The notes under the pieces: model-generated
Seen by the model: the letters and a program-made list of their open reading frames with translations, nothing else
Told to the model about the DNA's origin: nothing
The model's database searches: none
Part shown: positions 1-32,000 of the stretch, piece after piece
How the letters are laid out: each line of letters opens with the position of its first letter
Position numbering within the stretch: position 1 is the first letter of the stretch
Assembly (NCBI GenBank): GCA_042852035.1
Contig: BAAFHK010000003.1
Location: 210,001 to 242,000 of the forward strand
Length of the DNA stretch: 32,000 bases
Direction: 5' to 3'
Source of the DNA: Candidatus Saccharimonadota bacterium
Lineage (GTDB): Bacteria > Patescibacteriota > Gracilibacteria > BD1-5 > UBA2023
Translations under genes and position numbers: made by a program

Positions 1-163
1 TCGACTATAAAAATCAGGCTCACTGCTCAAATATTCAAAGAGATATAGTCTTTCTTTTACGAAATATCGTGAATCAATGAACACCTTCTCTCTCAAGTTC
101 TTCAAAAAAACAAAGAAACAAAGAATAATGAGTTTGTCTATTTTACTGAAATATACCCTTCCA

Positions 164-745
164 TCATTTTAGATAGTACCTTCGGCTAATGAGTATTCCT
201 ACAACAATCCCATTGAGGGTGATGTAGACTACCCAGTAGAGACTTGTTTCTACATTAGCACCTGATTGTGCAAGGTACATAAATCCAATATTGAGTATTC
301 CTGTAAACCAAGCAATACTTGTCTCGGTCCAAGGGCTTATCCAAGATTTCTTGAATATCGGTAGCATGATAGTGATATCGATAATACACGAAAATATCAC
401 TGTATAGAGGATATTTTGCGATATATACCAGTATATGATGAGTATGATAGAAAGCCCGAGACTTAGGTAATCAAACCAGTTTATATGAATTTTATGAAAG
501 CCACGAATTCCATACCCAATACCAAAGATACTTTGAGAAAAGAGTAAAAACACGAGAGGAATAAGAGAATAGTATTGTTGGTTGGTGTAGAGAACAAAAA
601 AATTAAACCCAACGAGAATGAGTCATATAAAATTCACAAATGGATGAGGTATAGTTCGTCATCGTATCGTATCTCTCCAGTAAAATATTGACCCAGAAAG
701 GTAAATAAAAGTACTAATGATCGCAAAAAGGAGTTCGTTTGGCAT
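164..745 (-). CDS. Multi-pass membrane protein, tandem paralog 1 (193 aa)
   Basis: Track ORF 164..553 continues upstream through in-frame TGA at 623-625 and 659-661 to ATG 743-745; TAA at 749-751 closes the frame. Hydrophobic throughout. Shares the RG(TGA)R..PHP motif and the SRRYYLK C-terminus with its neighbour. Confidence 0.6.
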
Positions 746-769
746 AGTTTATTCGAAAAGAGATTTCCA

Positions 770-1348
770 TCATTTCAGATAGTATCGACGAGAAAGTACG
801 AGAAGTACAAAGGTGATGTTTGCGATGAAAAGGTAAATCCAAAAGAGAGAATTTTCAAAAGTAACTTTCTCTATTGAAAGCAGGGTGAAGACTTGAGTAA
901 TCCCCGGGATGAAGTAGGATATTGTTGTTTCTGACCAAGGAGCAATCCATCCTTTTTTAAATGCAGGAAGATAGGCAACGAAATCTACGGTAATAGTAAT
1001 AATAACAGTGTTCGTAATGTTCTTTGAGAAAAACCAGTAGCTAATCATGAATAGAGCAAGAATAAGGCAAAACCAGTCAAACCAGTTTATTTGAATACGT
1101 TTAAAGTGAATAATCCCAAAAATGATAAAAACAAAATTGGATACAAGCATGAGTAAGGACGGAATGAGCGCAAGAAATTCTCCAGAGAGAAATATAACAT
1201 AGGTATTAAATCATACGAGTATGGTCCATATCCCAAAGGTAATCGGATGAGGATATGATCTTCACCTCAATATATCGCTATAATAAGGAATATTTCATCA
1301 GACTACAAGTATGCTACTGAGGAATGCAAAAAAAATCTCTAGAGTCAT
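770..1348 (-). CDS. Multi-pass membrane protein, tandem paralog 2 (192 aa)
   Basis: Track ORF 770..1150 continues through four in-frame TGA to ATG 1346-1348; TAG at 1358-1360 closes the frame. Colinear similarity to 164..745. Confidence 0.6.
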
Positions 1349-1424
1349 GTATTGTGGCTAATATCGAAGTCGGAACCTTCTGATAAAATGAGAGTGACTT
1401 GAGCTTATCTCCTATATAACTCAT

Positions 1425-2633
1425 TTATTTTATTTTCTTCTTATTCACGTACCACTGTTGGGCGATGACAAAAAGTGTACCAATAAACCAGTACAATCCT
1501 ACACCAAGAGGGAAAAATAGTGCGGTAACCCCAATCATTACGGGGAATACATAGAGCATTGATTTCTGCATCATTTGAGGATCAAGTGCAAGTTCAGGGG
1601 TCTCGCCTTCTTTCTTCTCAGTTTTTTTCTCTTCTTTTTTTGCTGGAGGATTATAGGCGAATGAAAGCTTTGCCTGAAGATATTGGAGTCAAGCAAGGAT
1701 AAGAGCAAAAATATTGCCCACCACACCCCCTATCTGTTTCAGGTCGATTCAGTAAAAATTTGTATTGATGGATGTAGGATCAAACTCTTTAAAGAAGCTA
1801 TAGAGGTGGTAGAAATTTGAAGGATCGGTAATGCTTGATACTACCCAGTATAGGCCTATGAGAATCGGCATTTGTATAAGAAGAGGGAGGCATGATCCCA
1901 TTGGAGAGACTCATTCTTTTTTGTAGAGTTCCAGCATTTCCATGCCAAGCTTTGCCTGATTATCCCTTTTTTCTTCAGGGGTAGCTCCCCCAGCATACTT
2001 TTCTTGAAGAGCTTTAATTTTTGGTTGTATGAATTGGAGTTTTTTCTGACTTTCTAACATGTGTTGTTGTGGCACGAGTAAGATAAGTCGGATAATTATA
2101 GTAATAATAACAATTGCCCAACCGAGTGGATGCCCAGGAAGAAACGTGAGAAGTGCAACAAAAAAGTTATAAATTGGATTATAAAAGACGGTGGTTAGTA
2201 GGGAACGAAATGCTCCAGGCTCTGAGAGTTCAAAGAATGTGGTTCTTTCTCATCAAGGAACCTTTAGTGTCAAAATATATTTCCCAGGTTTTTTCGCGAG
2301 CATGAGAGAGAGTTCTTCGAGAGGAATATGTACTTTATTACCAGCTCATACTGAAAGTGTTTGGCAAAAATTTGGAGCTCATTCTGCAAGTTTTCCAATA
2401 GTGGTTGAATTTACACTGAGGCTAATATCTTTACAGGTATCAAATGATATCCCTGATTGAGTATGGTTTACAACTTCGATTTTTGGTGAGTTTGGTATAA
2501 CAATCGTATCGTCAGTTATCGAAAGGAGAATATCATTTGTATCGTTGAGTTCCGCTTGCTTGTTCGTAAAGAAGTATTGAAATAGAAGCGTAAATGAGAG
2601 CGCATAAAGTGCAATAATAATATATCGATTCAT
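1425..2633 (-). CDS. yidC: Membrane protein insertase YidC/Oxa1 family
   Basis: Table-25 translation contains LYKKE-G(TGA)-VSPMGSCLPLLIQMPILIGLYW, the YidC core motif, plus a basic C-terminal tail. Frame is open 1425..2744; ATG at 2631-2633 (MNRYIIIALYAL, N-terminal TM) preferred as start. Confidence 0.8.
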
Positions 2634-2680
2634 AAAGATAATCTTCTTGTAGAGGTTAGGATTAATAAGTGTAGTAAATA

Positions 2681-2962
2681 TTACTCTCCATGCATGATGG
2701 ATGAAAGAGCTATCTGATGGCCAATAACTCTTTGATTTGAGCAATCAAGCAGCGAGTCACTTGTTACGATAGAAGGAACAACCTTATCTTCACGGGGAAG
2801 AAGGGTTCATTTTCAACTTCTTGTTACGTTTGTTATCGAGCTTGTATCAACTTGAGCAATAGAATCGAATGATTCTAGTACACTATCGATAATCACAGTA
2901 TTTTCAGATGAAAGTGCTGTGAGTTTTTTGAGTGTTTTGATTTGGTCTTGTGTGAGTGACAT
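2681..2962 (-). CDS. Hypothetical protein (93 aa)
   Basis: ATG 2960-2962 to TAA 2681-2683 with two in-frame TGA (2807-2809, 2813-2815). Lies directly upstream of yidC. No recognisable motif. Confidence 0.4.
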
Positions 2963-2997
2963 TTTTCTATATACTGACTCGCATATTATAGGAAAAA

Positions 2998-3351
2998 ATG
3001 GTTAAAATCAAGGACATTCGTGACCGTCTCTATAAAGATCCGACCGAATACACCGAGATACGTCTCCTTATAGCAAAACGTACGCTCGCTTTCTTTATCG
3101 CACTCTATTATACCTCACTTCTTTTTACAATTTGAGGTTTTTCTTTCTTTGTATTCGATATTTACACCCTTTCGCAAATTACCTACCATATATATACAGT
3201 ACTTGTAATCATGATGGCGTGGTTCTTTTATGAATTAGTGGTATATGGTGTCCATGTTTATGCTGATAATCAGCGATGGTTGATAGTTGCGGCGCTTGGA
3301 TTTTCAACGGTTTTTGTCGGATTTTCTCTCTATACTCATTTTATAAGTTAG
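2998..3351 (+). CDS. Small membrane protein (117 aa)
   Basis: ATG 2998 to TAG 3349-3351, one in-frame TGA. Three hydrophobic segments. Confidence 0.55.
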
Positions 3352-3352
3352 T

Positions 3353-3904
3353 ATGCTTCGTTTTTTTATTGTTTTTATTGTGCCTTTTCTTTTTGTCGGA
3401 TGTACCCTCCCAGGAGTACAGGACGAAAGCACTCTTGTTGAAGATAATACCGTGACCTTTGAAAATGATCAAGTGTCAATGCTTGTTCCAAAAACTTGGA
3501 GTGGAAAAACTGATAATTTTCCTCCTCTTCGCGCGGGTTCAGTTATAGCAGCTTTTATATCTGGAGATGTGAGACAGGGTTTTGCAAATAATCTTCTTAT
3601 TATTTCAGATGACCTTGTAAATGTTATGACGTCCAAACGATATAGTGAATTCAACAACCTTCAAACGAAGAAAAATTACTATGAATACTCGAGTCTTAAG
3701 GAAGAAGACATGACGTTTTCTGATAATGAAATAACACGAATTTATGTCTTTGAGGCTCGATATAATGAAACAACCCCGAAAATGAAGTTTATCCAGGCTG
3801 CTCGTGTCTGTGGTACAAAAGTATATCTTCTTCATTTTACTCTTTCCCCTGAGAAAAAGAGTGATAACTATATATCCCTTATGAAGACATTTACTTGCAA
3901 GTAA
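3353..3904 (+). CDS. Putative lipoprotein (183 aa)
   Basis: Intact track ORF. N-terminus MLRFFIVFIVPFLFVGC has a signal peptide plus lipobox Cys. Confidence 0.7.
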   Translation: MLRFFIVFIVPFLFVGCTLPGVQDESTLVEDNTVTFENDQVSMLVPKTWSGKTDNFPPLRAGSVIAAFISGDVRQGFANNLLIISDDLVNVMTSKRYSEFNNLQTKKNYYEYSSLKEEDMTFSDNEITRIYVFEARYNETTPKMKFIQAARVCGTKVYLLHFTLSPEKKSDNYISLMKTFTCK

Positions 3905-3940
3905 GTATCTCCAATTAACCAAGACTACACTGAGAAATAT

Positions 3941-4442
3941 ATGGAAGAAACATCTCGATGTAATGTAGTGAAAGATGTTCGTCCAGAAGATCGTATTCAC
4001 CTTCATGATAAAAATGGAGATACAATCCATGTTCATATGGCGGCATCAACCTGGGGGGATCTTTTTAATAATCTTTATTGGGATATTGGAAATGATCGTA
4101 TTATGACCGATGATGGGAACGAGTTCCGAACAGGATGGAAGGAATCTCTATTATATATTAAATGGAGAGCAATCCCTTCTATGAATAGCGAATATTCCAG
4201 TTAAAAGTGAAGATCAGCTTCTTATATATTTTGGTACAGGAACTTATGATGATGTTATGAGGGATATTTACCCTCTTGTTTCCAAAAACGCTCATGAATA
4301 TAATGAAAAACAAGATCCCGCTAGTTGTAGTACTAATGCTCAAGGAGCACTTCTTGATGGATTCTTATGAGGCATAAGTGTCGCTTGGGATCAAATTAAA
4401 GAAAGGTTTCCACATAGTCATAATAAGGAAGATTCTCATTAG
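3941..4442 (+). pseudogene. Frameshifted gene: His-rich N-part (frame of 3941) plus NG...IYFG C-part (+1 frame)
   Basis: Frame 1 gives RIHLHDKNGDTIHVHMAASTWGDLFNNL and stops at 4202-4204. The +1 frame gives GRNLYYILNGEQSLLGIANIPVKSEDQLLIYFGTG... and ends at TAG 4440-4442. The two halves look like one domain family split near 4130-4140. Confidence 0.45.
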
Positions 4443-4554
4443 TATGCAGAAATATGTGTATTGACAATATTTGTCAATATTTCTTTGTTTGATTTTTCTA
4501 AAATTCGAGTAGAATACTCATGGCTCCGGGATTACTTTTTAACCCCTTTTGCCT

Positions 4555-5208
4555 ATGCGCTTCTTGAGAAGACTCGTCTCTGCCTTCAGTAGTCCGTCTC
4601 CTTCTCCTGTCCCGCCACATTCTCGCACATCTCTATCATATCGTGATAGAGTACGAGCTATACAAGAGCTCGATACCGGTTTTATTCATCACCGTCTTGT
4701 GCATAGAGACTGACTCGACAGTTCGCTTGCGAATAATGCCATACTAAAATATAAAGAACTCCTCAAAAAGGCTCTCGACCTACATGGTCTTGGAACCCTG
4801 AACTCTAGAACTCTCAGACCCGATCATCTTACGGATAAGGCTTGGCACGCACATGTGCTTCATACTAAGCGTTATCGAGATGATTGTATGAGAGTTCTTT
4901 GATTTTATCTCGAGCATATTCCTGATGACTCCCATGATGTACGATGAAGTGCTCACCTATCATCAACTCGAAGAAAAAGAGAAAGCTCTTCCAGTGCTTG
5001 AGAATCATTGAATTCTTATTCTTGAGTTGATATTCCTTTATGGGATACTTCCCCACATTCCAATACGTTTTCTGGGAGCACCAAAAGTTCGGACTCTATT
5101 AGTGATGCATCTTGATCAGAATCGGGCTCATGAGATGCATCCGGGGATGGTGGATCATCATGTGGGGGGTGAAGTTCCTGTGGGGGGTGATGCGGTGGTT
5201 GAGACTAA
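4555..5208 (+). CDS. Glycine-rich-domain (DUF1399-like) protein with Gly/Cys-rich tail
   Basis: 217-codon frame closed only by TAA 5206-5208. Contains DKAWHAHVLHTKRYRDDCMRVLGFYLEHIP. The tail GSESGSGDASGDGGSSCGGGSSCGGGCGGGD uses many TGA codons. The middle third is low complexity and an alternative frame is also open. Confidence 0.5.
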
Positions 5209-5212
5209 TAAA

Positions 5213-5245
5213 AATCCCTCCAATATGGAGGGATTTTCTTATTTT
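5213..5245. terminator. Bidirectional intrinsic terminator between convergent genes
   Basis: Perfect 9-bp stem AATCCCTCC (5213-5221) / GGAGGGATT (5227-5235), 5-nt loop, A-run before and T-rich run after. Confidence 0.6.
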
Positions 5246-5262
5246 GCTCGCTCAAGGTATTC

Positions 5263-5802
5263 TCAAGTTTCCGTATTAATCACGATAGATTCATCTTGAT
5301 TTACAAATCCTGGAACTCGCATCTCAAGACCAGTTTCGAGTTTTACTACTTTATCAACCTTTCCATCAGCTGTGTTTCCTGCAACGGCTGGTTCAGCTTC
5401 GATAACCTTGAGAGTAACACGAAGAGGAAGAATAATACCAATAAATTTTCCTTCGAATGTTTGGAGGTCCACAACAACACCTTCAGTCAGATAGAATGCT
5501 GCATCACCTACGTCATCCTCATGGAGCTCCACCGTTTCGTATGTTTCCTGGTTCATAAATGAGTATGTATCCCCAGAAGAATAGAGAAATTCTGCCTTTG
5601 CTCGTTCAAGAACAACGTCTTCAAGTTTTTCTTCACTGTCCATAACTCTGTCAGACGACCCATTTTGCATGAGATTCTTGAGTCGCATTGCTACATTGGT
5701 GGCTCCACGTCATCCTCGTTTCATTTCGTGTCTTACAACGAGAAAGAGTCCGCCATCTATTTTGAGTACAGTACCAGTACGAGCCTTAAGAGCAGTAATC
5801 AT
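5263..5802 (-). CDS. efp: Elongation factor P
   Basis: MITALKARTGTVLKIDGGLFLVVRHEMKRG-G(TGA 5710-5712)-RGATNVAMRLKNL joins the track ORF 5263..5688. 179 aa, typical EF-P layout. Confidence 0.85.
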
Positions 5803-5855
5803 AAAAGGAATTTATTAACCTCCGGAGTATAGAGAAAAAGGAGGAAAAGGCAAAT

Positions 5856-7916
5856 TTATTTGTCAATGCGTTCCATTTCAATTCTTCTTAATTCGATATC
5901 AACAGATAGGATTTTTACTATGATTTTTTTTCATATTTGATAGATTTCACGACCACTCTTGTCTCGAAGAGATCCACGAGCAAGGTCGGGATAAAATTTC
6001 GGACTTCTCTTTTCCGAGAGATATATGGATCATTCGACACCACTAGCGAGTTCGACATATACATTCGACTCTGTAACTCACGATATTGTACCTTCGTAGA
6101 CATCTTCGACATGATTCGACATATATCGACACATGAAAACATCATAAATTGTTCTGGATACATTTTCAGCGACTCTTTCTTTCTCTGAAAGGCTCTCTCA
6201 CCACTTCTTCATTTGTTTATCATAAGCTTTTTTATCGAATTTCGACACCTTTGACAGGTGATACTTGATCATACGGTGAAGGAGAAGATCCGGATAGCGT
6301 CGTATAGGAGAAGTAAAATGAGCGTAGTGAGTGAGCGCCAGTCAGAAGTGTCTCACAGGTTTTTCTTTGTAGACAGCTTTCGCCATTTTTGGAAGAAGGA
6401 GTCGAGAAAGTCGATATGAGAGTTCTTCGTTACTTTGAGCATTCTCTAAAAGAGACCTTATATGATGAGGTTCTATTGGTGTGTCTTCTGAAACGAGTAT
6501 TTTCTCATTGAGTCATTCTTTATTCGCCAAAATAATGTCGACAATTTCTCGTATTTTATCGACCGATGGAGCATCATGTACTCTTGAGAGAAATGGAATA
6601 TTTCGTTTTATTGCCCATTTCGCCACCTCTTCATTTGCGAGTACCATAAACTCTTCAATCATCATATGGGCCTCACCGCGTTCTCTTTTTCGAATACTGA
6701 GTACATTCTTTTTTTCATCCATGTCGAAATAACACTCAGTTGTGTCGAAGATGATTTTCCCCTCATTTTTTCGACGTTCTCTGAGAAGGTGATAGAGTGA
6801 TTTGAAATTTTGAAGAATTTTTTCCGGTACTCCAATTCATCATTCTGAGATATTGTTGAAGAATTGAGTTCAATACTTTCAAAATCGAAGTTCTGTATTT
6901 TTTTCATCTTTTCATCCTAGTATTTCGCCAATTTCTTCATAGACACCACGGTGTCGACTCTCAATAATTCATTCAGTAACGAAGGATTCTTTTACATATC
7001 ACTTTCGATCAATTCGTAGGAGGATTGATAGTACGAGTTTTGGTTCGCCAGGATGGAGACTACAAAGATGGTTGGACAGTATTTCTGGAAGCATCGGGAT
7101 AACACGACCAGGAGTATATATACTCGTTCCTCTTTCATATCCCTCTTTATCAAGAGGACTTCACTCTTTCACGTATTGAGCAACGTCAGCAATATGAACC
7201 CCAAGAAGAGTATCTCCTCACTCATATTTTGCTATTGATATTGCATCATCGAGATCTTTAGCATCCGATCAGTCGATAGTCATCGTATACCATCCTCGAA
7301 AGTCGAGCCTCTCTTGTTTATTTATTTGAATTTTTGGAAATAAGTTCTCTTTGAGTGACATTGACTGTGCCAGGTTTTCTACTCAGAATTCTTTGATTGT
7401 TTCATCAGTTTCCTCTATGAGGGGCTTTTCTATCTCGATATTTTCTATAGTTTTAGGCCACTTTGTTCTTATATTATTTCTGAAGAATATGAGCTCTTCC
7501 TGTATATTTGGATCTTTTTTATTGCCAAATAGTTTAATGATTCACACTTTCCTTGCGCTTTCGAATTTTCCAATATAGATATCTCCTCACTCAATTTTTG
7601 GATTTGATGTCACTTCTATATTCAGTGAACCGAATATCGGGAGAAGTAACCATTTAACTCATTTTTTTGTTATGGTAGCTTCAATAAGTACTTCATCCTC
7701 ACTTCTTTTAACAAGACGAATAGGTTTTGCTTCTGCCATTTTGCCATCTTTTGCGATCCGACTTTTTACAAACCTTACAATATCACCGTGAATGTATCCC
7801 TGGGCACGAGATGGATGTATATAAAAAGTATCATCCCCGGAAGTAATAGTAATTCTTCTTTCAGAAAAATGGATTTTTCAAGTCAGTGATTTTTCTTCAT
7901 GGGGAACTTTTCGCAT
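5856..7916 (-). CDS. rnr: Ribonuclease R / RNase II family exoribonuclease (686 aa)
   Basis: I checked codon by codon from 6781 to 7916 and by running triplet read from 5856 to 6780; no TAA/TAG in frame, about 20 TGA. Motifs: TID-G(TGA)[12 protein letters not shown], [42 protein letters not shown](TGA 6342-6344)[23 protein letters not shown], C-terminal S1 domain. Confidence 0.9.
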
Positions 7917-7925
7917 AAATAAAGC

Positions 7926-8375
7926 TTACTCGAAAATATCCCCTCGTCAATCATATTCGATCTCACGTATTCCATCGAGAAGACGGAAAAATCATTTTTC
8001 AATGTGAGGAAGGATGGGGTGAGGGAGGGAATCAAGAGTAAACCATCCATCTTCAGGATGTATATTTTTCTCGAGATTTTCCGGACTTCCTATCCAACTA
8101 TTGCACAGATAGAGTACAAAATTTCGTTCTCCATCAATGTAGCGAGCGTGGATAATTATAGAGCCTTGTATATCGATATCATCGATATGAACTCCAGTTT
8201 CCTCAAGGAGTTCTCTTTGGGCAGTTTGAAAAAGGCTTTCACCTTCTTCTTTTTTTCCTCAAGGAAAGCCCCAATAGAGTGGCCAATGTTTTGATCGCTC
8301 AGATCGTCTCAGAAAATAGTAATGAGAACCATGTTTGAGAACTACTCAGGCCGATGTGGGAAGATGCTTATTCAT
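7926..8375 (-). CDS. NUDIX hydrolase (149 aa)
   Basis: Nudix box WGFP-G(TGA 8259-8261)-GKKEEGESLFQTAQRELLEETGV. Stop lies 10 nt upstream of the rnr start. Confidence 0.85.
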
Positions 8376-8975
8376 TTAGAGTCTGATATATTCGATAAGC
8401 CGAATAATAGGGAAAAAGATTTTCTGTCTCATGAAATCAATCGAAACAACTCGAACAAAGAGGAGTCATCCAATCAATCCAAAGCCCCAACCAGCTATGA
8501 TATCTCAAGGGTAATGCACTCATGCAATTACTCTTGCAGCAGCTGTTAAAAATCAGATTATCACCGTTATAAGAATAATGGATTTTTCTCTTGCAAATGC
8601 AAAAAGGGCAATAAGAAAGGCTCAGGTAAAAAGTGCATGTCCTGAGGGAAATGAGTTATCAAGCGGATGTGGTATAAGTGGCTTTATTCATCCAACAACA
8701 TCCTGTGGGCTCGGTCGCCATTTATCGAATCAGAAATTTATAAGAGTATAGACAGTAAAGGTAAGAATAATCGTCGAAAATATCATAAGAGCAGCGAGTT
8801 TATAGCGATTATCGTGGGCCTTTAAGCCATAAAGCCAGAGTCATACAAGATAGAGTCATGACCATATGACAATAGATTCTCACAAAAATTGTATAGCTGT
8901 TGCATAGTTTGGCCCAACAAGTCATCGAGCCCAGATAAGAAGATGAGTATCAAAAGAAAGGAGAGATTGTAACAT
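8376..8975 (-). CDS. PAP2-family phosphatase (undecaprenyl-diphosphatase-like), membrane
   Basis: Motifs KWRPSP, FPSGHA, ARVIA-G(TGA)-VHYP-G(TGA)-D. 199 aa. Stop abuts the NUDIX start codon. Confidence 0.8.
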
Positions 8976-9062
8976 GGTGGCATTATAGAGAAGAAATATG
9001 TTTTTGAAAAGAGAAGAATGAAATATAAGTGACAAATTTACAATTATATATATAATCTATTT

Positions 9063-9650
9063 ATGTTTAATTTTTGAGATTCTAGAAATCTGGATTCTAC
9101 CTCATGAAATAAGAGTCCTCTTTCCAAGGGCAATAAGCTCCCTGCTGCATCATTTCTTATTGGTGCGATGGCAACATCAGCTCTTGTTCTTATAGCTGAA
9201 CCACAAAAAAAATGGAATCTCTCCTTTTATGATTGCGTACTTGATACAGGATCTCCTTCATCGCAAGTTGTTAAATTACTCTATCCAGAGGCAATATGCC
9301 TTGCTCCTTTAAAGCAAAATCCACCTGCTCTCGATCCAAAAACAAATTTAGAGGTAGAATCTCTGAGTTCATCTATTTCAGATGGTATGACTGAGATTCG
9401 ACAGAGAATGATTTTTCATAAAATTTTGACAGATACTCAAGCAGATCATTGGATTGATATAATGTCTCTACGAGAAGAGAGTCCTTATAAAACAGAATGA
9501 GAATTAGAATACTATCATACAAAAATACCAAAAGTAACAGTCGTATATAATAAAATCTCAAAACACGTGAAACTTTATATTTTCGATCCAACAGTATCAT
9601 GATGAATGGATGTTGAAGTCTCAAAAGCCGTTTTTACAGAAAAAAAATAA
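9063..9650 (+). CDS. Hypothetical protein (195 aa)
   Basis: ATG 9063 in frame with track ORF 9168..9500. Reads through TGA to TAA 9648-9650 and is followed by a terminator hairpin. Confidence 0.5.
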
Positions 9651-9672
9651 CCTCTATAGAGGTTATTTTTTT
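9647..9672. terminator. Bidirectional intrinsic terminator
   Basis: AACCTC-TATA-GAGGTT hairpin flanked by an A-run and a T-run, between the convergent 9063..9650 gene and rplT. Confidence 0.6.
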
Positions 9673-9678
9673 ATCAAC

Positions 9679-10023
9679 TTATTTTACAAAATCAACAACT
9701 TTTGCGAACACTTCAGGGTTTGAAATAGCAAGGTTTGAGAGAACTTTTCTATTGAGCCCAACACGTTTTACATAAAGAGCATGGATAAATCCAGAATAGT
9801 TCATTCCCATTGGTCGAACCGCATTGTTAATACGAACATTCCAAAGTCTTCGGAAGTTTCTTTTCTTTGCCTTGCGTCCAATATAGGCATTTTGTCCAGC
9901 CTTCATAAGAGCTCCACGTGCACGTGAGTACACATTTCCATTCATTCGGCGGTATCCTTTTACCTTTGCAAGAAGATTTTTATGTCTTTTGTGGGTCATT
10001 ACACCACGTTTCACGCGAGTCAT
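9679..10023 (-). CDS. rplT: 50S ribosomal protein L20
   Basis: Intact ORF beginning MTRVKRGVMTHKRHKNLLAKVKGYRRMN, canonical L20. Confidence 0.95.
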   Translation of the reverse strand: MTRVKRGVMTHKRHKNLLAKVKGYRRMNGNVYSRARGALMKAGQNAYIGRKAKKRNFRRLWNVRINNAVRPMGMNYSGFIHALYVKRVGLNRKVLSNLAISNPEVFAKVVDFVK

Positions 10024-10063
10024 ATACGAGAGTTAAATTAAGAGATTTTTTAGATATAAGAAA

Positions 10064-10261
10064 CTATCTTCCATATGGGAGAGATCGAAGACATTCGAGT
10101 TCATTGGCAGGACCAAGAACGCGACCGTACTTATCTCTACCTTTTGCTTTTGCACTCTTATCTTTGAGAAGATGGCGCTTTGCGGTTTTGTCTACTATGT
10201 ATTTTCCAGTTCCAGTAATTTTTACTCGCTTTTTTGCGCTTGAGAGGGTCTTGAGTTTCAT
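10064..10261 (-). CDS. rpmI: 50S ribosomal protein L35
   Basis: Intact ORF beginning MKLKTLSSAKKRVKITGTGKYIV, canonical L35, located between infC and rplT. Confidence 0.9.
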   Translation of the reverse strand: MKLKTLSSAKKRVKITGTGKYIVDKTAKRHLLKDKSAKAKGRDKYGRVLGPANELECLRSLPYGR

Positions 10262-10271
10262 ATGGGATAAA

Positions 10272-10808
10272 TTATTTTTTCGGATAAAGAGTTATATTGA
10301 AGTTACTTCAGAGTTTTACAATTTTCATGTTTGGATCTTTCTTATATACAGCATCGAGTGAAGTGATGAATTCTTCGATTTTTTGCATTGCAAGGGTCTC
10401 ATATTGGTTTTCACGTCAACGAAGTTGGAGAGTGATACGCATAGGATGTCCTTCTTTTGCCCAACCTTCGGCTTGTTTTTTCCGTATTTCGATGTCATGC
10501 TCTCCTATTTTATAGGTAAGCTTCATAGTTTTTAGTTCTGTTTTCTTTGCGTGTTGTTTATTGTGAGACTGCTGTTTCTGCTGTTCATAGATAAACTTTC
10601 CATAGTCGAGTATTTTTACGAGAGGAATACCTTCCTGCATTCCGACTTCTACGAGATCGAGGTCTTTCTCTCAGGCGAGGTCAAGCGCTTTTTCTCTATT
10701 CATCTTTCCGAGCGGTTCTCCAGTTTCAGAGATGACCATGAGCTCACGAGCGATAATAGATTCATTAATTCGCTTTTCGTTTTTTTTCTGAGGGTATGGT
10801 CGGTTCAT
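10272..10808 (-). CDS. infC: Translation initiation factor IF-3 (178 aa)
   Basis: INESIIARELMVI..., DLVEVG, KILDYGKFIYEQQK, KIGEHDIEIRKK, QLR-G(TGA 10416-10418)-RENQ. ATG 10806-10808 overlaps the rpsT stop (TAATG). Confidence 0.85.
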
Positions 10809-11083
10809 TATTTCGAAGTTACAGATTTTACGAGCTTCGCCATAGCAGATTTGCGACGGGCAGCAGTATTACTGTGGAGGATATTCTTTTTTTCGAGGGT
10901 GTCAATACGTGAGTAAACCGCTGAAAGTGCTTCAGTAATCTTCTTCGTATCCTTTTTTTCAGCTGAAAGAAGTGCTTCGAGTGCTTTAACGCTTTCTTTT
11001 GTAAGTTCACTAAAACGACGATTTCTCGAGCGCTTTTTTTCACTTACTTTGAGAGCCTTTTTTGCAGCTTTTGTAGTAGGCAT
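10808..11083 (-). CDS. rpsT: 30S ribosomal protein S20
   Basis: Intact ORF beginning MPTTKAAKKALKVSEKKRSRNRRF, with HSNTAARRKS; canonical S20. Confidence 0.9.
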   Translation of the reverse strand: MPTTKAAKKALKVSEKKRSRNRRFSELTKESVKALEALLSAEKKDTKKITEALSAVYSRIDTLEKKNILHSNTAARRKSAMAKLVKSVTSK

Positions 11084-11134
11084 TTAGAGAGGGAAAAACA
11101 ATATAAAAATCTGGCTTTTGCCAAAAGTAGGCGG

Positions 11135-11162
11135 ATTATATAAAAATGAAAACACTTGTCAA
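11135..11162 (-). promoter_or_regulatory. Sigma-70-like promoter for the rpsT-infC-rpmI-rplT operon
   Basis: Minus strand reads TTGACA (11162-11157), 16-nt spacer, TATAAT (11140-11135), about 50 nt upstream of the rpsT ATG. Confidence 0.45.
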
Positions 11163-11432
11163 AGGAATTTCAGAGATAAGTGATATCATCTTTTCTTAAA
11201 TGCATCGATAAGGCAAAATTTCGTTGAAATAATGTATACAGAAGCTCTCAATTTTCACAAGTACTTTTCGGTGCTCTTTAAATTTGTTCAATATTTCAGG
11301 TTCCTATAGTCGCGAGATGGAACACCCCTTTCTTATGTGACAATTATTGGATGTGACGTCGAGTGATATGGAGTACTATTCTCCAAAAAAATAGATTCTA
11401 CGAAAGATTAAATAATAAGGTATATTATTTAT

Positions 11433-11458
11433 AAAAAACACCCGAATGGGTGTTTTTT
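11433..11458. terminator. Intrinsic terminator (bidirectional shape)
   Basis: AAAAACACCC-GAAT-GGGTGTTTTT perfect 10-bp stem, overlapping the stop of the 3D-domain gene. Confidence 0.6.
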
Positions 11459-12623
11459 ATGCATTCTCCACGAGAGTGATGAGAAGTGCCTCTTTCGTTT
11501 TATTGTCTATTTGACCGGTAGCAGGGATCTTGTTTTTTCTTTGGAAATTGCGGAGCGCAAGTACGGTAGATGTCCCCATCGTTCCATTAACCTTTCCTTT
11601 AAGCATTCATGCATTTTTTAATGCTTTCTGAAGAGTGAGAACATGATTTCCGCTTTCTCATTTTTGAGGAGCACCTATTGATTCTACCATTTGGTTTGCA
11701 ACAATATAGGAATTTTCCCATGCTGTTTTCTCTGAGAGAAGAGCCGCTTTTTCGGCTTCTATTTTTTGAATTTCTGCATTGCGAAGGATGACATATTTCG
11801 CATGCTCGTTTTCGAGCGTCGTCCGAGTTTTTGGTCCGTAATTTCCTGCGCCATCATCATTTTTTGACGTTATTATTCCATGATCTAATTGAAATTCTAT
11901 AATCATCTCTTTTTCAGTTTGCCCATCTTCTTTTGGATACCCAAGATCATCAAACATTGCAAGAATAGATGAAGGGAGTCAAGATCCAAGAGTACTATTA
12001 GATACTTTTGGGAATTGTGAGAGATCAATCTTTCCAGTATCAATATCTGTAAACTTTAGTACCGGAAGGCTTGTATCCGTTGTAATAGTTCATTTTACCT
12101 TTCGTTTTCACCATATCATTGCTCGACGAAGTCATGCCTCGCCACTCCCCATCCATATATCGATACGATCATATGATTGTCCTTTTTCTCCTGCAGTAAC
12201 TATTGCCCCTCATCGATCCTCAACAATTCCAACTCAAAGGCCAGAAAAGTTAATACGTGTTCCGAAGCTATAGGTTTTTGGGGCAGCTACCATACCAACA
12301 AAAACGGGGCGACCGCTCGCTCCGTGTGTTCCATTTCCATTCAGGAGTACTTCAGCTTCGTAATTTCATTTTAGATAGAAGCTCTGGCCTGGGAGAGGAG
12401 AATAGTAGGCAGTAACCACATACTCTCTTTCAGTTTCTGTTGCAGCATAACCGCCTTGAGAAGAAAACGAGAAGAATGTGATGAATGCAGCAAATATATA
12501 ACTATAACGACGAACCTTTTTAAGAAACTGTTTAGTAGTGTTTTGCGCTACAAATATGAGCGCGATATCTTGCCTTATATGGGCTTGAAGGATACTAGCA
12601 GAATTCAGGGAAGATGTGTACAT
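11457..12623 (-). CDS. Secreted 3D-domain (MltA-like fold) protein with two peptidoglycan-binding repeats
   Basis: Joins track ORFs 11658..11957 and 12366..12623 through TGA. VTAYYSPLPGQ, NGNGTHGASG, FGTRINF, EDR-G(TGA)-GAI, RIDIWMG (3D domain). C-terminal PG_binding-like LTLQKALKNAGMLKGKVNGTMGTSTVLALRNFQ. Start uncertain. Confidence 0.75.
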
Positions 12624-12893
12624 GTAGAGATATTAGGAATAAACTTTCGTCTACATACCTAGAAGTATTCATCGTATATTCACAAGTTGACCCAAAAATC
12701 ATAGCACAATTTTTTTTCCTGTGGCAAGAATATTCTATTGACTTCTATTTGATGTTGTTATCAAATAAGAATTTAAAGTATTTTTGCTAAGAAGATATGA
12801 TTATTGGTTCTTTTCCTGAAGCCATTTCTCTAAATTTTTTCAAGGAAAGAGAGACAAATCGTATAAAAAAAATCAAAAAAATCAAAAAATTTT

Positions 12894-12921
12894 TTGCAAT
12901 ACCCCCTTTTTTCTCTATACT
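12894..12921 (+). promoter_or_regulatory. Candidate promoter upstream of tRNA-His
   Basis: TTGCAA (12894-12899), 16 nt, TATACT (12916-12921), immediately followed by GCCCGAGC, the same 8-mer that follows the -10 box upstream of tRNA-Cys. Confidence 0.35.
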
Positions 12922-12983
12922 GCCCGAGCTCGCATACATGCGAGACAGTTTTTTGTGTAAATCAAGTATACAAAAAACATTAT

Positions 12984-13061
12984 GGCGGCCATAGTTTAGT
13001 TGGTTAGAACGCCGGACTGTGAATCCGGAGGTCGTGGGTTCGAGCCCCATTGGCCGCCCCA
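12984..13061 (+). tRNA. tRNA-His (anticodon GTG) with G-1 and encoded CCA
   Basis: Cloverleaf folded by hand: acceptor GCGGCCA/TGGCCGC, anticodon arm CCGGA-CTGTGAA-TCCGG, T-loop GGTTCGAGCC, extra 5' G opposite C73. Confidence 0.9.
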
Positions 13062-13158
13062 TAATTCATTAAAAATTAATAAATTTATAATACGAAAAAA
13101 ATTCGTATTTCCTCTAAGTTTTAATTTTTAACGCTTATTTCTTAACACTTTCTTATAT

Positions 13159-14283
13159 ATGGTAGATTTTGCAAAAGATCTTGCAGCCTCTGAACCGATT
13201 AAGTCGTTTTCAGTAGGTGAAATTGTTGCTGGTACTGCTATCGTTGCGAATCAAAAAATGATTCTCGTTGATCTTGATGGTCAGTTTACTGGTATTATTA
13301 CCGGTGCTCACATGCATTCTTCAACAGAAGATTCAACTTCTATTGAGCCAGGGGCTCGTATTGAGTCTATTGTTATTGGTGAAGACGCTCACTCAGGTCT
13401 TATTCATCTTTCACTTCGTAAAGCAAGCCAGGCGAAGCTTATTGAAAAACTTCACTCAAATTTTGATACCAAAGAGATTATTACGGTTGTTCCAAATGAA
13501 GCAAACAAGTGAGGTCTTCTTATCGATCTCGATGGAATCAAGGGTTTTATCCCAGTATCACAATTGACTCCTGAACACTATCCACGTGTTGAAGGAGCAA
13601 ATGCTGAACGTATTCTTGAACAACTCAACAAGCTTGTTGGAAAACCATTCCAAGTTCGTGTTATCAACGTTGATCAAGGAGGAAAGAAGATTATCTTCTC
13701 TGAAAAGGCAGCTATTGAAGAACAAAGAGCCGCAGCTCTCCAATCTATTAAGGTTGGTGATGTTGTAGAAGGACATGTTTCAGGTATTCTTACTTACGGT
13801 CTCTTCGTTACATTCCAAGGTATTGAAGGTCTTGTTCATGTATCAGAAATTGATTGGGGACATGTGAATAATCCTCACAAACATGCAAAGATTGGTGATA
13901 AGGTAACTATCCAAATCATTGGTATTGAGGGAGAAAAGATTTCTCTTTCAATTAAGCGTCTTAAGGCTAATCCATGGCAGGTTCTCGCAGATAAGTACCA
14001 AGTTGGTGATATCGTGGAGGCTCCAGTACTCCGCCTTTCTCAGTTTGGAATCTTCCTCGAGCTTGATGGGGCAATCTCAGGTCTCATCCACCTCTCAGAA
14101 ATCCCAGCGGATATGGTGAAGACCCTTGAAGAAAAAGTACACTCAGGAGAGATGATGAAGGCTCGAATTATTACCTTCGATCCAATCGCAAAGCGTATTG
14201 GTCTCTCTCTCAAGGCACTTGATCCAAACTATGTTCCTCCAGCTGAGGTTCCAGATGTTCCAGCTGAAGCTCTAGAAGCGTAA
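13159..14283 (+). CDS. rpsA: 30S ribosomal protein S1-like, four S1 domains (374 aa)
   Basis: Track ORFs 13159..13512 and 13564..14283 are in frame, joined by TGA 13510-13512 in ANK-G-GLLIDLDGIKGFIPVSQL. Later S1 domains show GDVVEG-type motifs and GLVHVSEI / GLIHLSEI. Confidence 0.85.
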
Positions 14284-14293
14284 TCCGTTTTAA

Positions 14294-14330
14294 AAAATCC
14301 CCTCGAATATTCGAGGGGATTTTGATTTTT
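14294..14330 (+). terminator. Intrinsic terminator after rpsA
   Basis: ATCCCCTCGA-ATAT-TCGAGGGGAT perfect 10-bp stem followed by TTTTGATTTTT. Confidence 0.65.
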
Positions 14331-14356
14331 CGGGTTTAATCATATAAAATTGCTTT

Positions 14357-14740
14357 ATGCCTAAGAATCAAGCTCCTAACACTCCACTAGATCAAGATCA
14401 ACTCCATAGCTCTGAATATCTTGAGATAAATGGTAAAAGAGTTGAGATACACTATGTTCCAAAAGAACAATTAGCGCCCTTATTTTGATGTTGTTATGGC
14501 GACTGATATATAGAAGTACGAAATGATCTCCCAGAAAGAGTAAGAAAATTTGTGCGAGCACATGAGCTCTATCATCACTCAGATAGTGCAAATTGGTGAT
14601 GATGGATTTGAAGAGAAATACGTGCAAACTTATTTCCTTGACTAAAGGATCCACTAGGTCTTGTTTCAACAATTATTCTTACATTAGTAACAAAGGAAAG
14701 AATCGCTTTTTATCTTGAAAGAGTGAGGAAAAGGTATTAG
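14357..14740 (+). CDS. Small HExxH-motif protein (127 aa), putative metallopeptidase-like
   Basis: ATG 14357 to TAG 14738-14740 with six in-frame TGA. Contains RAHELYHH and a hydrophobic C-terminal segment. Confidence 0.5.
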
Positions 14741-14805
14741 ATTCCCCCAATTCCTAAAAATACTATATACTTGCATAAATAAAAATATTATTGTATATTA
14801 ATTTT

Positions 14806-15399
14806 ATGCAACGTTTTTTTATTGTACTCTTTTCATTCCTAGTTTTGAGCTTCCCGCCTTCTCTATTTGCTTATAAAATTACCGAGCAAATAGGCGATAA
14901 TGAATTTTGTAAAATCATAAAAGTAGATGATGGAGATACTTTTAGCCTTGATTGTAGTGGTCGACAATATCCAAATGTACGACTTTTATGAGTCAATGCT
15001 CCTGATAAAAACCAAAAAGATGGAAAAAAGTCCTGCTTTTATTCTGAAGCAAAAAGGTATCTCGAAAATCGAAAGGATCGACTCTATAAGGTTGAGTTTT
15101 ATGGGAGCGATCTTTGCAAAGATCCGTATAAATGATGCCGAAATCTCGTGCGACTTATTGATCTTGAGGGGGATTTTGACTTGTGAGAACGTATGATAGA
15201 GAAAGGTTTTGCATTTAGCTGGACGAATTTCTCCGTGGTTCCTCAATCTATTCGTGCTGTATATAGTCAGAGAGAGGTATTTGCATTTGAGAAATGACTC
15301 TGACTCTGGGGAAAATGTGAAGTCGAGTTTTACGACGATTCTCGTATGAACTCGAGCTATCCAGATAAGATGACATCATCGAGTAAGCGGTACGAATAA
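14806..15399 (+). CDS. Secreted thermonuclease (staphylococcal nuclease homologue)
   Basis: Signal peptide MQRFFIVLFSFLVLSF; VDDGDTFSL, VRLL-G(TGA)-VNAPD, LVRLIDLEGD, IEKGFAF, EK-G-L-G-LWG. ORF is open from 14791; ATG 14806 preferred. Confidence 0.8.
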
Positions 15400-15420
15400 C
15401 ACGGAGTTTTCTATATATTT

Positions 15421-16203
15421 TTAATTATCCTCAGATGGATGAGGTGTCTTCTCTTTGGTTCATTCTCAATAGAATGACTGATATGCTACGAAAAGAATAA
15501 ATGTACAAAGCGTAAAATATCACCCAATAATATCAATCATAAAATTCGATATCATATCGATTATAAAATTTCCCGTAAAGGAAAGGGTATCGAAATCTAC
15601 AATGTAGAGTCAAAGTACAAGGTAATATACGAAACTTATAGCGAATCAGAGAATCAATGGAGTGAGAAAAAGCCCTAAGAGGATACTGAATGTTTTCCAC
15701 CAACGCCCCATAATCAAGGATTTACTATGATTGCGTGCTTTTTCACCATCGACTCAAAAAAATAAGATGATATACGTGATAAAACTCCAGTATGTTCCAT
15801 AAATAACCCCTGGTACAATAAGAAGGAGTGTAAGGAGTCCAATCATAATACCCGTTATAAAGTTTGCCAGAACTACTTTTCACCATGATTTGATGGCAAT
15901 CTCAAGGGACTGTTTGATAGAAATAGTTTGTTTCTCAATTTTTCTGGTGATAAGCACTACGATTGCGAGAGTTGCAATAATTCCGATAAATTGTTCTAAA
16001 TATCCAAGAATTCTAATATATTCCTTGAGAGATATTTCTGGGGAATTATTAAGAAAGAAGAGAAGTGTATCTACTGGAATATATACAATAGCGAGAATGG
16101 TGATAATCTCACGAAAATTCTGAGTAAATAGATCCCAAGAAATGCCAATAATTCCTCAGAACGTGAGGGTATCATCTTGAAATTTAATTTGAGGGAGATT
16201 CAT
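15421..16203 (-). CDS. Multi-pass membrane protein (260 aa)
   Basis: I checked every codon: no TAA/TAG between 15424 and 16203, several TGA. ATG 16201-16203. Strongly hydrophobic. Confidence 0.6.
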
Positions 16204-16289
16204 AGTAAAGAGCTTATAAATTGAATATATCATAAATCCATTCTTTATCAAATTTGAGAGCCATCAGTGAGAAAAGTTTGAAATAAAAT

Positions 16290-16317
16290 TTGCATTTTCC
16301 TCGGGTGTTGCTATAAT
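16290..16317 (+). promoter_or_regulatory. Candidate promoter for tRNA-Arg/tRNA-Leu
   Basis: TTGCAT (16290-16295), 16 nt, TATAAT (16312-16317), 30 nt upstream of tRNA-Arg. Confidence 0.45.
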
Positions 16318-16347
16318 CCGCGAGCGTTCCTTTTGTAGGGAATCCTT

Positions 16348-16423
16348 GCACCCATAGCTCAATTGGAAGAGTAGCGGTCTTCGAAACCGTTGGTTGTAGG
16401 TTCGAACCCTACTGGGTGCACCA
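16348..16423 (+). tRNA. tRNA-Arg (anticodon TCG), CCA encoded
   Basis: Acceptor GCACCCA/TGGGTGC, anticodon arm GCGGT-CTTCGAA-ACCGT, T arm GTAGG-TTCGAAC-CCTAC. Confidence 0.85.
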
Positions 16424-16449
16424 TAAAATCCTCATGGTTTCAGGTAAAT

Positions 16450-16533
16450 GCCCAGGTGGTGGAATGGTAGACACGTACGTTTGAGGTGCGTATGCCTTCG
16501 GGTGTGTGGGTTCAAGTCCCATCTTGGGCACCA
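16450..16533 (+). tRNA. tRNA-Leu (anticodon GAG), long variable arm, CCA encoded
   Basis: Acceptor GCCCAGG/CTTGGGC, anticodon arm TACGT-TTGAGGT-GCGTA, variable arm TGCCTTCGGGTGT, T arm GTGGG-TTCAAGT-CCCAT. Confidence 0.9.
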
Positions 16534-16546
16534 TTCAAAAAAATTG

Positions 16547-16578
16547 AATCCCGTTTGAAAAAACGGGATTTTATTTTC
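16547..16578 (+). terminator. Intrinsic terminator after tRNA-Leu
   Basis: AATCCCGTTT-GAAA-AAACGGGATT perfect 10-bp stem followed by TTATTTT. Confidence 0.55.
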
Positions 16579-16581
16579 GGC

Positions 16582-16608
16582 TTGCTTTTTCCTCTTTTTT
16601 ATTATAAT
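16582..16608 (+). promoter_or_regulatory. Candidate promoter for tRNA-Cys
   Basis: TTGCTT (16582-16587), 15 nt, TATAAT (16603-16608), followed by GCCCGAGC. tRNA starts 19 nt downstream. Confidence 0.35.
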
Positions 16609-16626
16609 GCCCGAGCACTCGAGTTT

Positions 16627-16704
16627 GGCACCATGGCAGAGTGGTCAATTGCAAGGGCCTGCAAAGCTCTAAAGTCATCGGTTCAAATCCGATTGGTGCC
16701 TCCA
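16627..16704 (+). tRNA. tRNA-Cys (anticodon GCA), U73 discriminator, CCA encoded
   Basis: Acceptor GGCACCA/TGGTGCC, anticodon arm AGGGC-CTGCAAA-GCTCT, T arm ATCGG-TTCAAAT-CCGAT. My hand fold leaves a 6-nt variable region. Confidence 0.85.
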
Positions 16705-16854
16705 TACCAACATTTTGGTCAATGAAATTTCTATAATTTTCTCCTACCATAGAAACCTATTAGGTAAAGCAAAGTTAAGAAATGGAAAATGACATAAGAA
16801 ATAAGATGAATTGTAAAAACAGAGGAATAAACAAAAAATCTCCAACCTTTTGAT

Positions 16855-16873
16855 AGGGGGGAGATTTTTTTGA
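16855..16873 (+). repeat. Direct repeat copy 1 (attL-like): AGGGGGGAGATTTTTTTGA
   Basis: Identical 19-mer to 26684-26702. Also forms the descending arm of a hairpin with AAAAATCTCC (16834-16843). Confidence 0.7.
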
Positions 16874-16877
16874 GACT

Positions 16878-17624
16878 TTACTTTGCTTTATTTGCTAAAT
16901 CTAATATCCATTTTTTAGTGATTACCATTAAATTCTTTTGTTTATAATTTTTATCAAGATACCAAACTCTCAAAGTTTCAGATGGTAAATTATAAATATC
17001 TAATAGCTCTTGTTTGGTGAGTTTTTGTTTGTTATATGTTGTGTTAGGTTTCTCACAAGCAATTTTTTTTATTTCAGTCAAATCTTTATTGAGATCATCT
17101 ATATAACTCTTATTTGCTTTTAGTTTTTTATATCATAAAGCATAGTTCTTATAATCATTTAAGAGCAGTCAGGTTATTTTATTACATCTTGTATCATAAA
17201 GTATTTGAATGTTATTACTTTGATTATTTTGTATATGATTTCATAGTTTTCTTAATAATCCTTCCCTCTTCTTCATTTTAATAATTCACTCAATGGCAAT
17301 AGTATATGAGTAATTTGAATAAGTTGTTATATTATCAATGGTATCTGCTTTAATCCACATTCAAGCCTCATATAATCCAGCAGCACAAATTAAAGGTGCT
17401 ACTCATACTTTGGTAGCCTCTTTTAATGTCATTGTTGCTAACTCCAAAACTCATTCTTTAACAATTTCAGCATCATCATTACTATATAATGCTTCTGCTA
17501 ATCATAAATAAGGAACACAATCCTTTGCAACATCATTTGTGTATTCTGTTGCAGTTTTTGCATAGAGATTATTTGAAGCAACTAAAATGATAAAAGAAAT
17601 TACTATTAGAAATATTTTTTTCAT
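16878..17624 (-). CDS. Secreted hypothetical protein (248 aa)
   Basis: ATG 17622-17624, signal peptide MKKIFLIVISFIILVASNNLYA. Reads through several TGA into track ORF 16878..17081; length is a multiple of 3. Confidence 0.55.
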
Positions 17625-17649
17625 AATAAAGAGATTAAAAAAATAAGAC

Positions 17650-17952
17650 CTAACTTTTATAAAATTTATAAAGTTGGTAAGGAATAAGAAGAGAGCCTAT
17701 AAGCATAGATAAACATAATTTTAAGAAGTTCCAAAATAACCAGAACCACCAAGTTCCAACAAGACCTATTGTTTGAGGCTTGTGTTGATTAATAAAACTC
17801 CATCAGAGAGGAATTCAAGTAAATCAATAAACAGCAAGAATAGTTTCAGAAGAAGGGTTTCCTTGTTGTAATGAGGACATTAATCAAATTATTCAAAAGA
17901 CTAGTCATAACCATAGAGGTTTGAGTAAGTCCCAATTTCTTTTTTTATTCAT
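17650..17952 (-). CDS. Small membrane protein (100 aa)
   Basis: ATG 17950-17952 to TAG 17650-17652, six in-frame TGA. Trp-rich hydrophobic segments (GLVGTWWFWLFWNF). Confidence 0.45.
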
Positions 17953-18372
17953 AAAATATAAAAAGGTTAATGTTAAATGGATAACATCAACCTTTAAAAG
18001 AAATCAGCACTAAAAAAGGAGGATATATCCTAGTGAGTGCTGATTTCACATTTACATCTTCTAATAGTAGAGGAGGTTGGATATACCCTCCTTGTTTACT
18101 ACTATTAAAAAGACATCAAATTAGAAATTTGAGCAAGAAAAAAAGATGTTTTTGTGAAATCAGCCTGTGTATTCTATTTAAAGTTTCTTGTATTGCAAGA
18201 GCATACAGGGATTAATATATCAAAAATACCAAACAAAATAGAAAAAGAAATATAACTGCAAAATATAAAACTCTTCAAATAAAAGACAATGTAGTATTTC
18301 CAATCTCCACATTGCTTTTATTTTTTATAAGAGTTTTTGAGATAGTTTTGCATATTTCTTAACTTTCTATTT

Positions 18373-18684
18373 ATGCTTACTTCTATTTTTTGAAATACTA
18401 TTACCTTCTCTTTTAATACCCCTGTATCTGAAACAGGATTTTTATCAGAGAACTTTGATCTCACTAAAAAATCTGCTTATGCTACAATTTGAATACAAGA
18501 TTTGTTAAAATTCAAAAATGATATTCAACTACAATTTATCCTTTCTAAAATATTTTCTGCTATTAATGAAACTGCAAAAATTCAAAAATTAGATTATTTC
18601 CAAAATATCAACATAAATTGAAATGATGTATGGTGCATAGATGATGGAAATACTATTTGTCTTATGTTAAAAGAGGAGTATTAA
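18373..18684 (+). CDS. Hypothetical protein (103 aa) upstream of mod
   Basis: First ATG after in-frame TAG 18343-18345; three TGA; TAA 18682-18684. Followed by the hairpin AGAGGAG...CTCCTCT and a T-run. Confidence 0.5.
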
Positions 18685-18750
18685 GCTCCTCTTTTTGCTT
18701 TTTTTCAATTTTTCATATAATCTAGGCAATTTTACTAATAAGTTAAGAAA

Positions 18751-20742
18751 ATGGCTCTAAATCAACAAGAAAAAGAATTTCTATTGCAACTTATTAATGA
18801 ATGAAAAGATATACCAGAAGATTTCAAATATAAACTTTTTCCTACTCTACAAAAGGAGTATGAGTTAAGTTATGCAGGTAAGATGAGAAAAGAAGATCTT
18901 TTTGCTAATGAAGATGGTGTTTTTCCTGTTCCACTTCAAGTAGAAAAAACTTTTAATTGAAATGAATATAAATGATTTGAAGATGGATGGAAAAATATGA
19001 TCGTGTTTTGAGATAATTTACAATTCTTAAAAACAATTTATGAGAATAAAGATGATACCATTAAAGATAAGATTAAAGGAAAAGTGCAATTAATATATAT
19101 TGACCCACCATTTGCAACTACTGATGAATTCCAAAATAAAGAATGAGCTAAGGCTTATAATGATAAAAAAATAGGGTCTGAATTTATTGAATTTCTTAGA
19201 AGAAGACTACTGATTGCAAGAGAAATACTTAGTGATAAGGGGGTAATATATATTCATCTGGATTGGAAAATGTCTCAATATATCAAAATAGTTTTAGATG
19301 AAATATTTTGAAAAAATAATTTTAGAAATGAAATTGCTTGGTGTTATAGTTGACCTTGAAAAAGCAGTAAATCTTTTATAAGAAAACATGATACAATTTT
19401 ATTTTATGCAAAAAATTGGAAAGAAAGCACTTTTAATATACAAAGAATAGAGCATAAATCATGAATTCATAATAGAGGAGCATATCTATGAAAGGAAAAT
19501 GAAGATGCATGAGAACTTGTTGAAAAACTTGAAGAAGAATGAAAGAGATTAGAAGATTGGTGGACTGATATATATACTGCAGACAGAAAAAGAAATGAAC
19601 TAATCTGATACCCTACACAGAAACCAGAAGCACTATTAGAGAGAATAATTATGGCAAGTTCTAATGAGTGAGACATAGTTATGGATTTTTTTGGAGGCTC
19701 ATGAACTACAATGGCTGTTGCAGAGAAATTATGAAGAAAATGGATTAGTTGTGATTTATGAAAACTAGCCTATTTTACAGAACAAAAAAGAATACTTACT
19801 ATTCAAGATAGTAAATCCCTATTAGATGAAAAGAAAAACTATTGAAAAAAAGCAAGGAGTTTTATGACCTGCACTCTATGAATGTATAACTTGAAGGATA
19901 CTCTTGATTTAGAATGGAGTAAGTATAAAGAATTTGTAGGAACACTTTTTGATATAGATATTAAAACTACTACTATTTGATGAGTTGAATTTGATGGGAA
20001 AAAGTGATCTGCTCCTGTAAAAATGTGGGACTATAATAAGCATAAGGATGCAAATGTTGATGAAACATATATTAATACACTTCATCAGTCTATTAAGGCA
20101 AAAACAAGTAGAGTTTATATTGTTGCCCCTGCAAATAATATAGGTTTTATTAGTGATTATTTTGAAATAGATGGAACAAGATACTATTTCTTAAAAATAC
20201 CTTATCAGGTTATAAAAGAACTTCATAAAAAATCATTTCATAAAATTAGACAACCACAAAGTAAGAAGAATGTAAATGATCTTGAAGAAGCAATAGGCTT
20301 TCACTTTATCAAGAAACCAGAAGTAAAATCAAAAATAGTTGTTTCTAATGATGAAATATGTGTAGAAATTTCAGAGTTTAGAAGTCAGTATTATAAAGAT
20401 GAAGAATGAAAAATATTAGAAAATTTTGAAACTCTATCTGCTGTTTTTATAGATGCTAATTTTAATGGAGATCAGTTTATAATGACAGATGTAAAATTTG
20501 CTGATGATTTATTGTCAAAGAAGAAAAAAGGTAAGAAGGTAGATGAAGATGAAGAGATTGATGCAGAATTAGATGAAGATGAAGAAGGGGTAAGTAATGA
20601 AGAGATTAGAGCAGAATTAAAAGAAACAGCAAATAAAGGATTAAAAATAATACTTCCAAGAAAAAAAGTAGGAGATAAAGTAATGCTTATCTATACAGAT
20701 ATTTATGGGAATGATTTTACAGAAATACTAACAGTCAATTAA
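18751..20742 (+). CDS. mod: Type III restriction-modification methyltransferase (Mod), beta-class N6A/N4C MTase
   Basis: Motif IV LIYIDPPF precedes motif I DFFGGS-G(TGA 19702-19704)-TTMAVAEKLGRKWISCDL. I count 23 in-frame TGA. In frame with track ORFs 20023..20409 and 20482..20742. Acidic C-terminal insert. Confidence 0.85.
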
Positions 20743-20743
20743 T

Positions 20744-23344
20744 ATGCAAGATATACATATTTTTAGAAATCAAGACCTAGTCTTAAAAGTTAATCCTACT
20801 TATGATCCTACAAAATTAAGATTAAAAGAATGGGATAGTTTTTTAGATAAACTTTGTTGAGATAGAGATTATCAGAAAGAAGCAATAAAGCAGGTGATTA
20901 TCTTTATGGTGTGAGGAAAATATAAAAAAATAGAGGATTTAGCAGAGGAGAATTATAAAAATAATCCTGAACTACAAATAAAATATTCATCTCTTGAAGA
21001 TTATTTACATAAATTACAAATTCAGGGAAAGTTATTTGCTAATATTGATCTTGCCACCTGAACTGGAAAATCTTATGTAATGTATGGTATAGCACAAATA
21101 ATGTTGGGATTATGAGTTGTAGACAGAGTATTGCTACTTTGTCCCTCTTTGACTATTGAAGCAGGGTTAAAAGAAAAATTTGAAAGTTTAAGTTGAAACC
21201 AGCAACTAAAAGATGCTATACCTGAAAACTCCATAATAAAAAATCCAAGAATTATTGATGCAAACCAAACCATTAAAAGCGGAGATATATGTATAGAAAA
21301 CATACATGCAGTATATGAAAAAACAGGATCTTCTATACAAGATAGTCTAAAATGAACTGGCAGTAATGTATTAGTTCTTAATGATGAATCACACCATATT
21401 TTTAATAAATCTTCTGATAAAGATGTTAAAAAATGGAAGGAGTTTTTAACTAATGATGATTTTTGATTTCAGTATATAGTTTGATTTACAGGAACAGCAT
21501 ATATTGATAATAACTATTTCAATGATGTTATATATAGATTTTCATTAAGAGAAGCAATAGAAAATAAGTTTGTGAAAAGTATTGAGTATGTAGCAAAAGA
21601 TGATAGTATTTGAAAATGAGAAAAATTTCAAAAGATCCATCAAAACCATATTGATAATATAGATAGATACCCAAAGATTAAACCTCTTACTATTCTGATT
21701 ACAGCAGATATTGAAAAAGCAGAAGAATTAAAAGATGATTTAGTTGAGTTCTTGATGCAAAAAGAGAATAAAAGTAAAGAACAGATAGAAGAAAAGGTTT
21801 TAATTATCACTTCTCATAAAGATCATAAAAGTAATTTACTAAAACTAAAAACAGTTGATAGCAAAGAAAATAAAACTGAATGGATTATATCAGTTTCTAT
21901 GTTAAGTGAAGGTTGGGATGTAAAAAATGTTTTTCAAATTGTTCCTTGGGAAGATAGGGCATTTAATTCAAAACTACTTATATCACAAGTTTTATGAAGA
22001 GGTTTAAGAGTGCCACCAGAATATGAATTACCACAACCAAAAGTGATAGTATTTAATCATGATGCTTGGAGTAGAAATATCATAGAACTTGTAAATGAAG
22101 TGTTGGAGATTGAAAAAAGAGTGGTAAGTGAGGTGCTTGATAGTTGAGACAGAAGTAAATATAATTTTGAAGTATTTAATCTAGATTATTCAAAAGAAGA
22201 AGTGGAAGTTGAATTAGAAACAAAAGAAAGTGTGATGAATTTTAGTAGAATATTTAATGAATGAATTAAATTGGAAGCACAGGTTGAGGAAATAGAAAAA
22301 TGAACTGTATTTGAGAGTTTAGGTTGAACTCAATCCCAGAGAGAAAAAAATTACTTGATTGAATATGCAACAACTTCTGTTGATGATATAGTAGATAAAA
22401 TCTATTCTGAATTTGAAATGAGGGATTGGGAATGAAAAGTGCTACAACTTAATCAAGAACAATATACTCAAAATAATCTACCTCCTAGAACAGTAATTAA
22501 GGAAATTATTATAAAATCAATGCAAAAACTCTGAATTAAGGGGGAAAGATTGATAGAAAAAAATAAAAATCATATCCTTTCAGGATTTTGAACTTTATTA
22601 AGAAAAAAGAATAAAACAGTTATTACAAAACTTAAAGTCAATGATCCTATACTAATAAAAACCATAGAAGTAGATAGAGAAAGTTTAGGAATTTGAAATT
22701 TTAGAAAAGATTGCACTGTATTTCTGACAACAAACTATTTACAGGAAGTAAATGAAGAACAAGGTGCTATTCTTTCTGAATTAAGTGAAGATGAAAGCCT
22801 CCCTAGAAGTGCAATCAAAGAGCAGAATGAGTATTTATTTAAAACACCCCTTAATGTTATCTTAACAAAATGAGAACCTGAAAGAAAATTTATTGAAGGT
22901 TTATGTAAGCAAGATGTTGTTGAAAAAATTAATTGTTGGATTAAATCGAGAGATAGAGGCTTTTATGGTATAGAGTATAGTTTGAGATATTGAGATAAAT
23001 GAAGTAATACAAGGAGATATACAAATAAAAAATTTAACCCTGATTTCTTTATTCAAATACAAAAAGAAGATATAAAATATACTCTTGTTATTGAAACAAA
23101 GATGGATTGAGATGATAGTGAAGAGAACAAAGCAAAATATAAATATGCATTAGAACATTTTAATAGATTAAATGAAGAACTAGAACAGAGAGGAATAAAT
23201 GAAAAATACATTTTTCATTTTCTTAGCCCCCAATGATATTCAACATTTTTTGAATATTTAAAAGATGGAAGAATATTGGAAGGACAAGAAAAGTATAGGT
23301 GTGCTCTTGAAAATAGCCTAGAAAATAATGAAGAGGAGCTATAA
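20744..23344 (+). CDS. res: Type III restriction enzyme Res subunit (SF2 helicase plus PD-(D/E)xK nuclease)
   Basis: ATG 1 nt after the mod stop (TAATATG). DLAT-G(TGA 21059-21061)-TGKS, LNDESHH, GFTGTA, SVSMLSEGWDVKNV, QVL-G-RGLR. C-terminal NPDFFIQ...LVIETK nuclease motif. 866 aa. Confidence 0.85.
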
Positions 23345-24091
23345 TAAGGAAATTGCATACTTCCCTGTAAAGTTTTCTTTTAGGATTTCTTCATATTTTT
23401 CTTTTTTATAATCCCAACAAGACACAATCAAAATAAGGTTCTTTTCTCTAAACAGAGGAAAGAACTTTTTATTATTCTTTCTAGTATTCATATCTTCATA
23501 TCCTAGTACTTTCTGATGAAACTGTTTGTATGAGTTCATATTTTCTAATTCAAGACAATAGGCTGTATTTCAGATACTTAATAGTAAATCTGGTATCATA
23601 ACAAAATCTAGATATTCATATTTAGTTTCAGGATTTTTTAACTCTGTTTGAAGTATTTTTTGGATTGTTTTTGATCCTGTAAAATATTCTGCTTTCAATA
23701 CAAAATCCTTATTTTTATTTCTAATCTTTCATAGGAAATAAACAAAGAGATCTCATAATAGTAGTTGATGATTATATAGGGTATAACTGGTATTATAAAT
23801 TGATGGTTCATATTTTATTCAGGTCTCATAATAAATCCTGTTTAGGACTATTTCAGTAGTATTTAGCATATAAATACTATACTGGCTTATACTTTTATAT
23901 TCTTGTTTCAGTTCTTTTATAAATCAATGCTTTTTCAGGAGGAGTAGCCTTATATTAAAGGTTTTATGTTGGGTTTCTGGACTAACAATATTTTTTAGAT
24001 TTCTAGAACTACAAAATCATAATTCATTTAAAGTATGAAATATTAACAAGTCCCTAGGTGTTAAAACTATATTTTCTCTGGTTTTATTCAT
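23339..24091 (-). CDS. Replication-relaxation-family-like protein (wHTH plus PD-(D/E)xK-like core), 250 aa
   Basis: Translated codon by codon from ATG 24089-24091. N-terminus LTPRDLLIFHTLNELGFCSSRNL; later HQLLLGD and MIPDLLLSIGNTAYCLELEN. Stop overlaps the res stop by 6 nt. Confidence 0.5.
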
Positions 24092-25538
24092 ACTTTTCTC
24101 AATTAGATTTTAAAAGTTTCTGTATATTTTGATCTCAAATATTTAAAGACTGTGTTAATATGCTTAAAGTTCAGTGGTTAATAGTGTCAAAAACAGAATA
24201 GAACTCTCATCTTTTGAGATTAACAATATCTTTTTCACTTATTGCAAACTTTTGCTCTAATCAAGAATTGGTAATAGGAACAAATAACTCTGCCTGTTCT
24301 GGTGGTAATGCAAAAATAAGTGAATAACTCAAATTATTTAGTAAATCCTGTAATTCTCTACTGATACTCTGGAATATAAACAACATATTTATTTTTTTCT
24401 TCCTGTGTTCATTTAGTATTTTCTCTAAAATATCTAACATATGATTTTTACTACCTTGGAGTTCGAGAAAACTTTGAAATTCATCACAAGTATAATAATG
24501 GCTTCATAAGTTGGGATTATTATGATTTTTACCTGCTCCAATGTGATATAAAATGTTTGTAAGGAAAGATATTACTACTCTTCTTTCTTGGGTATTGAAT
24601 ACTGAAAAATCAAATAGATATACTTCTGTTTGTTTCTTTTCTCAACTCATATAGTGTTCTATGTCCAATGTAAGTTCTTTATAACTTTTTCAATATCCAA
24701 AAGTATCTCCTAATCAAAAACTAAAATCTTTCAATTTTGTTAAACTGGTAATATGAGACTGTTTATCTACTTGAAGATCTTTAAGAAAAGTTTTTAACTC
24801 TTGGTCTACTCCATTTGCAAGTTGGAGTATGTCAGAATGAGTAGAAGAAAATAGTTTTTTTCTATCTTCATCAAGATAAGTAGGAAGTTTCTGGCATCTA
24901 CTGGTATAATCTAACAAATCATATAAATCCCTATAAGATAATAAAACATTGTCAGGATCTCTATGGTATCTTTCTATATTGATAACTATAAAACTTCTTA
25001 TAAGTCCCTCTAATACTTTTGTGTTTGAGGGTCAGAAAGCAGAGTAGTTAAATACTCATTTCAAAGAGGAGATATTATAGTTTACCCATTTATTTAAGTC
25101 TGTAATATCTTCTACAAGAGACAAAGCAAATAGTGGATTAAAGAAAAATGTTTTATCCATATAAAACCCTCTATATTTTTTATTATTTTCAATAGTTTCA
25201 TTGGAAAATCTAAAAATATCTCAATATCTGCTTAATTTTGGATTATCTATTAAGTATTCTCATAAAAGATTTAACAAAGGATTTATAAATGAGTTATGGG
25301 GATCAATACAAACAAAAGTATCTCCATACTTTGTATTATCTGGTTGAGACTGTTGTAAAATTGAAGATTTTATAGTAGAAAATAGGGTAGATACTAAACT
25401 GTATGTTTTGCCACTTCAAGATTTTCAGAATATTCATCAATGACCGGATTTTAAAATATTGTAGTTGAGTGATAAAAGTGCTTTATCTTCTAGTATATGG
25501 GACTTCTGGACTGTCCCTATGGGTATAATGTGAGACAT
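24084..25538 (-). CDS. HerA/FtsK-superfamily (T4CP-like) P-loop ATPase, 484 aa
   Basis: PIGTVQKSHILEDKALLSLNYNILKSGH-G-GIF-G(TGA 25425-25427)-KS-G(TGA 25416-25418)-SGKT Walker A; HYYTCDEFQSF Walker B. No N-terminal TM. Stop overlaps the downstream start (ATGAATAA). Confidence 0.6.
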
Positions 25539-25572
25539 AGTATAGGCTGGTTAAGTGATATGTTATATTGTA

Positions 25573-26475
25573 TTAATAAAAATTAAGATTTTTGATTAAA
25601 TTACATTCAAAAAATCATGAACTAGGTAAAATTATGGCTTTATCCTGAATAGTTCCTGAAATATGGGAAAGTGGTAAAAATAGCCCTTGTGATAATAGTG
25701 CTTCCGGTTGAAGTAGTCTTTTATACTGTGGTATATAATCTAAAAATGTTTTATATTCAGTTATTGAGTAGGAATTATACAGAGATGCATATAGTCCAAG
25801 GTTCTTATACAAAATACTTTTAATATCCCTATATTGCAGGTTATGTGATATATTAAATTGAAATAGAAACATGTTCTGGCTTTCAGTAAAAGAACTTATA
25901 AAACTCTCCTGCTCCTTTTCATTCATATTTTTACTTTTCTGGGTATATAAATAATCCTTTACTAATGATGAATAAGATCCCTTTGAGAATGAAAAGAGTA
26001 TTTTAATAACTTCATTTTCATTAATGAAGGGCAATATTTCCTGTATGAATGAACTTTTTATAGATGAGGAGGTTGTAAAGTCTCAGGCTCATAAAGCACC
26101 AAGTTTCTTAATTTGTAATACAGAGTGGTTATTAAGTCAGATTTTATAAATATGCTTGTATGATTGTCTTAATATGAAATCCCTTTTTATGTCTATTGAA
26201 AAACTGATCTTTCAGTTGTAGAGTTTGATAAAAAACTGCATTATATAATTAATACCTTCAAGACTATTAGAAAATATATATTCATCTATAAAAACTCTAT
26301 TTTTAGCCTGATAGCAATGTGTTTCCATTCAAAACCATAGATGAGGGAGGTAGAAAGCATTTAAATCATTCTTGATGGAATTTATAAGGTTTTCTCAAAA
26401 GTTGGTTCAAGGATTGATTTTTAAATAGAAAAGTTGATGCTCTGGAAAATATGGAATATTTGAAATTTGAAACAT
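25573..26475 (-). CDS. Hypothetical protein (300 aa), first gene of the minus-strand trio
   Basis: ATG 26473-26475. Track ORF 25615..26034 extended both ways through TGA; TAA 25573-25575. No motif recognised. Confidence 0.5.
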
Positions 26476-26560
26476 GGAGATCAAAATTAATAAAACAAAT
26501 AATCATTATATTAATTTTTAGAAACTATGGATTATGTCATTGTATATTCTTCATTACCTA

Positions 26561-26688
26561 CCCCTGTAATTTTTAGACTTTCTTTTATTTAAAAGGAAAA
26601 GAGCCTAATAGGTCATAACTTAAAACTTATGACCTATTAGGCTCTAACCACACCTTATTTATAGTGGAAAGTCTAAAAATTACAGGGG
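26561..26688. repeat. Nested perfect palindrome (22-bp outer arms, 19-bp inner hairpin)
   Basis: Outer arms CCCCTGTAATTTTTAGACTTTC (26561-26582) / GAAAGTCTAAAAATTACAGGGG (26667-26688). Inner arms AGAGCCTAATAGGTCATAA (26600-26618) / TTATGACCTATTAGGCTCT (26627-26645), 8-nt loop. Confidence 0.9.
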
Positions 26689-26702
26689 GGAGATTTTTTT
26701 GA
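26684..26702 (+). repeat. Direct repeat copy 2 (attP-like): AGGGGGGAGATTTTTTTGA
   Basis: Identical to 16855-16873. Flanked by the inverted half-sites GTCTAAAAA (26671-26679) and TTTTTTGAC (26695-26703). Confidence 0.7.
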
Positions 26703-26748
26703 CTAAAGGAAGAAAAAGATATACTTGATATTAATTAATGTAATTATT

Positions 26749-27783
26749 ATGACTAGATTAATAGATGGGGTAAGGGAGGCAGGATTGGAACAAGGAACAG
26801 ATGGAAGAGTAAGCAAAGAAAAAGTAAATGAGATGTTAGAGTTTTTTAGTAAAGCATTTTGAGAAGATGCTATATTATCTGTATGAGGATTTGATAAGAA
26901 ATTAGTTGATGCTGTTAAAGAAAATGACAATATCATTAAAAGATTATTACAATCAGAATTAGAAAGAAATTGTAGATATGAAATGAATATAAGCACTTCT
27001 AATGTTAAAGAAGTTATTGAGTGGATTGATATTATCAATAACAACCAAGAAAAAAATGGTTGAATTATCTGAAAACAATTTAGATTTACTGCTAGTATTA
27101 TTGAGGCATTACTTGCATTTTTAAAACTCTATCAATCTGCAAATATTGTTAATCAAAATGAAAATGGAAGAGAAAAAGAAATAATTCTGGTTTTGATTGT
27201 TAAGACTTTAAGGTATGCAATAGGTTCTGGAAAGAATGGTTTTACAGGAATAAAGTCTGATTTATTTTCAAAGTTTGAAGAAGTATTGCATAGGATTTTT
27301 GATGATGCTGATATTGAAACAGATGAGAAAACACAACTTATTTTTCAGTGAAGTGCAGGATCTTATGGAAATGCACCAAAAAATAATGTATGGATAGAAG
27401 ATTTTATTAGATCTGTTTCAGGAGATGGCTGAAATGTATTAGTTCATTTTTTAAAAAAATCACAACTCAATAAAACAGAGTTATTATTATATACTGATAA
27501 AAATATTGTAGAAGTTATCATTGAATATTGAAATAACTTTATATTTATTCTTACAAATAGTAGAGAATGGAAAAAGGAGGCAGTTTTACTTTATAAAACT
27601 ACTGAAAATATCTTGCAGGATCAAGTTAATAGATGATGAATTGAAAAAATTATTAATCTATTTCTTCAATGAGGTTTACCAGTTGAAAAGAATGATAATC
27701 TAAAAGTTATTAGTAGAAATGATATTTTAGATAGAAAGTTTATTGCAGAAGAAGACTTTGGTAAAATTATTCAAATTTCTTAA
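26749..27783 (+). CDS. Hypothetical protein (344 aa)
   Basis: I checked every codon 26749-27783: no TAA/TAG, 11 TGA. No recognisable motif. Confidence 0.55.
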
Positions 27784-27822
27784 TTTCCTTTTATTAAGGT
27801 GGGTATGGGTATTTTTTAAATT

Positions 27823-29376
27823 ATGGACTTACAAAAAAAGATTACAGACACTCTGGATTTACAAATAAATGCTGATGATATTTTATATTCAAATATTGAT
27901 AAGTTAGGCTTTTATTTTAAGTCATCAGAACTATTCTGATATTTTAAATCAAAAGATCCATTTCCAGATAAAGAAGAAGTTATTACTATCTGAGATACAA
28001 AGTATAATTTTCTAGTTTATCTTTCAGATAAAGACTTGAATGGATATGATAAAAAACTATGACTAAAAATAGAATATAGAGGGGAATATTATGAGGTTAT
28101 AGATATTCTATTTAACATAAAAGAAAGTAGATATTTATGTGTTTTTCATGGAAAGTTGTGGAGGTTTTCAACTCTAAAAGAGTTTGGATTTTCAAATCAA
28201 ATATTAATTGAATTTATATCAAAAAACTTTACAGAGATACAATTAAGAGAAATTCATATTTGTTTAGATGTAGAAGAGAAAGAAGATTATCTAACTAGGA
28301 TTAATGAATATATTAAAAACTATGTTCCAAAGGTATTCAATAAAGATACCTACAATTTTAGTAGTTGAAATTTATGAAGACAAATTGAAATAGGTTTGCC
28401 AGACAGAAAGAATAATAAAGAGTTTTTTTATAAAATTTATAATAAGACTTTACAGGCTAGGAAGATGTGAATTGATAAAATATATGTTGATTATTGTTTA
28501 TCTACTGAAAAGAATGTGTTTAGATATGAAATAGAGTTTAGACAAAATATAGCAAAAACCATTAAATTAGAAGACTTAAAGTTAATCTGACCTATACTAG
28601 AAAATAAGAAACAGATGCATGCAGGGAAGTATATTTTGAATGAATGGATTTGTAGAACTCTTATTTCATATTTTGTAGACAAACAAAAATTTGATTTTGT
28701 GTTTTGACAACTCAATATTGAGAATGTGAAACTTAAAAGGTCTGAAAATAGAGCCACAGGTTCAGTTGGCAAAAGAATAAGTGATTTAAACCTGATAGGA
28801 CAGCTAAAATCTTTAAGAACCCAAGCAAAGAATATAGAAAGCACTACTTGAATACCCTTGAAGAACAACTTTGATAAGTTAGATGAAATTATAGGAGAAA
28901 GTCAGGATTACAGATATTATATCACTATTTATAGAGGAATTTTCAGGACAATAAAAAACCATTATGAAGAAAATGAGGTAAAGGATTTTGATGAACTTTC
29001 TGAATTGATAAAGGGGGCTACTACCTATGCACTCAATTTTCTAAAAACTGATTATAACAACTTCTTTAAGATTATAAGATGATGAATTAATAGGAATGCT
29101 GATAGTGTAATAGAGTTTCTTGCAGATAATGAAAACTCTTTAAGTGAATTGATTTATTTTTATTACTTTTGAAGATTAAGAGAATGAATATTGTTTGATT
29201 TCCTAGATGTTCTAAAAGAATGAAATATGCCATTATTTCAAAAATATTTTGAAGATGATAAGAAGTTAAGAGAGAGTATTGCAAATAAACAAAAATCAAT
29301 AAGTATGCTGAATGATGATAGTAATTTATCCTTTGATGATTACTCAAAGTCAGTTTTTAATATATTTTATAAATAA
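27823..29376 (+). CDS. Rep_trans-like rolling-circle initiator / MOB_T-type relaxase candidate (517 aa)
   Basis: I checked every codon. LREIHICLDV, QIEIGLPDRKNNKEFFYKIYNK and VFRYEIEFRQN resemble the R.D...D, ..YdK and R.E.e.R blocks of the replication initiation factor (Rep_trans) family as I recall them. Confidence 0.5.
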
Positions 29377-29387
29377 TCTCATTTTCT

Positions 29388-31286
29388 ATGGAACAATCAA
29401 AGAAAAAAAGAGTAGGAATATACATTAGAGTTTCTACATTAGACCAAGCAAAAAAAGGAACTTCTCTTGAAGATCAAGAGCAGAGTTTAAAATTATATAT
29501 ACAAGCAAACTCAATAGATGGTTGGGAACTTGCTGAAAATGGAGTTTACAGAGATGATGGAATTAGTGGTTTTAAGGGTATAGCAGATAGACCTGAATTT
29601 GATAGATTAATGAATGATGTGAATGACAAAAGATTAGATATTGTTTTGGTATATAGAATAGATAGACTAGCAAGAAATACAGAATTACTGCTGAATACTG
29701 TTAAGAAATTTAAAGTAAAGTGAGTGCAGTTTGTGAGTATGAGTGATAGAATTGATACAGATACAGCAAGTGGGAAGATGCTACTTGCTATACTAGGTGC
29801 TATGGCTGAAATGGAAAGGAACTTGATTTATGAAAGGACATATGCTTGAAAGATTAGAAAATTAAGTATGGGTTATGCTTCCTGATGATGATTTGATTTA
29901 CCACTTGGTTATAAAAAATGAGAAGATGGGAAGATAATGATTGATGAGCCATATAAAGAGTTAATCCAAGAGATTTTTGATCTTTGTACTGGGGAGAAGC
30001 ACTTTACACCAAAAGAAATTGCTGCTGAATTATCATCAAGGGAAGAAACTACTTGGTGGGATAAAAAAATGGCAAAACTTAAAAAGAAACAAGTTAAAAC
30101 AGGTGTCTGGAATGCAGATACAGTAAGAAAGATACTTCTCAATCCTATTTATAAATGAGTATACTATTTTTGAAAAACAAGAAAAGTGCTTGCAGATAAT
30201 GAAGAAGATGAAATTACTGTAAAAGTTCCAGAAGAAGAATGGCTACCAGTTCCTATGCCTTGTGGTTGAATTATTACAGAGAAACAATGGGAAGATGCTA
30301 AATATCAAATTCAAAAGATTAATAAAATTAATAGAGGAAGATGAAGAAGCCATATCTTTACAGGTCTAATTAAGTGTGGGTTTGACTGAATGAGTTATAT
30401 TTGTTATAGGTCAAAACAGAAGAAAGTTGAATACTTTTATTATAGATGTGGTGGAACAAATGCGTCTAAAAATGAGAATAAAAGAAAAGATACTGATGTA
30501 GGAAATATTGATATGCCTTTGTGTAATAATCTACAAGTTCCTGAATTAGAACTTTATAACTACTGTATTGATATTATTACAAGGTTCATAGAAGAACCAG
30601 AAGCACTATATAAACAAAAAATAGGGAATGATGAGGAGTTTAAGAAACAAAAAAAGATCCTTGAAACAAAAATAGAGGAAGATAAGTTAAAAATTAAAGA
30701 ACTTGAAGTTACTATAACATCATTGTATTATCAGAAATCAAAAGATAAAATAAATGCTGATAACATACAAAATGTGCTTGATACATACACACAAGATAAA
30801 GAAGCAGCATTGAAAAGACTTGAAAATAATGAAAAAGATTTGCTAAATTCAGAAAATCAGTTAAATTCTGGCAAGCAAATGAAACAGTTTGCTGAGACTT
30901 ACAAAGATAAACTTGCAAATCTTACAGAGGAACAAGGAACAGAACTTATTAGGTTGTTAGTTGATAGGATTGAAGTTAAAGGAACGTTAATTACAGTATT
31001 CTTTAAGTTCAAACCACACCCAGAGAGTTTTACACATAGTCAAACTCTAAAAAAAAACTCTAAAAAAATAGAGGGGGGAGATTTTACAACAAGTTCTACA
31101 CCAAACAAGCAGTCTCTCCAACATATATGCAGCCGTAGTTCAGTTGGATTAGAACGCCTCCCTGCGAAGGAGGAGGTCACAGGTTCGAGCCCTGCTGGTT
31201 GCACCATTTCAACTCATAGAAGACTCTTCAGTACCATTTTTTGGCTCTGGGGAGCTTTTTTTAGGTTCGTACTCATCTATACTTAA
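29388..31286 (+). CDS. Large serine recombinase; ORF has no stop before the element end and reads through tRNA-Arg
   Basis: VGIYIRVSTLDQ...YRDDGISG...RPEFDRL...VLVYRIDRLARN catalytic domain; recombinase domain; HIFTGLIKCGFD-G-MSYICY...YFYYRCGG zinc ribbon; coiled coil. In-frame stops 29388-31283 are all TGA; first TAA is at 31284-31286. The functional C-terminus is probably near 31030-31090. Confidence 0.8.
31072..31085 (+). repeat. Direct repeat copy 3 (attR-like): AGGGGGGAGATTTT
   Basis: 14-nt identity with copies 1 and 2. Left flank CTCTAAAAAAA resembles the copy-2 left flank GTCTAAAAA. Lies inside the recombinase ORF tail. Confidence 0.65.
31129..31206 (+). tRNA. tRNA-Arg (anticodon GCG), CCA encoded
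   Basis: Anticodon arm CCTCC-CTGCGAA-GGAGG (perfect), D arm GTTC/GAAC, T-loop TTCGAGC. The acceptor stem has two G-U pairs and the T stem has one A-C mismatch in my fold. Confidence 0.75.
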
Positions 31287-32000
31287 TCAAACCTTGGAAG
31301 GTTGGAACCGATAGTTAATTGCTATTACTGGTCTTAAGTTCTCACGTGTAACCACTATATCTCTCACAAGAATATTGATAATTTGCTTTTTTTGAGAAAA
31401 GGAGAGATTCTCAATTTTTGTCTCGATTGTTTTAGAAAATTCCTCAAGAGAGATTTTCATCTCTTCAGCTTGTACTATCCCATCAAGCTTCTCATCGAGA
31501 TCCTGTATCTGTTTTTCACAAGCTTCTCTATCCTGAGATATTTTTGCAAGGACTTTTTCATATTTCTCTTCGGAGAGCATACCTTTCCTGTAATCTAATT
31601 CAGTTGATAGATCAGCATCTTCGAGCCTTTCAAGTTCTATCTGACGACGTTCACGCTCTTTAGTATATGTGTCGTAATCTCTACTGTCGACAGATTGCTT
31701 ACGGAAGATATCATATAATTCCTGAGGTCTTTTAATAAAAGTCTCAATATGTTCCCATACCAATTCCTCTAGACTCAATCAAGGAATATCAAAGTTTTTG
31801 TAATACTTTCCTCGGATAGTTCGAGCTGGACGACGGTAACTTATTCCACCTTTTGTTCGACTCACTCATACAAATTTCCGACCAGTTTCAAGATCGGTTA
31901 CTTTTCTGGAGAGCAAATATTCTACGTTTCCACCTCATCTGACAGGATCCTCCTCACTCTCTTTGATGAGATTTTTTGCAAGCTCGAAGGTGAGATCGTC
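31149..32000 (-). CDS. Second large serine recombinase, C-terminal part (5' end beyond window)
   Basis: Coiled-coil C-terminal region (track ORF 31287..31778), continuous upstream through TGA to the window edge (..GRKFV-G-VSRTKGGISYRRP..). The track stop at 31287-31289 is TGA; the first TAA is 31149-31151, inside the tRNA on the opposite strand. Confidence 0.65.

What the first reader, a model, noticed from the sequence alone, without database searches (positions are those of the whole stretch)
16855..31085. Two integrative elements in tandem, delimited by three direct repeats with attL / attP / attR-like flanks
AGGGGGGAGATTTT occurs three times in the same orientation: 16855, 26684 and 31072. 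The first two copies are identical over 19 nt. Copy 2 sits between inverted half-sites (GTCTAAAAA ... TTTTTTGAC), as expected of a serine-recombinase attP. Copy 1 keeps only the right-hand half-site type (TTTTTTTGAGAC). Copy 3 keeps only the left-hand type (CTCTAAAAAAA). That matches attL (B-P'), attP (P-P') and attR (P-B'). The pattern predicts a recombinase-less 9.8-kb element X and a 4.4-kb recombinase-bearing element Y sharing one attB in the tRNA-Cys/tRNA-Arg spacer, so X would depend on the recombinase of Y. All genes in both parts use TGA as Gly. I am not aware of such satellite/helper integrative elements being described for code-25 CPR bacteria.
Basis: inference. Interest (0 to 1): 0.85.

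Follow-up and report, generated by a model that had tools for sequence, protein, structure and literature searches.

The report
One tRNA-inserted mobile element, not two
The three repeats are real, but they lie inside a single 14.4-kb mobile element inserted at the end of a tRNA-Cys gene in a TGA=glycine bacterium, and that element's serine integrase gene runs across its own attachment site, so integration cuts off the gene's last 32 codons.

Summary
AGGGGGGAGATTTT occurs three times on the + strand (0.01 expected by chance), and the block is a low-GC island between tRNA-Cys and tRNA-Arg that uses TGA as Gly.

The tandem-element interpretation does not hold. In at least four diverged relatives (nine contigs), the "X" core genes and the "Y" recombinase module sit together as one conserved backbone, and only the defence cargo varies. 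Six independent right junctions end in ...TCTCCA, about 35 nt past copy 3.

A related host (L030) has the same tRNA synteny but no island. It lacks the ~165 nt after tRNA-Cys that the window shares with relative L009, so copy 1 is also internal. L009 has a 9-nt direct repeat exactly at the tRNA-Cys 3' end.

The element is therefore 16705-31120, with crossover inside CTCCA. Joining its two ends keeps the recombinase ORF open and adds a conserved 32-residue tail, so attP lies inside the recombinase gene.

- Copy 1 is the 3' arm of a bidirectional terminator.
- Copy 2 sits between a covarying 128-nt hairpin and a conserved promoter.
- Copy 3 is coding sequence.

A second recombinase gene converges on tRNA-Arg from the right.

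The parts
16627..16704 (+). tRNA-Cys(GCA). Its 3' end (...GGTGCCTCCA) is the B arm of the attachment site. CTCCA at 16700-16704 is the left copy of the short direct repeat (attL core).
   Evidence: ARAGORN. In L009 the tRNA-Cys ends GGTGTCTCCA and the element's right end is AAGTGTCTCCA, a 9-nt repeat. L030 has an identical tRNA-Cys 3' end and no island.
16705..16804 (+). Left end of the element. It holds the detached last 32 codons and stop (TAA 16802-16804) of the recombinase ORF, which are readable only when the ends are joined in a circle. It includes a 51-nt block (16733-16783) that is ~98% identical to L009.
   Evidence: The joined ORF is open in the window (610 aa) and in L009 (621 aa). 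The tail HT(N/G)IL(V/I)(N/K)E(I/V)S(I/L)IFSYHRNLLGKAKLRN differs by 4 synonymous and mostly conservative changes. The other two frames are closed. Block conservation.
16833..16870 (.). Bidirectional terminator-like hairpin, AAAAAATCTCCAACC-TTTTGATA-GGGGGGAGATTTTTT. Its 3' arm is motif copy 1 (16855-16868), and TCTCCAAC (16839-16846) is its 5' arm.
   Evidence: RNA fold energy is -18.4 (+ strand) and -15.2 (- strand). The L009 equivalent gives -20.1 and -12.4 with compensatory differences. The hairpin lies ~30 nt after the tail stop codon and 8 nt beyond the stop of the minus-strand gene at 16878. The simple scanner did not flag it, because of an internal 2x2 mismatch.
16878..17624 (-). p248, a cargo protein with a signal-peptide-like N-terminus. 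Function unknown.
   Evidence: Code-25 ORF with 8 in-frame TGA. No Pfam or PHROG hit.
17650..17952 (-). p100, a small membrane protein. A homologue is present in L010.
18373..18684 (+). p103, a small protein conserved across most of the element family. Function unknown.
   Evidence: 54-85% identical homologues in L009, L010, L011 and L016-L018.
18751..20742 (+). Type III R-M methyltransferase (Mod). Cargo.
   Evidence: Pfam N6_N4_Mtase, 2.7e-50. PADLOC MTase_II and MTase_III models.
20744..23344 (+). Type III restriction enzyme (Res). Cargo.
   Evidence: Pfam ResIII, 1.4e-17. PADLOC REase_III. L009 carries OLD plus MvaI/BcnI R-M at this position instead.
23339..24091 (-). p250, a backbone protein weakly similar to Replication-relaxation proteins.
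   Evidence: Conserved in all family loci. PF13814 Replic_Relax in 2 of 8 homologues, best E 1e-3. phrog_2190 replication initiation, E 0.004.
24084..25538 (-). HerA/FtsK-superfamily ATPase (HHAS10_12070). Backbone protein.
   Evidence: Pfam DUF87. AF2 model pLDDT 86, pTM 0.89. Foldseek matches HerA, TrwB/VirD4 and VirB4 at TM ~0.5. PADLOC mad8 1e-13 and HerA.
25573..26484 (-). p303, a backbone protein of unknown function.
   Evidence: 48-90% identical homologues in all family loci.
26561..26688 (.). Conserved nested hairpin or cruciform in the divergent intergenic region. Outer stem 26561-26581 / 26668-26688, inner hairpin 26600-26645. Candidate origin or structured RNA.
   Evidence: Inverted repeats I1 and I18. 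DNA fold -42.5 kcal/mol, z = -12.9. Inner hairpin has 19 pairs, 7 with compensatory double changes across 7 elements. Outer stem sequences are completely different yet complementary in L014 and L011. No Rfam family.
26684..26702 (+). Motif copy 2. It overlaps the last 5 nt of the outer stem and runs into the -35 box.
   Evidence: GCAGGGGGGAGATTTTTTTGAC is invariant in L001 and L005-L010 while the flanks vary.
26699..26725 (+). Probable promoter of the p344-p517-LSR operon: TTGACT-N15-TATACT.
   Evidence: Both hexamers are invariant and the 15-16-nt spacer varies in the window, L001, L005, L009 and L010 (sequences). The scanner misses it because the window's spacer is 15 nt.
26749..27783 (+). 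p344, first gene of the recombinase operon. Function unknown.
27823..29376 (+). p517, second gene of the recombinase operon. Function unknown.
29388..31120 (+). Large serine recombinase, the conserved part (577 codons). In the integrated state the ORF reads on through tRNA-Arg to 31286.
   Evidence: Pfam Resolvase 2.4e-38, Recombinase 1.3e-14, Zn_ribbon_recom 2.7e-5. The C-terminus is conserved up to ...QSLQ/...KCLH in all relatives and then diverges.
31072..31085 (+). Motif copy 3, inside the recombinase ORF, encoding (I)EGGDF.
   Evidence: Exact in L001 and L010. Degenerate (AGGTAGGAGATTTT) in L002-L004 and L009. No strong local structure, -6.8 kcal/mol.
31116..31120 (+). Right copy of the direct repeat CTCCA (attR core). 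This is the right end of the element.
   Evidence: Six contexts share ...TCTCCA and then diverge. The flanks beyond it are intrinsic terminators in L001, L002 and L003, or the next tRNA in the window.
31129..31206 (+). tRNA-Arg(GCG), host gene, 8 nt beyond the element.
   Evidence: ARAGORN and Rfam. Orthologous tRNA in L030.
31149..32000 (-). C-terminal half of a second large serine recombinase, reading into the 3' end of tRNA-Arg. This is the start of a neighbouring element that runs out of the window.
   Evidence: hhalign against an LSR profile: 98.8% probability, E 5e-17, profile columns 290-530. BLASTP against the island LSR, E 1e-7. L030 homology stops ~10 nt after tRNA-Arg.

Best explanation
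Window 16705-31120 is one 14.4-kb integrative element of a Gracilibacteria-lineage (Candidatus Altimarinota, code 25) genome. Its own large serine recombinase inserted it at the very 3' end of tRNA-Cys, with crossover inside CTCCA.

The element has a conserved backbone made of two divergent operons. The leftward operon is p303, a HerA/FtsK-type DNA-translocase ATPase, and a Replication-relaxation-like p250. The rightward operon is p344, p517 and the recombinase. The two are separated by a conserved 128-nt hairpin. A variable defence cargo (here a Type III R-M system) sits between p250 and the left end.

attP lies inside the 3' end of the recombinase gene. The excised circle encodes a 610-aa protein with a conserved 32-residue tail. 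Integration detaches that tail and replaces it with read-through into host DNA.

The three AGGGGGGAGATTTT copies are internal features, not crossover sites:
- Copy 1 is the 3' arm and T-tract of the bidirectional terminator that closes the recombinase operon in the circular form.
- Copy 2 is the 3' foot of the hairpin, directly upstream of the recombinase-operon promoter.
- Copy 3 is coding sequence near the recombinase C-terminus.

Shown here: the single-element architecture, the boundaries, the ORF continuity across the joined ends, and the structural conservation. Inferred: actual excision, the role of the tail, the transfer or replication functions, and why the three copies share a sequence.
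For: Single element: the X-core and Y genes are adjacent and divergent in L005-L010, with only the cargo varying. More distant relatives L011-L015 keep the X core, the hairpin and an adjacent LSR.

Right end: LSR protein and nucleotide homology continue past copy 3 to ...TCTCCA in six contexts, which then diverge. The flanks beyond that point are terminators or a tRNA, as expected downstream of a tRNA gene.

Left end: L009 has the 9-nt repeat GTGTCTCCA at the tRNA-Cys 3' terminus and at its element's right end. L030 has the same gene and tRNA synteny and an identical tRNA-Cys 3' end, with only a 549-nt unrelated spacer before tRNA-Arg, and lacks window 16717-16871.

ORF across attP: the joined ends keep one frame open in two elements whose LSRs are only 51% identical. 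The tail is conserved, with synonymous and mostly conservative changes.

Other: LSR domains, ATPase fold, hairpin covariation, terminator folds, conserved promoter hexamers. The motif occurs only in this clade of elements, at the equivalent positions.
Against: No empty site of this exact strain and no circular junction was observed. The searchable collections do not hold this host.

In the window the direct repeat is only 5 nt (CTCCA; 7 of 9 positions match the 9-mer that L009 repeats exactly). The reconstructed attP and attB show no dyad symmetry above shuffled controls, which is unusual for serine-integrase sites.

Only two left ends are available (the window and L009). In L030 the tRNA-Cys to tRNA-Arg spacer is 549 nt, whereas this model predicts 8 nt for the window's host, so a deletion or lineage difference has to be assumed.

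A second candidate repeat, TCTCCAAC (16839 and 31115), exists, although 6% of shuffles give a match that long.

The shared function of the three motif copies is unexplained. The transfer and replication roles rest on weak hits and a fold match that does not resolve the subfamily.
Confidence: 0.8

Rival explanations
1. Two elements lie in tandem: a recombinase-less 9.8-kb X and a 4.4-kb Y that carries the recombinase. Both use the 14-mer as crossover core, so that copy 1 is attL, copy 2 is a hybrid P-P' site and copy 3 is attR.
For: There are three same-strand copies far above chance. Copies 1 and 2 share 19 nt. Copy 2's flanks resemble copy 3's left flank and copy 1's right flank. X has no recombinase.
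Against: X and Y are syntenic as one unit in every relative that covers the junction. Element sequence and the LSR ORF continue 35 nt past copy 3 in six contexts. The 150 nt left of copy 1 are element DNA, shared with L009 and absent from L030. Copy 2's right 'half-site' TTGAC is a conserved -35 box. The literature describes very short flanking repeats for serine-recombinase elements (PMC5704250).
Confidence: 0.03
2. Ancient accretion, now fixed. The p344-p517-LSR module was once a separate integrating unit that recombined into an X-type replicon at or near copy 2. Copy 2 would then be a relic hybrid site that no longer recombines.
For: The integration module is the swappable part of the family. 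L011-L015 carry a different short gene plus an LSR that is only ~24% identical, and in L018 an LSR-like gene lies far from the trio. Homology between clades ends about at copy 2. In L009 the LSR and p517 are 51-59% identical to the window's while the X core is 83-88% identical. Copy 2 looks like copy 3's left flank joined to copy 1's right flank.
Against: Copy 2 and its promoter are invariant across the clade, which looks like present function rather than a relic. No Y-only element was found. Modular exchange by ordinary homologous recombination at the conserved hairpin explains the same pattern.
Confidence: 0.12
3. The three motif copies are binding sites for one element-encoded protein that couples recombination to transcription. 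Two direct repeats flank the attP core (49 nt before the junction and 150 nt after it in the circle), and one sits just upstream of the recombinase-operon promoter. This is the logic of P2 Cox and 186 Apl (comparison from my own knowledge). It is compatible with the single-element model.
For: The 14-19-nt identity is maintained in two or three positions in the window, L001, L009 and L010 while the surroundings diverge 15-25%. Copy 2 lies at about -37 to -50 relative to the conserved promoter.
Against: No DNA-binding protein has been identified. Copy 3 is degenerate in the L009/L002 subclade and can be explained by coding for EGGDF/EVGDF. Copy 1 is explained by terminator pairing. Known serine-integrase directionality factors act through protein contacts rather than arm sites (my own knowledge).
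Confidence: 0.2
4. The left junction is at TCTCCAAC (16839-16846) rather than at the tRNA-Cys 3' end, giving an 8-nt direct repeat with 31115-31122 and an element spanning 16847-31122.
For: TCTCCAAC occurs on the + strand only at these two places in the window, and the right copy sits at the homology breakpoint. L009 has a similar pair, TCTCC(C)AATT.
Against: 6% of shuffles give an 8-nt match. Window 16717-16838 is shared with L009 at element-level identity, including a 98% identical block, and is absent from the closer element-free host L030, which has no TCTCCA in its spacer. The LSR ORF continuity with a conserved tail works only with the tRNA-end junction. TCTCC is accounted for as the 5' arm of the terminator.
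Confidence: 0.07

Closest known systems
Integrative (mobilizable or conjugative) elements and genomic islands that use a large serine recombinase, such as the Tn4451/Tn5397-type elements and serine-recombinase IMEs of Firmicutes (reviewed in PMC5704250)
   Same: A single LSR at one end, very short direct repeats at the borders, a plasmid-like core, accessory cargo, and a low-GC island next to a tRNA cluster.
   Different: The host is a code-25 Gracilibacteria-lineage bacterium. No recognisable relaxase or type IV secretion genes are present. The core is an unannotated trio (p303, a HerA-like ATPase, a Replic_Relax-like p250) plus a conserved 128-nt hairpin. attP lies inside the LSR ORF.
CIME-ICE/IME accretion: tandem arrays with three att sites, in which a recombinase-less element is mobilised in cis (Pavlovic 2004 and Bellanger 2011, as summarised in PMC5704250)
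   Different: The repeats here are not att cores, and the two parts are not separable units. Tested and not met.
SSV-type ('type I', suicidal) tyrosine integrases of archaeal viruses and plasmids (PMC7253208)
   Same: The recombination site lies inside the integrase ORF, it is translated as part of the protein, and integration splits the gene next to a tRNA.
   Different: Those enzymes are tyrosine recombinases, reported as restricted to archaea, and are split into two inactive halves. Here a serine recombinase loses only a 32-residue C-terminal tail and keeps all catalytic and DNA-binding domains.
Actinomycete integrative and conjugative elements (AICEs, such as pSAM2), which use an FtsK-like dsDNA translocase together with a Rep protein (my own knowledge)
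   Same: A small integrated element at a tRNA gene with an FtsK/HerA-superfamily ATPase and a replication-type protein instead of a type IV secretion system.
   Different: AICEs mostly use tyrosine integrases. The ATPase here cannot be assigned to the TraB/FtsK branch (HerA, VirD4 and VirB4 match equally well). There is no evidence of transfer.

Membership tests
Large serine recombinase (serine integrase) | N-terminal resolvase catalytic domain with the nucleophilic serine | tested here: met
   PF00239, 2.4e-38, residues 11-162. The YIRVST motif is present, and R14 and S16 are invariant in alignment A4.
Large serine recombinase (serine integrase) | Recombinase domain followed by a zinc-ribbon domain and a coiled-coil | tested here: met
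   PF07508, 1.3e-14. PF13408, 2.7e-5, at 24.9 bits, just under the 25.3-bit cut-off. Residues ~425-530 give only sub-threshold matches to coiled-coil families.
Large serine recombinase (serine integrase) | attP x attB recombination at a central dinucleotide, with imperfect dyad half-sites | tested here: inconclusive
   Short cores are shared (CTCCA in the window, GTGTCTCCA in L009). The dyad symmetry of the reconstructed sites is not above shuffled controls.
CIME / tandem accretion of integrative elements | Three att sites that all contain the crossover core, at the two outer borders and at the internal junction | tested here: not met
   The outer borders map to CTCCA at 16700-16704 and 31116-31120, not to the 14-mer. 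There is no CTCCA core at copy 2.
CIME / tandem accretion of integrative elements | The two units occur independently of each other in other genomes | tested here: not met
   The X core and Y module are always adjacent in L005-L010. L001 continues into the hairpin to the left of copy 2.
Integrative conjugative or mobilizable element | Integrase plus att sites at the element borders | tested here: met
Integrative conjugative or mobilizable element | Relaxase/oriT and a coupling protein, or an FtsK-like translocase | tested here: inconclusive
   The ATPase fold matches HerA, TrwB/VirD4 and VirB4 at TM ~0.5. p250 has weak Replic_Relax hits in 2 of 8 homologues, E 1e-3. No relaxase family was detected.
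Integrative conjugative or mobilizable element | Excision to a circular intermediate | not testable with these tools
   No read data are available. No contig is circular by end overlap. ORF continuity across the joined ends is indirect support.
Prophage or phage satellite | Capsid, portal, terminase or other virion genes, or membership of viral collections | tested here: not met
   PHROGs gave only weak ATPase and rep hits. No relative was found in IMG/VR.
SSV-type suicidal integrase | attP located within the integrase ORF | tested here: met
   the ORF spans the joined ends in two elements.
SSV-type suicidal integrase | Tyrosine recombinase that integration splits into inactive N and C halves | tested here: not met
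   The enzyme is a serine recombinase, and only the last 32 codons are detached.
Type III restriction-modification (cargo) | Adjacent Mod (N6/N4 methyltransferase) and Res (ResIII helicase-nuclease) genes | tested here: met
Intrinsic terminator (copy 1) | G+C-containing hairpin followed by a T-tract | tested here: inconclusive
   The hairpin folds at -18.4 and -15.2 kcal/mol with A- and T-tracts on both sides and compensatory changes in L009. It was not flagged by the rule-based scanner. There is no transcript data.

The most novel reading that the evidence does not exclude
The element belongs to an undescribed family of tRNA-targeting, defence-carrying integrative elements of code-25 Gracilibacteria, in which the serine integrase gene spans attP. 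The conserved 32-residue C-terminal tail is encoded only by the excised circle, and integration swaps it for an arbitrary host-encoded tail. On this reading the split acts as a built-in sensor of the integrated versus excised state that sets recombination directionality or integrase stability, making it a bacterial, serine-recombinase counterpart of the archaeal 'suicidal' SSV-type integrases. The repeated 14-mer at the attP arms and the operon promoter could be part of the same switch.
Probability: 0.3. Interest if true: 0.7.

Novelty: new variant of a known kind. Interest (0 to 1): 0.45.

Why it matters
Mobile elements of candidate-phyla-radiation bacteria with an altered genetic code are almost undescribed. 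This work defines a family, found in several metagenomes and MAGs, with a recognisable backbone, exact borders and interchangeable defence cargo: Type III R-M, OLD plus Type II R-M, or nuclease and HNH/WYL genes.

Mechanistically, a serine integrase whose ORF crosses its own attP gives a directly testable idea about how directionality could be controlled without a separate factor. It may also interest people mining serine integrases as genome-engineering tools, because the integrated (database) copy of such a gene carries the wrong C-terminus.

For the scan itself, the lesson is that a significant triple repeat inside an island need not mark att sites.

Tried and rejected
- **TCTCCAAC as the att core.** This was my intermediate model. 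I rejected it after the L009 alignment, the L030 comparison and the ORF-continuity test.
- **Empty-site pattern.** TCTCCANNNNNNNNGCAGCCGTAGTTCAGTTGG gave 0 hits in genome contigs and in metagenome contigs.
- **attL pattern.** ATAGGGGGGAGATTTTTTT in metagenome contigs gave 9 hits, all unrelated chance matches.
- **Viral contigs.** A search with the ATPase profile found nothing.
- **Source contig.** Fetching it through P0049, and a paralogue through P0063, failed because neither is on record.
- **Rfam.** Only tRNAs were found. The hairpin gave sub-threshold miRNA-precursor hits, which I treat as generic.
- **Unknown proteins.** NCBIfam, Pfam and PDB-sequence profiles for p250, p303, p344 and p517 gave nothing beyond the weak Replic_Relax hits.
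- **L011 far end.** A search for a tRNA-Glu repeat at the far end of the L011 element found no convincing repeat.
- **Copy 2 as RBS or short ORF.** Rejected: it lies 52 nt upstream of the ATG, and the only ORF there is 11 codons.
- **Literature.** Nothing was found on mobile elements of this lineage.

Full report
**Observation.** The 14-mer AGGGGGGAGATTTT occurs exactly three times in the window, all on the + strand, at 16855, 26684 and 31072. Shuffles give 0.01 on average. The interval coincides with a drop in GC from about 0.37 to about 0.27. It lies between tRNA-Cys (16627-16704) and tRNA-Arg(gcg) (31129-31206).

TGA is a sense codon. ORFs of at least 100 aa total 14,686 aa with TGA read through, against 2,768 aa under table 11, and every island ORF has 3-24 in-frame TGAs. 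TGA encodes two glycines of the ATPase P-loop GKSGSGKT and a Gly of the methylase FGGSGTT motif.

**Gene content (code 25).** From left to right the island encodes:
- a secreted-looking p248 and a membrane protein p100 (both on the - strand), and p103;
- a Type III R-M pair (Mod, Res);
- on the - strand, p250, a DUF87/HerA ATPase and p303;
- a 264-nt divergent intergenic region containing copy 2;
- on the + strand, p344, p517 and a large serine recombinase (Resolvase, Recombinase and Zn-ribbon domains).

The source is an NCBI MAG named Candidatus Altimarinota bacterium. The ATPase is HHAS10_12070 and the left-flank membrane protein is HHAS10_12000.

**Are X and Y separate elements? No.** Homologues of the X-borne ATPase (75-82% identical) were traced to contigs L005-L010, from at least three diverged elements. 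In every one the trio p303-ATPase-p250 lies divergently next to p344-p517-LSR homologues. Only the cargo beyond p250 differs: Type III R-M in L005 and L010, and an OLD nuclease plus an MvaI/BcnI-type R-M in L009.

The closest recombinase relative is L001 (93% identical), which sits in a different chromosomal context. It also continues to the left of copy 2 into the same hairpin, up to the contig end. More distant relatives (ATPase 52-58% identical, L011-L015) keep the trio, the hairpin and an adjacent but very different LSR. Gracilibacteria MAGs L016-L018 keep the trio plus p103.

X and Y are therefore the two arms of one backbone. The integration arm is evolutionarily exchangeable: in L009 the X core is 83-88% identical to the window's but the LSR only 51%. 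However, the two arms are never found as free-standing neighbours.

**Right border.** In all relatives the recombinase protein stays conserved for about 13 residues beyond the GGDF encoded by copy 3. Nucleotide homology runs to window 31120. Six independent junctions read ...TCTCCA and then diverge completely. The sequences beyond are strong intrinsic terminators starting 8-40 nt after the junction in L001, L002 and L003. In the window the sequence beyond is the next tRNA. That is what lies downstream of a tRNA gene. Copy 3 is thus about 35 nt inside the element.

**Left border.** I first considered TCTCCAAC (16839 and 31115), but 6% of shuffles give such a match. Aligning L009's left end with the window gave two results. 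First, L009's tRNA-Cys ends GGTGTCTCCA and its element ends AAGTGTCTCCA, a 9-nt repeat exactly at the tRNA terminus. Second, the ~165 nt after tRNA-Cys are shared by the two elements, including a 51-nt block that is 98% identical.

The last homology search found a related host, L030. It has the same order: membrane protein, tRNA-Arg(tcg), tRNA-Leu, tRNA-Cys, tRNA-Arg(gcg). Its tRNA-Cys 3' end is identical to the window's over the last 30 nt, whereas L009's differs at three positions. In L030 tRNA-Cys and tRNA-Arg are separated by only 549 nt of unrelated sequence. There is no island, no TCTCCA and no G-motif. Homology to the window stops at 16716 and resumes at 31127.

The stretch 16717-16871, including copy 1, is therefore element DNA. 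The element spans 16705-31120 and the direct repeat is CTCCA.

**attP inside the recombinase gene.** Joining 31120 to 16705 keeps the recombinase frame open. This gives 610 aa in the window and 621 aa in L009. Both end in a conserved tail, HT(N/G)IL(V/I)(N/K)E(I/V)S(I/L)IFSYHRNLLGKAKLRN. The differences are four synonymous changes and mostly conservative replacements, and the other two frames contain stops. This holds even though the two recombinases are only 51% identical.

Integration therefore detaches the last 32 codons (31 in L009). In the integrated state the ORF runs on into whatever follows: 55 codons through tRNA-Arg in the window, 13 in L001 and 7 in L002. In L011 and L014 the unrelated LSRs likewise read into a tRNA gene, tail to tail. 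The only described analogue I found is the SSV-type tyrosine integrases, reported as restricted to archaea (PMC7253208).

**What the three copies are.**
- **Copy 1** is the 3' arm and T-tract of an A-tract/T-tract hairpin. It folds on both strands (-18.4 and -15.2 kcal/mol) and has compensatory differences in L009. It sits ~30 nt after the tail's stop codon and just past the stop of the convergent p248 gene. That makes it a bidirectional terminator, which in the circle closes the recombinase operon.
- **Copy 2** overlaps the 3' foot of a 128-nt nested hairpin (z = -12.9). The inner stem has 7 of 19 pairs with compensatory double changes. The outer stem has entirely different but complementary sequences in L014 and L011. 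Copy 2 runs directly into TTGAC(T/G)-N15/16-TATACT, whose hexamers are invariant while the spacer varies.
- **Copy 3** encodes (I)EGGDF, is degenerate in the L009/L002 subclade, and has no strong structure.

The motif occurs only in this clade of elements, always at these positions. Why the three places share the sequence is not settled. A common binding protein is possible (about 0.2).

**How the element may propagate.** The ATPase model (pLDDT 86) matches hexameric HerA, TrwB/VirD4 and VirB4 translocases about equally well. It also hits PADLOC mad8 and HerA. p250 gives weak Replication-relaxation and replication-initiator hits. There are no virion genes and no relatives in IMG/VR. A plasmid-like replication or transfer core is the best guess, but it is inferred rather than shown.

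**A neighbouring element.** The gene at 31149-32000 (- strand) is the C-terminal half of a second LSR (hhalign 98.8%, E 5e-17). It reads into the 3' end of tRNA-Arg. L030 lacks it.

**Comparison and verdict.** Its defining features were tested here and not met. The element is a serine-recombinase integrative element of a known general kind. It belongs to an undescribed family in a code-25 lineage and has the unusual trait of an integrase ORF that spans attP.

Limits of this work: no strain-level empty site or circular junction could be retrieved. Only two left ends are known. The att sites lack detectable dyad symmetry.

Noticed in passing
window 31149-32000 (-): C-terminal half of a second large serine recombinase whose ORF reads antisense into the 3' end of tRNA-Arg(gcg). 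tRNA-Arg is thus flanked by two convergent recombinase genes, and a second element probably starts at about 31207 and leaves the window. The GC here is host-like (0.39).
   Followed up: partly
window 26561-26688: A 128-nt nested hairpin or cruciform conserved across the whole element family, with compensatory changes in both stems and no Rfam match. It is a candidate replication or transfer origin, or a structured RNA.
   Followed up: partly
window 16733-16783: A 51-nt block that is ~98% identical between the window and L009, far above the 75-78% of the surrounding DNA. It encodes the most conserved part of the detached recombinase tail, but this level of nucleotide conservation suggests an additional DNA- or RNA-level constraint.
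   Followed up: no
P0063 (HHAS10_04600), 750-kb contig of the same MAG: A 42% identical paralogue of the backbone ATPase in the same genome, implying a second member of this element family elsewhere in the chromosome.
   Followed up: no
L009 versus window (whole element): Mosaicism. The X-core proteins are 83-88% identical, but p517 is 59% and the recombinase 51% identical. Yet both elements sit at tRNA-Cys and keep the same copy 1 and copy 2 motif and the same recombinase tail.
   Followed up: partly
L030 3882-3960 (+): ARAGORN calls a 'tRNA-SeC' with anticodon TCA in the related host. In a TGA=Gly organism this is more likely the UGA-decoding tRNA-Gly(UCA).
   Followed up: no
L030 (reverse complement) 6817-7494 and 7614-8162: The related host has ~670 extra nt between tRNA-Leu and tRNA-Cys. 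It also has a 549-nt spacer with a small ORF between tRNA-Cys and tRNA-Arg. That ORF is homologous to a gene downstream of the L002 element, so this tRNA cluster is a variable hotspot, and L002's element sits in the same neighbourhood.
   Followed up: partly
L011 6157-8060 and L014 111-1883: In distant family members an unrelated LSR (~24% identical) overlaps tRNA-Glu or tRNA-Met tail to tail by about 60 nt, the same geometry as the second recombinase in the window. L011's island also has low GC (0.25 versus 0.38) over ~14 kb and carries SNase-like and HNH/WYL cargo.
   Followed up: partly
window 24084-25538 (-), alignment A1: Database homologues of the ATPase show W where the window has G in the P-loop (consensus GKSWSGKT), because some pipelines translated these genomes with code 4. 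This is a systematic annotation artefact for this lineage.
   Followed up: no

What the first reader, a model, noticed from the sequence alone, without database searches (positions are those of the whole stretch)
23339..26475. Three-gene minus-strand module: unknown 300-aa protein, HerA/FtsK-type ATPase, wHTH plus PD-(D/E)xK replication-relaxation-like protein
The genes are tightly coupled. The ATPase stop overlaps the next start in ATGAATAA, and the last gene overlaps the res stop by 6 nt. The ATPase has a HerA-like N-terminus (PIGTV...ILKSGHGGIFGKSGSGKT), a DE Walker B and no TM segment. The last protein starts LTPRDLLIFHTL.. and carries IPD...ELE. In Firmicutes and Actinobacteria this pairing marks single-ATPase (FtsK/TraB or T4CP-like) DNA transfer modules, which would make X a mobilizable or conjugative element in an episymbiotic CPR bacterium. 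Alternatively, an ATPase plus nuclease next to a Type III R-M fits a HerA-nuclease type anti-phage system. Either would be new for this lineage, and the first gene has no recognisable family.
Basis: partly seen in the sequence, partly recalled or inferred. Interest (0 to 1): 0.7.

Follow-up and report, generated by a model that had tools for sequence, protein, structure and literature searches.

The report
Mobilization module of a Gracilibacteria island
The three genes are most likely the DNA-nicking and DNA-pumping module of a small integrated mobile element in a recoded candidate-phylum bacterium; it is a very divergent version of a relaxase-plus-ATPase pair already known from Gram-positive plasmids and islands, and the neighbouring restriction system is its cargo.

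Summary
Under genetic code 25 (UGA = Gly) three coupled minus-strand genes lie at 23339-26475.

The "unknown 300-aa protein" (A) is not a separate unknown. Relatives carry A fused to the ATPase (B) as one protein of about 780 aa, and A's predicted fold matches only the full-length VirB4 ATPase of plasmid R388.

B is a P-loop ATPase of the FtsK/HerA/VirB4/VirD4 superfamily with no membrane segment. I could not resolve its clade.

C is a divergent MOB_C (Pfam Replic_Relax) protein: a putative N-terminal DNA-binding domain plus a PD-(D/E)xK nuclease fold, with the same D…ExE residues as the pAD1 relaxase TraX.

A 19-23 bp DNA hairpin inside a ~128-bp nested palindrome lies 115-153 nt upstream of A. 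It is intact in 11 of 12 related loci and covaries strongly. It resembles the pAD1-type transfer origin.

A-B-C co-occur in every testable locus, usually near a large serine recombinase, with variable defence cargo downstream of C.

Best reading: the mobilization (possibly also replication) module of a ~14-kb integrative mobilizable element. It is a new variant of a known kind. The defence reading is unlikely.

The parts
25573..26475 (-). Gene A (300 aa): the detached N-terminal domain of the module's ATPase. No P-loop and no TM segment. Predicted fold resembles the N-terminal domain of VirB4 (TrwK).
   Evidence: ORF under table 25; identical to HHAS10_12080. No Pfam, NCBIfam, PHROG or PADLOC hit. 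AF2 model has pLDDT 60 and pTM 0.65. The top six Foldseek PDB hits are all full-length TrwK/VirB4 chains (E = 2.7e-4, probability 1.0, TM normalised to query 0.47-0.50). Homologous to the first ~270 aa of fused 755-824 aa relatives.
24084..25538 (-). Gene B (484 aa): P-loop ATPase of the FtsK/HerA/VirB4/VirD4 superfamily. Walker A is GKSGSGKT at residues 38-45 and Walker B is CDEFQ at about 351-355, with roughly 300 aa between them. No TM segment.
   Evidence: Pfam DUF87 at 26.7 bits, P-loop region only. PADLOC mad8 at 1e-13 and HerA at 1.7e-6. PDB profile search gives only weak hits to HerA and EccC. In the 1.84-billion-protein library only 26 relatives have E<1e-3; 8 are fused with an A-like N-terminus, and the outgroups carry DUF87 + TrwB_AAD_bind + TraG-D_C. 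Local profile scores: PcfC/VirD4 18 bits, Tn916 Orf21/TcpA 17 bits, VirB4 references 5-7 bits.
23339..24091 (-). Gene C (250 aa): divergent MOB_C / Replic_Relax protein with a putative N-terminal (w)HTH and a C-terminal PD-(D/E)xK nuclease fold. Conserved H108, D168, E181 and E183 (PD…ExE). Candidate relaxase or nickase.
   Evidence: AF2 residues 100-250 have pLDDT of about 90. The specific Foldseek PDB hits are PD-(D/E)xK nucleases (Can2, McrC, arenavirus endonuclease, OkrAI, HincII), all weak with best E = 8.5e-3. BFVD top hits are ~275-aa Bacillus-phage proteins. BLASTP E = 1e-28 to the L010 265-aa protein, which passes the Pfam PF13814 gathering score (28.4 vs 25.3 bits), the same score as the pTEF1 TraX homolog (28.5). 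The alignment to TraX is collinear and shares D…ExE.
26561..26688 (.). Nested palindrome in the intergenic region upstream of A. Outer arms are 26561-26596 and 26653-26688 (36 nt, 83% complementary). The inner hairpin is 26600-26645 (19-22 bp stem). The conserved flank GTGTGGT lies at 26647-26653 on the minus strand. Candidate oriT or nick region.
   Evidence: The inner hairpin lies 115-153 nt upstream of A and is intact in 11 of 12 split-type loci. 93.7% of cells pair, against 34-45% when slid. 11 of 19 pairs change on both sides and none changes on one side only, so the constraint acts on DNA. pTEF1 (pAD1-like) has the same architecture between its T4CP and TraX genes: a ~142-bp nested inverted repeat plus a 12-nt direct-repeat array.
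29388..31286 (+). Large serine recombinase, the element's integrase. As integrated, the ORF runs across the right att-like repeat and through tRNA-Arg.
   Evidence: N-terminal RVGIYIRVSTLDQ motif. Homologs in L002, L004, L007 and L009 carry Pfam Resolvase. Recombinase-profile hits occur in 9 of 15 loci.
16855..16868 (+). Left copy of the 14-bp repeat AGGGGGGAGATTTT, a candidate attL core at the left edge of the low-GC island.
   Evidence: GC profile. Expected occurrences of this 14-mer in the window are about 9e-5 per strand.
26684..26697 (+). Internal third copy of the 14-bp repeat, abutting the palindrome. Its two flanks match the inner flanks of the two terminal copies, so it looks like an attP-type (P-O-P') site.
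   Evidence: L020 carries the equivalent copies at positions 61 and 4438.
31072..31085 (+). Right copy of the 14-bp repeat, a candidate attR core 44 nt upstream of tRNA-Arg (31129-31206).
18751..23344 (+). Type III restriction-modification genes: mod at 18751-20742 and res at 20744-23344. They are cargo in the variable hotspot between C and the conserved 103/104-aa gene, not part of the module.
   Evidence: The homologs in L020 (85% DNA identity) carry Pfam N6_N4_Mtase and ResIII. Other loci hold different genes at the same position or nothing at all (L015, L016, L021).
18373..18684 (+). Conserved 103/104-aa protein that closes the cargo hotspot. No known family.
   Evidence: Present in 9 of 15 loci and always convergent with C. 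No Pfam or PHROG hit.

Best explanation
The three genes are the DNA-processing and mobilization module of a small integrative mobilizable element. The element is about 14.2 kb here (window ~16855-31085) and is integrated by a large serine recombinase between tRNA-Cys and tRNA-Arg.

Proposed mechanism:
1. The recombinase excises the island as a circle. (Inferred.)
2. C recognises the structured region upstream of the operon through its N-terminal DNA-binding domain. Its PD-(D/E)xK domain, with D168, E181 and E183, nicks one strand at or near the conserved hairpin and its GTGTGGT flank. (C's family and residues are shown; nicking is inferred.)
3. A and B together form one two-domain ATPase. A is a VirB4-N-terminal-like docking domain and B is the P-loop motor. 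This ATPase acts as the element's own coupling or translocation ATPase and hands the nicked DNA to a transfer channel encoded elsewhere. The most plausible channel is the chromosomal VirB4-type T4SS that is widespread in Patescibacteria. (The split and fused forms and the superfamily are shown; the partner channel and the direction of transfer are inferred.)
4. The same nick may also prime rolling-circle replication of the excised circle, as happens for other relaxases.

The Type III R-M genes are cargo in a hotspot between C and a conserved 104-aa gene.
For: C belongs to MOB_C/Replic_Relax:
- It is homologous (E = 1e-28) to a protein that passes the Pfam gathering score, with the same score as a genuine TraX homolog.
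- It shares D…ExE with TraX, collinearly.
- Its C-terminal domain has a nuclease fold.
- PF13814 is the MOB_C relaxase superfamily (PMC5357655; PMC12857230).

A+B is one protein:
- Fused relatives of 755-824 aa exist.
- A's model hits only full-length TrwK/VirB4.
- B's nearest outgroups carry T4CP-type Pfam domains.
- That outgroup ATPase is itself followed by a Replic_Relax-like gene.

The gene order, ATPase followed by a MOB_C-type gene, matches pTEF1/pAD1, where the order is T4CP, oriT, TraX.

Candidate oriT:
- A conserved, covarying DNA hairpin lies within a nested ~128-bp palindrome at a fixed distance upstream of A.
- This architecture matches the pTEF1 oriT region.

Backbone behaviour:
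- A-B-C co-occur in 14 of 14 testable loci. A serine recombinase is present in 9 of 15 loci. The cargo next to the module differs between loci: Type III, Type II and Type I R-M, HamA with a DEAD-box helicase (Hachiman-like), Abi_C, and an SNase-containing set.
- The island has low GC (27% vs 37%) and is bracketed by an att-like 14-mer.
- A second, 42-50% identical A/B pair exists elsewhere in the same MAG.

A T4SS is present in Gracilibacteria, and MOB_C is the commonest relaxase detected in Patescibacteria, often next to t4cp (PMC12102498).
Against: - The window's C does not itself reach any Pfam threshold. Its membership is transitive.
- The canonical Lys of the (D/E)xK motif is replaced by Glu.
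- hhalign of the C family against a single TraX sequence is weak (E = 0.035).
- B cannot be assigned to VirD4 or VirB4 by sequence. Canonical coupling proteins have N-terminal TM helices, which A and B lack.
- A's VirB4-like fold rests on a model with pLDDT 60, and there is no sequence-level support.
- No T4SS channel genes lie in any of the loci, and I could not check whether this MAG has a T4SS.
- Direct-repeat arrays like the TraX binding site are not consistently present next to the hairpin.
- A perfect DNA palindrome between divergent genes could be an operator for a dimeric regulator rather than an oriT.
- No excised circle or empty site was observed.
Confidence: 0.6

Rival explanations
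1. Replication module only. After excision the circle replicates autonomously. C is the initiator that nicks the origin (the hairpin acts as a double-strand origin), and A+B is the replicative helicase or translocase. There is no intercellular transfer.
For: - The Pfam family is named for both plasmid replication (pUA140) and relaxation (CloDF13) (PMC3424549).
- C has a weak hit to phrog_2190, 'replication initiation protein' (E = 0.0039).
- Relaxases such as ICEBs1 NicK do both jobs (PMC5357655).
- No TM segment and no channel genes are present.
- A hairpin next to a conserved flank suits a rolling-circle origin as well as an oriT.
Against: - The ATPase's nearest recognisable relatives carry T4CP-type domains (TrwB_AAD_bind, TraG-D_C), not replicative-helicase domains.
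- A's fold points to VirB4, a T4SS component.
- The experimentally characterised members of this family (TraX, MobC) are relaxases (PMC12857230).
- This reading is not exclusive of the best explanation.
Confidence: 0.2
2. Anti-phage defence system of the HerA-ATPase plus PD-(D/E)xK-nuclease type, sitting in a defence island next to the Type III R-M.
For: - B hits PADLOC mad8 (1e-13) and HerA models (1.7e-6), and Pfam DUF87.
- The best PDB sequence hit is a HerA from a defence complex (8wiv, E = 0.18).
- C has a nuclease fold whose best structural matches include the Can2 and McrC defence nucleases.
- The neighbouring genes are defence genes.
Against: - C is homologous to MOB_C/Replic_Relax, not to NurA, Sir2, DUF4297 or Cap4-type partners. 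No PADLOC model hits A or C.
- The trio is the invariant part, while the defence genes next to it change from locus to locus or are absent (L015, L016, L021).
- A conserved structured DNA site lies upstream of the operon.
- The A domain matches VirB4, not the HerA HAS-barrel.
- The mad8 and HerA hits reflect the shared P-loop superfamily.
Confidence: 0.08
3. Self-transmissible minimal element. The two-domain VirB4-like ATPase is itself the transfer motor, for example working with the host's type IV pilus or competence apparatus, or across the episymbiont-host contact. The element would then be conjugative rather than merely mobilizable.
For: - The architecture of a ~300-aa soluble N-terminal domain plus a ~480-aa ATPase, totalling ~780 aa without TM, resembles VirB4 (796-830 aa, no TM) more than coupling proteins.
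- VirB4 is the signature of conjugative systems (PMC4027160, title and abstract as listed).
Against: - No VirB3, VirB6 or VirB8-type membrane genes, pilins or hydrolases are conserved in the element.
- B's sequence scores lean slightly towards T4CP/TcpA rather than VirB4.
- Elements as small as ~7 kb leave no room for a channel.
Confidence: 0.07
4. Remnant of a phage or phage satellite, in which the ATPase is a genome-packaging motor and C a phage replication protein.
For: - Weak PHROG hits of B to a terminase large subunit (6.5e-4) and of C to a replication initiator.
- C's model matches ~275-aa proteins of Bacillus phages. Those phages carry a MobC-like relaxase plus a TM-less VirD4-like ATPase in a 'DNA translocation operon' (PMC3357382).
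Against: - No capsid, portal or tail genes occur in any locus.
- There are no relatives in the phage record collection or in IMG/VR.
- The phage operon cited was itself interpreted as a relaxase/coupling-protein pair, not as a packaging system.
Confidence: 0.03

Closest known systems
Streptococcal IME_Class_8 (Coluzzi et al. 2017, PMC5357655): coupling protein (VirD4) + MobC/PF13814 relaxase + serine integrase
   Same: The same three-function set in a compact integrated element: a coupling-type ATPase gene, then a MOB_C-type relaxase gene, with a serine integrase nearby. Both are mobilizable rather than self-transmissible because they lack a channel.
   Different: - The ATPase here is split into two genes and has a soluble VirB4-like N-terminal domain instead of TM helices.
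- Both proteins are too divergent for the Pfam models.
- The host is a code-25 Gracilibacteria rather than a Firmicute.
- There is a defence-cargo hotspot downstream of the relaxase.
- The recombinase lies on the other side of the module, with variable genes in between.
pAD1/pTEF1 TraW (T4CP) - oriT - TraX (MOB_C relaxase), and CloDF13 MobB/MobC
   Same: - The gene order is ATPase then relaxase.
- The relaxase is ~250-260 aa, with an N-terminal HTH and a C-terminal PD-(D/E)xK domain carrying D…ExE.
- A large nested inverted repeat of ~130-140 bp lies next to the module.
   Different: - In pTEF1 the palindrome lies between the two genes and is followed by an array of about six 12-nt direct repeats. 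Here it lies upstream of the whole operon and no consistent array is seen.
- TraW has TM helices.
- pAD1 also encodes the full T4SS.
- No tblastn-detectable similarity to any record in the plasmid collection.
MOB_C relaxases next to t4cp genes in Patescibacteria (PMC12102498)
   Same: The same phylum-level host group. MOB_C is the most frequent relaxase class found there (58 of 109), and 39 relaxase genes lie close to a t4cp. A chromosomal VirB4-type T4SS is available as a potential channel.
   Different: That survey used MOBscan and CONJscan profiles. [quoted passage not shown] The split ATPase, the conserved hairpin and the element structure were not described there, as far as the passages I read show.
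'DNA translocation operon' of Bacillus phage 0305phi8-36 (orf200 MobC-like relaxase + orf201 TM-less VirD4-like ATPase; PMC3357382)
   Same: A MOB_C-like protein is paired with a coupling-type ATPase that lacks TM helices. C's model finds ~275-aa proteins of large Bacillus phages as its best viral matches. The temperate relatives have recombinase genes adjacent.
   Different: The setting is a phage genome. There is no sequence-level match to the window proteins. The function of the phage operon is itself unknown, as it was non-essential in the laboratory.
VirB4 (TrwK of R388; PDB 7o42, 8rtd)
   Same: Two-domain, TM-less architecture of about 780-820 aa. A's predicted fold matches only full-length TrwK chains. 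The C-terminal domain is a P-loop of the same superfamily.
   Different: - There is no sequence similarity to the VirB4 references or to Pfam VirB4 families.
- The N-terminal domain is shorter (~300 aa vs ~440 aa).
- The spacing between Walker A and Walker B is longer (~310 aa vs ~200 aa).
- No VirB3, VirB6 or VirB8 genes lie nearby.
- The partner gene is a relaxase, which is typical of coupling proteins rather than VirB4.

Membership tests
MOB_C relaxase / Pfam PF13814 Replic_Relax | Match to the family profile at or above the curated threshold | tested here: inconclusive
   The window's C gets no hit even at E<=1. Its homolog in L010 (31% identity, BLASTP E = 1e-28) scores 28.4 bits against a cutoff of 25.3, equal to the pTEF1 TraX homolog at 28.5 bits. 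Membership is therefore transitive, not direct.
MOB_C relaxase / Pfam PF13814 Replic_Relax | C-terminal PD-(D/E)xK nuclease fold with conserved acidic catalytic residues | tested here: met
   Residues 100-250 are modelled at pLDDT ~90. The specific structural matches are PD-(D/E)xK nucleases, all with weak scores. D168, E181 and E183 are invariant in 14 family members, conserved in L009 and L010, and aligned with TraX's D…EIE. The canonical Lys position is Glu, as in TraX.
MOB_C relaxase / Pfam PF13814 Replic_Relax | N-terminal (winged) helix-turn-helix DNA-binding domain | tested here: inconclusive
   The N-terminal 100 residues are modelled at pLDDT ~40, with a helix-helix-helix-strand-strand pattern. 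The relative L010 has sub-threshold hits to LexA_DNA_bind and HTH_24 at the equivalent position. hhalign aligns this region with TraX's wHTH.
MOB_C relaxase / Pfam PF13814 Replic_Relax | Encoded next to a coupling-type ATPase, with a cognate oriT containing a large inverted repeat | tested here: met
   B lies immediately upstream with an 8-nt overlap. The pairing holds in 14 of 14 loci and in the outgroup L023. A nested 128-bp palindrome with a covarying hairpin lies upstream of the operon, comparable to the pTEF1 oriT region. Function as an oriT has not been shown.
MOB_C relaxase / Pfam PF13814 Replic_Relax | Site- and strand-specific nicking of oriT DNA | not testable with these tools
   Needs biochemistry.
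VirB4 (T4SS ATPase) | N-terminal domain of VirB4 fold followed by a C-terminal P-loop domain, in a soluble ~800-aa protein | tested here: inconclusive
   A's model (pLDDT 60, pTM 0.65) matches only full-length TrwK chains (probability 1.0, TM normalised to query 0.47-0.50) and no structures that contain only the C-terminal domain. This implies the N-terminal domain is what matches. Fused relatives are 755-824 aa. There is no TM segment. B was not modelled.
VirB4 (T4SS ATPase) | Sequence membership (Pfam CagE_TrbE_VirB or AAA_10; similarity to reference VirB4 proteins) | tested here: not met
   A, B and the fused relatives have no such Pfam hits. The B profile scores only 5-7 bits on TrwK, PrgJ and Tn916 Orf16. 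The A profile finds nothing in their N-terminal domains.
VirB4 (T4SS ATPase) | Encoded with VirB3, VirB6 or VirB8-type channel genes | tested here: not met
   None of the 15 loci shows such genes around the module.
VirD4-type coupling protein (T4CP) | N-terminal transmembrane anchor | tested here: not met
   The maximum hydropathy in A and B is 1.0, against 2.3-3.1 in TrwB, PcfC, TraW and Orf21. TM-less relatives of T4CPs are reported to be common (PMC3357382).
VirD4-type coupling protein (T4CP) | Nucleotide-binding domain matching TrwB_AAD_bind, TraG-D_C or T4SS-DNA_transf | tested here: inconclusive
   B has no such hit. The fused relative P0065 has TraG-D_C at E = 0.0015, below threshold. 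The outgroups P0077 and P0078 have TrwB_AAD_bind above its cutoff and P0077 has TraG-D_C just below. The B profile scores 18 bits on PcfC but only 1 bit on TrwB. tblastn against plasmids gives 'TraM recognition domain' genes at E = 0.05-0.2.
VirD4-type coupling protein (T4CP) | Gene adjacent to the relaxase gene | tested here: met
HerA (HerA-NurA repair or HerA-based defence) | HerA central domain (DUF87) across the ATPase core, with a HAS-barrel N-terminal domain | tested here: not met
   The DUF87 match covers only residues 20-88, around Walker A. The PADLOC HerA models match only the Walker B region. A's fold search returns no HerA structure.
HerA (HerA-NurA repair or HerA-based defence) | Partner nuclease or effector of NurA, Sir2 or DUF4297 type | tested here: not met
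   C is Replic_Relax-related. No PADLOC model matches A or C.
FtsK / TraB / TcpA dsDNA translocases | FtsK_SpoIIIE domain and membrane anchor | tested here: not met
   No PF01580 hit for B and no TM segment. The score against Tn916 Orf21 is 17 bits, in the P-loop and Walker B regions only.

The most novel reading that the evidence does not exclude
These elements are mobilized through the chromosomal VirB4-type T4SS of Patescibacteria. That system is currently thought to have been co-opted for non-conjugative, host-interaction roles because relaxases seemed to be missing. If so, the module would be one of the 'very different relaxases yet to be found', together with a dedicated split coupling ATPase. 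It would also mean that episymbiotic CPR bacteria actively exchange DNA by conjugation, including cassettes of anti-phage defence genes and possibly across the symbiont-host contact.
Probability: 0.2. Interest if true: 0.8.

Novelty: new variant of a known kind. Interest (0 to 1): 0.5.

Why it matters
Horizontal gene transfer in the Candidate Phyla Radiation is poorly understood. A recent survey (PMC12102498) found T4SSs throughout Patescibacteria but almost no relaxases, and concluded that the system probably does not conjugate.

This family of serine-recombinase elements carries a MOB_C-like nickase that standard profiles miss, a dedicated two-part ATPase and a conserved oriT-like hairpin. 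It gives concrete, testable candidates for the missing DNA-processing functions. It also shows how restriction-modification, Hachiman-like (HamA plus DEAD-box helicase), Abi and other defence cassettes move among Gracilibacteria.

The finding also reassigns a 'hypothetical' 300-aa protein as the detached N-terminal domain of the ATPase. It supplies profiles (alignments A1-A3) and a DNA motif that can be used to annotate these elements.

Tried and rejected
- Single-sequence searches of A, B and C against Pfam, NCBIfam, PHROGs, PADLOC and PDB sequences gave nothing for A or C and only P-loop-level hits for B.
- The circular-plasmid idea for the ~7.2-kb contigs was rejected. There are no terminal overlaps, and the contigs contain a recombinase and chromosomal-type flanks elsewhere.
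- By eye I suspected the 517-aa protein (27823-29376) was a Rep_trans/MobT-type protein. It has no similarity to Tn916 MobT and no Pfam hit, so I dropped the idea.
- The genes between the recombinase and A are not conserved between loci.
- Local HMM and hhalign comparisons with TrwK, PrgJ, Orf16, TrwB, PcfC, Orf21, TraW and the pTEF1 VirB4-like protein could not resolve whether B is of VirB4 or VirD4 type.
- tblastn of B, a fused relative and C-type proteins against the plasmid and phage collections found only three marginal B hits in plasmids (best E = 0.05) and nothing else.
- The IMG/VR scans found no relatives. The GTDB and JGI metagenome scans found only 3 loci each, because the method depends on exact peptide patterns.
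- The CloDF13 RefSeq record has a frameshifted mob region and could not serve as a MobC reference.
- Francia et al. 2013 (PNAS) is not held in the library.
- The MADS preprint gives no domain information for mad8.
- Direct-repeat arrays next to the hairpin are not consistent across loci.
- Rfam finds nothing but tRNAs in the window.

Full report

Yes. The window uses genetic code 25. Table 11 leaves only fragments, while reading UGA as a sense codon gives long ORFs with 6-24 in-frame TGA each.

The three minus-strand genes are:
- C: 23339-24091, 250 aa
- B: 24084-25538, 484 aa
- A: 25573-26475, 300 aa from the ATG

They are identical to HHAS10_12060, _12070 and _12080 of a 'Candidatus Altimarinota' (Gracilibacteria) MAG. 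B and C overlap by 8 nt (ATGAATAA). C overlaps the convergent res gene by 6 nt. A and B are 34 nt apart.

**2. Setting**

The genes lie in a low-GC island (27% against about 37%) spanning roughly 16.8-31.3 kb, between tRNA-Cys and tRNA-Arg. From left to right the island holds:
- a 248-aa secreted protein and a 100-aa membrane protein
- a conserved 103-aa protein
- Type III mod and res
- C, B and A
- a 240-bp intergenic region
- a 352-aa and a 517-aa protein
- a 632-aa large serine recombinase, whose ORF runs into tRNA-Arg

**3. What A and B are**

B on its own matches only generic P-loop models of the FtsK/HerA superfamily. These are DUF87 around Walker A, PADLOC mad8 and HerA, and weak HerA and EccC hits in the PDB.

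A profile of the B family searched against 1.84 billion representative proteins found only 26 relatives. Eight are proteins of 755-824 aa in which B aligns to residues ~290-790. Their first ~270 residues are homologous to A (BLASTP 7e-31 and 7e-23). The shared signature is QIKKLGALG…F.TSSSI in A against FQIKKPWEIGLNTFSSSSGII in P0060. A and B are therefore the two halves of a single protein.

A has no sequence family. Its AF2 model (pLDDT 60, pTM 0.65) gives, as its top six PDB matches, only full-length TrwK/VirB4 chains from the R388 T4SS (E = 2.7e-4, probability 1.0, TM normalised to the query 0.47-0.50). No structure that contains only an ATPase domain was hit, so I infer that the VirB4 N-terminal domain is what matches. 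This rests on a moderate-confidence model, and local HMM and hhalign tests give it no sequence support.

B's closest recognisable outgroups (P0077-79) carry DUF87 plus TrwB_AAD_bind and TraG-D_C, which are coupling-protein domains. Against reference proteins the B profile scores:
- 18 bits on PcfC (VirD4)
- 17 bits on Tn916 Orf21 (TcpA)
- 5-7 bits on three VirB4 proteins
- 1 bit on TrwB

The clade is unresolved. The architecture (soluble N-terminal domain plus ATPase, about 780 aa) resembles VirB4. The long spacing between Walker A and Walker B, and the partner gene, resemble a coupling protein.

**4. What C is**

C itself has no Pfam hit. Two C-like proteins follow the fused ATPases in L010 and L009, and C is clearly homologous to both (E = 1e-28 and 4e-26). 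The L010 protein passes the Pfam gathering score for Replic_Relax (28.4 bits against 25.3). That is the same score the genuine TraX homolog of pTEF1 obtains (28.5 bits).

C's C-terminal half is modelled with confidence (pLDDT ~90). It structurally matches PD-(D/E)xK nucleases, though with weak scores. D168, E181 and E183 are invariant in the family and align with the D…EIE of TraX.

The literature equates PF13814 with the MOB_C relaxase superfamily, whose prototypes are TraX of pAD1 and MobC of CloDF13. These have an N-terminal winged HTH and a restriction-endonuclease-like catalytic domain (PMC5357655, PMC12857230, PMC3424549).

**5. A new feature: a conserved structured DNA site**

The 240-bp region upstream of A contains a nested palindrome. 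Its outer arms are 26561-26596 and 26653-26688, and its inner hairpin is 26600-26645.

The inner hairpin (stem 18-23 bp, loop 4-10 nt) recurs 115-153 nt upstream of A. It is intact in 11 of 12 split-type loci and decayed in L021. It is preceded by a conserved GTGTGGT(T)AGAG.

On a 10-sequence alignment:
- 93.7% of cells pair, against 34-45% when the partner is slid
- 11 of 19 pairs show changes on both sides
- the covariation score is 0.62, against 0.18 in shuffles (0 of 500 reach it)
- no pair shows a one-sided G·U-type change

This argues for a constraint on DNA, either a hairpin/cruciform or a dimer-binding site, rather than an RNA. Rfam finds nothing there.

The pAD1-like plasmid pTEF1 has the same kind of structure between its T4CP and TraX genes. 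It is a ~142-bp nested inverted repeat followed by an array of about six 12-nt direct repeats, consistent with the published description of the TraX binding site (PMC12857230). Comparable arrays are not consistently present in the Gracilibacteria loci. I treat the site as a candidate oriT or nick region. That is an inference, not a demonstration.

**6. Backbone versus cargo**

I examined 15 distinct loci (36-100% identity for B, including two fused-type loci, one of which comes from a 57%-GC, standard-code organism). The results were:
- A lies next to B in 14 of 14 testable cases.
- C lies next to B in 14 of 14 testable cases.
- A large serine recombinase lies within the DNA held in 9 of 15.
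- A conserved 104-aa protein closes the region in 9 of 15.

Between C and the 104-aa gene the content varies:
- nothing (L015, L016, L021)
- Type III R-M (window, L020)
- Type II R-M plus an S24 peptidase (L001)
- an SNase-containing three-gene set (L004)
- HamA plus a DEAD-box helicase, which looks like Hachiman (L007)
- Abi_C (L008)

L009, which lacks the 104-aa gene, carries a Type I R-M upstream of the module instead.

The module is thus the constant core of a mobile element, and the defence genes are its cargo. The same MAG also has a second, diverged copy of A and B. No relatives were found in the plasmid, phage or IMG/VR collections.

**7. Element ends**

The 14-mer AGGGGGGAGATTTT occurs three times: at 16855, 26684 and 31072. 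About 9e-5 occurrences per strand are expected by chance.

The outer copies bracket the island. The internal copy shares its left flank with the right-end copy and its right flank with the left-end copy. That is the pattern of attL / attP-like / attR expected after tandem accretion. L020, an 85%-identical element, has the equivalent copies. I did not find an empty site or a circular junction, so this remains a hypothesis.

**8. Mechanism proposed**

1. The serine recombinase excises the island.
2. C binds the structured region and nicks it.
3. The A+B ATPase couples or pumps the DNA into a transfer channel encoded elsewhere.
4. The same nick may support rolling-circle replication.

A survey of Patescibacteria (PMC12102498) reports that VirB4-type T4SSs are widespread, including in Gracilibacteria. 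It found relaxases to be rare, with MOB_C the commonest and often next to t4cp. This makes a chromosomal helper channel plausible, but I could not test that for this genome.

**9. Comparison and verdict**

The closest known systems are:
- streptococcal IME_Class_8 (VirD4 + MobC + serine integrase)
- pAD1 TraW/TraX and CloDF13 MobB/MobC
- the MobC-like plus TM-less VirD4-like pair of Bacillus phage 0305φ8-36 (PMC3357382), whose relatives are C's best viral structural matches

This module differs in five ways:
- the ATPase is split
- the ATPase has a VirB4-like soluble N-terminal domain
- the sequences are extremely divergent
- the host is a code-25 CPR bacterium
- there is a defence-cargo hotspot

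I rate it a new variant of a known kind. My confidence in the mobilization reading is 0.6, and my interest score is 0.5. The defence reading is unlikely (0.08). A purely replicative role (0.2) is compatible with part of the model.

Noticed in passing
window 16855-16868, 26684-26697, 31072-31085 (and L020 61-74, 4438-4451): The 14-mer AGGGGGGAGATTTT occurs three times. The two outer copies bracket the low-GC island. The flanks of the internal copy combine the inner flanks of the two outer copies, giving an attL / attP-like / attR pattern. This suggests the island is a tandem accretion of two units: 16.9-26.7 kb carrying the A-B-C module and the R-M genes, and 26.7-31.1 kb carrying the recombinase.
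   Followed up: partly
window 29388-31286 and tRNA-Arg 31129-31206: As integrated, the serine recombinase ORF reads through the right att-like repeat and the whole tRNA-Arg gene, because code 25 leaves no stop. In a predicted excised circle it would end 9 codons after the repeat (…GGDFFETLLCFIC*), giving about 575 aa. The integrase C-terminus would then depend on the integration state.
   Followed up: partly
window 18751-23344; L001 2528-6547; L004 12160-16496; L007 12220-15233; L008 3550-4305; L009 4077-8844: There is a cargo hotspot between the relaxase-like gene C and the conserved 104-aa gene. Different loci hold different defence systems there: Type III R-M, Type II R-M with an S24 peptidase and DUF1508, an SNase/HSP70-like set, HamA with a DEAD-box helicase (Hachiman-like), and Abi_C. 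L015, L016 and L021 hold nothing there. In L009, which has no 104-aa gene, a Type I R-M lies upstream of the module instead.
   Followed up: partly
window 18373-18684 (+); homologs in L001, L004, L007, L008, L015, L016, L020, L021: A conserved 103/104-aa protein (C-terminal motif …KLDYLQ..IN…VWCIDNGDTICLMTKEEY) always lies convergent with C at the far side of the cargo. It has no Pfam or PHROG family. It may be a recombination directionality factor, a regulator or a relaxosome accessory protein.
   Followed up: partly
whole window; database proteins P0002-P0054: The organism uses code 25 (UGA = Gly). Many database homologs were translated with table 4, so Trp appears where Gly belongs. Walker A, for example, appears as GKSWSGKT. 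This contaminates alignments and could lower profile sensitivity for the whole lineage.
   Followed up: no
same MAG, HHAS10_04600 and HHAS10_04610 (P0015, P0051), outside the window: A second, diverged copy of the A and B genes (42% and 50% identity) lies on another contig of the same genome. The genome therefore probably carries two elements of this family.
   Followed up: no
L015 7455-8126: In one relative the module sits next to a 223-aa fragment resembling the N-terminus of ComM/YifB (my reading of the sequence; not tested against any profile). No recombinase lies in the 9 kb held upstream. This may be an insertion into comM, a classic target of integrative elements.
   Followed up: no
L004 9039 and 9957; L007 9039 and 9939: A 19-21-nt word (AAAAAGTCATATATACAATAT) is repeated just upstream of both the A and B start codons in two lineages. 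It looks like a shared leader or translation-initiation element.
   Followed up: no
window 26725-27783 and 27823-29376: Two genes (352 aa and 517 aa) lie between the recombinase and the palindrome. They have no detectable family and are replaced in other lineages by unrelated genes of ~225-232 aa. This is a second variable slot in the element.
   Followed up: partly
L021 1040-1109: In this locus the left arm of the conserved hairpin has decayed into an AT-rich sequence, while the right arm and the GTGTGGT flank are intact. The element may be inactivated.
   Followed up: no
window 16833-16870: The left att-like copy doubles as the 3' arm of a terminator-like hairpin (AAAAAATCTCC…GGGGGGAGATTTTTT) directly after the stop codon of the 248-aa gene.
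   Followed up: no

What the first reader, a model, noticed from the sequence alone, without database searches (positions are those of the whole stretch)
26561..26688. 128-nt nested perfect palindrome in the divergent intergenic region, abutting the central att-like repeat
A 19-bp perfect hairpin (26600-26645, 8-nt loop) is nested inside 22-bp perfect outer arms (26561-26582 / 26667-26688). The right outer arm is itself the left half-site plus the first Gs of repeat copy 2, so an inverted copy of that arm lies about 105 bp away. Perfect arms of this length in about 27% GC non-coding DNA imply selection. It is not a terminator, because both flanking genes read away from it. Candidate roles are oriT or nick site for the transfer module, double-strand origin for the Rep_trans-like protein, recombinase accessory site, or a structured RNA.
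Basis: seen in the sequence. Interest (0 to 1): 0.65.

Follow-up and report, generated by a model that had tools for sequence, protein, structure and literature searches.

The report
Conserved palindromic origin in Gracilibacteria element
The 128-base nested palindrome is real and under selection, and it is most likely the DNA site where a nicking enzyme and a DNA-pumping ATPase start transfer or replication of a defence-gene-carrying mobile element in Gracilibacteria, a poorly known group of tiny bacteria with an altered genetic code.

Summary
The 22-bp outer arms and the 19-bp inner hairpin are perfect, and they are the two longest perfect inverted repeats in the window (shuffle maximum 15 bp).

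The window comes from a bacterium that reads TGA as glycine (code 25). It carries a 27% GC, ~14-kb integrated element between two tRNA genes.

Relatives from 14 other contigs give eight further sequence variants of the palindrome. Each lies at the same syntenic position. In all of them both stems stay complementary while their sequences change, with no wobble pairs in the inner stem. The outer arms are unrelated in sequence between variants. An asymmetric motif, CTCT(A/T)ACCACA, and a ~46-nt hairpin length are universal.

The palindrome always accompanies three leftward genes:
- p300, function unknown;
- p484, a HerA/FtsK-like ATPase;
- p250, a winged-helix plus PD-(D/E)XK protein linked by profile search to Replic_Relax, the MOB_C relaxase family.

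It does not track the Rep_trans-like protein, the serine recombinase type, or the GGGGGGAGATTTT repeat. All three are absent or replaced in distant relatives.

Best reading (about 0.5): it is an origin of transfer or replication for the p300–p484–p250 module. The Rep_trans-origin and att-accessory options are not.

The parts
26561..26582 (.). Left outer arm of the nested palindrome (22 bp, perfect)
   Evidence: The sequence differs in relatives but always stays complementary to the right arm.
26583..26599 (+). Left spacer TTTTATTTAAAAGGAAA. It is conserved in sequence (TTTAAAGGAAAA) and partly pairs with the right spacer.
   Evidence: (I1).
26600..26645 (.). Inner hairpin: 19-bp perfect stem with the 8-nt loop CTTAAAAC. 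The stem base GAG../..CTC is universal and the loop is not conserved.
   Evidence: (5 of 19 pairs changed on both sides, 100% paired, no wobble).
26642..26654 (+). Asymmetric conserved motif CTCT-AACCACACC: the last 4 nt of the inner stem plus an unpaired bulge. It is present as CTCT(A/T)ACCACA in every variant, always on the strand opposite to p300. It is the candidate recognition or nick region.
   Evidence: The nick position is inference only.
26655..26666 (+). Rest of the right spacer, which partly pairs with the left spacer
26667..26688 (.). Right outer arm (22 bp, perfect)
26685..26703 (+). Copy 2 of the repeat GGGGGGAGATTTT, here extended to GGGGGGAGATTTTTTTGAC. It is invariant in the close relatives and absent from the distant ones.
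26539..26547 (+). Conserved ATTGTATAT between the p300 start and the palindrome. It contains a -10-like TATATT and is also present in the distant relatives L013-L016 and L018; L017 has only CTTGTATAG.
   Evidence: Its function was not tested.
25573..26475 (-). p300: the most conserved backbone protein, with no recognisable family. It is the first gene of the leftward operon.
24084..25538 (-). p484: a HerA/FtsK-superfamily P-loop ATPase (DUF87) and candidate DNA translocase or coupling protein
23339..24091 (-). p250: winged-helix plus PD-(D/E)XK protein, a divergent Replic_Relax (MOB_C relaxase family) member and the candidate nicking enzyme
26749..27783 (+). p344: unknown function. It is the first gene of the rightward operon and is present only in the close relatives.
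27823..29376 (+). p517: N-terminal Rep_trans-like fold plus a helical C-terminal domain
   Evidence: The motif comparison uses PMC6499999.
29388..31122 (+). Large serine recombinase. The ORF has no stop before the element end and reads on into tRNA-Arg, up to 31286.
16856..16868 (+). Copy 1 of GGGGGGAGATTTT, at the left edge of the low-GC island
31073..31085 (+). Copy 3 of GGGGGGAGATTTT, inside the 3' tail of the recombinase gene
16839..16846 (+). TCTCCAAC, the left copy of an 8-bp direct repeat and the alternative candidate junction of the element
   Evidence: This is inference.
31115..31122 (+). TCTCCAAC, the right copy. Homologous elements in different flanking contexts diverge from one another immediately after TCTCTCCA.
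18751..23344 (+). Cargo: Type III restriction-modification system (Mod at 18751-20742, Res at 20744-23344). Other defence systems take this position in relatives.

Best explanation
The nested palindrome is the cis-acting origin of the conserved p300-p484-p250 module of a ~14-kb integrative element of Gracilibacteria. This is an origin of transfer, possibly doubling as an origin of rolling-circle-type replication.

Proposed mechanism (inferred):
- After the serine recombinase excises the element, negative supercoiling or strand separation lets the region extrude as a long hairpin or cruciform.
- This exposes the conserved, asymmetric CTCT(A/T)ACCACA bulge at the 3' base of the ~46-nt inner hairpin.
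- p250 (winged-helix plus PD-(D/E)XK, Replic_Relax/MOB_C-like) recognises the structure and nicks one strand there.
- p484 (a HerA/FtsK-type ATPase) acts as the motor or coupling protein for the processed DNA.
- The same fold in the displaced or transferred single strand would help termination, re-ligation and second-strand priming.

Shown:
- the structure, its conservation and its covariation;
- its invariable linkage and fixed orientation relative to the three genes;
- the family assignments of p250 and p484.

Inferred:
- extrusion of the hairpin;
- which protein binds it;
- the nick position;
- whether the outcome is transfer or replication.
For: (1) The arms are perfect and far beyond chance.

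(2) There are nine sequence variants in total (this window plus 14 contigs that span the region). All keep an inner hairpin and complementary outer arms. In the five distinct close variants the 19-pair inner stem is 100% paired, 5 pairs changed on both sides and none on one side only. No shuffle out of 500 reached the observed covariation score. The outer arms have unrelated sequences in the window, L001/L003, L004, L011, L013, L016, L017 and L018, yet remain complementary.

(3) An asymmetric motif, CTCT(A/T)ACCACA, and a constant span of 51-52 nt from GAG to ACCACA are present in every variant. The signature occurs once per locus and always on the strand opposite to p300.

(4) The palindrome co-occurs with p300-p484-p250 at 47-58% protein identity in L013-L018. 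There the genes on the other side are an unrelated 199-271-aa (L013-L016, L018) or 107-aa (L017) protein and a recombinase only 24-26% identical to this one, with no p344 and no p517.

(5) p250: the AlphaFold model has pLDDT 90, with an N-terminal winged helix and an alpha/beta C-terminal domain that gives weak nuclease matches. D168, E181 and E183 are invariant and Y178 is nearly invariant. The L016 homologue matches PF13814 Replic_Relax over the full profile (22.7 bits, cut-off 25.3). The family profile retrieves P0092, which matches PF13814 well above threshold (90.6 bits), and P0093, which falls just below it (25.0 bits against a cut-off of 25.3). PF13814 is the MOB_C relaxase domain (PMC5357655). 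MOB_C TraX has an N-terminal winged helix, a DEE motif and an essential tyrosine (PMC6736028 and PMC12857230).

(6) p484 is a DUF87/HerA P-loop ATPase with faint FtsK_SpoIIIE, TraG-D_C, EccC and DotL similarity.

(7) Location: the site lies in the intergenic region directly upstream of the operon that encodes the candidate relaxase and ATPase. Many oriTs lie in this position and contain inverted repeats (PMC5587640).
Against: - There is no experimental nick, and no MOB_C nic consensus was available to compare.
- p250 itself is below the Pfam threshold. The link to Replic_Relax is transitive.
- Replic_Relax members are also annotated as replication proteins. p250 weakly matches a phage 'replication initiation protein' PHROG.
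- Neither the element nor the window encodes a type IV secretion system, and none is known for this host group, so 'transfer' needs an unknown route.
- No series of short direct repeats, like the TraX binding site, was found next to the palindrome.
- A promoter-like site at 26519-26548 on the + strand, and a terminator-like reading of the inner hairpin on the - strand, leave room for an RNA-level or regulatory role.
- The function of p300 is unknown.
Confidence: 0.5

Rival explanations
1. It is the double-strand origin (or MOB_T-type oriT) nicked by the Rep_trans-like p517, which is encoded 1.1 kb downstream. This would resemble pT181 IR-II or the ICEBs1/ICESt3 oriT.
For: - The N-terminal domain of p517 matches the RepDE Rep_trans initiator structures 4cwc/4cwe (Foldseek E 8e-6, probability 1.0).
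- p517 carries residues in the order and spacing of Rep_trans motifs N', I, III (YxKxxE/Q) and IV.
- A CTAA lies in the inner stem (GCCTAATAGG) and at its 3' base (CTCTAACC).
- In MOB_T elements the oriT lies in the intergenic region upstream of the relaxase.
Against: - The palindrome is retained in L013-L018, which have no p517 or p344 homologue.
- The defining CT'AA sits in the loop of a GC-rich hairpin in Rep_trans and MOB_T systems. Here the loop lacks it and is not conserved.
- The stem CTAA becomes CTAT in L018.
- Hairpin variants do not follow the p517 clades.
Confidence: 0.12
2. It is a transcriptional control element of the divergent operons. It could be an operator for a dimeric DNA-binding protein, for example the winged helix of p250. 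It could also be an RNA leader, attenuator or small RNA transcribed across the palindrome.
For: - It lies between divergent operons.
- A conserved -10-like TATATT (26543-26548) sits just upstream on the + strand. A promoter-like hit at 26519-26548 would start transcription about 5 nt before the outer stem.
- In the close relatives the outer stem is followed by GGAGATTTTTTT.
- On the - strand the inner hairpin is followed by TTTCCTTTT, which is terminator-like. A similar (G/T)TTCC(C)TTT follows it in L013 and L016.
Against: - There are no wobble pairs in 95 inner-stem cells, and perfect two-strand symmetry. This is unusual for an RNA element.
- A nested palindrome of 128-170 bp with arms that change freely is far larger than an operator.
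- The T-run after the outer stem is absent in distant relatives.
- The number of promoter-like hits is no higher than in shuffles: 3 found against 2.8 expected.
- There is no Rfam match above noise.
Confidence: 0.17
3. It is an accessory or alternative recombination site of the large serine recombinase. The outer arms would be extra half-sites next to an internal attP-like core (copy 2 of GGGGGGAGATTTT). The island would be a tandem accretion of two elements.
For: - There are three direct copies of the 13-nt core, at both island edges and next to the palindrome, with 0.01 expected by chance.
- Copies 2 and 3 share a 23-nt stretch at 91% identity (D20).
- Copies 1 and 2 share the right flank TTTGA.
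- Copy 2 has dyad symmetry: GTCTAAAAA..TTTTTTGAC (direct reading).
- The recombinase, p517 and p344 show mosaic phylogenies, which suggests module exchange.
Against: - The same backbone order, with the palindrome in the middle, is found in all close relatives. It therefore behaves as one element.
- The arms do not track the recombinase. L002 (type 1 recombinase, 96% identical to the window's) and L003 (type 2, 52%) have identical right arms and inner hairpins (L002's contig starts at the inner hairpin, so its left arm is unknown), whereas the window and L002 share the recombinase but differ in arms.
- L011 has the arm displaced 8 nt from the core.
- L013-L018 keep the palindrome without any such repeat and with an unrelated recombinase.
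- Homologous elements diverge from each other about 35 nt beyond copy 3, after TCTCTCCA. The crossover is therefore probably not in the 13-nt core.
Confidence: 0.08
4. It is a selfish palindromic insertion (MITE-like) or an assembly or replication artefact with no function for the element.
For: The 22-bp perfect terminal inverted repeats and the 128-bp size are MITE-like. The L002 contig breaks exactly at the hairpin.
Against: - There is a single copy per locus, always at the same syntenic position and in the same orientation.
- The arm sequence was absent from viral contigs, and a core pattern (ACCACA, a 20-50-nt gap, then GGGGGGAGATTTTTTTGA) was absent from the genome and metagenome collections.
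- It was assembled independently in many samples.
- It is conserved with compensatory change at 47-58% protein divergence.
Confidence: 0.03

Closest known systems
MOB_C-type transfer origins (pAD1 oriT2 with relaxase TraX; CloDF13 MobC)
   Same: - The candidate nicking protein is a winged-helix plus PD-(D/E)XK protein of the Replic_Relax/MOB_C family, with D..E.E acidic residues and a nearby conserved tyrosine (PMC6736028, PMC12857230).
- The origin is an intergenic site next to the relaxase and ATPase genes, and it is built around inverted repeats (PMC5587640).
- From my memory of Francia & Clewell 2002 (pmid 12123451, not held here), pAD1 oriT2 has a large inverted repeat of about 140 bp that contains the nick.
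   Different: - p250 is below the Pfam threshold.
- The partner ATPase is DUF87/HerA-like rather than a clear VirD4/TraG coupling protein.
- No array of short direct repeats (the TraX binding site, 70-120 bp from nic) was found.
- The element encodes no type IV secretion system.
- The host is a code-25 candidate-phyla-radiation bacterium, not Bacillota or Proteobacteria.
- The palindrome is nested in two to three layers.
Streptococcal integrative and mobilizable elements, class 8 (serine integrase + MobC/PF13814 relaxase + coupling protein), Coluzzi et al. 2017 (PMC5357655)
   Same: It is a compact integrative element with a serine recombinase, a PF13814-type protein and a coupling-type ATPase. 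There is modular exchange of integration modules and accretion at att sites.
   Different: - The gene order differs: here the operons diverge around the palindrome.
- There is an extra conserved p300.
- Some lineages have an extra Rep_trans-like gene.
- The cargo is defence systems.
- No sequence similarity is detectable with standard thresholds.
Rep_trans double-strand origins and MOB_T oriT (pT181 IR-II/IR-III; ICEBs1, ICESt3)
   Same: - A Rep_trans-fold protein is encoded in this element.
- A hairpin lies in an intergenic region upstream.
- The binding and nick determinants could be separated, as in ICESt3.
   Different: - The conserved CT'AA-in-loop signature is absent.
- The hairpin is 19 bp and AT-rich, not 7 bp and GC-rich.
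- The palindrome occurs without the Rep_trans gene in distant relatives.
Actinomycete integrative and conjugative elements (pSAM2 type: integrase, rolling-circle Rep, FtsK-like TraB acting on a cis locus clt). This comparison rests on my own knowledge.
   Same: The gene set combines a site-specific recombinase, a rolling-circle-type initiator and an FtsK/HerA-superfamily ATPase, without a type IV secretion system. A cis site lies near the ATPase gene.
   Different: - TraB recognises 8-bp direct repeats in double-stranded DNA and needs no nickase.
- Here the cis site is a long palindrome, and a nuclease-like protein is conserved alongside the ATPase.
- No TraB similarity was tested or found.

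Membership tests
Replic_Relax / MOB_C relaxase family (for p250, the presumed partner of the palindrome) | Match to PF13814 | tested here: inconclusive
   The window protein gives no hit. The L016 homologue scores 22.7 bits against a cut-off of 25.3, over profile positions 2-189 of 191. The family profile retrieves P0092 and P0093, which match PF13814 at 90.6 and 25.0 bits.
Replic_Relax / MOB_C relaxase family (for p250, the presumed partner of the palindrome) | N-terminal winged helix-turn-helix | tested here: met
   The AlphaFold model has pLDDT 90. Its N-terminal ~85-120 residues match the winged-helix regulators PerR, SqrR and MarR with probability 0.99-1.0.
Replic_Relax / MOB_C relaxase family (for p250, the presumed partner of the palindrome) | PD-(D/E)XK core with a D/E/E metal-binding triad and a conserved tyrosine | tested here: met
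   IPD168 and E181-L-E183 are invariant and Y178 is at least 90% conserved in 16 homologues. Weak structural matches include Can2 and the nickase Nt.BspD6I. The assignment of these residues to the triad is inference.
Replic_Relax / MOB_C relaxase family (for p250, the presumed partner of the palindrome) | Site- and strand-specific nicking at oriT | not testable with these tools
   This needs biochemistry.
MOB_C-type oriT (pAD1 oriT2) | Large inverted repeat next to the relaxase and coupling-protein genes | tested here: met
   A 128-170-nt nested palindrome lies directly upstream of the p300-p484-p250 operon in all 15 sequences that cover the region.
MOB_C-type oriT (pAD1 oriT2) | Array of about 5 short direct repeats, 70-120 bp from nic, bound by the relaxase (PMC12857230) | tested here: not met
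   No direct-repeat family lies within the intergenic region. Only scattered AT-rich short repeats were seen by eye.
Rep_trans dso / MOB_T oriT | Conserved CT'AA in the loop of a short GC-rich hairpin (PMC9371924) | tested here: not met
   The loops are CTTAAAAC, CTTATCAC, CTTTTTAT, CTTTTAAT, TTTT, ATTC or 16-nt loops. The CTAA in the stem becomes CTAT in L018.
Rep_trans dso / MOB_T oriT | Co-occurrence of the site with a Rep_trans/PF02486 gene | tested here: not met
   A Rep_trans-like p517 is present in the window group. It is absent from L013-L018, which keep the palindrome.
Large serine recombinase att site | The site co-varies with the recombinase and is found at the element junctions | tested here: not met
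   The arms are independent of recombinase type. The palindrome is internal to the element. The adjacent 13-nt repeat is at the island edges only in this lineage.
Intrinsic terminator | GC-rich hairpin followed immediately by a U-tract, downstream of a gene on that strand | tested here: inconclusive
   On the - strand the inner hairpin plus TTTCCTTTTA is picked up by the scan. No gene ends upstream of it on that strand.
Any Rfam RNA family | Score at or above the gathering threshold | tested here: not met
   The only hits are tRNAs elsewhere in the window. In the region itself there are only sub-threshold generic long-hairpin (miRNA precursor) matches.
MITE / repeated palindromic element | Multiple dispersed copies | tested here: not met
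   There is one copy per locus, and no match in the three public collections: the arm sequence in viral contigs and the core pattern in the genome and metagenome collections.

The most novel reading that the evidence does not exclude
The palindrome, p300, the HerA/FtsK-type ATPase p484 and the PD-(D/E)XK protein p250 together form a self-contained DNA processing and export (or hairpin-primed replication) system that works without a type IV secretion system. It would be the first conjugation-like or inter-cell DNA transfer apparatus described for Gracilibacteria and other candidate-phyla-radiation bacteria, and it would spread defence systems among them. The nested, self-homogenising hairpin would be its only cis requirement.
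Probability: 0.15. Interest if true: 0.8.

Novelty: new variant of a known kind. Interest (0 to 1): 0.55.

Why it matters
Mobile elements of candidate-phyla-radiation bacteria are almost uncharacterised, and most of their proteins match no known family.

This work defines a family of ~14-kb integrative elements in code-25 Gracilibacteria. They shuttle different defence systems, including Type III and Type II restriction-modification, OLD-family nucleases and Hachiman. It also pinpoints the family's one conserved non-coding element and its likely protein partners.

If the palindrome is the origin, two things follow:
- It gives a concrete, testable handle on how DNA moves between these ultra-small, host-dependent bacteria: a ~50-nt hairpin plus the CTCT(A/T)ACCACA motif, the protein p250 and the ATPase p484.
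- It extends the little-studied restriction-endonuclease-like (MOB_C) relaxase family to a new phylum and a new origin architecture.

Tried and rejected
- **Table 11 and table 4 translations.** Table 11 fragments every gene. Table 4 gave Trp where the conserved motifs need Gly (GSWTT, SWSGKT). Code 25 was adopted.
- **Two tandem elements.** I first read the three GGGGGGAGATTTT copies as attL / internal attP / attR of two tandem elements. I dropped this as the main reading after finding the same backbone, with the palindrome in the middle, in all close relatives, and after seeing that loci diverge 35 nt beyond copy 3.
- **Public collection scans.** The outer-arm sequence found nothing in viral contigs. 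A core pattern (ACCACA, a 20-50-nt gap, then GGGGGGAGATTTTTTTGA) found nothing in the genome or metagenome collections. Protein-based scans of these collections (p300 on genomes, p517 on metagenomes and viral contigs) found only the one ACD_71 contig already known.
- **Profile searches.** Searches of p300, p344 and p517 against PDB sequences, Pfam and PHROGs gave nothing useful.
- **Protein/DNA co-variation.** Testing hairpin variants against p517, p344 or recombinase clades was uninformative, because the elements are mosaic.
- **Analogous repeat in distant relatives.** A search for an att-like repeat next to the palindrome in L013 and L016 found none.
- **Literature.** The Francia 2013 paper on TraX was not held.
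- **Promoter prediction.** In this AT-rich region it is no better than chance.
Full report
**Observation.** The feature is exactly as described. Positions 26561-26582 and 26667-26688 are perfectly complementary over 22 bp. Positions 26600-26618 and 26627-26645 are perfectly complementary over 19 bp around an 8-nt loop. The arm sequence occurs nowhere else in the window, with 0.00 matches expected. These are the two longest perfect inverted repeats in the 32 kb, and the longest arm seen in 200 shuffles of the island was 15 bp. As single-stranded DNA the region folds at -42.5 kcal/mol, with z = -12.5 against shuffles. The spacers also partly pair (I1). The whole 128 nt is therefore one long hairpin, interrupted by an asymmetric internal loop.

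**Context.**
- Under table 11 all genes are fragmented.
- In-frame TGA falls where glycine is required: DFFGGS-G-TT in the methyltransferase and GKS-G-SGKT in the ATPase. The organism therefore uses code 25.
- Homologues are named Candidatus Gracilibacteria, Candidatus Altimarinota or 'uncultured bacterium (gcode 4)'.
- A 27% GC island (about 16.85-31.1 kb) lies in 36-39% GC host DNA, between tRNA-Cys and tRNA-Arg.
- With code 25 the island encodes, in order:

| Gene | Strand | Assignment |
|---|---|---|
| Two small proteins | - | unknown |
| p103 | + | unknown |
| Mod + Res | + | Type III restriction-modification system |
| p250 | - | winged-helix + PD-(D/E)XK (see below) |
| p484 | - | DUF87/HerA ATPase |
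| p300 | - | unknown |
| palindrome | | |
| p344 | + | unknown |
| p517 | + | Rep_trans-like (see below) |
| recombinase | + | large serine recombinase |

**Related elements.**
- Homologues of p517, p300 and p250 led to 20 contigs.
- The close relatives are L001-L008 and L011. Those whose contigs reach that far have the same backbone order, with different cargo: MvaI/BcnI restriction-modification plus an OLD-type nuclease in L003.
- The intergenic region is highly conserved, except inside the stems. There both arms change together.
- On an alignment of the five distinct inner hairpins, all 95 cells pair. Five of 19 pairs changed on both sides and none on one side only. No shuffle out of 500 reached the covariation score.
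- The outer arms are CCCCTGTAATTTTTAGACTTTC in the window, CCCCTGCAATTTTTGT(T)TCTTCTC in L003, CCCCTGCAACTTT..ACCTTCCC in L004 and CCCTACTTCCCCTTATATA in L011. Each is complementary to its own partner.

**Distant relatives.**
- These are L013-L018, with p300, p484 and p250 at 47-58% identity. They still have, at the same place and in the same orientation, an inner perfect hairpin of 14-20 bp and one or two further nested stems of unrelated sequence.
- Universal features are:
  - a stem base of GAG.../...CTC;
  - a 3' flank of T(A/T)ACCACA, unpaired and with no symmetric partner;
  - a constant 51-52 nt from GAG to ACCACA, whatever the stem and loop lengths.
- An upstream ATTGTATAT is present in every variant except L017, which has CTTGTATAG.
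- The signature occurs exactly once in each of the 15 sequences that cover the region. It is always on the strand opposite to p300, and never elsewhere in 215 kb of held sequence.

**Which genes does it belong to?**
- In L013-L018 the genes across the intergenic region are an unrelated protein (199-271 aa in L013-L016 and L018; 107 aa in L017) and a recombinase only 24-26% identical to the window's. In L017 the recombinase is far away. There is no p344 or p517 homologue, and no GGGGGGAGATTTT.
- Among the close relatives the recombinase comes in two types that are 52% identical. p517 falls into three clades. The hairpin variants follow none of these groupings.
- The only constant partners are p300, p484 and p250.

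**The proteins.**
- *p250.* It folds with high confidence (pLDDT 90) into an N-terminal winged helix and an alpha/beta domain. It keeps IPD168, E181 and E183 (all invariant) and Y178 (at least 90% conserved).
  - One homologue matches PF13814 Replic_Relax end to end, just under threshold.
  - The family profile, searched against 1.8 billion proteins, reaches P0092, which matches PF13814 well above threshold, and P0093, just below it.
  - A weak tblastn hit falls on a Priestia plasmid gene annotated 'replication-relaxation family protein'.
  - PF13814 is the domain of the MOB_C relaxases. These are restriction-endonuclease-like, use a DEE motif, and in TraX carry an N-terminal winged helix and an essential tyrosine.
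- *p484.* It is a DUF87/HerA P-loop ATPase with faint FtsK, TraG-D_C, EccC and DotL similarity.
- *p517.* Its N-terminal domain matches the Rep_trans initiator RepDE (E 8e-6). It has the expected acidic and YxK motifs.
- *p300 and p344.* They match nothing.

**Mechanism proposed.**
- The conserved unit is a palindrome, a nuclease-type DNA-binding protein, a translocase-type ATPase and p300. That is the make-up of a DNA-processing (mobilisation or replication) module with its origin.
- I propose that the region extrudes as a hairpin. This presents the conserved single-stranded CTCT(A/T)ACCACA at the foot of a fixed-length hairpin. p250 then nicks there, and p484 drives the DNA.
- Exclusively Watson-Crick compensation, identical on both strands, fits a DNA-level structure. 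It also fits DNA that is regularly single-stranded, where hairpin-templated repair would homogenise the arms.
- These steps are inferred. Only the structure, its conservation, its linkage and the family assignments are shown.

**The 'att-like repeat'.**
- The three copies of GGGGGGAGATTTT are real.
- The recombinase reading frame and the similarity between elements both continue about 35 nt past copy 3. They end after TCTCTCCA, where the window, L001, L002, L003 and L008 diverge into different flanks.
- TCTCCAAC also lies 9 nt left of copy 1.
- The junction is therefore more likely at TCTCCAAC (16839-16846 and 31115-31122). Two repeat copies would then flank the attP of the circular form, and the third would sit beside the palindrome.
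- What the repeat does is unresolved. It is not needed for the palindrome, because distant relatives lack it.

**Rivals.**
- A Rep_trans origin is disfavoured by its distribution and by the missing CT'AA loop signature.
- A recombinase accessory site is disfavoured because there is no co-variation with the recombinase.
- A MITE is excluded by copy number.
- A regulatory or RNA role cannot be excluded. There is a conserved -10-like box upstream and a terminator-like reading on the minus strand. However, promoter-like hits equal the shuffle expectation, there are no wobble pairs, and Rfam gives nothing.

**Comparison and novelty.**
- It works most like a MOB_C-type oriT and like the serine-integrase/MobC class of streptococcal integrative mobilizable elements. 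It also has an AICE-like gene set.
- Membership is only partly met:
  - p250 is a sub-threshold Replic_Relax member;
  - the direct-repeat binding array of pAD1 was not found;
  - the ATPase is not a clear VirD4;
  - there is no secretion system.
- I rate it a new variant of a known kind, in an unexplored host group.

Noticed in passing
whole window; e.g. 18751-20742, 24084-25538: The host and the element read TGA as glycine (code 25). The GSGTT and GSGKT motifs are only restored with TGA = Gly. Under table 11 almost every gene is fragmented.
   Followed up: yes
window 18751-23344; L003 1691-5521; L018 8767-11780; L013 13081-18893: The cargo slot between p103 and p250 holds a different system in each relative. 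The window and L001 have Type III restriction-modification. L003 has MvaI/BcnI-type restriction-modification plus an OLD/AAA_15 nuclease. L018 has Hachiman (HamA + DEAD helicase). L013 has SNase and HNH-WYL genes, which are not an assigned defence system.
   Followed up: partly
window 29388-31286 and tRNA-Arg 31129-31206: The serine recombinase ORF has no stop codon inside the element. In the integrated state it reads through the junction and the tRNA-Arg gene. Its C-terminal tail (..PN...LQ) is conserved even in recombinases that are 49-52% identical, and it ends exactly where the loci diverge.
   Followed up: partly
window 16856-16868, 26685-26697, 31073-31085; 16839-16846 and 31115-31122: There are two different direct-repeat candidates for the element junctions: the 13-nt GGGGGGAGATTTT (3 copies) and the 8-nt TCTCCAAC (2 copies). 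They are arranged X-Y ... Y ... Y-X. Which one is the crossover site is unresolved.
   Followed up: partly
L001-L011 versus the window: There is strong mosaicism. p300, p484 and p250 are 71-90% identical across the close relatives. p344 (52-77%, apart from the near-identical pair L004/L008 at 93%), p517 (three clades) and the recombinase (two types, 52% identical) are reassorted independently of one another.
   Followed up: partly
L002 1-46: This Logan contig begins exactly at the first base of the inner hairpin. This is probably a de Bruijn-graph break at the perfect palindrome rather than a biological end.
   Followed up: no
L009 1-376, L010 1-349 (ACD_71 contig): The most distant p344-p517-recombinase relative has no palindrome in the 350-376 nt available upstream. 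Instead it has an odd purine-rich AGT/AAT repeat tract (TAGTAGTAGTAGAGTAGTAGTAATAATAG...).
   Followed up: no
window 9641-9672 and 14294-14323: There are two spacer-less perfect palindromes (16+16 and 15+15 nt) in the host part of the window. The first lies just downstream of a ribosomal protein L20-like ORF (9679-10023, -). They are possibly terminators.
   Followed up: no
window 23339-24091 and 24084-25538: There are weak PHROG matches. p250 matches a 'replication initiation protein' family (E 0.004) and p484 matches a 'terminase large subunit' family (E 6.5e-4). These hint that the module could serve replication or packaging rather than conjugative transfer.
   Followed up: no
L016 6536-7028: In the Gracilibacteria genome GCA_018061975 the related element lies next to tRNA-like sequences with a perfect 21-nt duplication of a tRNA 3' end (6577 and 6737). 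This is a likely att duplication for its unrelated recombinase.
   Followed up: no

Follow-up and report, generated by a model that had tools for sequence, protein, structure and literature searches.

The three genes analysed here belong, as placed by sequence comparison, to a single 14.4-kb mobile island, of which they make up the right arm; they are not a free-standing 4.4-kb replicon. The reading that we favor, with fair but not high confidence, is that the large serine recombinase (LSR) excises this island and that the Rep protein encoded beside it nicks a conserved hairpin for rolling-circle replication or transfer. As predicted originally, three co-oriented plus-strand genes encoding a 344-aa orphan, a 517-aa protein and the LSR lay between copies 2 and 3 of a 14-mer in the window (the whole 32,000-nt stretch of DNA under analysis; Table 1). 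However, the self-contained 4.4-kb integrative plasmid or satellite proposed from them was not borne out, as the same module (in one case only its 300-aa gene) flanked the three genes in five independent contigs, the junction lay beyond copy 3 and the congener G109 had an empty site.

Table 1. Positions of the island and its features in the window.
Feature	Position	Strand	Remarks
Whole integrative island	16705..31120	.	14.4 kb; tRNA-Cys on the left, tRNA-Arg on the right
tRNA-Cys(GCA)	16627..16704	+	3' end adjoins the left junction
14-mer copy 1	16855..16868	+	150 nt inside the left end
Cargo, Type III restriction-modification	18751..23344	+	Mod 18751-20742; Res 20744-23344
Divergent module	23339..26484	-	303-aa protein 25573-26484; 484-aa HerA/FtsK-like ATPase 24084-25538; 250-aa protein 23339-24091
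Nested hairpin/cruciform, candidate origin (dso/oriT)	26561..26688	+	Divergent intergenic region
14-mer copy 2	26684..26697	+	At the hairpin's 3' foot; the 344-aa ATG follows 52 nt downstream
344-aa orphan protein	26749..27783	+	Operon gene 1; putative accessory factor
517-aa divergent Rep_trans-superfamily nicking/joining enzyme (predicted)	27823..29376	+	Fold, profile chain and motifs
LSR, element-encoded part (about 577 aa)	29388..31120	+	Integrated frame continues through tRNA-Arg to 31286
14-mer copy 3	31072..31085	+	Within the LSR coding sequence (..EGGDF..), 35 nt before the element end
tRNA-Arg(GCG)	31129..31206	+	8 nt right of the right junction; LSR frame reads through

In the congener G109, tRNA-Cys and tRNA-Arg were separated by only 10 nt, indicating that positions 16705-31120 represent one 14.4-kb insertion. 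We infer the left end at 16705 from the empty site of this single congener alone, and this end was not conserved among relatives. At the right end, homology to the relatives L002 and L003 ceased at 31120, and the tails of five LSR homologues aligned through ..GGDFxTSSxPNxQSL and diverged afterwards. Homology and LSR tails extending to about 31120 indicate that copy 3 is not the junction; the element/host junction is placed by these comparisons at about 31120, 35 nt further on. The end coordinate given originally (31085) was neither a gene end nor an element end, the LSR frame running beyond copy 3. The pentamer CTCCA was common to both island junctions. In the GC profile, the island had about 27% GC versus about 37% in the host, and the island and the Rep homologue were missing from all four congeners searched. 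The marks of a site-specific island were all found: an insertion specific to the strain, a congener with the precise empty site, atypical GC and an integrase at one end.

Viewed more widely, the genes lie in an island that carries restriction-modification cargo and is not phage-like. Mod matched N6_N4_Mtase (E 1e-39) and Res matched ResIII (E 2e-12); L003 carried other defence genes in place of the Type III genes on a constant backbone. The ATPase of the divergent module matched DUF87 (E 7e-6) and PADLOC mad8 (E 1e-13). Synteny of the module with the three genes was seen in L002 and L003 as well as in two more Logan contigs, and a third Logan contig had the 300-aa gene alone; among informative relatives, none lacked this neighbourhood or the intergenic region. 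The LSR gene lay directly 3' of the Rep homologue in all close relatives; in eight of ten distant loci from the same class it lay directly downstream of a Rep_trans-like gene, and restriction or Abi genes were close by. A Rep_trans-like gene followed by an LSR gene is a conserved two-gene module in this class, usually beside defence cargo, and the originally proposed coupling of a Rep_trans-like protein to a serine integrase recurs across the class.

The host is a Gracilibacteria-type candidate-phylum bacterium with a genome of 1.3 Mb (91% complete). All three reading frames were open only when TGA was read as sense, and TGA is best read as Gly (table 25) because the LSR motifs need Gly and because TGA positions swap with GGN codons in aligned homologues. 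Table 4 (TGA = Trp) was rejected, since the LSR motifs NPIYKG and GGG..PLGY appeared only with Gly. The 344-aa frame contained 10 TGA codons and not the 11 counted originally. The product of the third gene is an LSR, as shown by its Resolvase (PF00239, E 7e-36) and Recombinase (PF07508, E 2e-9) domains, a weak Zn_ribbon_recom match (PF13408), a PHROG 95 integrase match (E 1e-104) and the Ser nucleophile motif R-V-S16-T. Its coding sequence crosses the element/host junction, and the predicted length was 632 aa in the integrated form versus 610 aa in a 16705|31120 circle.

The 517-aa protein is predicted to be a very divergent Rep_trans-superfamily enzyme, with a catalytic domain at about residues 19-300 that includes Tyr206 and a C-terminal helical domain at about residues 300-517. 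No match was obtained to Pfam, NCBIfam or PHROG models, and Pfam Rep_trans (PF02486) gave none at E<=10 on the protein or in a six-frame genome scan at the locus. The best Foldseek matches of the model were 4cij, 4cwc and 4cwe (E 4e-6, probability 1.0). By VIA, the predicted N-terminal 300 residues matched RepSTK1/RepDE with Z 12.2 over 220 of 265 residues (rmsd 3.8), and TBP look-alikes came next at Z 5.7, which is expected for the Rep_trans fold (Carr 2016, PMC4797284). The AF2 model was confident only at about residues 20-250, with pLDDT 80-90 over residues 20-160. The family profile (A1) aligned with that of the Rep_trans-like group of the class (A6) in hhalign (97.1%, E 6.6e-11, 215 columns), and A6 in turn matched RepDE (E 2.3e-10), so this profile chain ties the protein to RepDE. 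Members of A6 had subthreshold Rep_trans matches, and one was above the Phage_CRI cut-off. The family itself was tiny, with 13 representatives among 1.84 billion.

All active-site strands were present (D26, E143-x-H145-x-C147-x-D149, G191, K204-x-Y206-x-K208 and R234-x-E236), the catalytic Tyr being Y206 in K-I-Y-N-K. In an alignment of 22 sequences, spanning canonical to divergent members, Y206 and K208 were invariant throughout, and R234, E236 and D26 were kept wherever the sequence was full-length; the active-site residues were invariant across relatives at 36-83% identity. In RepD, R189/Y191/K193 form the strand with the catalytic Tyr, and D46, D142 and E214 are metal ligands (PMC4797284). 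Of the corresponding positions here, D26 and E236 were present; His145 occupied the position of RepD D142 and Glu143 that of RepD R140, so that catalysis by the 517-aa protein is not assured. His145 could still bind metal, and His at this Asp position, common to the clade, also occurred independently in P0017 and G358. The Rep_trans assignment made originally was therefore upheld by fold, profile-profile comparison, motifs and the invariant Tyr206, although the Pfam profile was silent: of the lack of a profile match and of a conserved Tyr that would have spoken against it, only the former was found. The Rep_trans fold started at about residue 19, the extra domain was C-terminal and no HTH family match was obtained. 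With the catalytic domain leading, a helical domain at the C-terminus and no HTH at the N-terminus, the protein is more like the RepC/RepD plasmid initiators in layout than like the MOB_T relaxases.

The first gene was described originally as an orphan, which agreed with the few homologues found: only seven were present among 5.8 billion clustered proteins, all adjoining the Rep homologue. No match to the 344-aa protein was found in Pfam, PHROG, NCBIfam or PADLOC; its AF2 model had a pLDDT of 45, and a VIA-wide search returned generic helical matches only. We propose that it is a clade-specific accessory factor.

The candidate origin contained an inner 46-bp perfect palindrome at 26600-26645 and, as ssDNA, had an MFE of -42.5 kcal/mol (z -12.9). 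Across three sequences, 9 of 51 pairs were preserved by double changes, and the intergenic region was 88% identical across relatives, compared with 55-85% for their proteins. No Rfam family was found for the hairpin. The conserved hairpin was AT-rich, with a 19 bp stem and a loop of CTTAAAAC or CTTATCAC. For pT181 and MOB_T origins, a conserved CT'AA nick motif with a GC-rich stem has been described (PMC9371924), in MOB_T placed within the loop of a short hairpin; this motif was absent from both loop versions here.

Across the 1.3-Mb genome, the 14-mer AGGGGGGAGATTTT was present in exact form only at the three sites of Table 1, each time on the plus strand. Copy 1 pairs with AAAAAATCTCC at 16833-16843 in a terminator-like hairpin and had no counterpart in the left part of the relative L029. 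Copy 2 was identical in L002 and L003; copy 3 was kept in L002 and had two mismatches in L003. The three sites probably bind an element protein and are not where crossover occurs.

In the favored mechanism, the LSR would excise the island as a circle, and Rep would nick one strand at the nested hairpin between the divergent operons, Tyr206 becoming covalently joined to the 5' end at the nick. A host UvrD/PcrA-type helicase (two UvrD-family helicases were found in the host genome) would power rolling-circle replication, by which the excised form would be maintained. The nick may also supply a single strand or duplex to the HerA/FtsK-like ATPase for transfer. Neither a circular form nor an excision junction was seen, nor was an empty site in the strain itself. 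More speculatively, and we regard this as a long shot, Rep_trans-LSR pairs would mark a so far undescribed kind of small integrative element that replicates by rolling circle in Gracilibacteria and related bacteria, with defence cargo and the att site inside the integrase gene; in the present element the 14-mers would be Rep recognition/termination sites, and a 4.39-kb mini-circle could be shed when rolling-circle synthesis runs from copy 2 as far as copy 3. Such a mini-circle would carry the orphan, Rep and LSR genes, the last with a restored stop, and the route to a minimal replicon would be Rep-driven and not recombinase-driven.

An unlikely alternative is that the 517-aa protein is a MOB_T-like relaxase for transfer only, making the island an IME or small ICE akin to the streptococcal Rep_trans IMEs, with no replication of the excised form. 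Rep_trans relaxases do occur with FtsK/TcpA-like coupling proteins in ICESt3, Tn916, ICEBs1 and 45 of 144 streptococcal IMEs (PMC5704250), and in the present island the gene for a HerA/FtsK-like ATPase lies on the other side of the hairpin. Against this stand the missing N-terminal HTH and the distant Rep-LSR modules G225 and G120, which had no ATPase module. No VirB4/CagE-type ATPase was found in the 91%-complete genome, where only a weak AAA_10 match outside the island was seen, and T4SS genes were found neither in the island nor in the genome. Moreover, the enzyme of the known systems drives rolling-circle replication too, so the distinction between replication and transfer may be artificial. 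A further reading, in which the island is an immobile remnant whose Rep and LSR genes are in decay or have taken on some other function, appears highly improbable. The tiny family, the two non-canonical Rep active-site residues and an integrated LSR frame that lacks its own stop and runs through a tRNA gene would fit such decay, but frames were intact over 344, 517 and 577 codons and the active site was invariant among relatives, with the His substitution recurring independently. Furthermore, the island was missing from the congeners, its relatives sat in different flanks and cargo was swapped on the constant backbone.

Also quite improbable is a tandem or accreted structure, in which the 4.4-kb unit between copies 2 and 3 is an autonomous integrative replicon able to excise alone, a second, non-autonomous element using the same recombinase makes up the left 9.8 kb, and copy 2 serves internally as an attP-like site. 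Partial dyad symmetry is seen in copy 2, whose left flank resembles that of copy 3 and whose right flank resembles that of copy 1; this chimeric pattern is inconsistent, as the right flank of copy 3 in L003 resembles the copy 1/2 flank of the window. The 4.38-kb spacing of copies 2 and 3 was preserved in L002 and L003, and joining copy 3 to copy 2 would give a clean LSR stop (..GGDFFD, then stop); however, the 35 nt right of copy 3 were conserved in relatives inserted elsewhere, and LSR tails split only after ..QSL. One relative contig began about 150 nt upstream of the orphan gene, but this start fell at the 46-bp perfect palindrome, a common assembler break. The left module and intergenic region traveled with the three genes in five independent contigs, copy 1 was missing from L029 and there was only one recombinase. 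Searches of JGI metagenomes, IMG/VR and GTDB genomes yielded no small circular (4.4-kb) contig with the three genes, and the 4.7-kb ACD contigs had no terminal overlap.

Excision of the whole island followed by nicking at the hairpin, the reading preferred here, bears on mobile elements of TGA=Gly candidate-phyla bacteria, which are almost uncharted and whose replication proteins escape standard annotation. A Rep_trans enzyme with a serine integrase is a usable marker pair for finding such islands, and the pairing would explain how restriction or abortive-infection cargo moves between tiny genomes. The Rep protein also offers a natural Asp-to-His variant of the Rep_trans metal site, and the corrected island limits matter for any use of the integrase or att sites.

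Among known systems, the initiators of the pT181 family and pSTK1 (RepC/RepD/RepDE, RepSTK1; PF02486; 4CIJ, 4CWC) share with the 517-aa model the crescent beta-sheet catalytic fold (Z 12.2), the order of active-site strands with Tyr in [RK]-x-Y-x-K, a following R-x-E strand and an N-terminal Asp, and a catalytic domain ahead of a C-terminal one; the gene also has a candidate origin rich in hairpins nearby. By contrast, the 517-aa protein has no Pfam match, about 13% identity, Glu143 and His145 in place of RepD R140 and D142 and about 200 additional residues with a helical C-terminus. Its gene shares an island in the chromosome with an integrase gene instead of residing on a small plasmid, and the loop of the hairpin is without CT'AA. 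In the MOB_T systems (ICESt3 RelSt3, Tn916 Orf20, ICEBs1 NicK), too, an integrated element encodes an enzyme of the Rep_trans fold next to an ATPase of FtsK/HerA type, whereas the present element has no N-terminal HTH, no T4SS genes, a code 25 candidate-phylum host and a candidate origin unlike the 7-bp GC-rich MOB_T oriT hairpin with CT'AA. Tn5397 uses the serine recombinase TndX. MOB_T enzymes serve as relaxases and, once the element is excised, also initiate its rolling-circle replication (PMC5704250, PMC9371924), and an FtsK-like TraB is found in actinomycete integrative conjugative elements (PMC5704250). Streptococcal IMEs with Rep_trans/MobT and serine or tyrosine integrases resemble the present island in their small size (5-20 kb), in encoding an integrase, an RCR-initiator-type protein and, optionally, an FtsK-like coupling protein, and in carrying cargo, for example genes for restriction-modification (Coluzzi 2017; Guedon 2017, PMC5704250). 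Unlike them, the island has its att site within the LSR 3' end, a Rep clade invisible to Pfam, a different host phylum and genetic code, and a 344-aa partner without relatives outside the clade. The pSAM2-like elements of actinomycetes combine an integrase, a rolling-circle Rep and a single FtsK-like translocase for excision, replication and T4SS-free transfer; their Rep belongs to another superfamily (HUH-type) and their integrases are mostly tyrosine recombinases. The island resembles pSAM2 in this element logic.

Table 11 breaks up the reading frames of the region into short pieces. Taking TGA as a sense codon instead opens three long frames, all in one orientation, which encode a 344-aa orphan protein, a 517-aa protein (Rep) and a large serine recombinase (LSR). 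These frames and the exact positions of the 14-mer repeat confirmed the earlier observation that three co-oriented genes lie between copies 2 and 3, and the number of TGA codons in the orphan frame was corrected from 11 to 10. The LSR family motifs (..YASGGGFDLPLGY.. and ..NPIYKG..) appeared with TGA read as Gly and were absent with TGA read as Trp, and in the homologue alignment TGA sites alternated with true GGN codons; on these two grounds code 4 (TGA=Trp) was dropped for code 25. In the congener G109, a tRNA with the anticodon TCA (UCA), labelled 'SeC' by ARAGORN, was found directly after tRNA-Cys and tRNA-Arg (locus L020, 1741-1819) and probably decodes TGA as Gly in code 25. The motifs, the GGN alternation and the congener tRNA therefore indicate that the host is a code 25 bacterium (Gracilibacteria/SR1-type).

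Features of the three-gene region and RepD active-site residues mapped on the 517-aa protein
Feature	Position in the window or in the 517-aa protein	Remark
344-aa orphan frame	26749-27783	TGA read as sense
517-aa frame	27823-29376	TGA read as sense
LSR frame	29388-31286	TGA read as sense
Nested hairpin, candidate origin	26561-26688	ssDNA -42.5 kcal/mol, z -12.9 vs shuffles
RepD D46	D26	kept
RepD R140-x-D142-x-A144-x-D146	E143-x-H145-x-C147-x-D149	Arg to Glu, Asp to His
RepD T176-x-Y178-x-G180	Q187-x-E189-x-G191	Gly kept
RepD R189-x-Y191-x-K193	K204-x-Y206-x-K208	nucleophile Tyr kept
RepD R212-x-E214	R234-x-E236	kept

Leftward sequence was available for five independent relatives (L002, L003 and three further Logan contigs), with a Rep identity of 55-83%. 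The same divergent module (a 300-aa gene, a 484-aa HerA-like ATPase gene and a 250-aa gene) preceded the three genes in four of the five, and the fifth contig breaks off after the 300-aa gene. Variable defence cargo lies on the far side of the module. The 265-nt intergenic region including copy 2 was 88% identical across elements, a conservation higher than that of the surrounding genes. On the right, DNA homology with L002 and L003 extended 35 nt past copy 3 to 31120 and then ended abruptly, each relative entering different sequence, and the LSR proteins of five elements were aligned through ..EGGDFxTSSxPNxQSL and divergent after it, indicating a junction at about 31120, within the LSR reading frame. 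In G109, tRNA-Cys and tRNA-Arg are 10 nt apart, and the junctions in the window (marked by a slash) read GGTGCCTCCA/TACC.. on the left and ..TCTCTCCA/ACATATATG-tRNA-Arg on the right, giving a single 14,416-bp insertion (16705-31120) that has CTCCA at each of its two ends. The GC content dropped immediately after tRNA-Cys. The Rep family was not found in any of the four congeners searched, none of the fetched loci contained the left-end (P') sequence, and copy 1 of the 14-mer was not found in the fetched sequence L029. The Logan contigs of L002 and L003 stop 20-25 nt past the element/host junction (L002 13358-13383; L003 13305-13325), which may be a sign that integrated and excised forms, or forms integrated at different places, coexist in those samples.

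The original prediction had taken the 4.4-kb stretch between copies 2 and 3 as an element of its own. This was not borne out: in the relatives with leftward sequence the module (in one, its 300-aa gene) was at the left, the junction lay past copy 3, G109 presented an empty site, and a search for circular or stand-alone copies yielded only an ACD71 contig from the JGI metagenomes and none from IMG/VR or the GTDB genome contigs. Small circular contigs with the three genes, which had been suggested as a search target, were likewise absent from these three collections, and the ACD71 contigs L004/L005 (4.7 kb, three genes aboard) had no terminal overlap. One relative contig begins 150 nt upstream of the orphan gene, at the start of a 46-bp perfect palindrome, and this start is likely an assembly break. 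Exact copies of the 14-mer AGGGGGGAGATTTT are confined to three sites in the genome (16855, 26684 and 31072), all on the plus strand. The 14-mers are island-specific and two of the three are kept in relatives, yet none is at an element junction. With copy 3 joined to copy 2 the LSR would end in ..GGDFFD and a stop, and its predicted length is 610 aa in the circle joining 31120 to 16705 and 632 aa when integrated. Copies 3 and 1 would sit about 36 and 150 nt either side of the junction of that 14.4-kb circle. The 14-mers may serve an element protein as sites of binding or termination. On this basis, a low-probability reading is that Rep-driven synthesis from copy 2 to copy 3 could shed a 4.39-kb circle from the larger island. 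Together with an inverted AAAAAATCTCC lying 12 nt upstream, copy 1 forms a terminator-like hairpin (16833-16873), just past the stop of a minus-strand 248-aa gene (16878-17624). A phage or inovirus reading was dropped, as no structural or morphogenesis family was found; one weak terminase-like PHROG match was obtained on the ATPase.

A Pfam scan of the 517-aa protein did not match Rep_trans, not even with a limit of E<=10, the locus was also missed when PF02486 was run against the six-frame translation of the host genome, and nothing significant was found in Pfam, NCBIfam, PHROG or PADLOC. The family is very small: a search of 5.8 billion clusters gave 9 proteins and one of 1.84 billion gave 13 representatives, all of them on metagenomic contigs with recoded TGA. 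The AlphaFold2 model, for which 8 homologues were used, was confident at residues 20-250 (pLDDT 80-90) and weak in the helical C-terminus. The top ranks in Foldseek were three solved Rep_trans initiators, 4CIJ, 4CWC and 4CWE (E 4e-6 to 1.5e-5, probability 1.0). VIA-align matched model residues 19-299 to RepSTK1 (Z 12.2, 220 residues, rmsd 3.8), followed by TATA-binding proteins (Z 5.7), which the Rep_trans fold is reported to resemble (Carr et al., PMC4797284). Against PDB sequences, the profile of the family gave no match at E<=10. Within the class it detected Rep-like proteins in 9 further genomes, and profile-profile comparison with these gave a probability of 97.1% (E 6.6e-11, 215 columns); the profile of those proteins in turn matched RepDE (E 2.3e-10). 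Singly, they had sub-threshold Rep_trans matches, and one was above the Phage_CRI cut-off. At the profile level, these two steps close the sequence gap between the 517-aa protein and RepDE.

Active-site residues were mapped from the RepD list of Carr et al. (PMC4797284) on a 22-sequence alignment, in which Y206 was invariant and is predicted to be the nucleophile. The metal-site Asp to His change was fixed in the 517-aa clade and recurred independently in two other lineages (P0017 and G358), a recurrence that favours a tolerated variant over decay. The catalytic domain comes before a helical stretch of about 220 residues and has no HTH on its N-terminal side; plasmid initiators have this layout, whereas that of MOB_T differs (PMC9371924). 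A MOB_T relaxase was rejected on this architecture (no N-terminal HTH, extra domain C-terminal). Judged by modelled fold and motifs, the 517-aa protein belongs to the Rep_trans superfamily and is predicted to work like its members. With no Pfam HMM match and one metal-ligand position changed, it was classed as a divergent new clade and not an ordinary member. The proposal that the middle gene is Rep_trans-like thus held by fold, profile chain, motifs and catalytic Tyr, but not by a Pfam match, and its MOB_T side fell by architecture.

The candidate origin is the nested hairpin, and copy 2 forms the 3' foot of its outer stem. Among three sequences, 9 of 51 pairs were maintained through two-sided changes, in the inner 19-bp stem and the outer stem alike. 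Rfam gave no family for the hairpin, with only sub-threshold microRNA-hairpin artefacts on the palindrome, and a promoter scan was no better than shuffles. Rep would nick at this hairpin. UvrD/PcrA-family helicases are the partner class for Rep_trans initiators, and two are encoded in the host genome (1.3 Mb, 3 contigs, 91% complete), where a VirB4/CagE ATPase was not found. The hairpin lies between divergent operons, as does the oriT of ICESt3 (PMC6499999); known Rep_trans origins have a CT'AA motif, which is absent from the loop here.

The LSR contained Resolvase and Recombinase domains, a weak zinc ribbon and the R-V-S-T catalytic motif. Seven homologues of the orphan protein were found, each upstream of a Rep homologue in the same position, and nothing significant was found for it in Pfam, NCBIfam, PHROG or PADLOC. 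Its AF2 model was unusable (pLDDT 45), and a VIA-wide fold comparison returned only helical-hairpin look-alikes (Z<=8.8), which were left uninterpreted. From its position, a putative accessory factor for Rep or LSR was ranked first. A 346-aa protein at the same position in G225, a distant genome of the class, was not a homologue. In one Logan contig (SRR26192775; P0008/P0033), the LSR's C-terminal portion was 94% identical to that of the window, with Rep at 62% and the orphan at 69%; this mosaic suggests recombination between related elements.

At the distant loci of the class, a Rep_trans-like gene was followed directly by an LSR gene on the same strand in 8 of 10, indicating that the durable unit is Rep plus LSR, with the orphan and the ATPase module as extras specific to the clade. 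The predicted coupling of an initiator to an integrase therefore stands for the module, but not for a 4.4-kb element. The LSR frame overlaps a tRNA gene in G225 (L030 6024-7608; tRNA-Arg(cct)) and in G120 (L031 8919-10580; tRNA-Ser(tga)), and the class as a whole may share this placement of an att site at a tRNA, within the integrase gene. At these two loci, the ones studied in detail, the defence cargo was a Type III restriction-modification system (G225) and a Type ISP enzyme with Abi_C (G120). Cargo was exchanged on a constant backbone (L003 1691-5521 vs window 18751-23344): the window and L002 carry Type III Mod/Res, and in L003 their place is taken by an MvaI/BcnI-type endonuclease together with an N4/N6 methylase and an OLD-family AAA-TOPRIM nuclease. 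The 484-aa ATPase (24084-25538, minus strand) matched PADLOC mad8 (E 1e-13, methylation-associated defence) and DUF87/HerA; the left module could conceivably act in defence rather than transfer. The C-terminal half of a second, convergent LSR was found at 31152-32000 (minus strand), with 25% identity to the first over the coiled-coil region (E 2e-8), and its reading frame enters tRNA-Arg (31129-31206) in antisense. The right side of this tRNA is therefore bordered by a second island, which in the window parts tRNA-Arg from whatever comes after.

In certain Firmicute IMEs/ICEs, Rep_trans enzymes occur together with FtsK-like ATPases and with serine or tyrosine integrases, and one Rep_trans enzyme serves both replication and transfer (PMC5704250). 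The island is similar to these elements. However, it has another host with another genetic code, a different Rep clade, an att site that falls within the integrase gene, and an orphan partner.

What the first reader, a model, noticed from the sequence alone, without database searches (positions are those of the whole stretch)
29388..31286. Serine recombinase ORF crosses the attachment site: no stop codon in the integrated state, and a stop is restored by excision
Under table 25 the recombinase frame has no TAA/TAG until 31284-31286. It therefore reads through repeat copy 3 (..KKIEGGDF..) and the entire tRNA-Arg gene. If copy 3 is joined to the right flank of copy 2, the frame becomes ..GGDFFD-TAA. 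Joined to copy 1 it becomes ..GGDFFETLLCFIC-TAA. The C-terminal tail, and possibly the stability or activity of the enzyme, would then differ between integrated and excised forms. That could act as a built-in state sensor, in the way attP lies within the int gene in fuselloviruses.
Basis: inference. Interest (0 to 1): 0.7.

Follow-up and report, generated by a model that had tools for sequence, protein, structure and literature searches.

The report
Serine recombinase gene split by integration

Summary
The sequence facts hold. Under code 25 the recombinase ORF 29388-31286 has no TAA/TAG, crosses 13-mer copy 3 and reads through tRNA-Arg. The three 13-mers are exact.

The 13-mers are not the attachment site. 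Six homologous elements stay colinear 35 bp past copy 3, and all diverge after ...TCTCCA (window 31120). A related genome has tRNA-Cys and tRNA-Arg 17 bp apart. The island is therefore 16705-31120, flanked by CTCCA (16700-16704, the CCA end of tRNA-Cys, and 31116-31120).

Joining the two ends keeps the recombinase frame open for 33 more codons (16705-16801; stop 16802-16804), followed by a terminator-like hairpin. In a relative whose recombinase lineage is about 50% identical, this tail is 22/27 identical. Its substitutions are synonymous or conservative (P about 0.001). The reconstructed attP has its dyad centre on the TC of the core in both lineages.

The gene is therefore split by integration: 610 aa when excised, 632 aa with a 55-aa host-encoded tail when integrated. 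A regulatory role is inferred, not shown. It resembles SSV1 and Mx8 (tyrosine integrases); I found no serine example.

The parts
16627..16704 (+). tRNA-Cys(GCA); its 3' end forms the B arm of attL
   Evidence: ARAGORN and Rfam. The host-type GC content ends here. The gene is collinear with L018, where tRNA-Arg follows it after 17 bp.
16700..16704 (+). attL core CTCCA: last acceptor-stem base, discriminator and CCA of tRNA-Cys. The inferred crossover dinucleotide is TC at 16701-16702.
   Evidence: The same 5-mer lies at the right junction. The dyad centre of the reconstructed attP falls on TC in both lineages.
16705..16804 (+). Split-off 3' end of the recombinase gene. It encodes residues 578-610 of the excised-form protein (HTNILVNEISIIFSYHRNLLGKAKLRNGKGHKK); the stop TAA is at 16802-16804.
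   Evidence: This is the only frame open in both W and L092, and it is in phase with the P arm. Of 13 nucleotide differences, 8 are at third codon positions. Four changed codons are synonymous and three are V/I/L swaps. A permutation test gave P = 0.00085. The tail is 22/27 identical against 51% for the whole protein.
16833..16870 (+). Terminator-like hairpin followed by a T run. Its 3' arm contains 13-mer copy 1 (16856-16868). It lies 28 nt after the stop of the excised-form gene.
   Evidence: Folding energy is -18.4 kcal/mol (z -3.5). The L092 equivalent is -25.4 kcal/mol (z -5.7). The hairpin is conserved in L092.
16878..26475 (.). Island interior. It holds p248(-), p100(-), p103(+), type III R-M mod 18751-20742 and res 20744-23344, p250(-), the HerA/DUF87-like ATPase 24084-25538(-), and p300(-).
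   Evidence: Table-25 ORFs and Pfam hits. The same backbone with different R-M cargo is seen in L088 and L089.
26600..26697 (+). Perfect 19-bp palindrome (26600-26645) and 13-mer copy 2 (26685-26697), upstream of the p344-p517-recombinase operon. Their role is unknown.
   Evidence: Both features are conserved in L001, L088, L089 and L090.
26749..29376 (+). p344 (26749-27783) and p517 (27823-29376): conserved partners of the recombinase with no known family.
   Evidence: They are syntenic with the recombinase in L001, L002, L004, L088 and L089. No Pfam or PHROG match.
29388..31120 (+). Large serine recombinase gene, element-borne 5' part (residues 1-577 plus 2 nt). It contains 13-mer copy 3 (31073-31085) and the P arm of attP.
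   Evidence: Pfam Resolvase, Recombinase and Zn_ribbon_recom. The catalytic domain matches TP901-1 integrase in the PDB. Homologues are 93% and about 50% identical.
31116..31120 (+). attR core CTCCA, the right end of the island
   Evidence: Six homologous elements share the sequence up to ..TCTCCA and then differ completely. BLAST colinearity ends at 31120 or 31121. Host homology to L018 resumes at 31120.
31121..31286 (+). Host-encoded read-through tail of the integrated gene: 55 residues (counting the junction codon) across an 8-bp spacer, tRNA-Arg and its trailer, with stop TAA at 31284-31286.
   Evidence: The tail is not conserved in any homologue.
31129..31206 (+). tRNA-Arg(GCG), a host gene that is the B' side of the original attB
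   Evidence: In L018 it lies next to tRNA-Cys.
31272..32000 (-). 3' part of a second, unrelated large serine recombinase gene (LSR2) belonging to another element to the right. Its ORF also runs past its junction, to a stop at 31149-31151.
   Evidence: It is about 25% identical to the first family. Collinearity with L018 ends at 31271.

Best explanation
The window holds a 14,416-bp low-GC integrative island (16705-31120) in a code-25 Gracilibacteria genome. The island carries a type III restriction-modification system. It is inserted between tRNA-Cys and tRNA-Arg(GCG), which are neighbours in an uninterrupted relative.

Its large serine recombinase recombines at a 5-bp core, CTCCA. This core is also the discriminator-CCA end of tRNA-Cys. 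The likely crossover dinucleotide is TC.

The element's attP lies inside the recombinase gene, 33 codons before its stop. In the excised circle the gene is intact: 610 codons with a conserved C-terminal tail, a TAA stop, and then a terminator hairpin. Integration splits the gene. The last 33 codons, the stop and the terminator end up at the left end of the island, directly after tRNA-Cys. The main part stays at the right end and reads on into host DNA, across tRNA-Arg, giving a 632-residue protein with a 55-residue accidental tail.

Shown here: the junctions, the split, the conservation of the tail, and the recurrence of the arrangement in six elements.

Inferred: the two isoforms differ in activity or stability, so that recombinase function is tied to integration state. 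Also inferred: the island's stop-less, terminator-less operon now transcribes into tRNA-Arg.
For: Right junction:
- W, L001, L088, L002, L003 and L089 are identical or colinear up to ..AGT(C/G)TCTCCA and unrelated afterwards.
- BLAST colinearity ends at 31120 or 31121.
- L002 and L089 are 98% identical but have different flanks.
- GC content is 0.27-0.28 inside the elements and 0.34-0.39 outside.

Left junction:
- GC content drops at about 16700.
- L018 has tRNA-Cys, a 17-bp spacer and tRNA-Arg, and is collinear with W up to 16704 and again from 31120.
- L092, a relative of the island, also abuts a tRNA-Cys.
- CTCCA is present at both ends.

Split gene:
- After joining, only the recombinase frame is open in W and in L092, and each ends at a TAA after 33 or 32 codons.
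- Differences fall at codon positions 1, 2 and 3 as 4, 1 and 8. Four changed codons are synonymous and three are V/I/L swaps.
- The permutation test gave P = 0.00085.
- The tail is 22/27 identical, matching the best-conserved segment of a protein that is 51% identical overall.

attP:
- The dyad centre falls on TC of the core in both lineages: 12/28 (P 0.046) and 15/28 (P 0.002, the best centre in 120 bp).
- The P arm of the L002 lineage shares 9 nt (GTGTCTCCA) with the tRNA-Cys end seen in L008.

Terminator hairpin after the restored stop.

Enzyme class.
Against: - No circular junction and no empty site from the same species was found. Pattern scans of the viral, metagenome and genome collections returned nothing.
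- The left junction rests on two elements only (W and L092), both next to tRNA-Cys.
- L092 and L002 come from one sample but may not be the same element. Against L089, L092 is 86% identical and L002 is 98% identical.
- attB shows no dyad symmetry.
- The dyad signal for W attP is weak.
- The 48-nt block in the tail is 98% identical at the DNA level. This is more than protein constraint explains, so part of the conservation may reflect a DNA or RNA element or recent exchange between elements.
- No evidence bears on expression or on the activity of either isoform.
Confidence: 0.75

Rival explanations
1. The 13-bp repeats GGGGGGAGATTTT are the att cores. Excision joins copy 3 to copy 1 (or copy 2) and restores a stop right after ..GGDF.
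For: There are three exact copies, far beyond chance. Copies 1 and 3 lie near the two ends of the low-GC island. The joins give early stops.
Against: L001 and L088 are colinear with W for 35 bp past copy 3 (identical in L001). The L002, L003 and L089 lineage keeps the same 35-bp frame and motif, and all diverge only after TCTCCA. The pattern of copy 3 plus the 35 bp is absent from 185,579 species genomes, so it is not a host target. Copy 1 is the 3' arm of a hairpin. Copy 2 is internal and conserved upstream of p344 in four relatives. This model also leaves unexplained the coding-type conservation of 16705-16804.
Confidence: 0.03
2. The crossover is at TCTCC 16740-16744 (TTTTCTCC|TACCATAG) rather than at the tRNA end. 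The 40 bp after tRNA-Cys would then be host DNA, and the excised gene would end ..QSLLP* at the TAG three codons later.
For: TCTCC is shared with the right junction. W/L092 identity jumps to about 98% from 16733 onward. The join gives the same short ending, LLP*, in both lineages.
Against: The 40 bp between the tRNA and TCTCC evolve as coding sequence in the recombinase frame (P = 0.00085). All six right flanks would have to begin with A by coincidence. There is no significant dyad symmetry at that centre, whereas there is at the tRNA-end centre. Other Gracilibacteria have nothing similar after tRNA-Cys.
Confidence: 0.07
3. The split is real but has no regulatory meaning. attP overlaps the gene's 3' end only through genome compaction. 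The tail is dispensable, and the host-encoded tails are tolerated noise.
For: Host-encoded tail lengths look random (8, 14, about 63 and 55 residues). The region just before the crossover shows mostly non-synonymous change (reading of the sequences). The tail motif is absent from more distant recombinases. Two unrelated recombinases (LSR2 and P0004) also run into flanking tRNAs, so read-through may simply be common where only TAA and TAG are stops.
Against: The split-off tail is among the best-conserved segments of the protein (22/27 against 51% overall) and shows purifying selection.
Confidence: 0.4
4. The artefact or decay reading. The missing stop reflects an assembly chimera or a dead element that lost its stop by mutation.
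For: The window's own right junction is not covered by an independent contig. The contigs from sample DRR350542 that match the window at 99.5-100% stop short of it.
Against: Six independent assemblies from five samples show the same architecture. Near-identical copies (98%) sit in different flanks, which points to recent mobility. The recombinase ORF is intact over 577 codons.
Confidence: 0.04

Closest known systems
Large serine recombinases/integrases (TP901-1, A118/LI, Bxb1, phiC31)
   Same: The domain set is the same: resolvase catalytic domain, recombinase domain and zinc ribbon. The core shared by attP and attB is short. The central dinucleotide is non-palindromic and sits at an imperfect dyad. 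The gene lies at the edge of the element.
   Different: In the characterised systems attP lies upstream or downstream of int (stated in PMC4068962). Here it lies inside the coding sequence, 33 codons before the stop, so integration splits the gene. The target is the CCA end of a tRNA gene. The host uses code 25.
Fusellovirus SSV1-type integrase (attP inside int; the gene is partitioned on integration)
   Same: attP lies within the recombinase ORF, integration separates the gene into two pieces at the two ends of the element, and the target is a tRNA gene.
   Different: SSV1 Int is a tyrosine recombinase of an archaeal virus, and the split removes the N-terminal part (my own knowledge). Here the enzyme is a serine recombinase in a bacterium, and only the C-terminal 33 residues are removed and replaced by host-encoded sequence.
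Myxophage Mx8 int (intP becomes intX)
   Same: attP lies within the int coding sequence, and integration creates a gene with a new 3' end. The prophage-encoded enzyme therefore has a different C-terminus, which was reported to alter its properties (PMC6070905, citing Tojo 1996 and Magrini 1999).
   Different: Mx8 Int is a tyrosine integrase of a phage. Here the enzyme is a serine recombinase on a 14-kb island with no recognisable phage genes.
Integration-dependent immunity of mycobacteriophages
   Same: attP lies inside a gene, so the viral and prophage products differ at the C-terminus, and this couples protein stability or function to integration state (PMC8092301).
   Different: There the split gene is the repressor, the integrase is a tyrosine recombinase, and integration truncates the product through a nearby stop. 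Here the recombinase itself is split, and integration lengthens it.
Tn4451/Tn5397 serine-recombinase transposons (TnpX, TndX)
   Same: Both are large serine recombinase elements that excise as circles, and gene expression depends on the joint. In Tn4451 a tnpX promoter is assembled at the circle junction (my own knowledge).
   Different: In Tn4451 the state dependence lies at the promoter (5' end). Here the 3' coding end, the stop and the terminator are reassembled.

Membership tests
Large serine recombinase | N-terminal resolvase-type catalytic domain (PF00239) | tested here: met
   PF00239 E 2.9e-38 over residues 11-162. The domain matches the TP901-1 integrase catalytic domain 3bvp at E 9e-25.
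Large serine recombinase | Recombinase domain (PF07508) following the catalytic domain | tested here: met
   PF07508 E 1.6e-14 over residues 190-309.
Large serine recombinase | Zinc-ribbon domain (PF13408) | tested here: inconclusive
   The score is 24.7 bits against a cut-off of 25.3. Most homologues carry PF13408.
Large serine recombinase | Coiled-coil insertion in the zinc-ribbon domain | not tested
   Residues about 400-500 are rich in K, E and L, but no structure prediction was run.
Large serine recombinase | Short attP/attB common core with the crossover dinucleotide at the centre of an imperfect inverted repeat in attP | tested here: met
   The 5-bp core CTCCA is at both junctions. The dyad centre is on TC in two lineages (P 0.046 and 0.002). 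No symmetry was seen in attB.
Large serine recombinase | Recombination activity on the predicted sites | not testable with these tools
   This needs an in vitro or in vivo assay.
Elements with attP inside the recombinase gene (SSV1/Mx8 type) | Crossover site lies within the recombinase ORF | tested here: met
   There is no stop before the junction in six elements. In-frame, conserved coding sequence continues at the other end of the island.
Elements with attP inside the recombinase gene (SSV1/Mx8 type) | Recombinase is a tyrosine integrase | tested here: not met
   The enzyme is a serine recombinase. The island works like these systems but does not belong to their families.
Elements with attP inside the recombinase gene (SSV1/Mx8 type) | Integrated and free forms give products with different properties | not testable with these tools
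   The two sequences differ (610 against 632 aa). Their activity is unknown.
tRNA-gene-targeting integrative island | Insertion at the 3' end of a tRNA gene with the tRNA kept intact | tested here: met
   tRNA-Cys 16627-16704 is intact. The island starts at 16705. The same target is used in L092. A related genome has the uninterrupted arrangement.

The most novel reading that the evidence does not exclude
Integration is a built-in isoform switch for a serine recombinase. Only the excised circle encodes the full enzyme with its conserved 33-residue tail. The integrated copy makes a tail-swapped protein.

In this host there is a further possibility. If RNase P releases tRNA-Arg from the read-through transcript 8 nt after the crossover, the recombinase mRNA would have no stop codon at all. 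The protein would then be a target for tmRNA tagging.

Either route would tie recombinase activity or directionality to integration state without a separate directionality factor. The read-through would also supply transcription to the displaced tRNA-Arg.
Probability: 0.2. Interest if true: 0.8.

Novelty: new variant of a known kind. Interest (0 to 1): 0.6.

Why it matters
Serine integrases are major genome-engineering tools. Their directionality is thought to be set by a separate directionality factor and by the coiled-coil motif. A natural family in which integration itself changes the enzyme's C-terminus would point to an unexplored layer of control. It would also identify a conserved tail worth testing.

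There are two further points. It gives a defined mobile element, with predicted attP and attB and a tRNA-Cys target, in Gracilibacteria, a candidate-phyla lineage with an altered genetic code whose mobilome is barely described. For annotation, recombinase genes at island edges in code-25 genomes may be mis-called with long false tails that run into tRNA genes.

Tried and rejected
1. 13-mers as att cores: rejected (see the first rival explanation).
2. TCTCCAAC, shared at 16839 and 31115, as the core: rejected. An 8-mer match in such short regions is weak evidence. The left copy is the arm of a hairpin that reads TCTTCCCCC in L092. The 130 bp to its left are island-type and partly coding.
3. TCTCC|TACC at 16744 as the core, giving ..LLP*: kept only as a minor rival.
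4. L093 as a third left junction: its left end (next to a 16S gene) cannot be aligned above shuffle level, so it was not used.
5. Searches for a circle junction, an empty site or further copies all returned nothing: P-arm and P'-block patterns in viral, metagenome and genome contigs, and the recombinase in viral contigs. The phage and plasmid collections hold only relatives about 30% identical or less.
6. The tail motif was not found in other recombinase hits.
7. The other end of the L005 island (P0004) could not be found in the fetched stretch.
8. Pfam and PHROGs gave no function for p344, p517, p300, p248 or p103.
10. Streptococcus Javan prophage records end exactly at the int CDS by annotation convention, so they say nothing about overlap.
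Full report
**Observation**

Under table 25 the frame starting at 29388 is open for 632 codons, to TAA at 31284-31286. It contains 11 in-frame TGA codons. Host genes on the left flank also carry many in-frame TGA and end in TAA or TAG. At conserved resolvase positions TGA aligns with Gly. Both host and island therefore use code 25.

The protein is a large serine recombinase. It matches Pfam Resolvase (E 2.9e-38), Recombinase (1.6e-14) and, just under the cut-off, Zn_ribbon_recom. Its catalytic domain matches TP901-1 integrase in the PDB.

The ORF runs through tRNA-Arg(GCG) at 31129-31206. GGGGGGAGATTTT occurs exactly at 16856, 26685 and 31073, and none of 100 shuffles gave three matches.

**Setting**

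GC content falls from about 0.37-0.5 to about 0.27 between roughly 16700 and 31100. This stretch encodes:
- a type III R-M pair: mod 18751-20742 and res 20744-23344;
- a HerA/DUF87-like ATPase;
- several proteins of unknown function;
- the recombinase, at the right edge.

Relatives of the host S1 protein place the host in Candidatus Gracilibacteria.

**Where the element ends on the right**

The closest recombinase homologues in a 5.8-billion-protein collection are P0001 (93% identical) and P0002 and P0003 (about 50%). Their contigs were fetched, along with others reached through p344 and p103 homologues.

L001 is colinear with the window from 26600 to 31120 and unrelated afterwards. L088 is colinear up to 31120 and L089 up to 31121. 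Printed side by side, W, L001, L088, L002, L003 and L089 all share ..GGAGATTTT-N8-TTCT..AGT(C/G)TCTCCA. They then continue with six different sequences.

The crossover therefore lies 35 bp downstream of 13-mer copy 3. None of the six genes has a stop before it. The host-encoded tails differ: 55 residues in W, 14 in L001, 8 in L002 and about 63 in L003. The L088 and L089 contigs end before a stop. A 54-codon open run is not unusual in shuffled host DNA (P about 0.07). The length of the read-through is therefore chance. The absence of an element-borne stop is not.

**Where it ends on the left**

Three candidates were examined:
- The 8-mer TCTCCAAC at 16839. It turned out to be a hairpin arm.
- TCTCC|TACC at 16744. 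It gives ..LLP* in both lineages but has no dyad symmetry.
- The 3' end of tRNA-Cys, 16700-16704, which reads CTCCA like the right junction.

The third is best supported, for five reasons.

(a) In the related MAG contig L018, tRNA-Cys and tRNA-Arg(GCG) are separated by 17 bp. The window is collinear with L018 up to 16704 and again from 31120.

(b) The GC drop falls at about 16700.

(c) L092 carries the left end of a related island, again directly after a tRNA-Cys.

(d) Joining ..CAG TCT CTC CA to 16705 onward keeps the recombinase frame open for 33 more codons (HTNILVNEISIIFSYHRNLLGKAKLRNGKGHKK, stop at 16802-16804). The same join with the L092 sequence gives HTGILIKEVSLIFSYHRNLLGKAKLRNKDLSE*. 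The other two frames are closed in both.
- Differences fall at codon positions 1, 2 and 3 as 4, 1 and 8. Four changed codons are synonymous and three are V/I/L exchanges.
- For the 40 nt next to the tRNA, random placement of the same number of substitutions reaches the observed BLOSUM score without a stop in 0.085% of trials.
- The tail is 22/27 identical, equal to the best-conserved part of a protein that is 51% identical overall.

(e) The reconstructed attP has its best, or joint best, dyad centre on the TC of CTCCA in both lineages: 12/28 (P 0.046) and 15/28 (P 0.002).

The P arm of the L002 lineage also shares 9 nt (GTGTCTCCA) with the tRNA-Cys end seen in L008. One caveat applies. L092 and L002 come from the same sample but may not be the same copy, because their identities to L089 are 86% and 98%. 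The P arm is, however, the same in all three contigs of that lineage.

**What it is**

The island is 16705-31120 (14,416 bp). Its attP lies inside the recombinase gene.
- The excised circle would encode a 610-residue enzyme with a conserved tail. The TAA stop is followed 28 nt later by a terminator-like hairpin at 16833-16870 (-18.4 kcal/mol, z -3.5; the L092 equivalent is -25.4, z -5.7).
- Integration at the CCA end of tRNA-Cys keeps that tRNA intact.
- Integration leaves the last 33 codons, the stop and the terminator at the left end of the island.
- The main part of the gene, at the right end, reads into host DNA.

**The 13-mers**

The 13-mers are real and conserved, but they are not the crossover.
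- Copy 1 is the 3' arm of the terminator-like hairpin.
- Copy 2 lies upstream of the p344-p517-recombinase operon, next to a perfect 19-bp palindrome.
- Copy 3 lies in the P arm and can pair with the core.

Their role is unexplained.

**How it may work (inference)**

The free and integrated forms make different recombinase isoforms. The conservation of the tail argues that it matters. The random host-encoded tails argue that the integrated isoform is at best a tolerated variant.

Possible consequences are reduced activity or stability after integration, or altered directionality. In this host the operon, now lacking a stop and a terminator, lies 8 nt upstream of tRNA-Arg on the same strand. 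No sigma-70-like promoter was found in between. Read-through could therefore supply transcription to the tRNA that was cut off from its operon. RNase P processing could also leave the recombinase mRNA without any stop. None of this is shown.

**Comparison with known systems**

The enzyme is a member of the large serine recombinases. The arrangement works like three known systems:
- SSV1-type integrases, where attP lies inside int;
- Mx8 int, where integration creates a new 3' end (PMC6070905);
- integration-dependent immunity in mycobacteriophages (PMC8092301).

All of these use tyrosine recombinases. For serine integrases the stated precedent is attP upstream or downstream of int (PMC4068962). 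Four literature searches found no serine case. This is an absence in a limited library, not proof.

**Recurrence**

A second, unrelated recombinase at the right edge of the window (LSR2, about 25% identical) also has no stop before its inferred junction at about 31271. It reads antisense into tRNA-Arg. P0004 (30% identical) reads into an antisense tRNA-Phe. The trait may be common in these code-25 genomes.

**Verdict**

The finding is a new variant of a known kind. The structure is well supported and the function is untested.

Noticed in passing
window 31149-32000 (minus strand): There is a second large serine recombinase gene (LSR2), about 25% identical to the first family. It belongs to another element beyond the window edge. 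Under code 25 it also has no stop before its inferred junction (about 31271/31272). It reads antisense through the tRNA-Arg terminator into tRNA-Arg, with a stop at 31149-31151. tRNA-Arg is therefore sandwiched between two recombinase elements whose ORFs both run into it.
   Followed up: partly
L005 10001-11911 and L006 8399-10309: P0004, a recombinase 30% identical to the window's, reads across its island edge into an antisense tRNA-Phe. Its island carries a type III R-M system, an Abi_C protein and an OLD-family nuclease. This is a third lineage with the same read-through trait.
   Followed up: partly
window 18751-23344; L088 1961-6593; L089 2788-6618: The island backbone (p103, p250, HerA-like p484, p300, p344, p517, recombinase) is conserved, but one slot holds different defence cargo. 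W and L088 carry type III mod/res. L089 and L092 carry an MvaI/BcnI-type type II R-M system, and L089 also an OLD-family nuclease.
   Followed up: partly
window 26600-26645 and 16765-16774: A perfect 19-bp palindrome with an 8-nt spacer lies upstream of the p344 operon and is conserved in relatives. It shares the 10-mer ACCTATTAGG with the conserved block in the split-off tail region. It could be a protein-binding site or a terminator for the minus-strand genes.
   Followed up: partly
window 16733-16783 vs L092 7497-7547: A block of about 50 nt inside the tail-coding piece is about 98% identical between elements whose recombinase lineages are about 50% identical. The adjacent tRNA-Cys genes are only 74% identical. 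This is more conservation than protein constraint alone explains.
   Followed up: partly
L088 and L089 contig ends: The two Logan contigs are 15,121 and 14,665 bp long. They stop 25 and 21 nt after CTCCA. This equals k-1 = 30 (assuming k = 31 assembly) minus the suffix shared with a tRNA-Cys end (5 or 9 nt). It is what is expected if an empty site co-occurs in the same samples, which hints at polymorphism or active excision.
   Followed up: no
window 16348-16704 and 31129-31206: The insertion separates tRNA-Arg(GCG) from the tRNA Arg-Leu-Cys cluster, which it adjoins in L018. The tRNA now lies 8 nt downstream of the island's recombinase operon on the same strand, and no promoter-like site was found in between.
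   Followed up: partly
L003 112-2076, L004 374-2338: In these two contigs the recombinase homologue is called as two genes (141 aa and 511 aa). It may therefore be interrupted by a stop. This was not examined.
   Followed up: no
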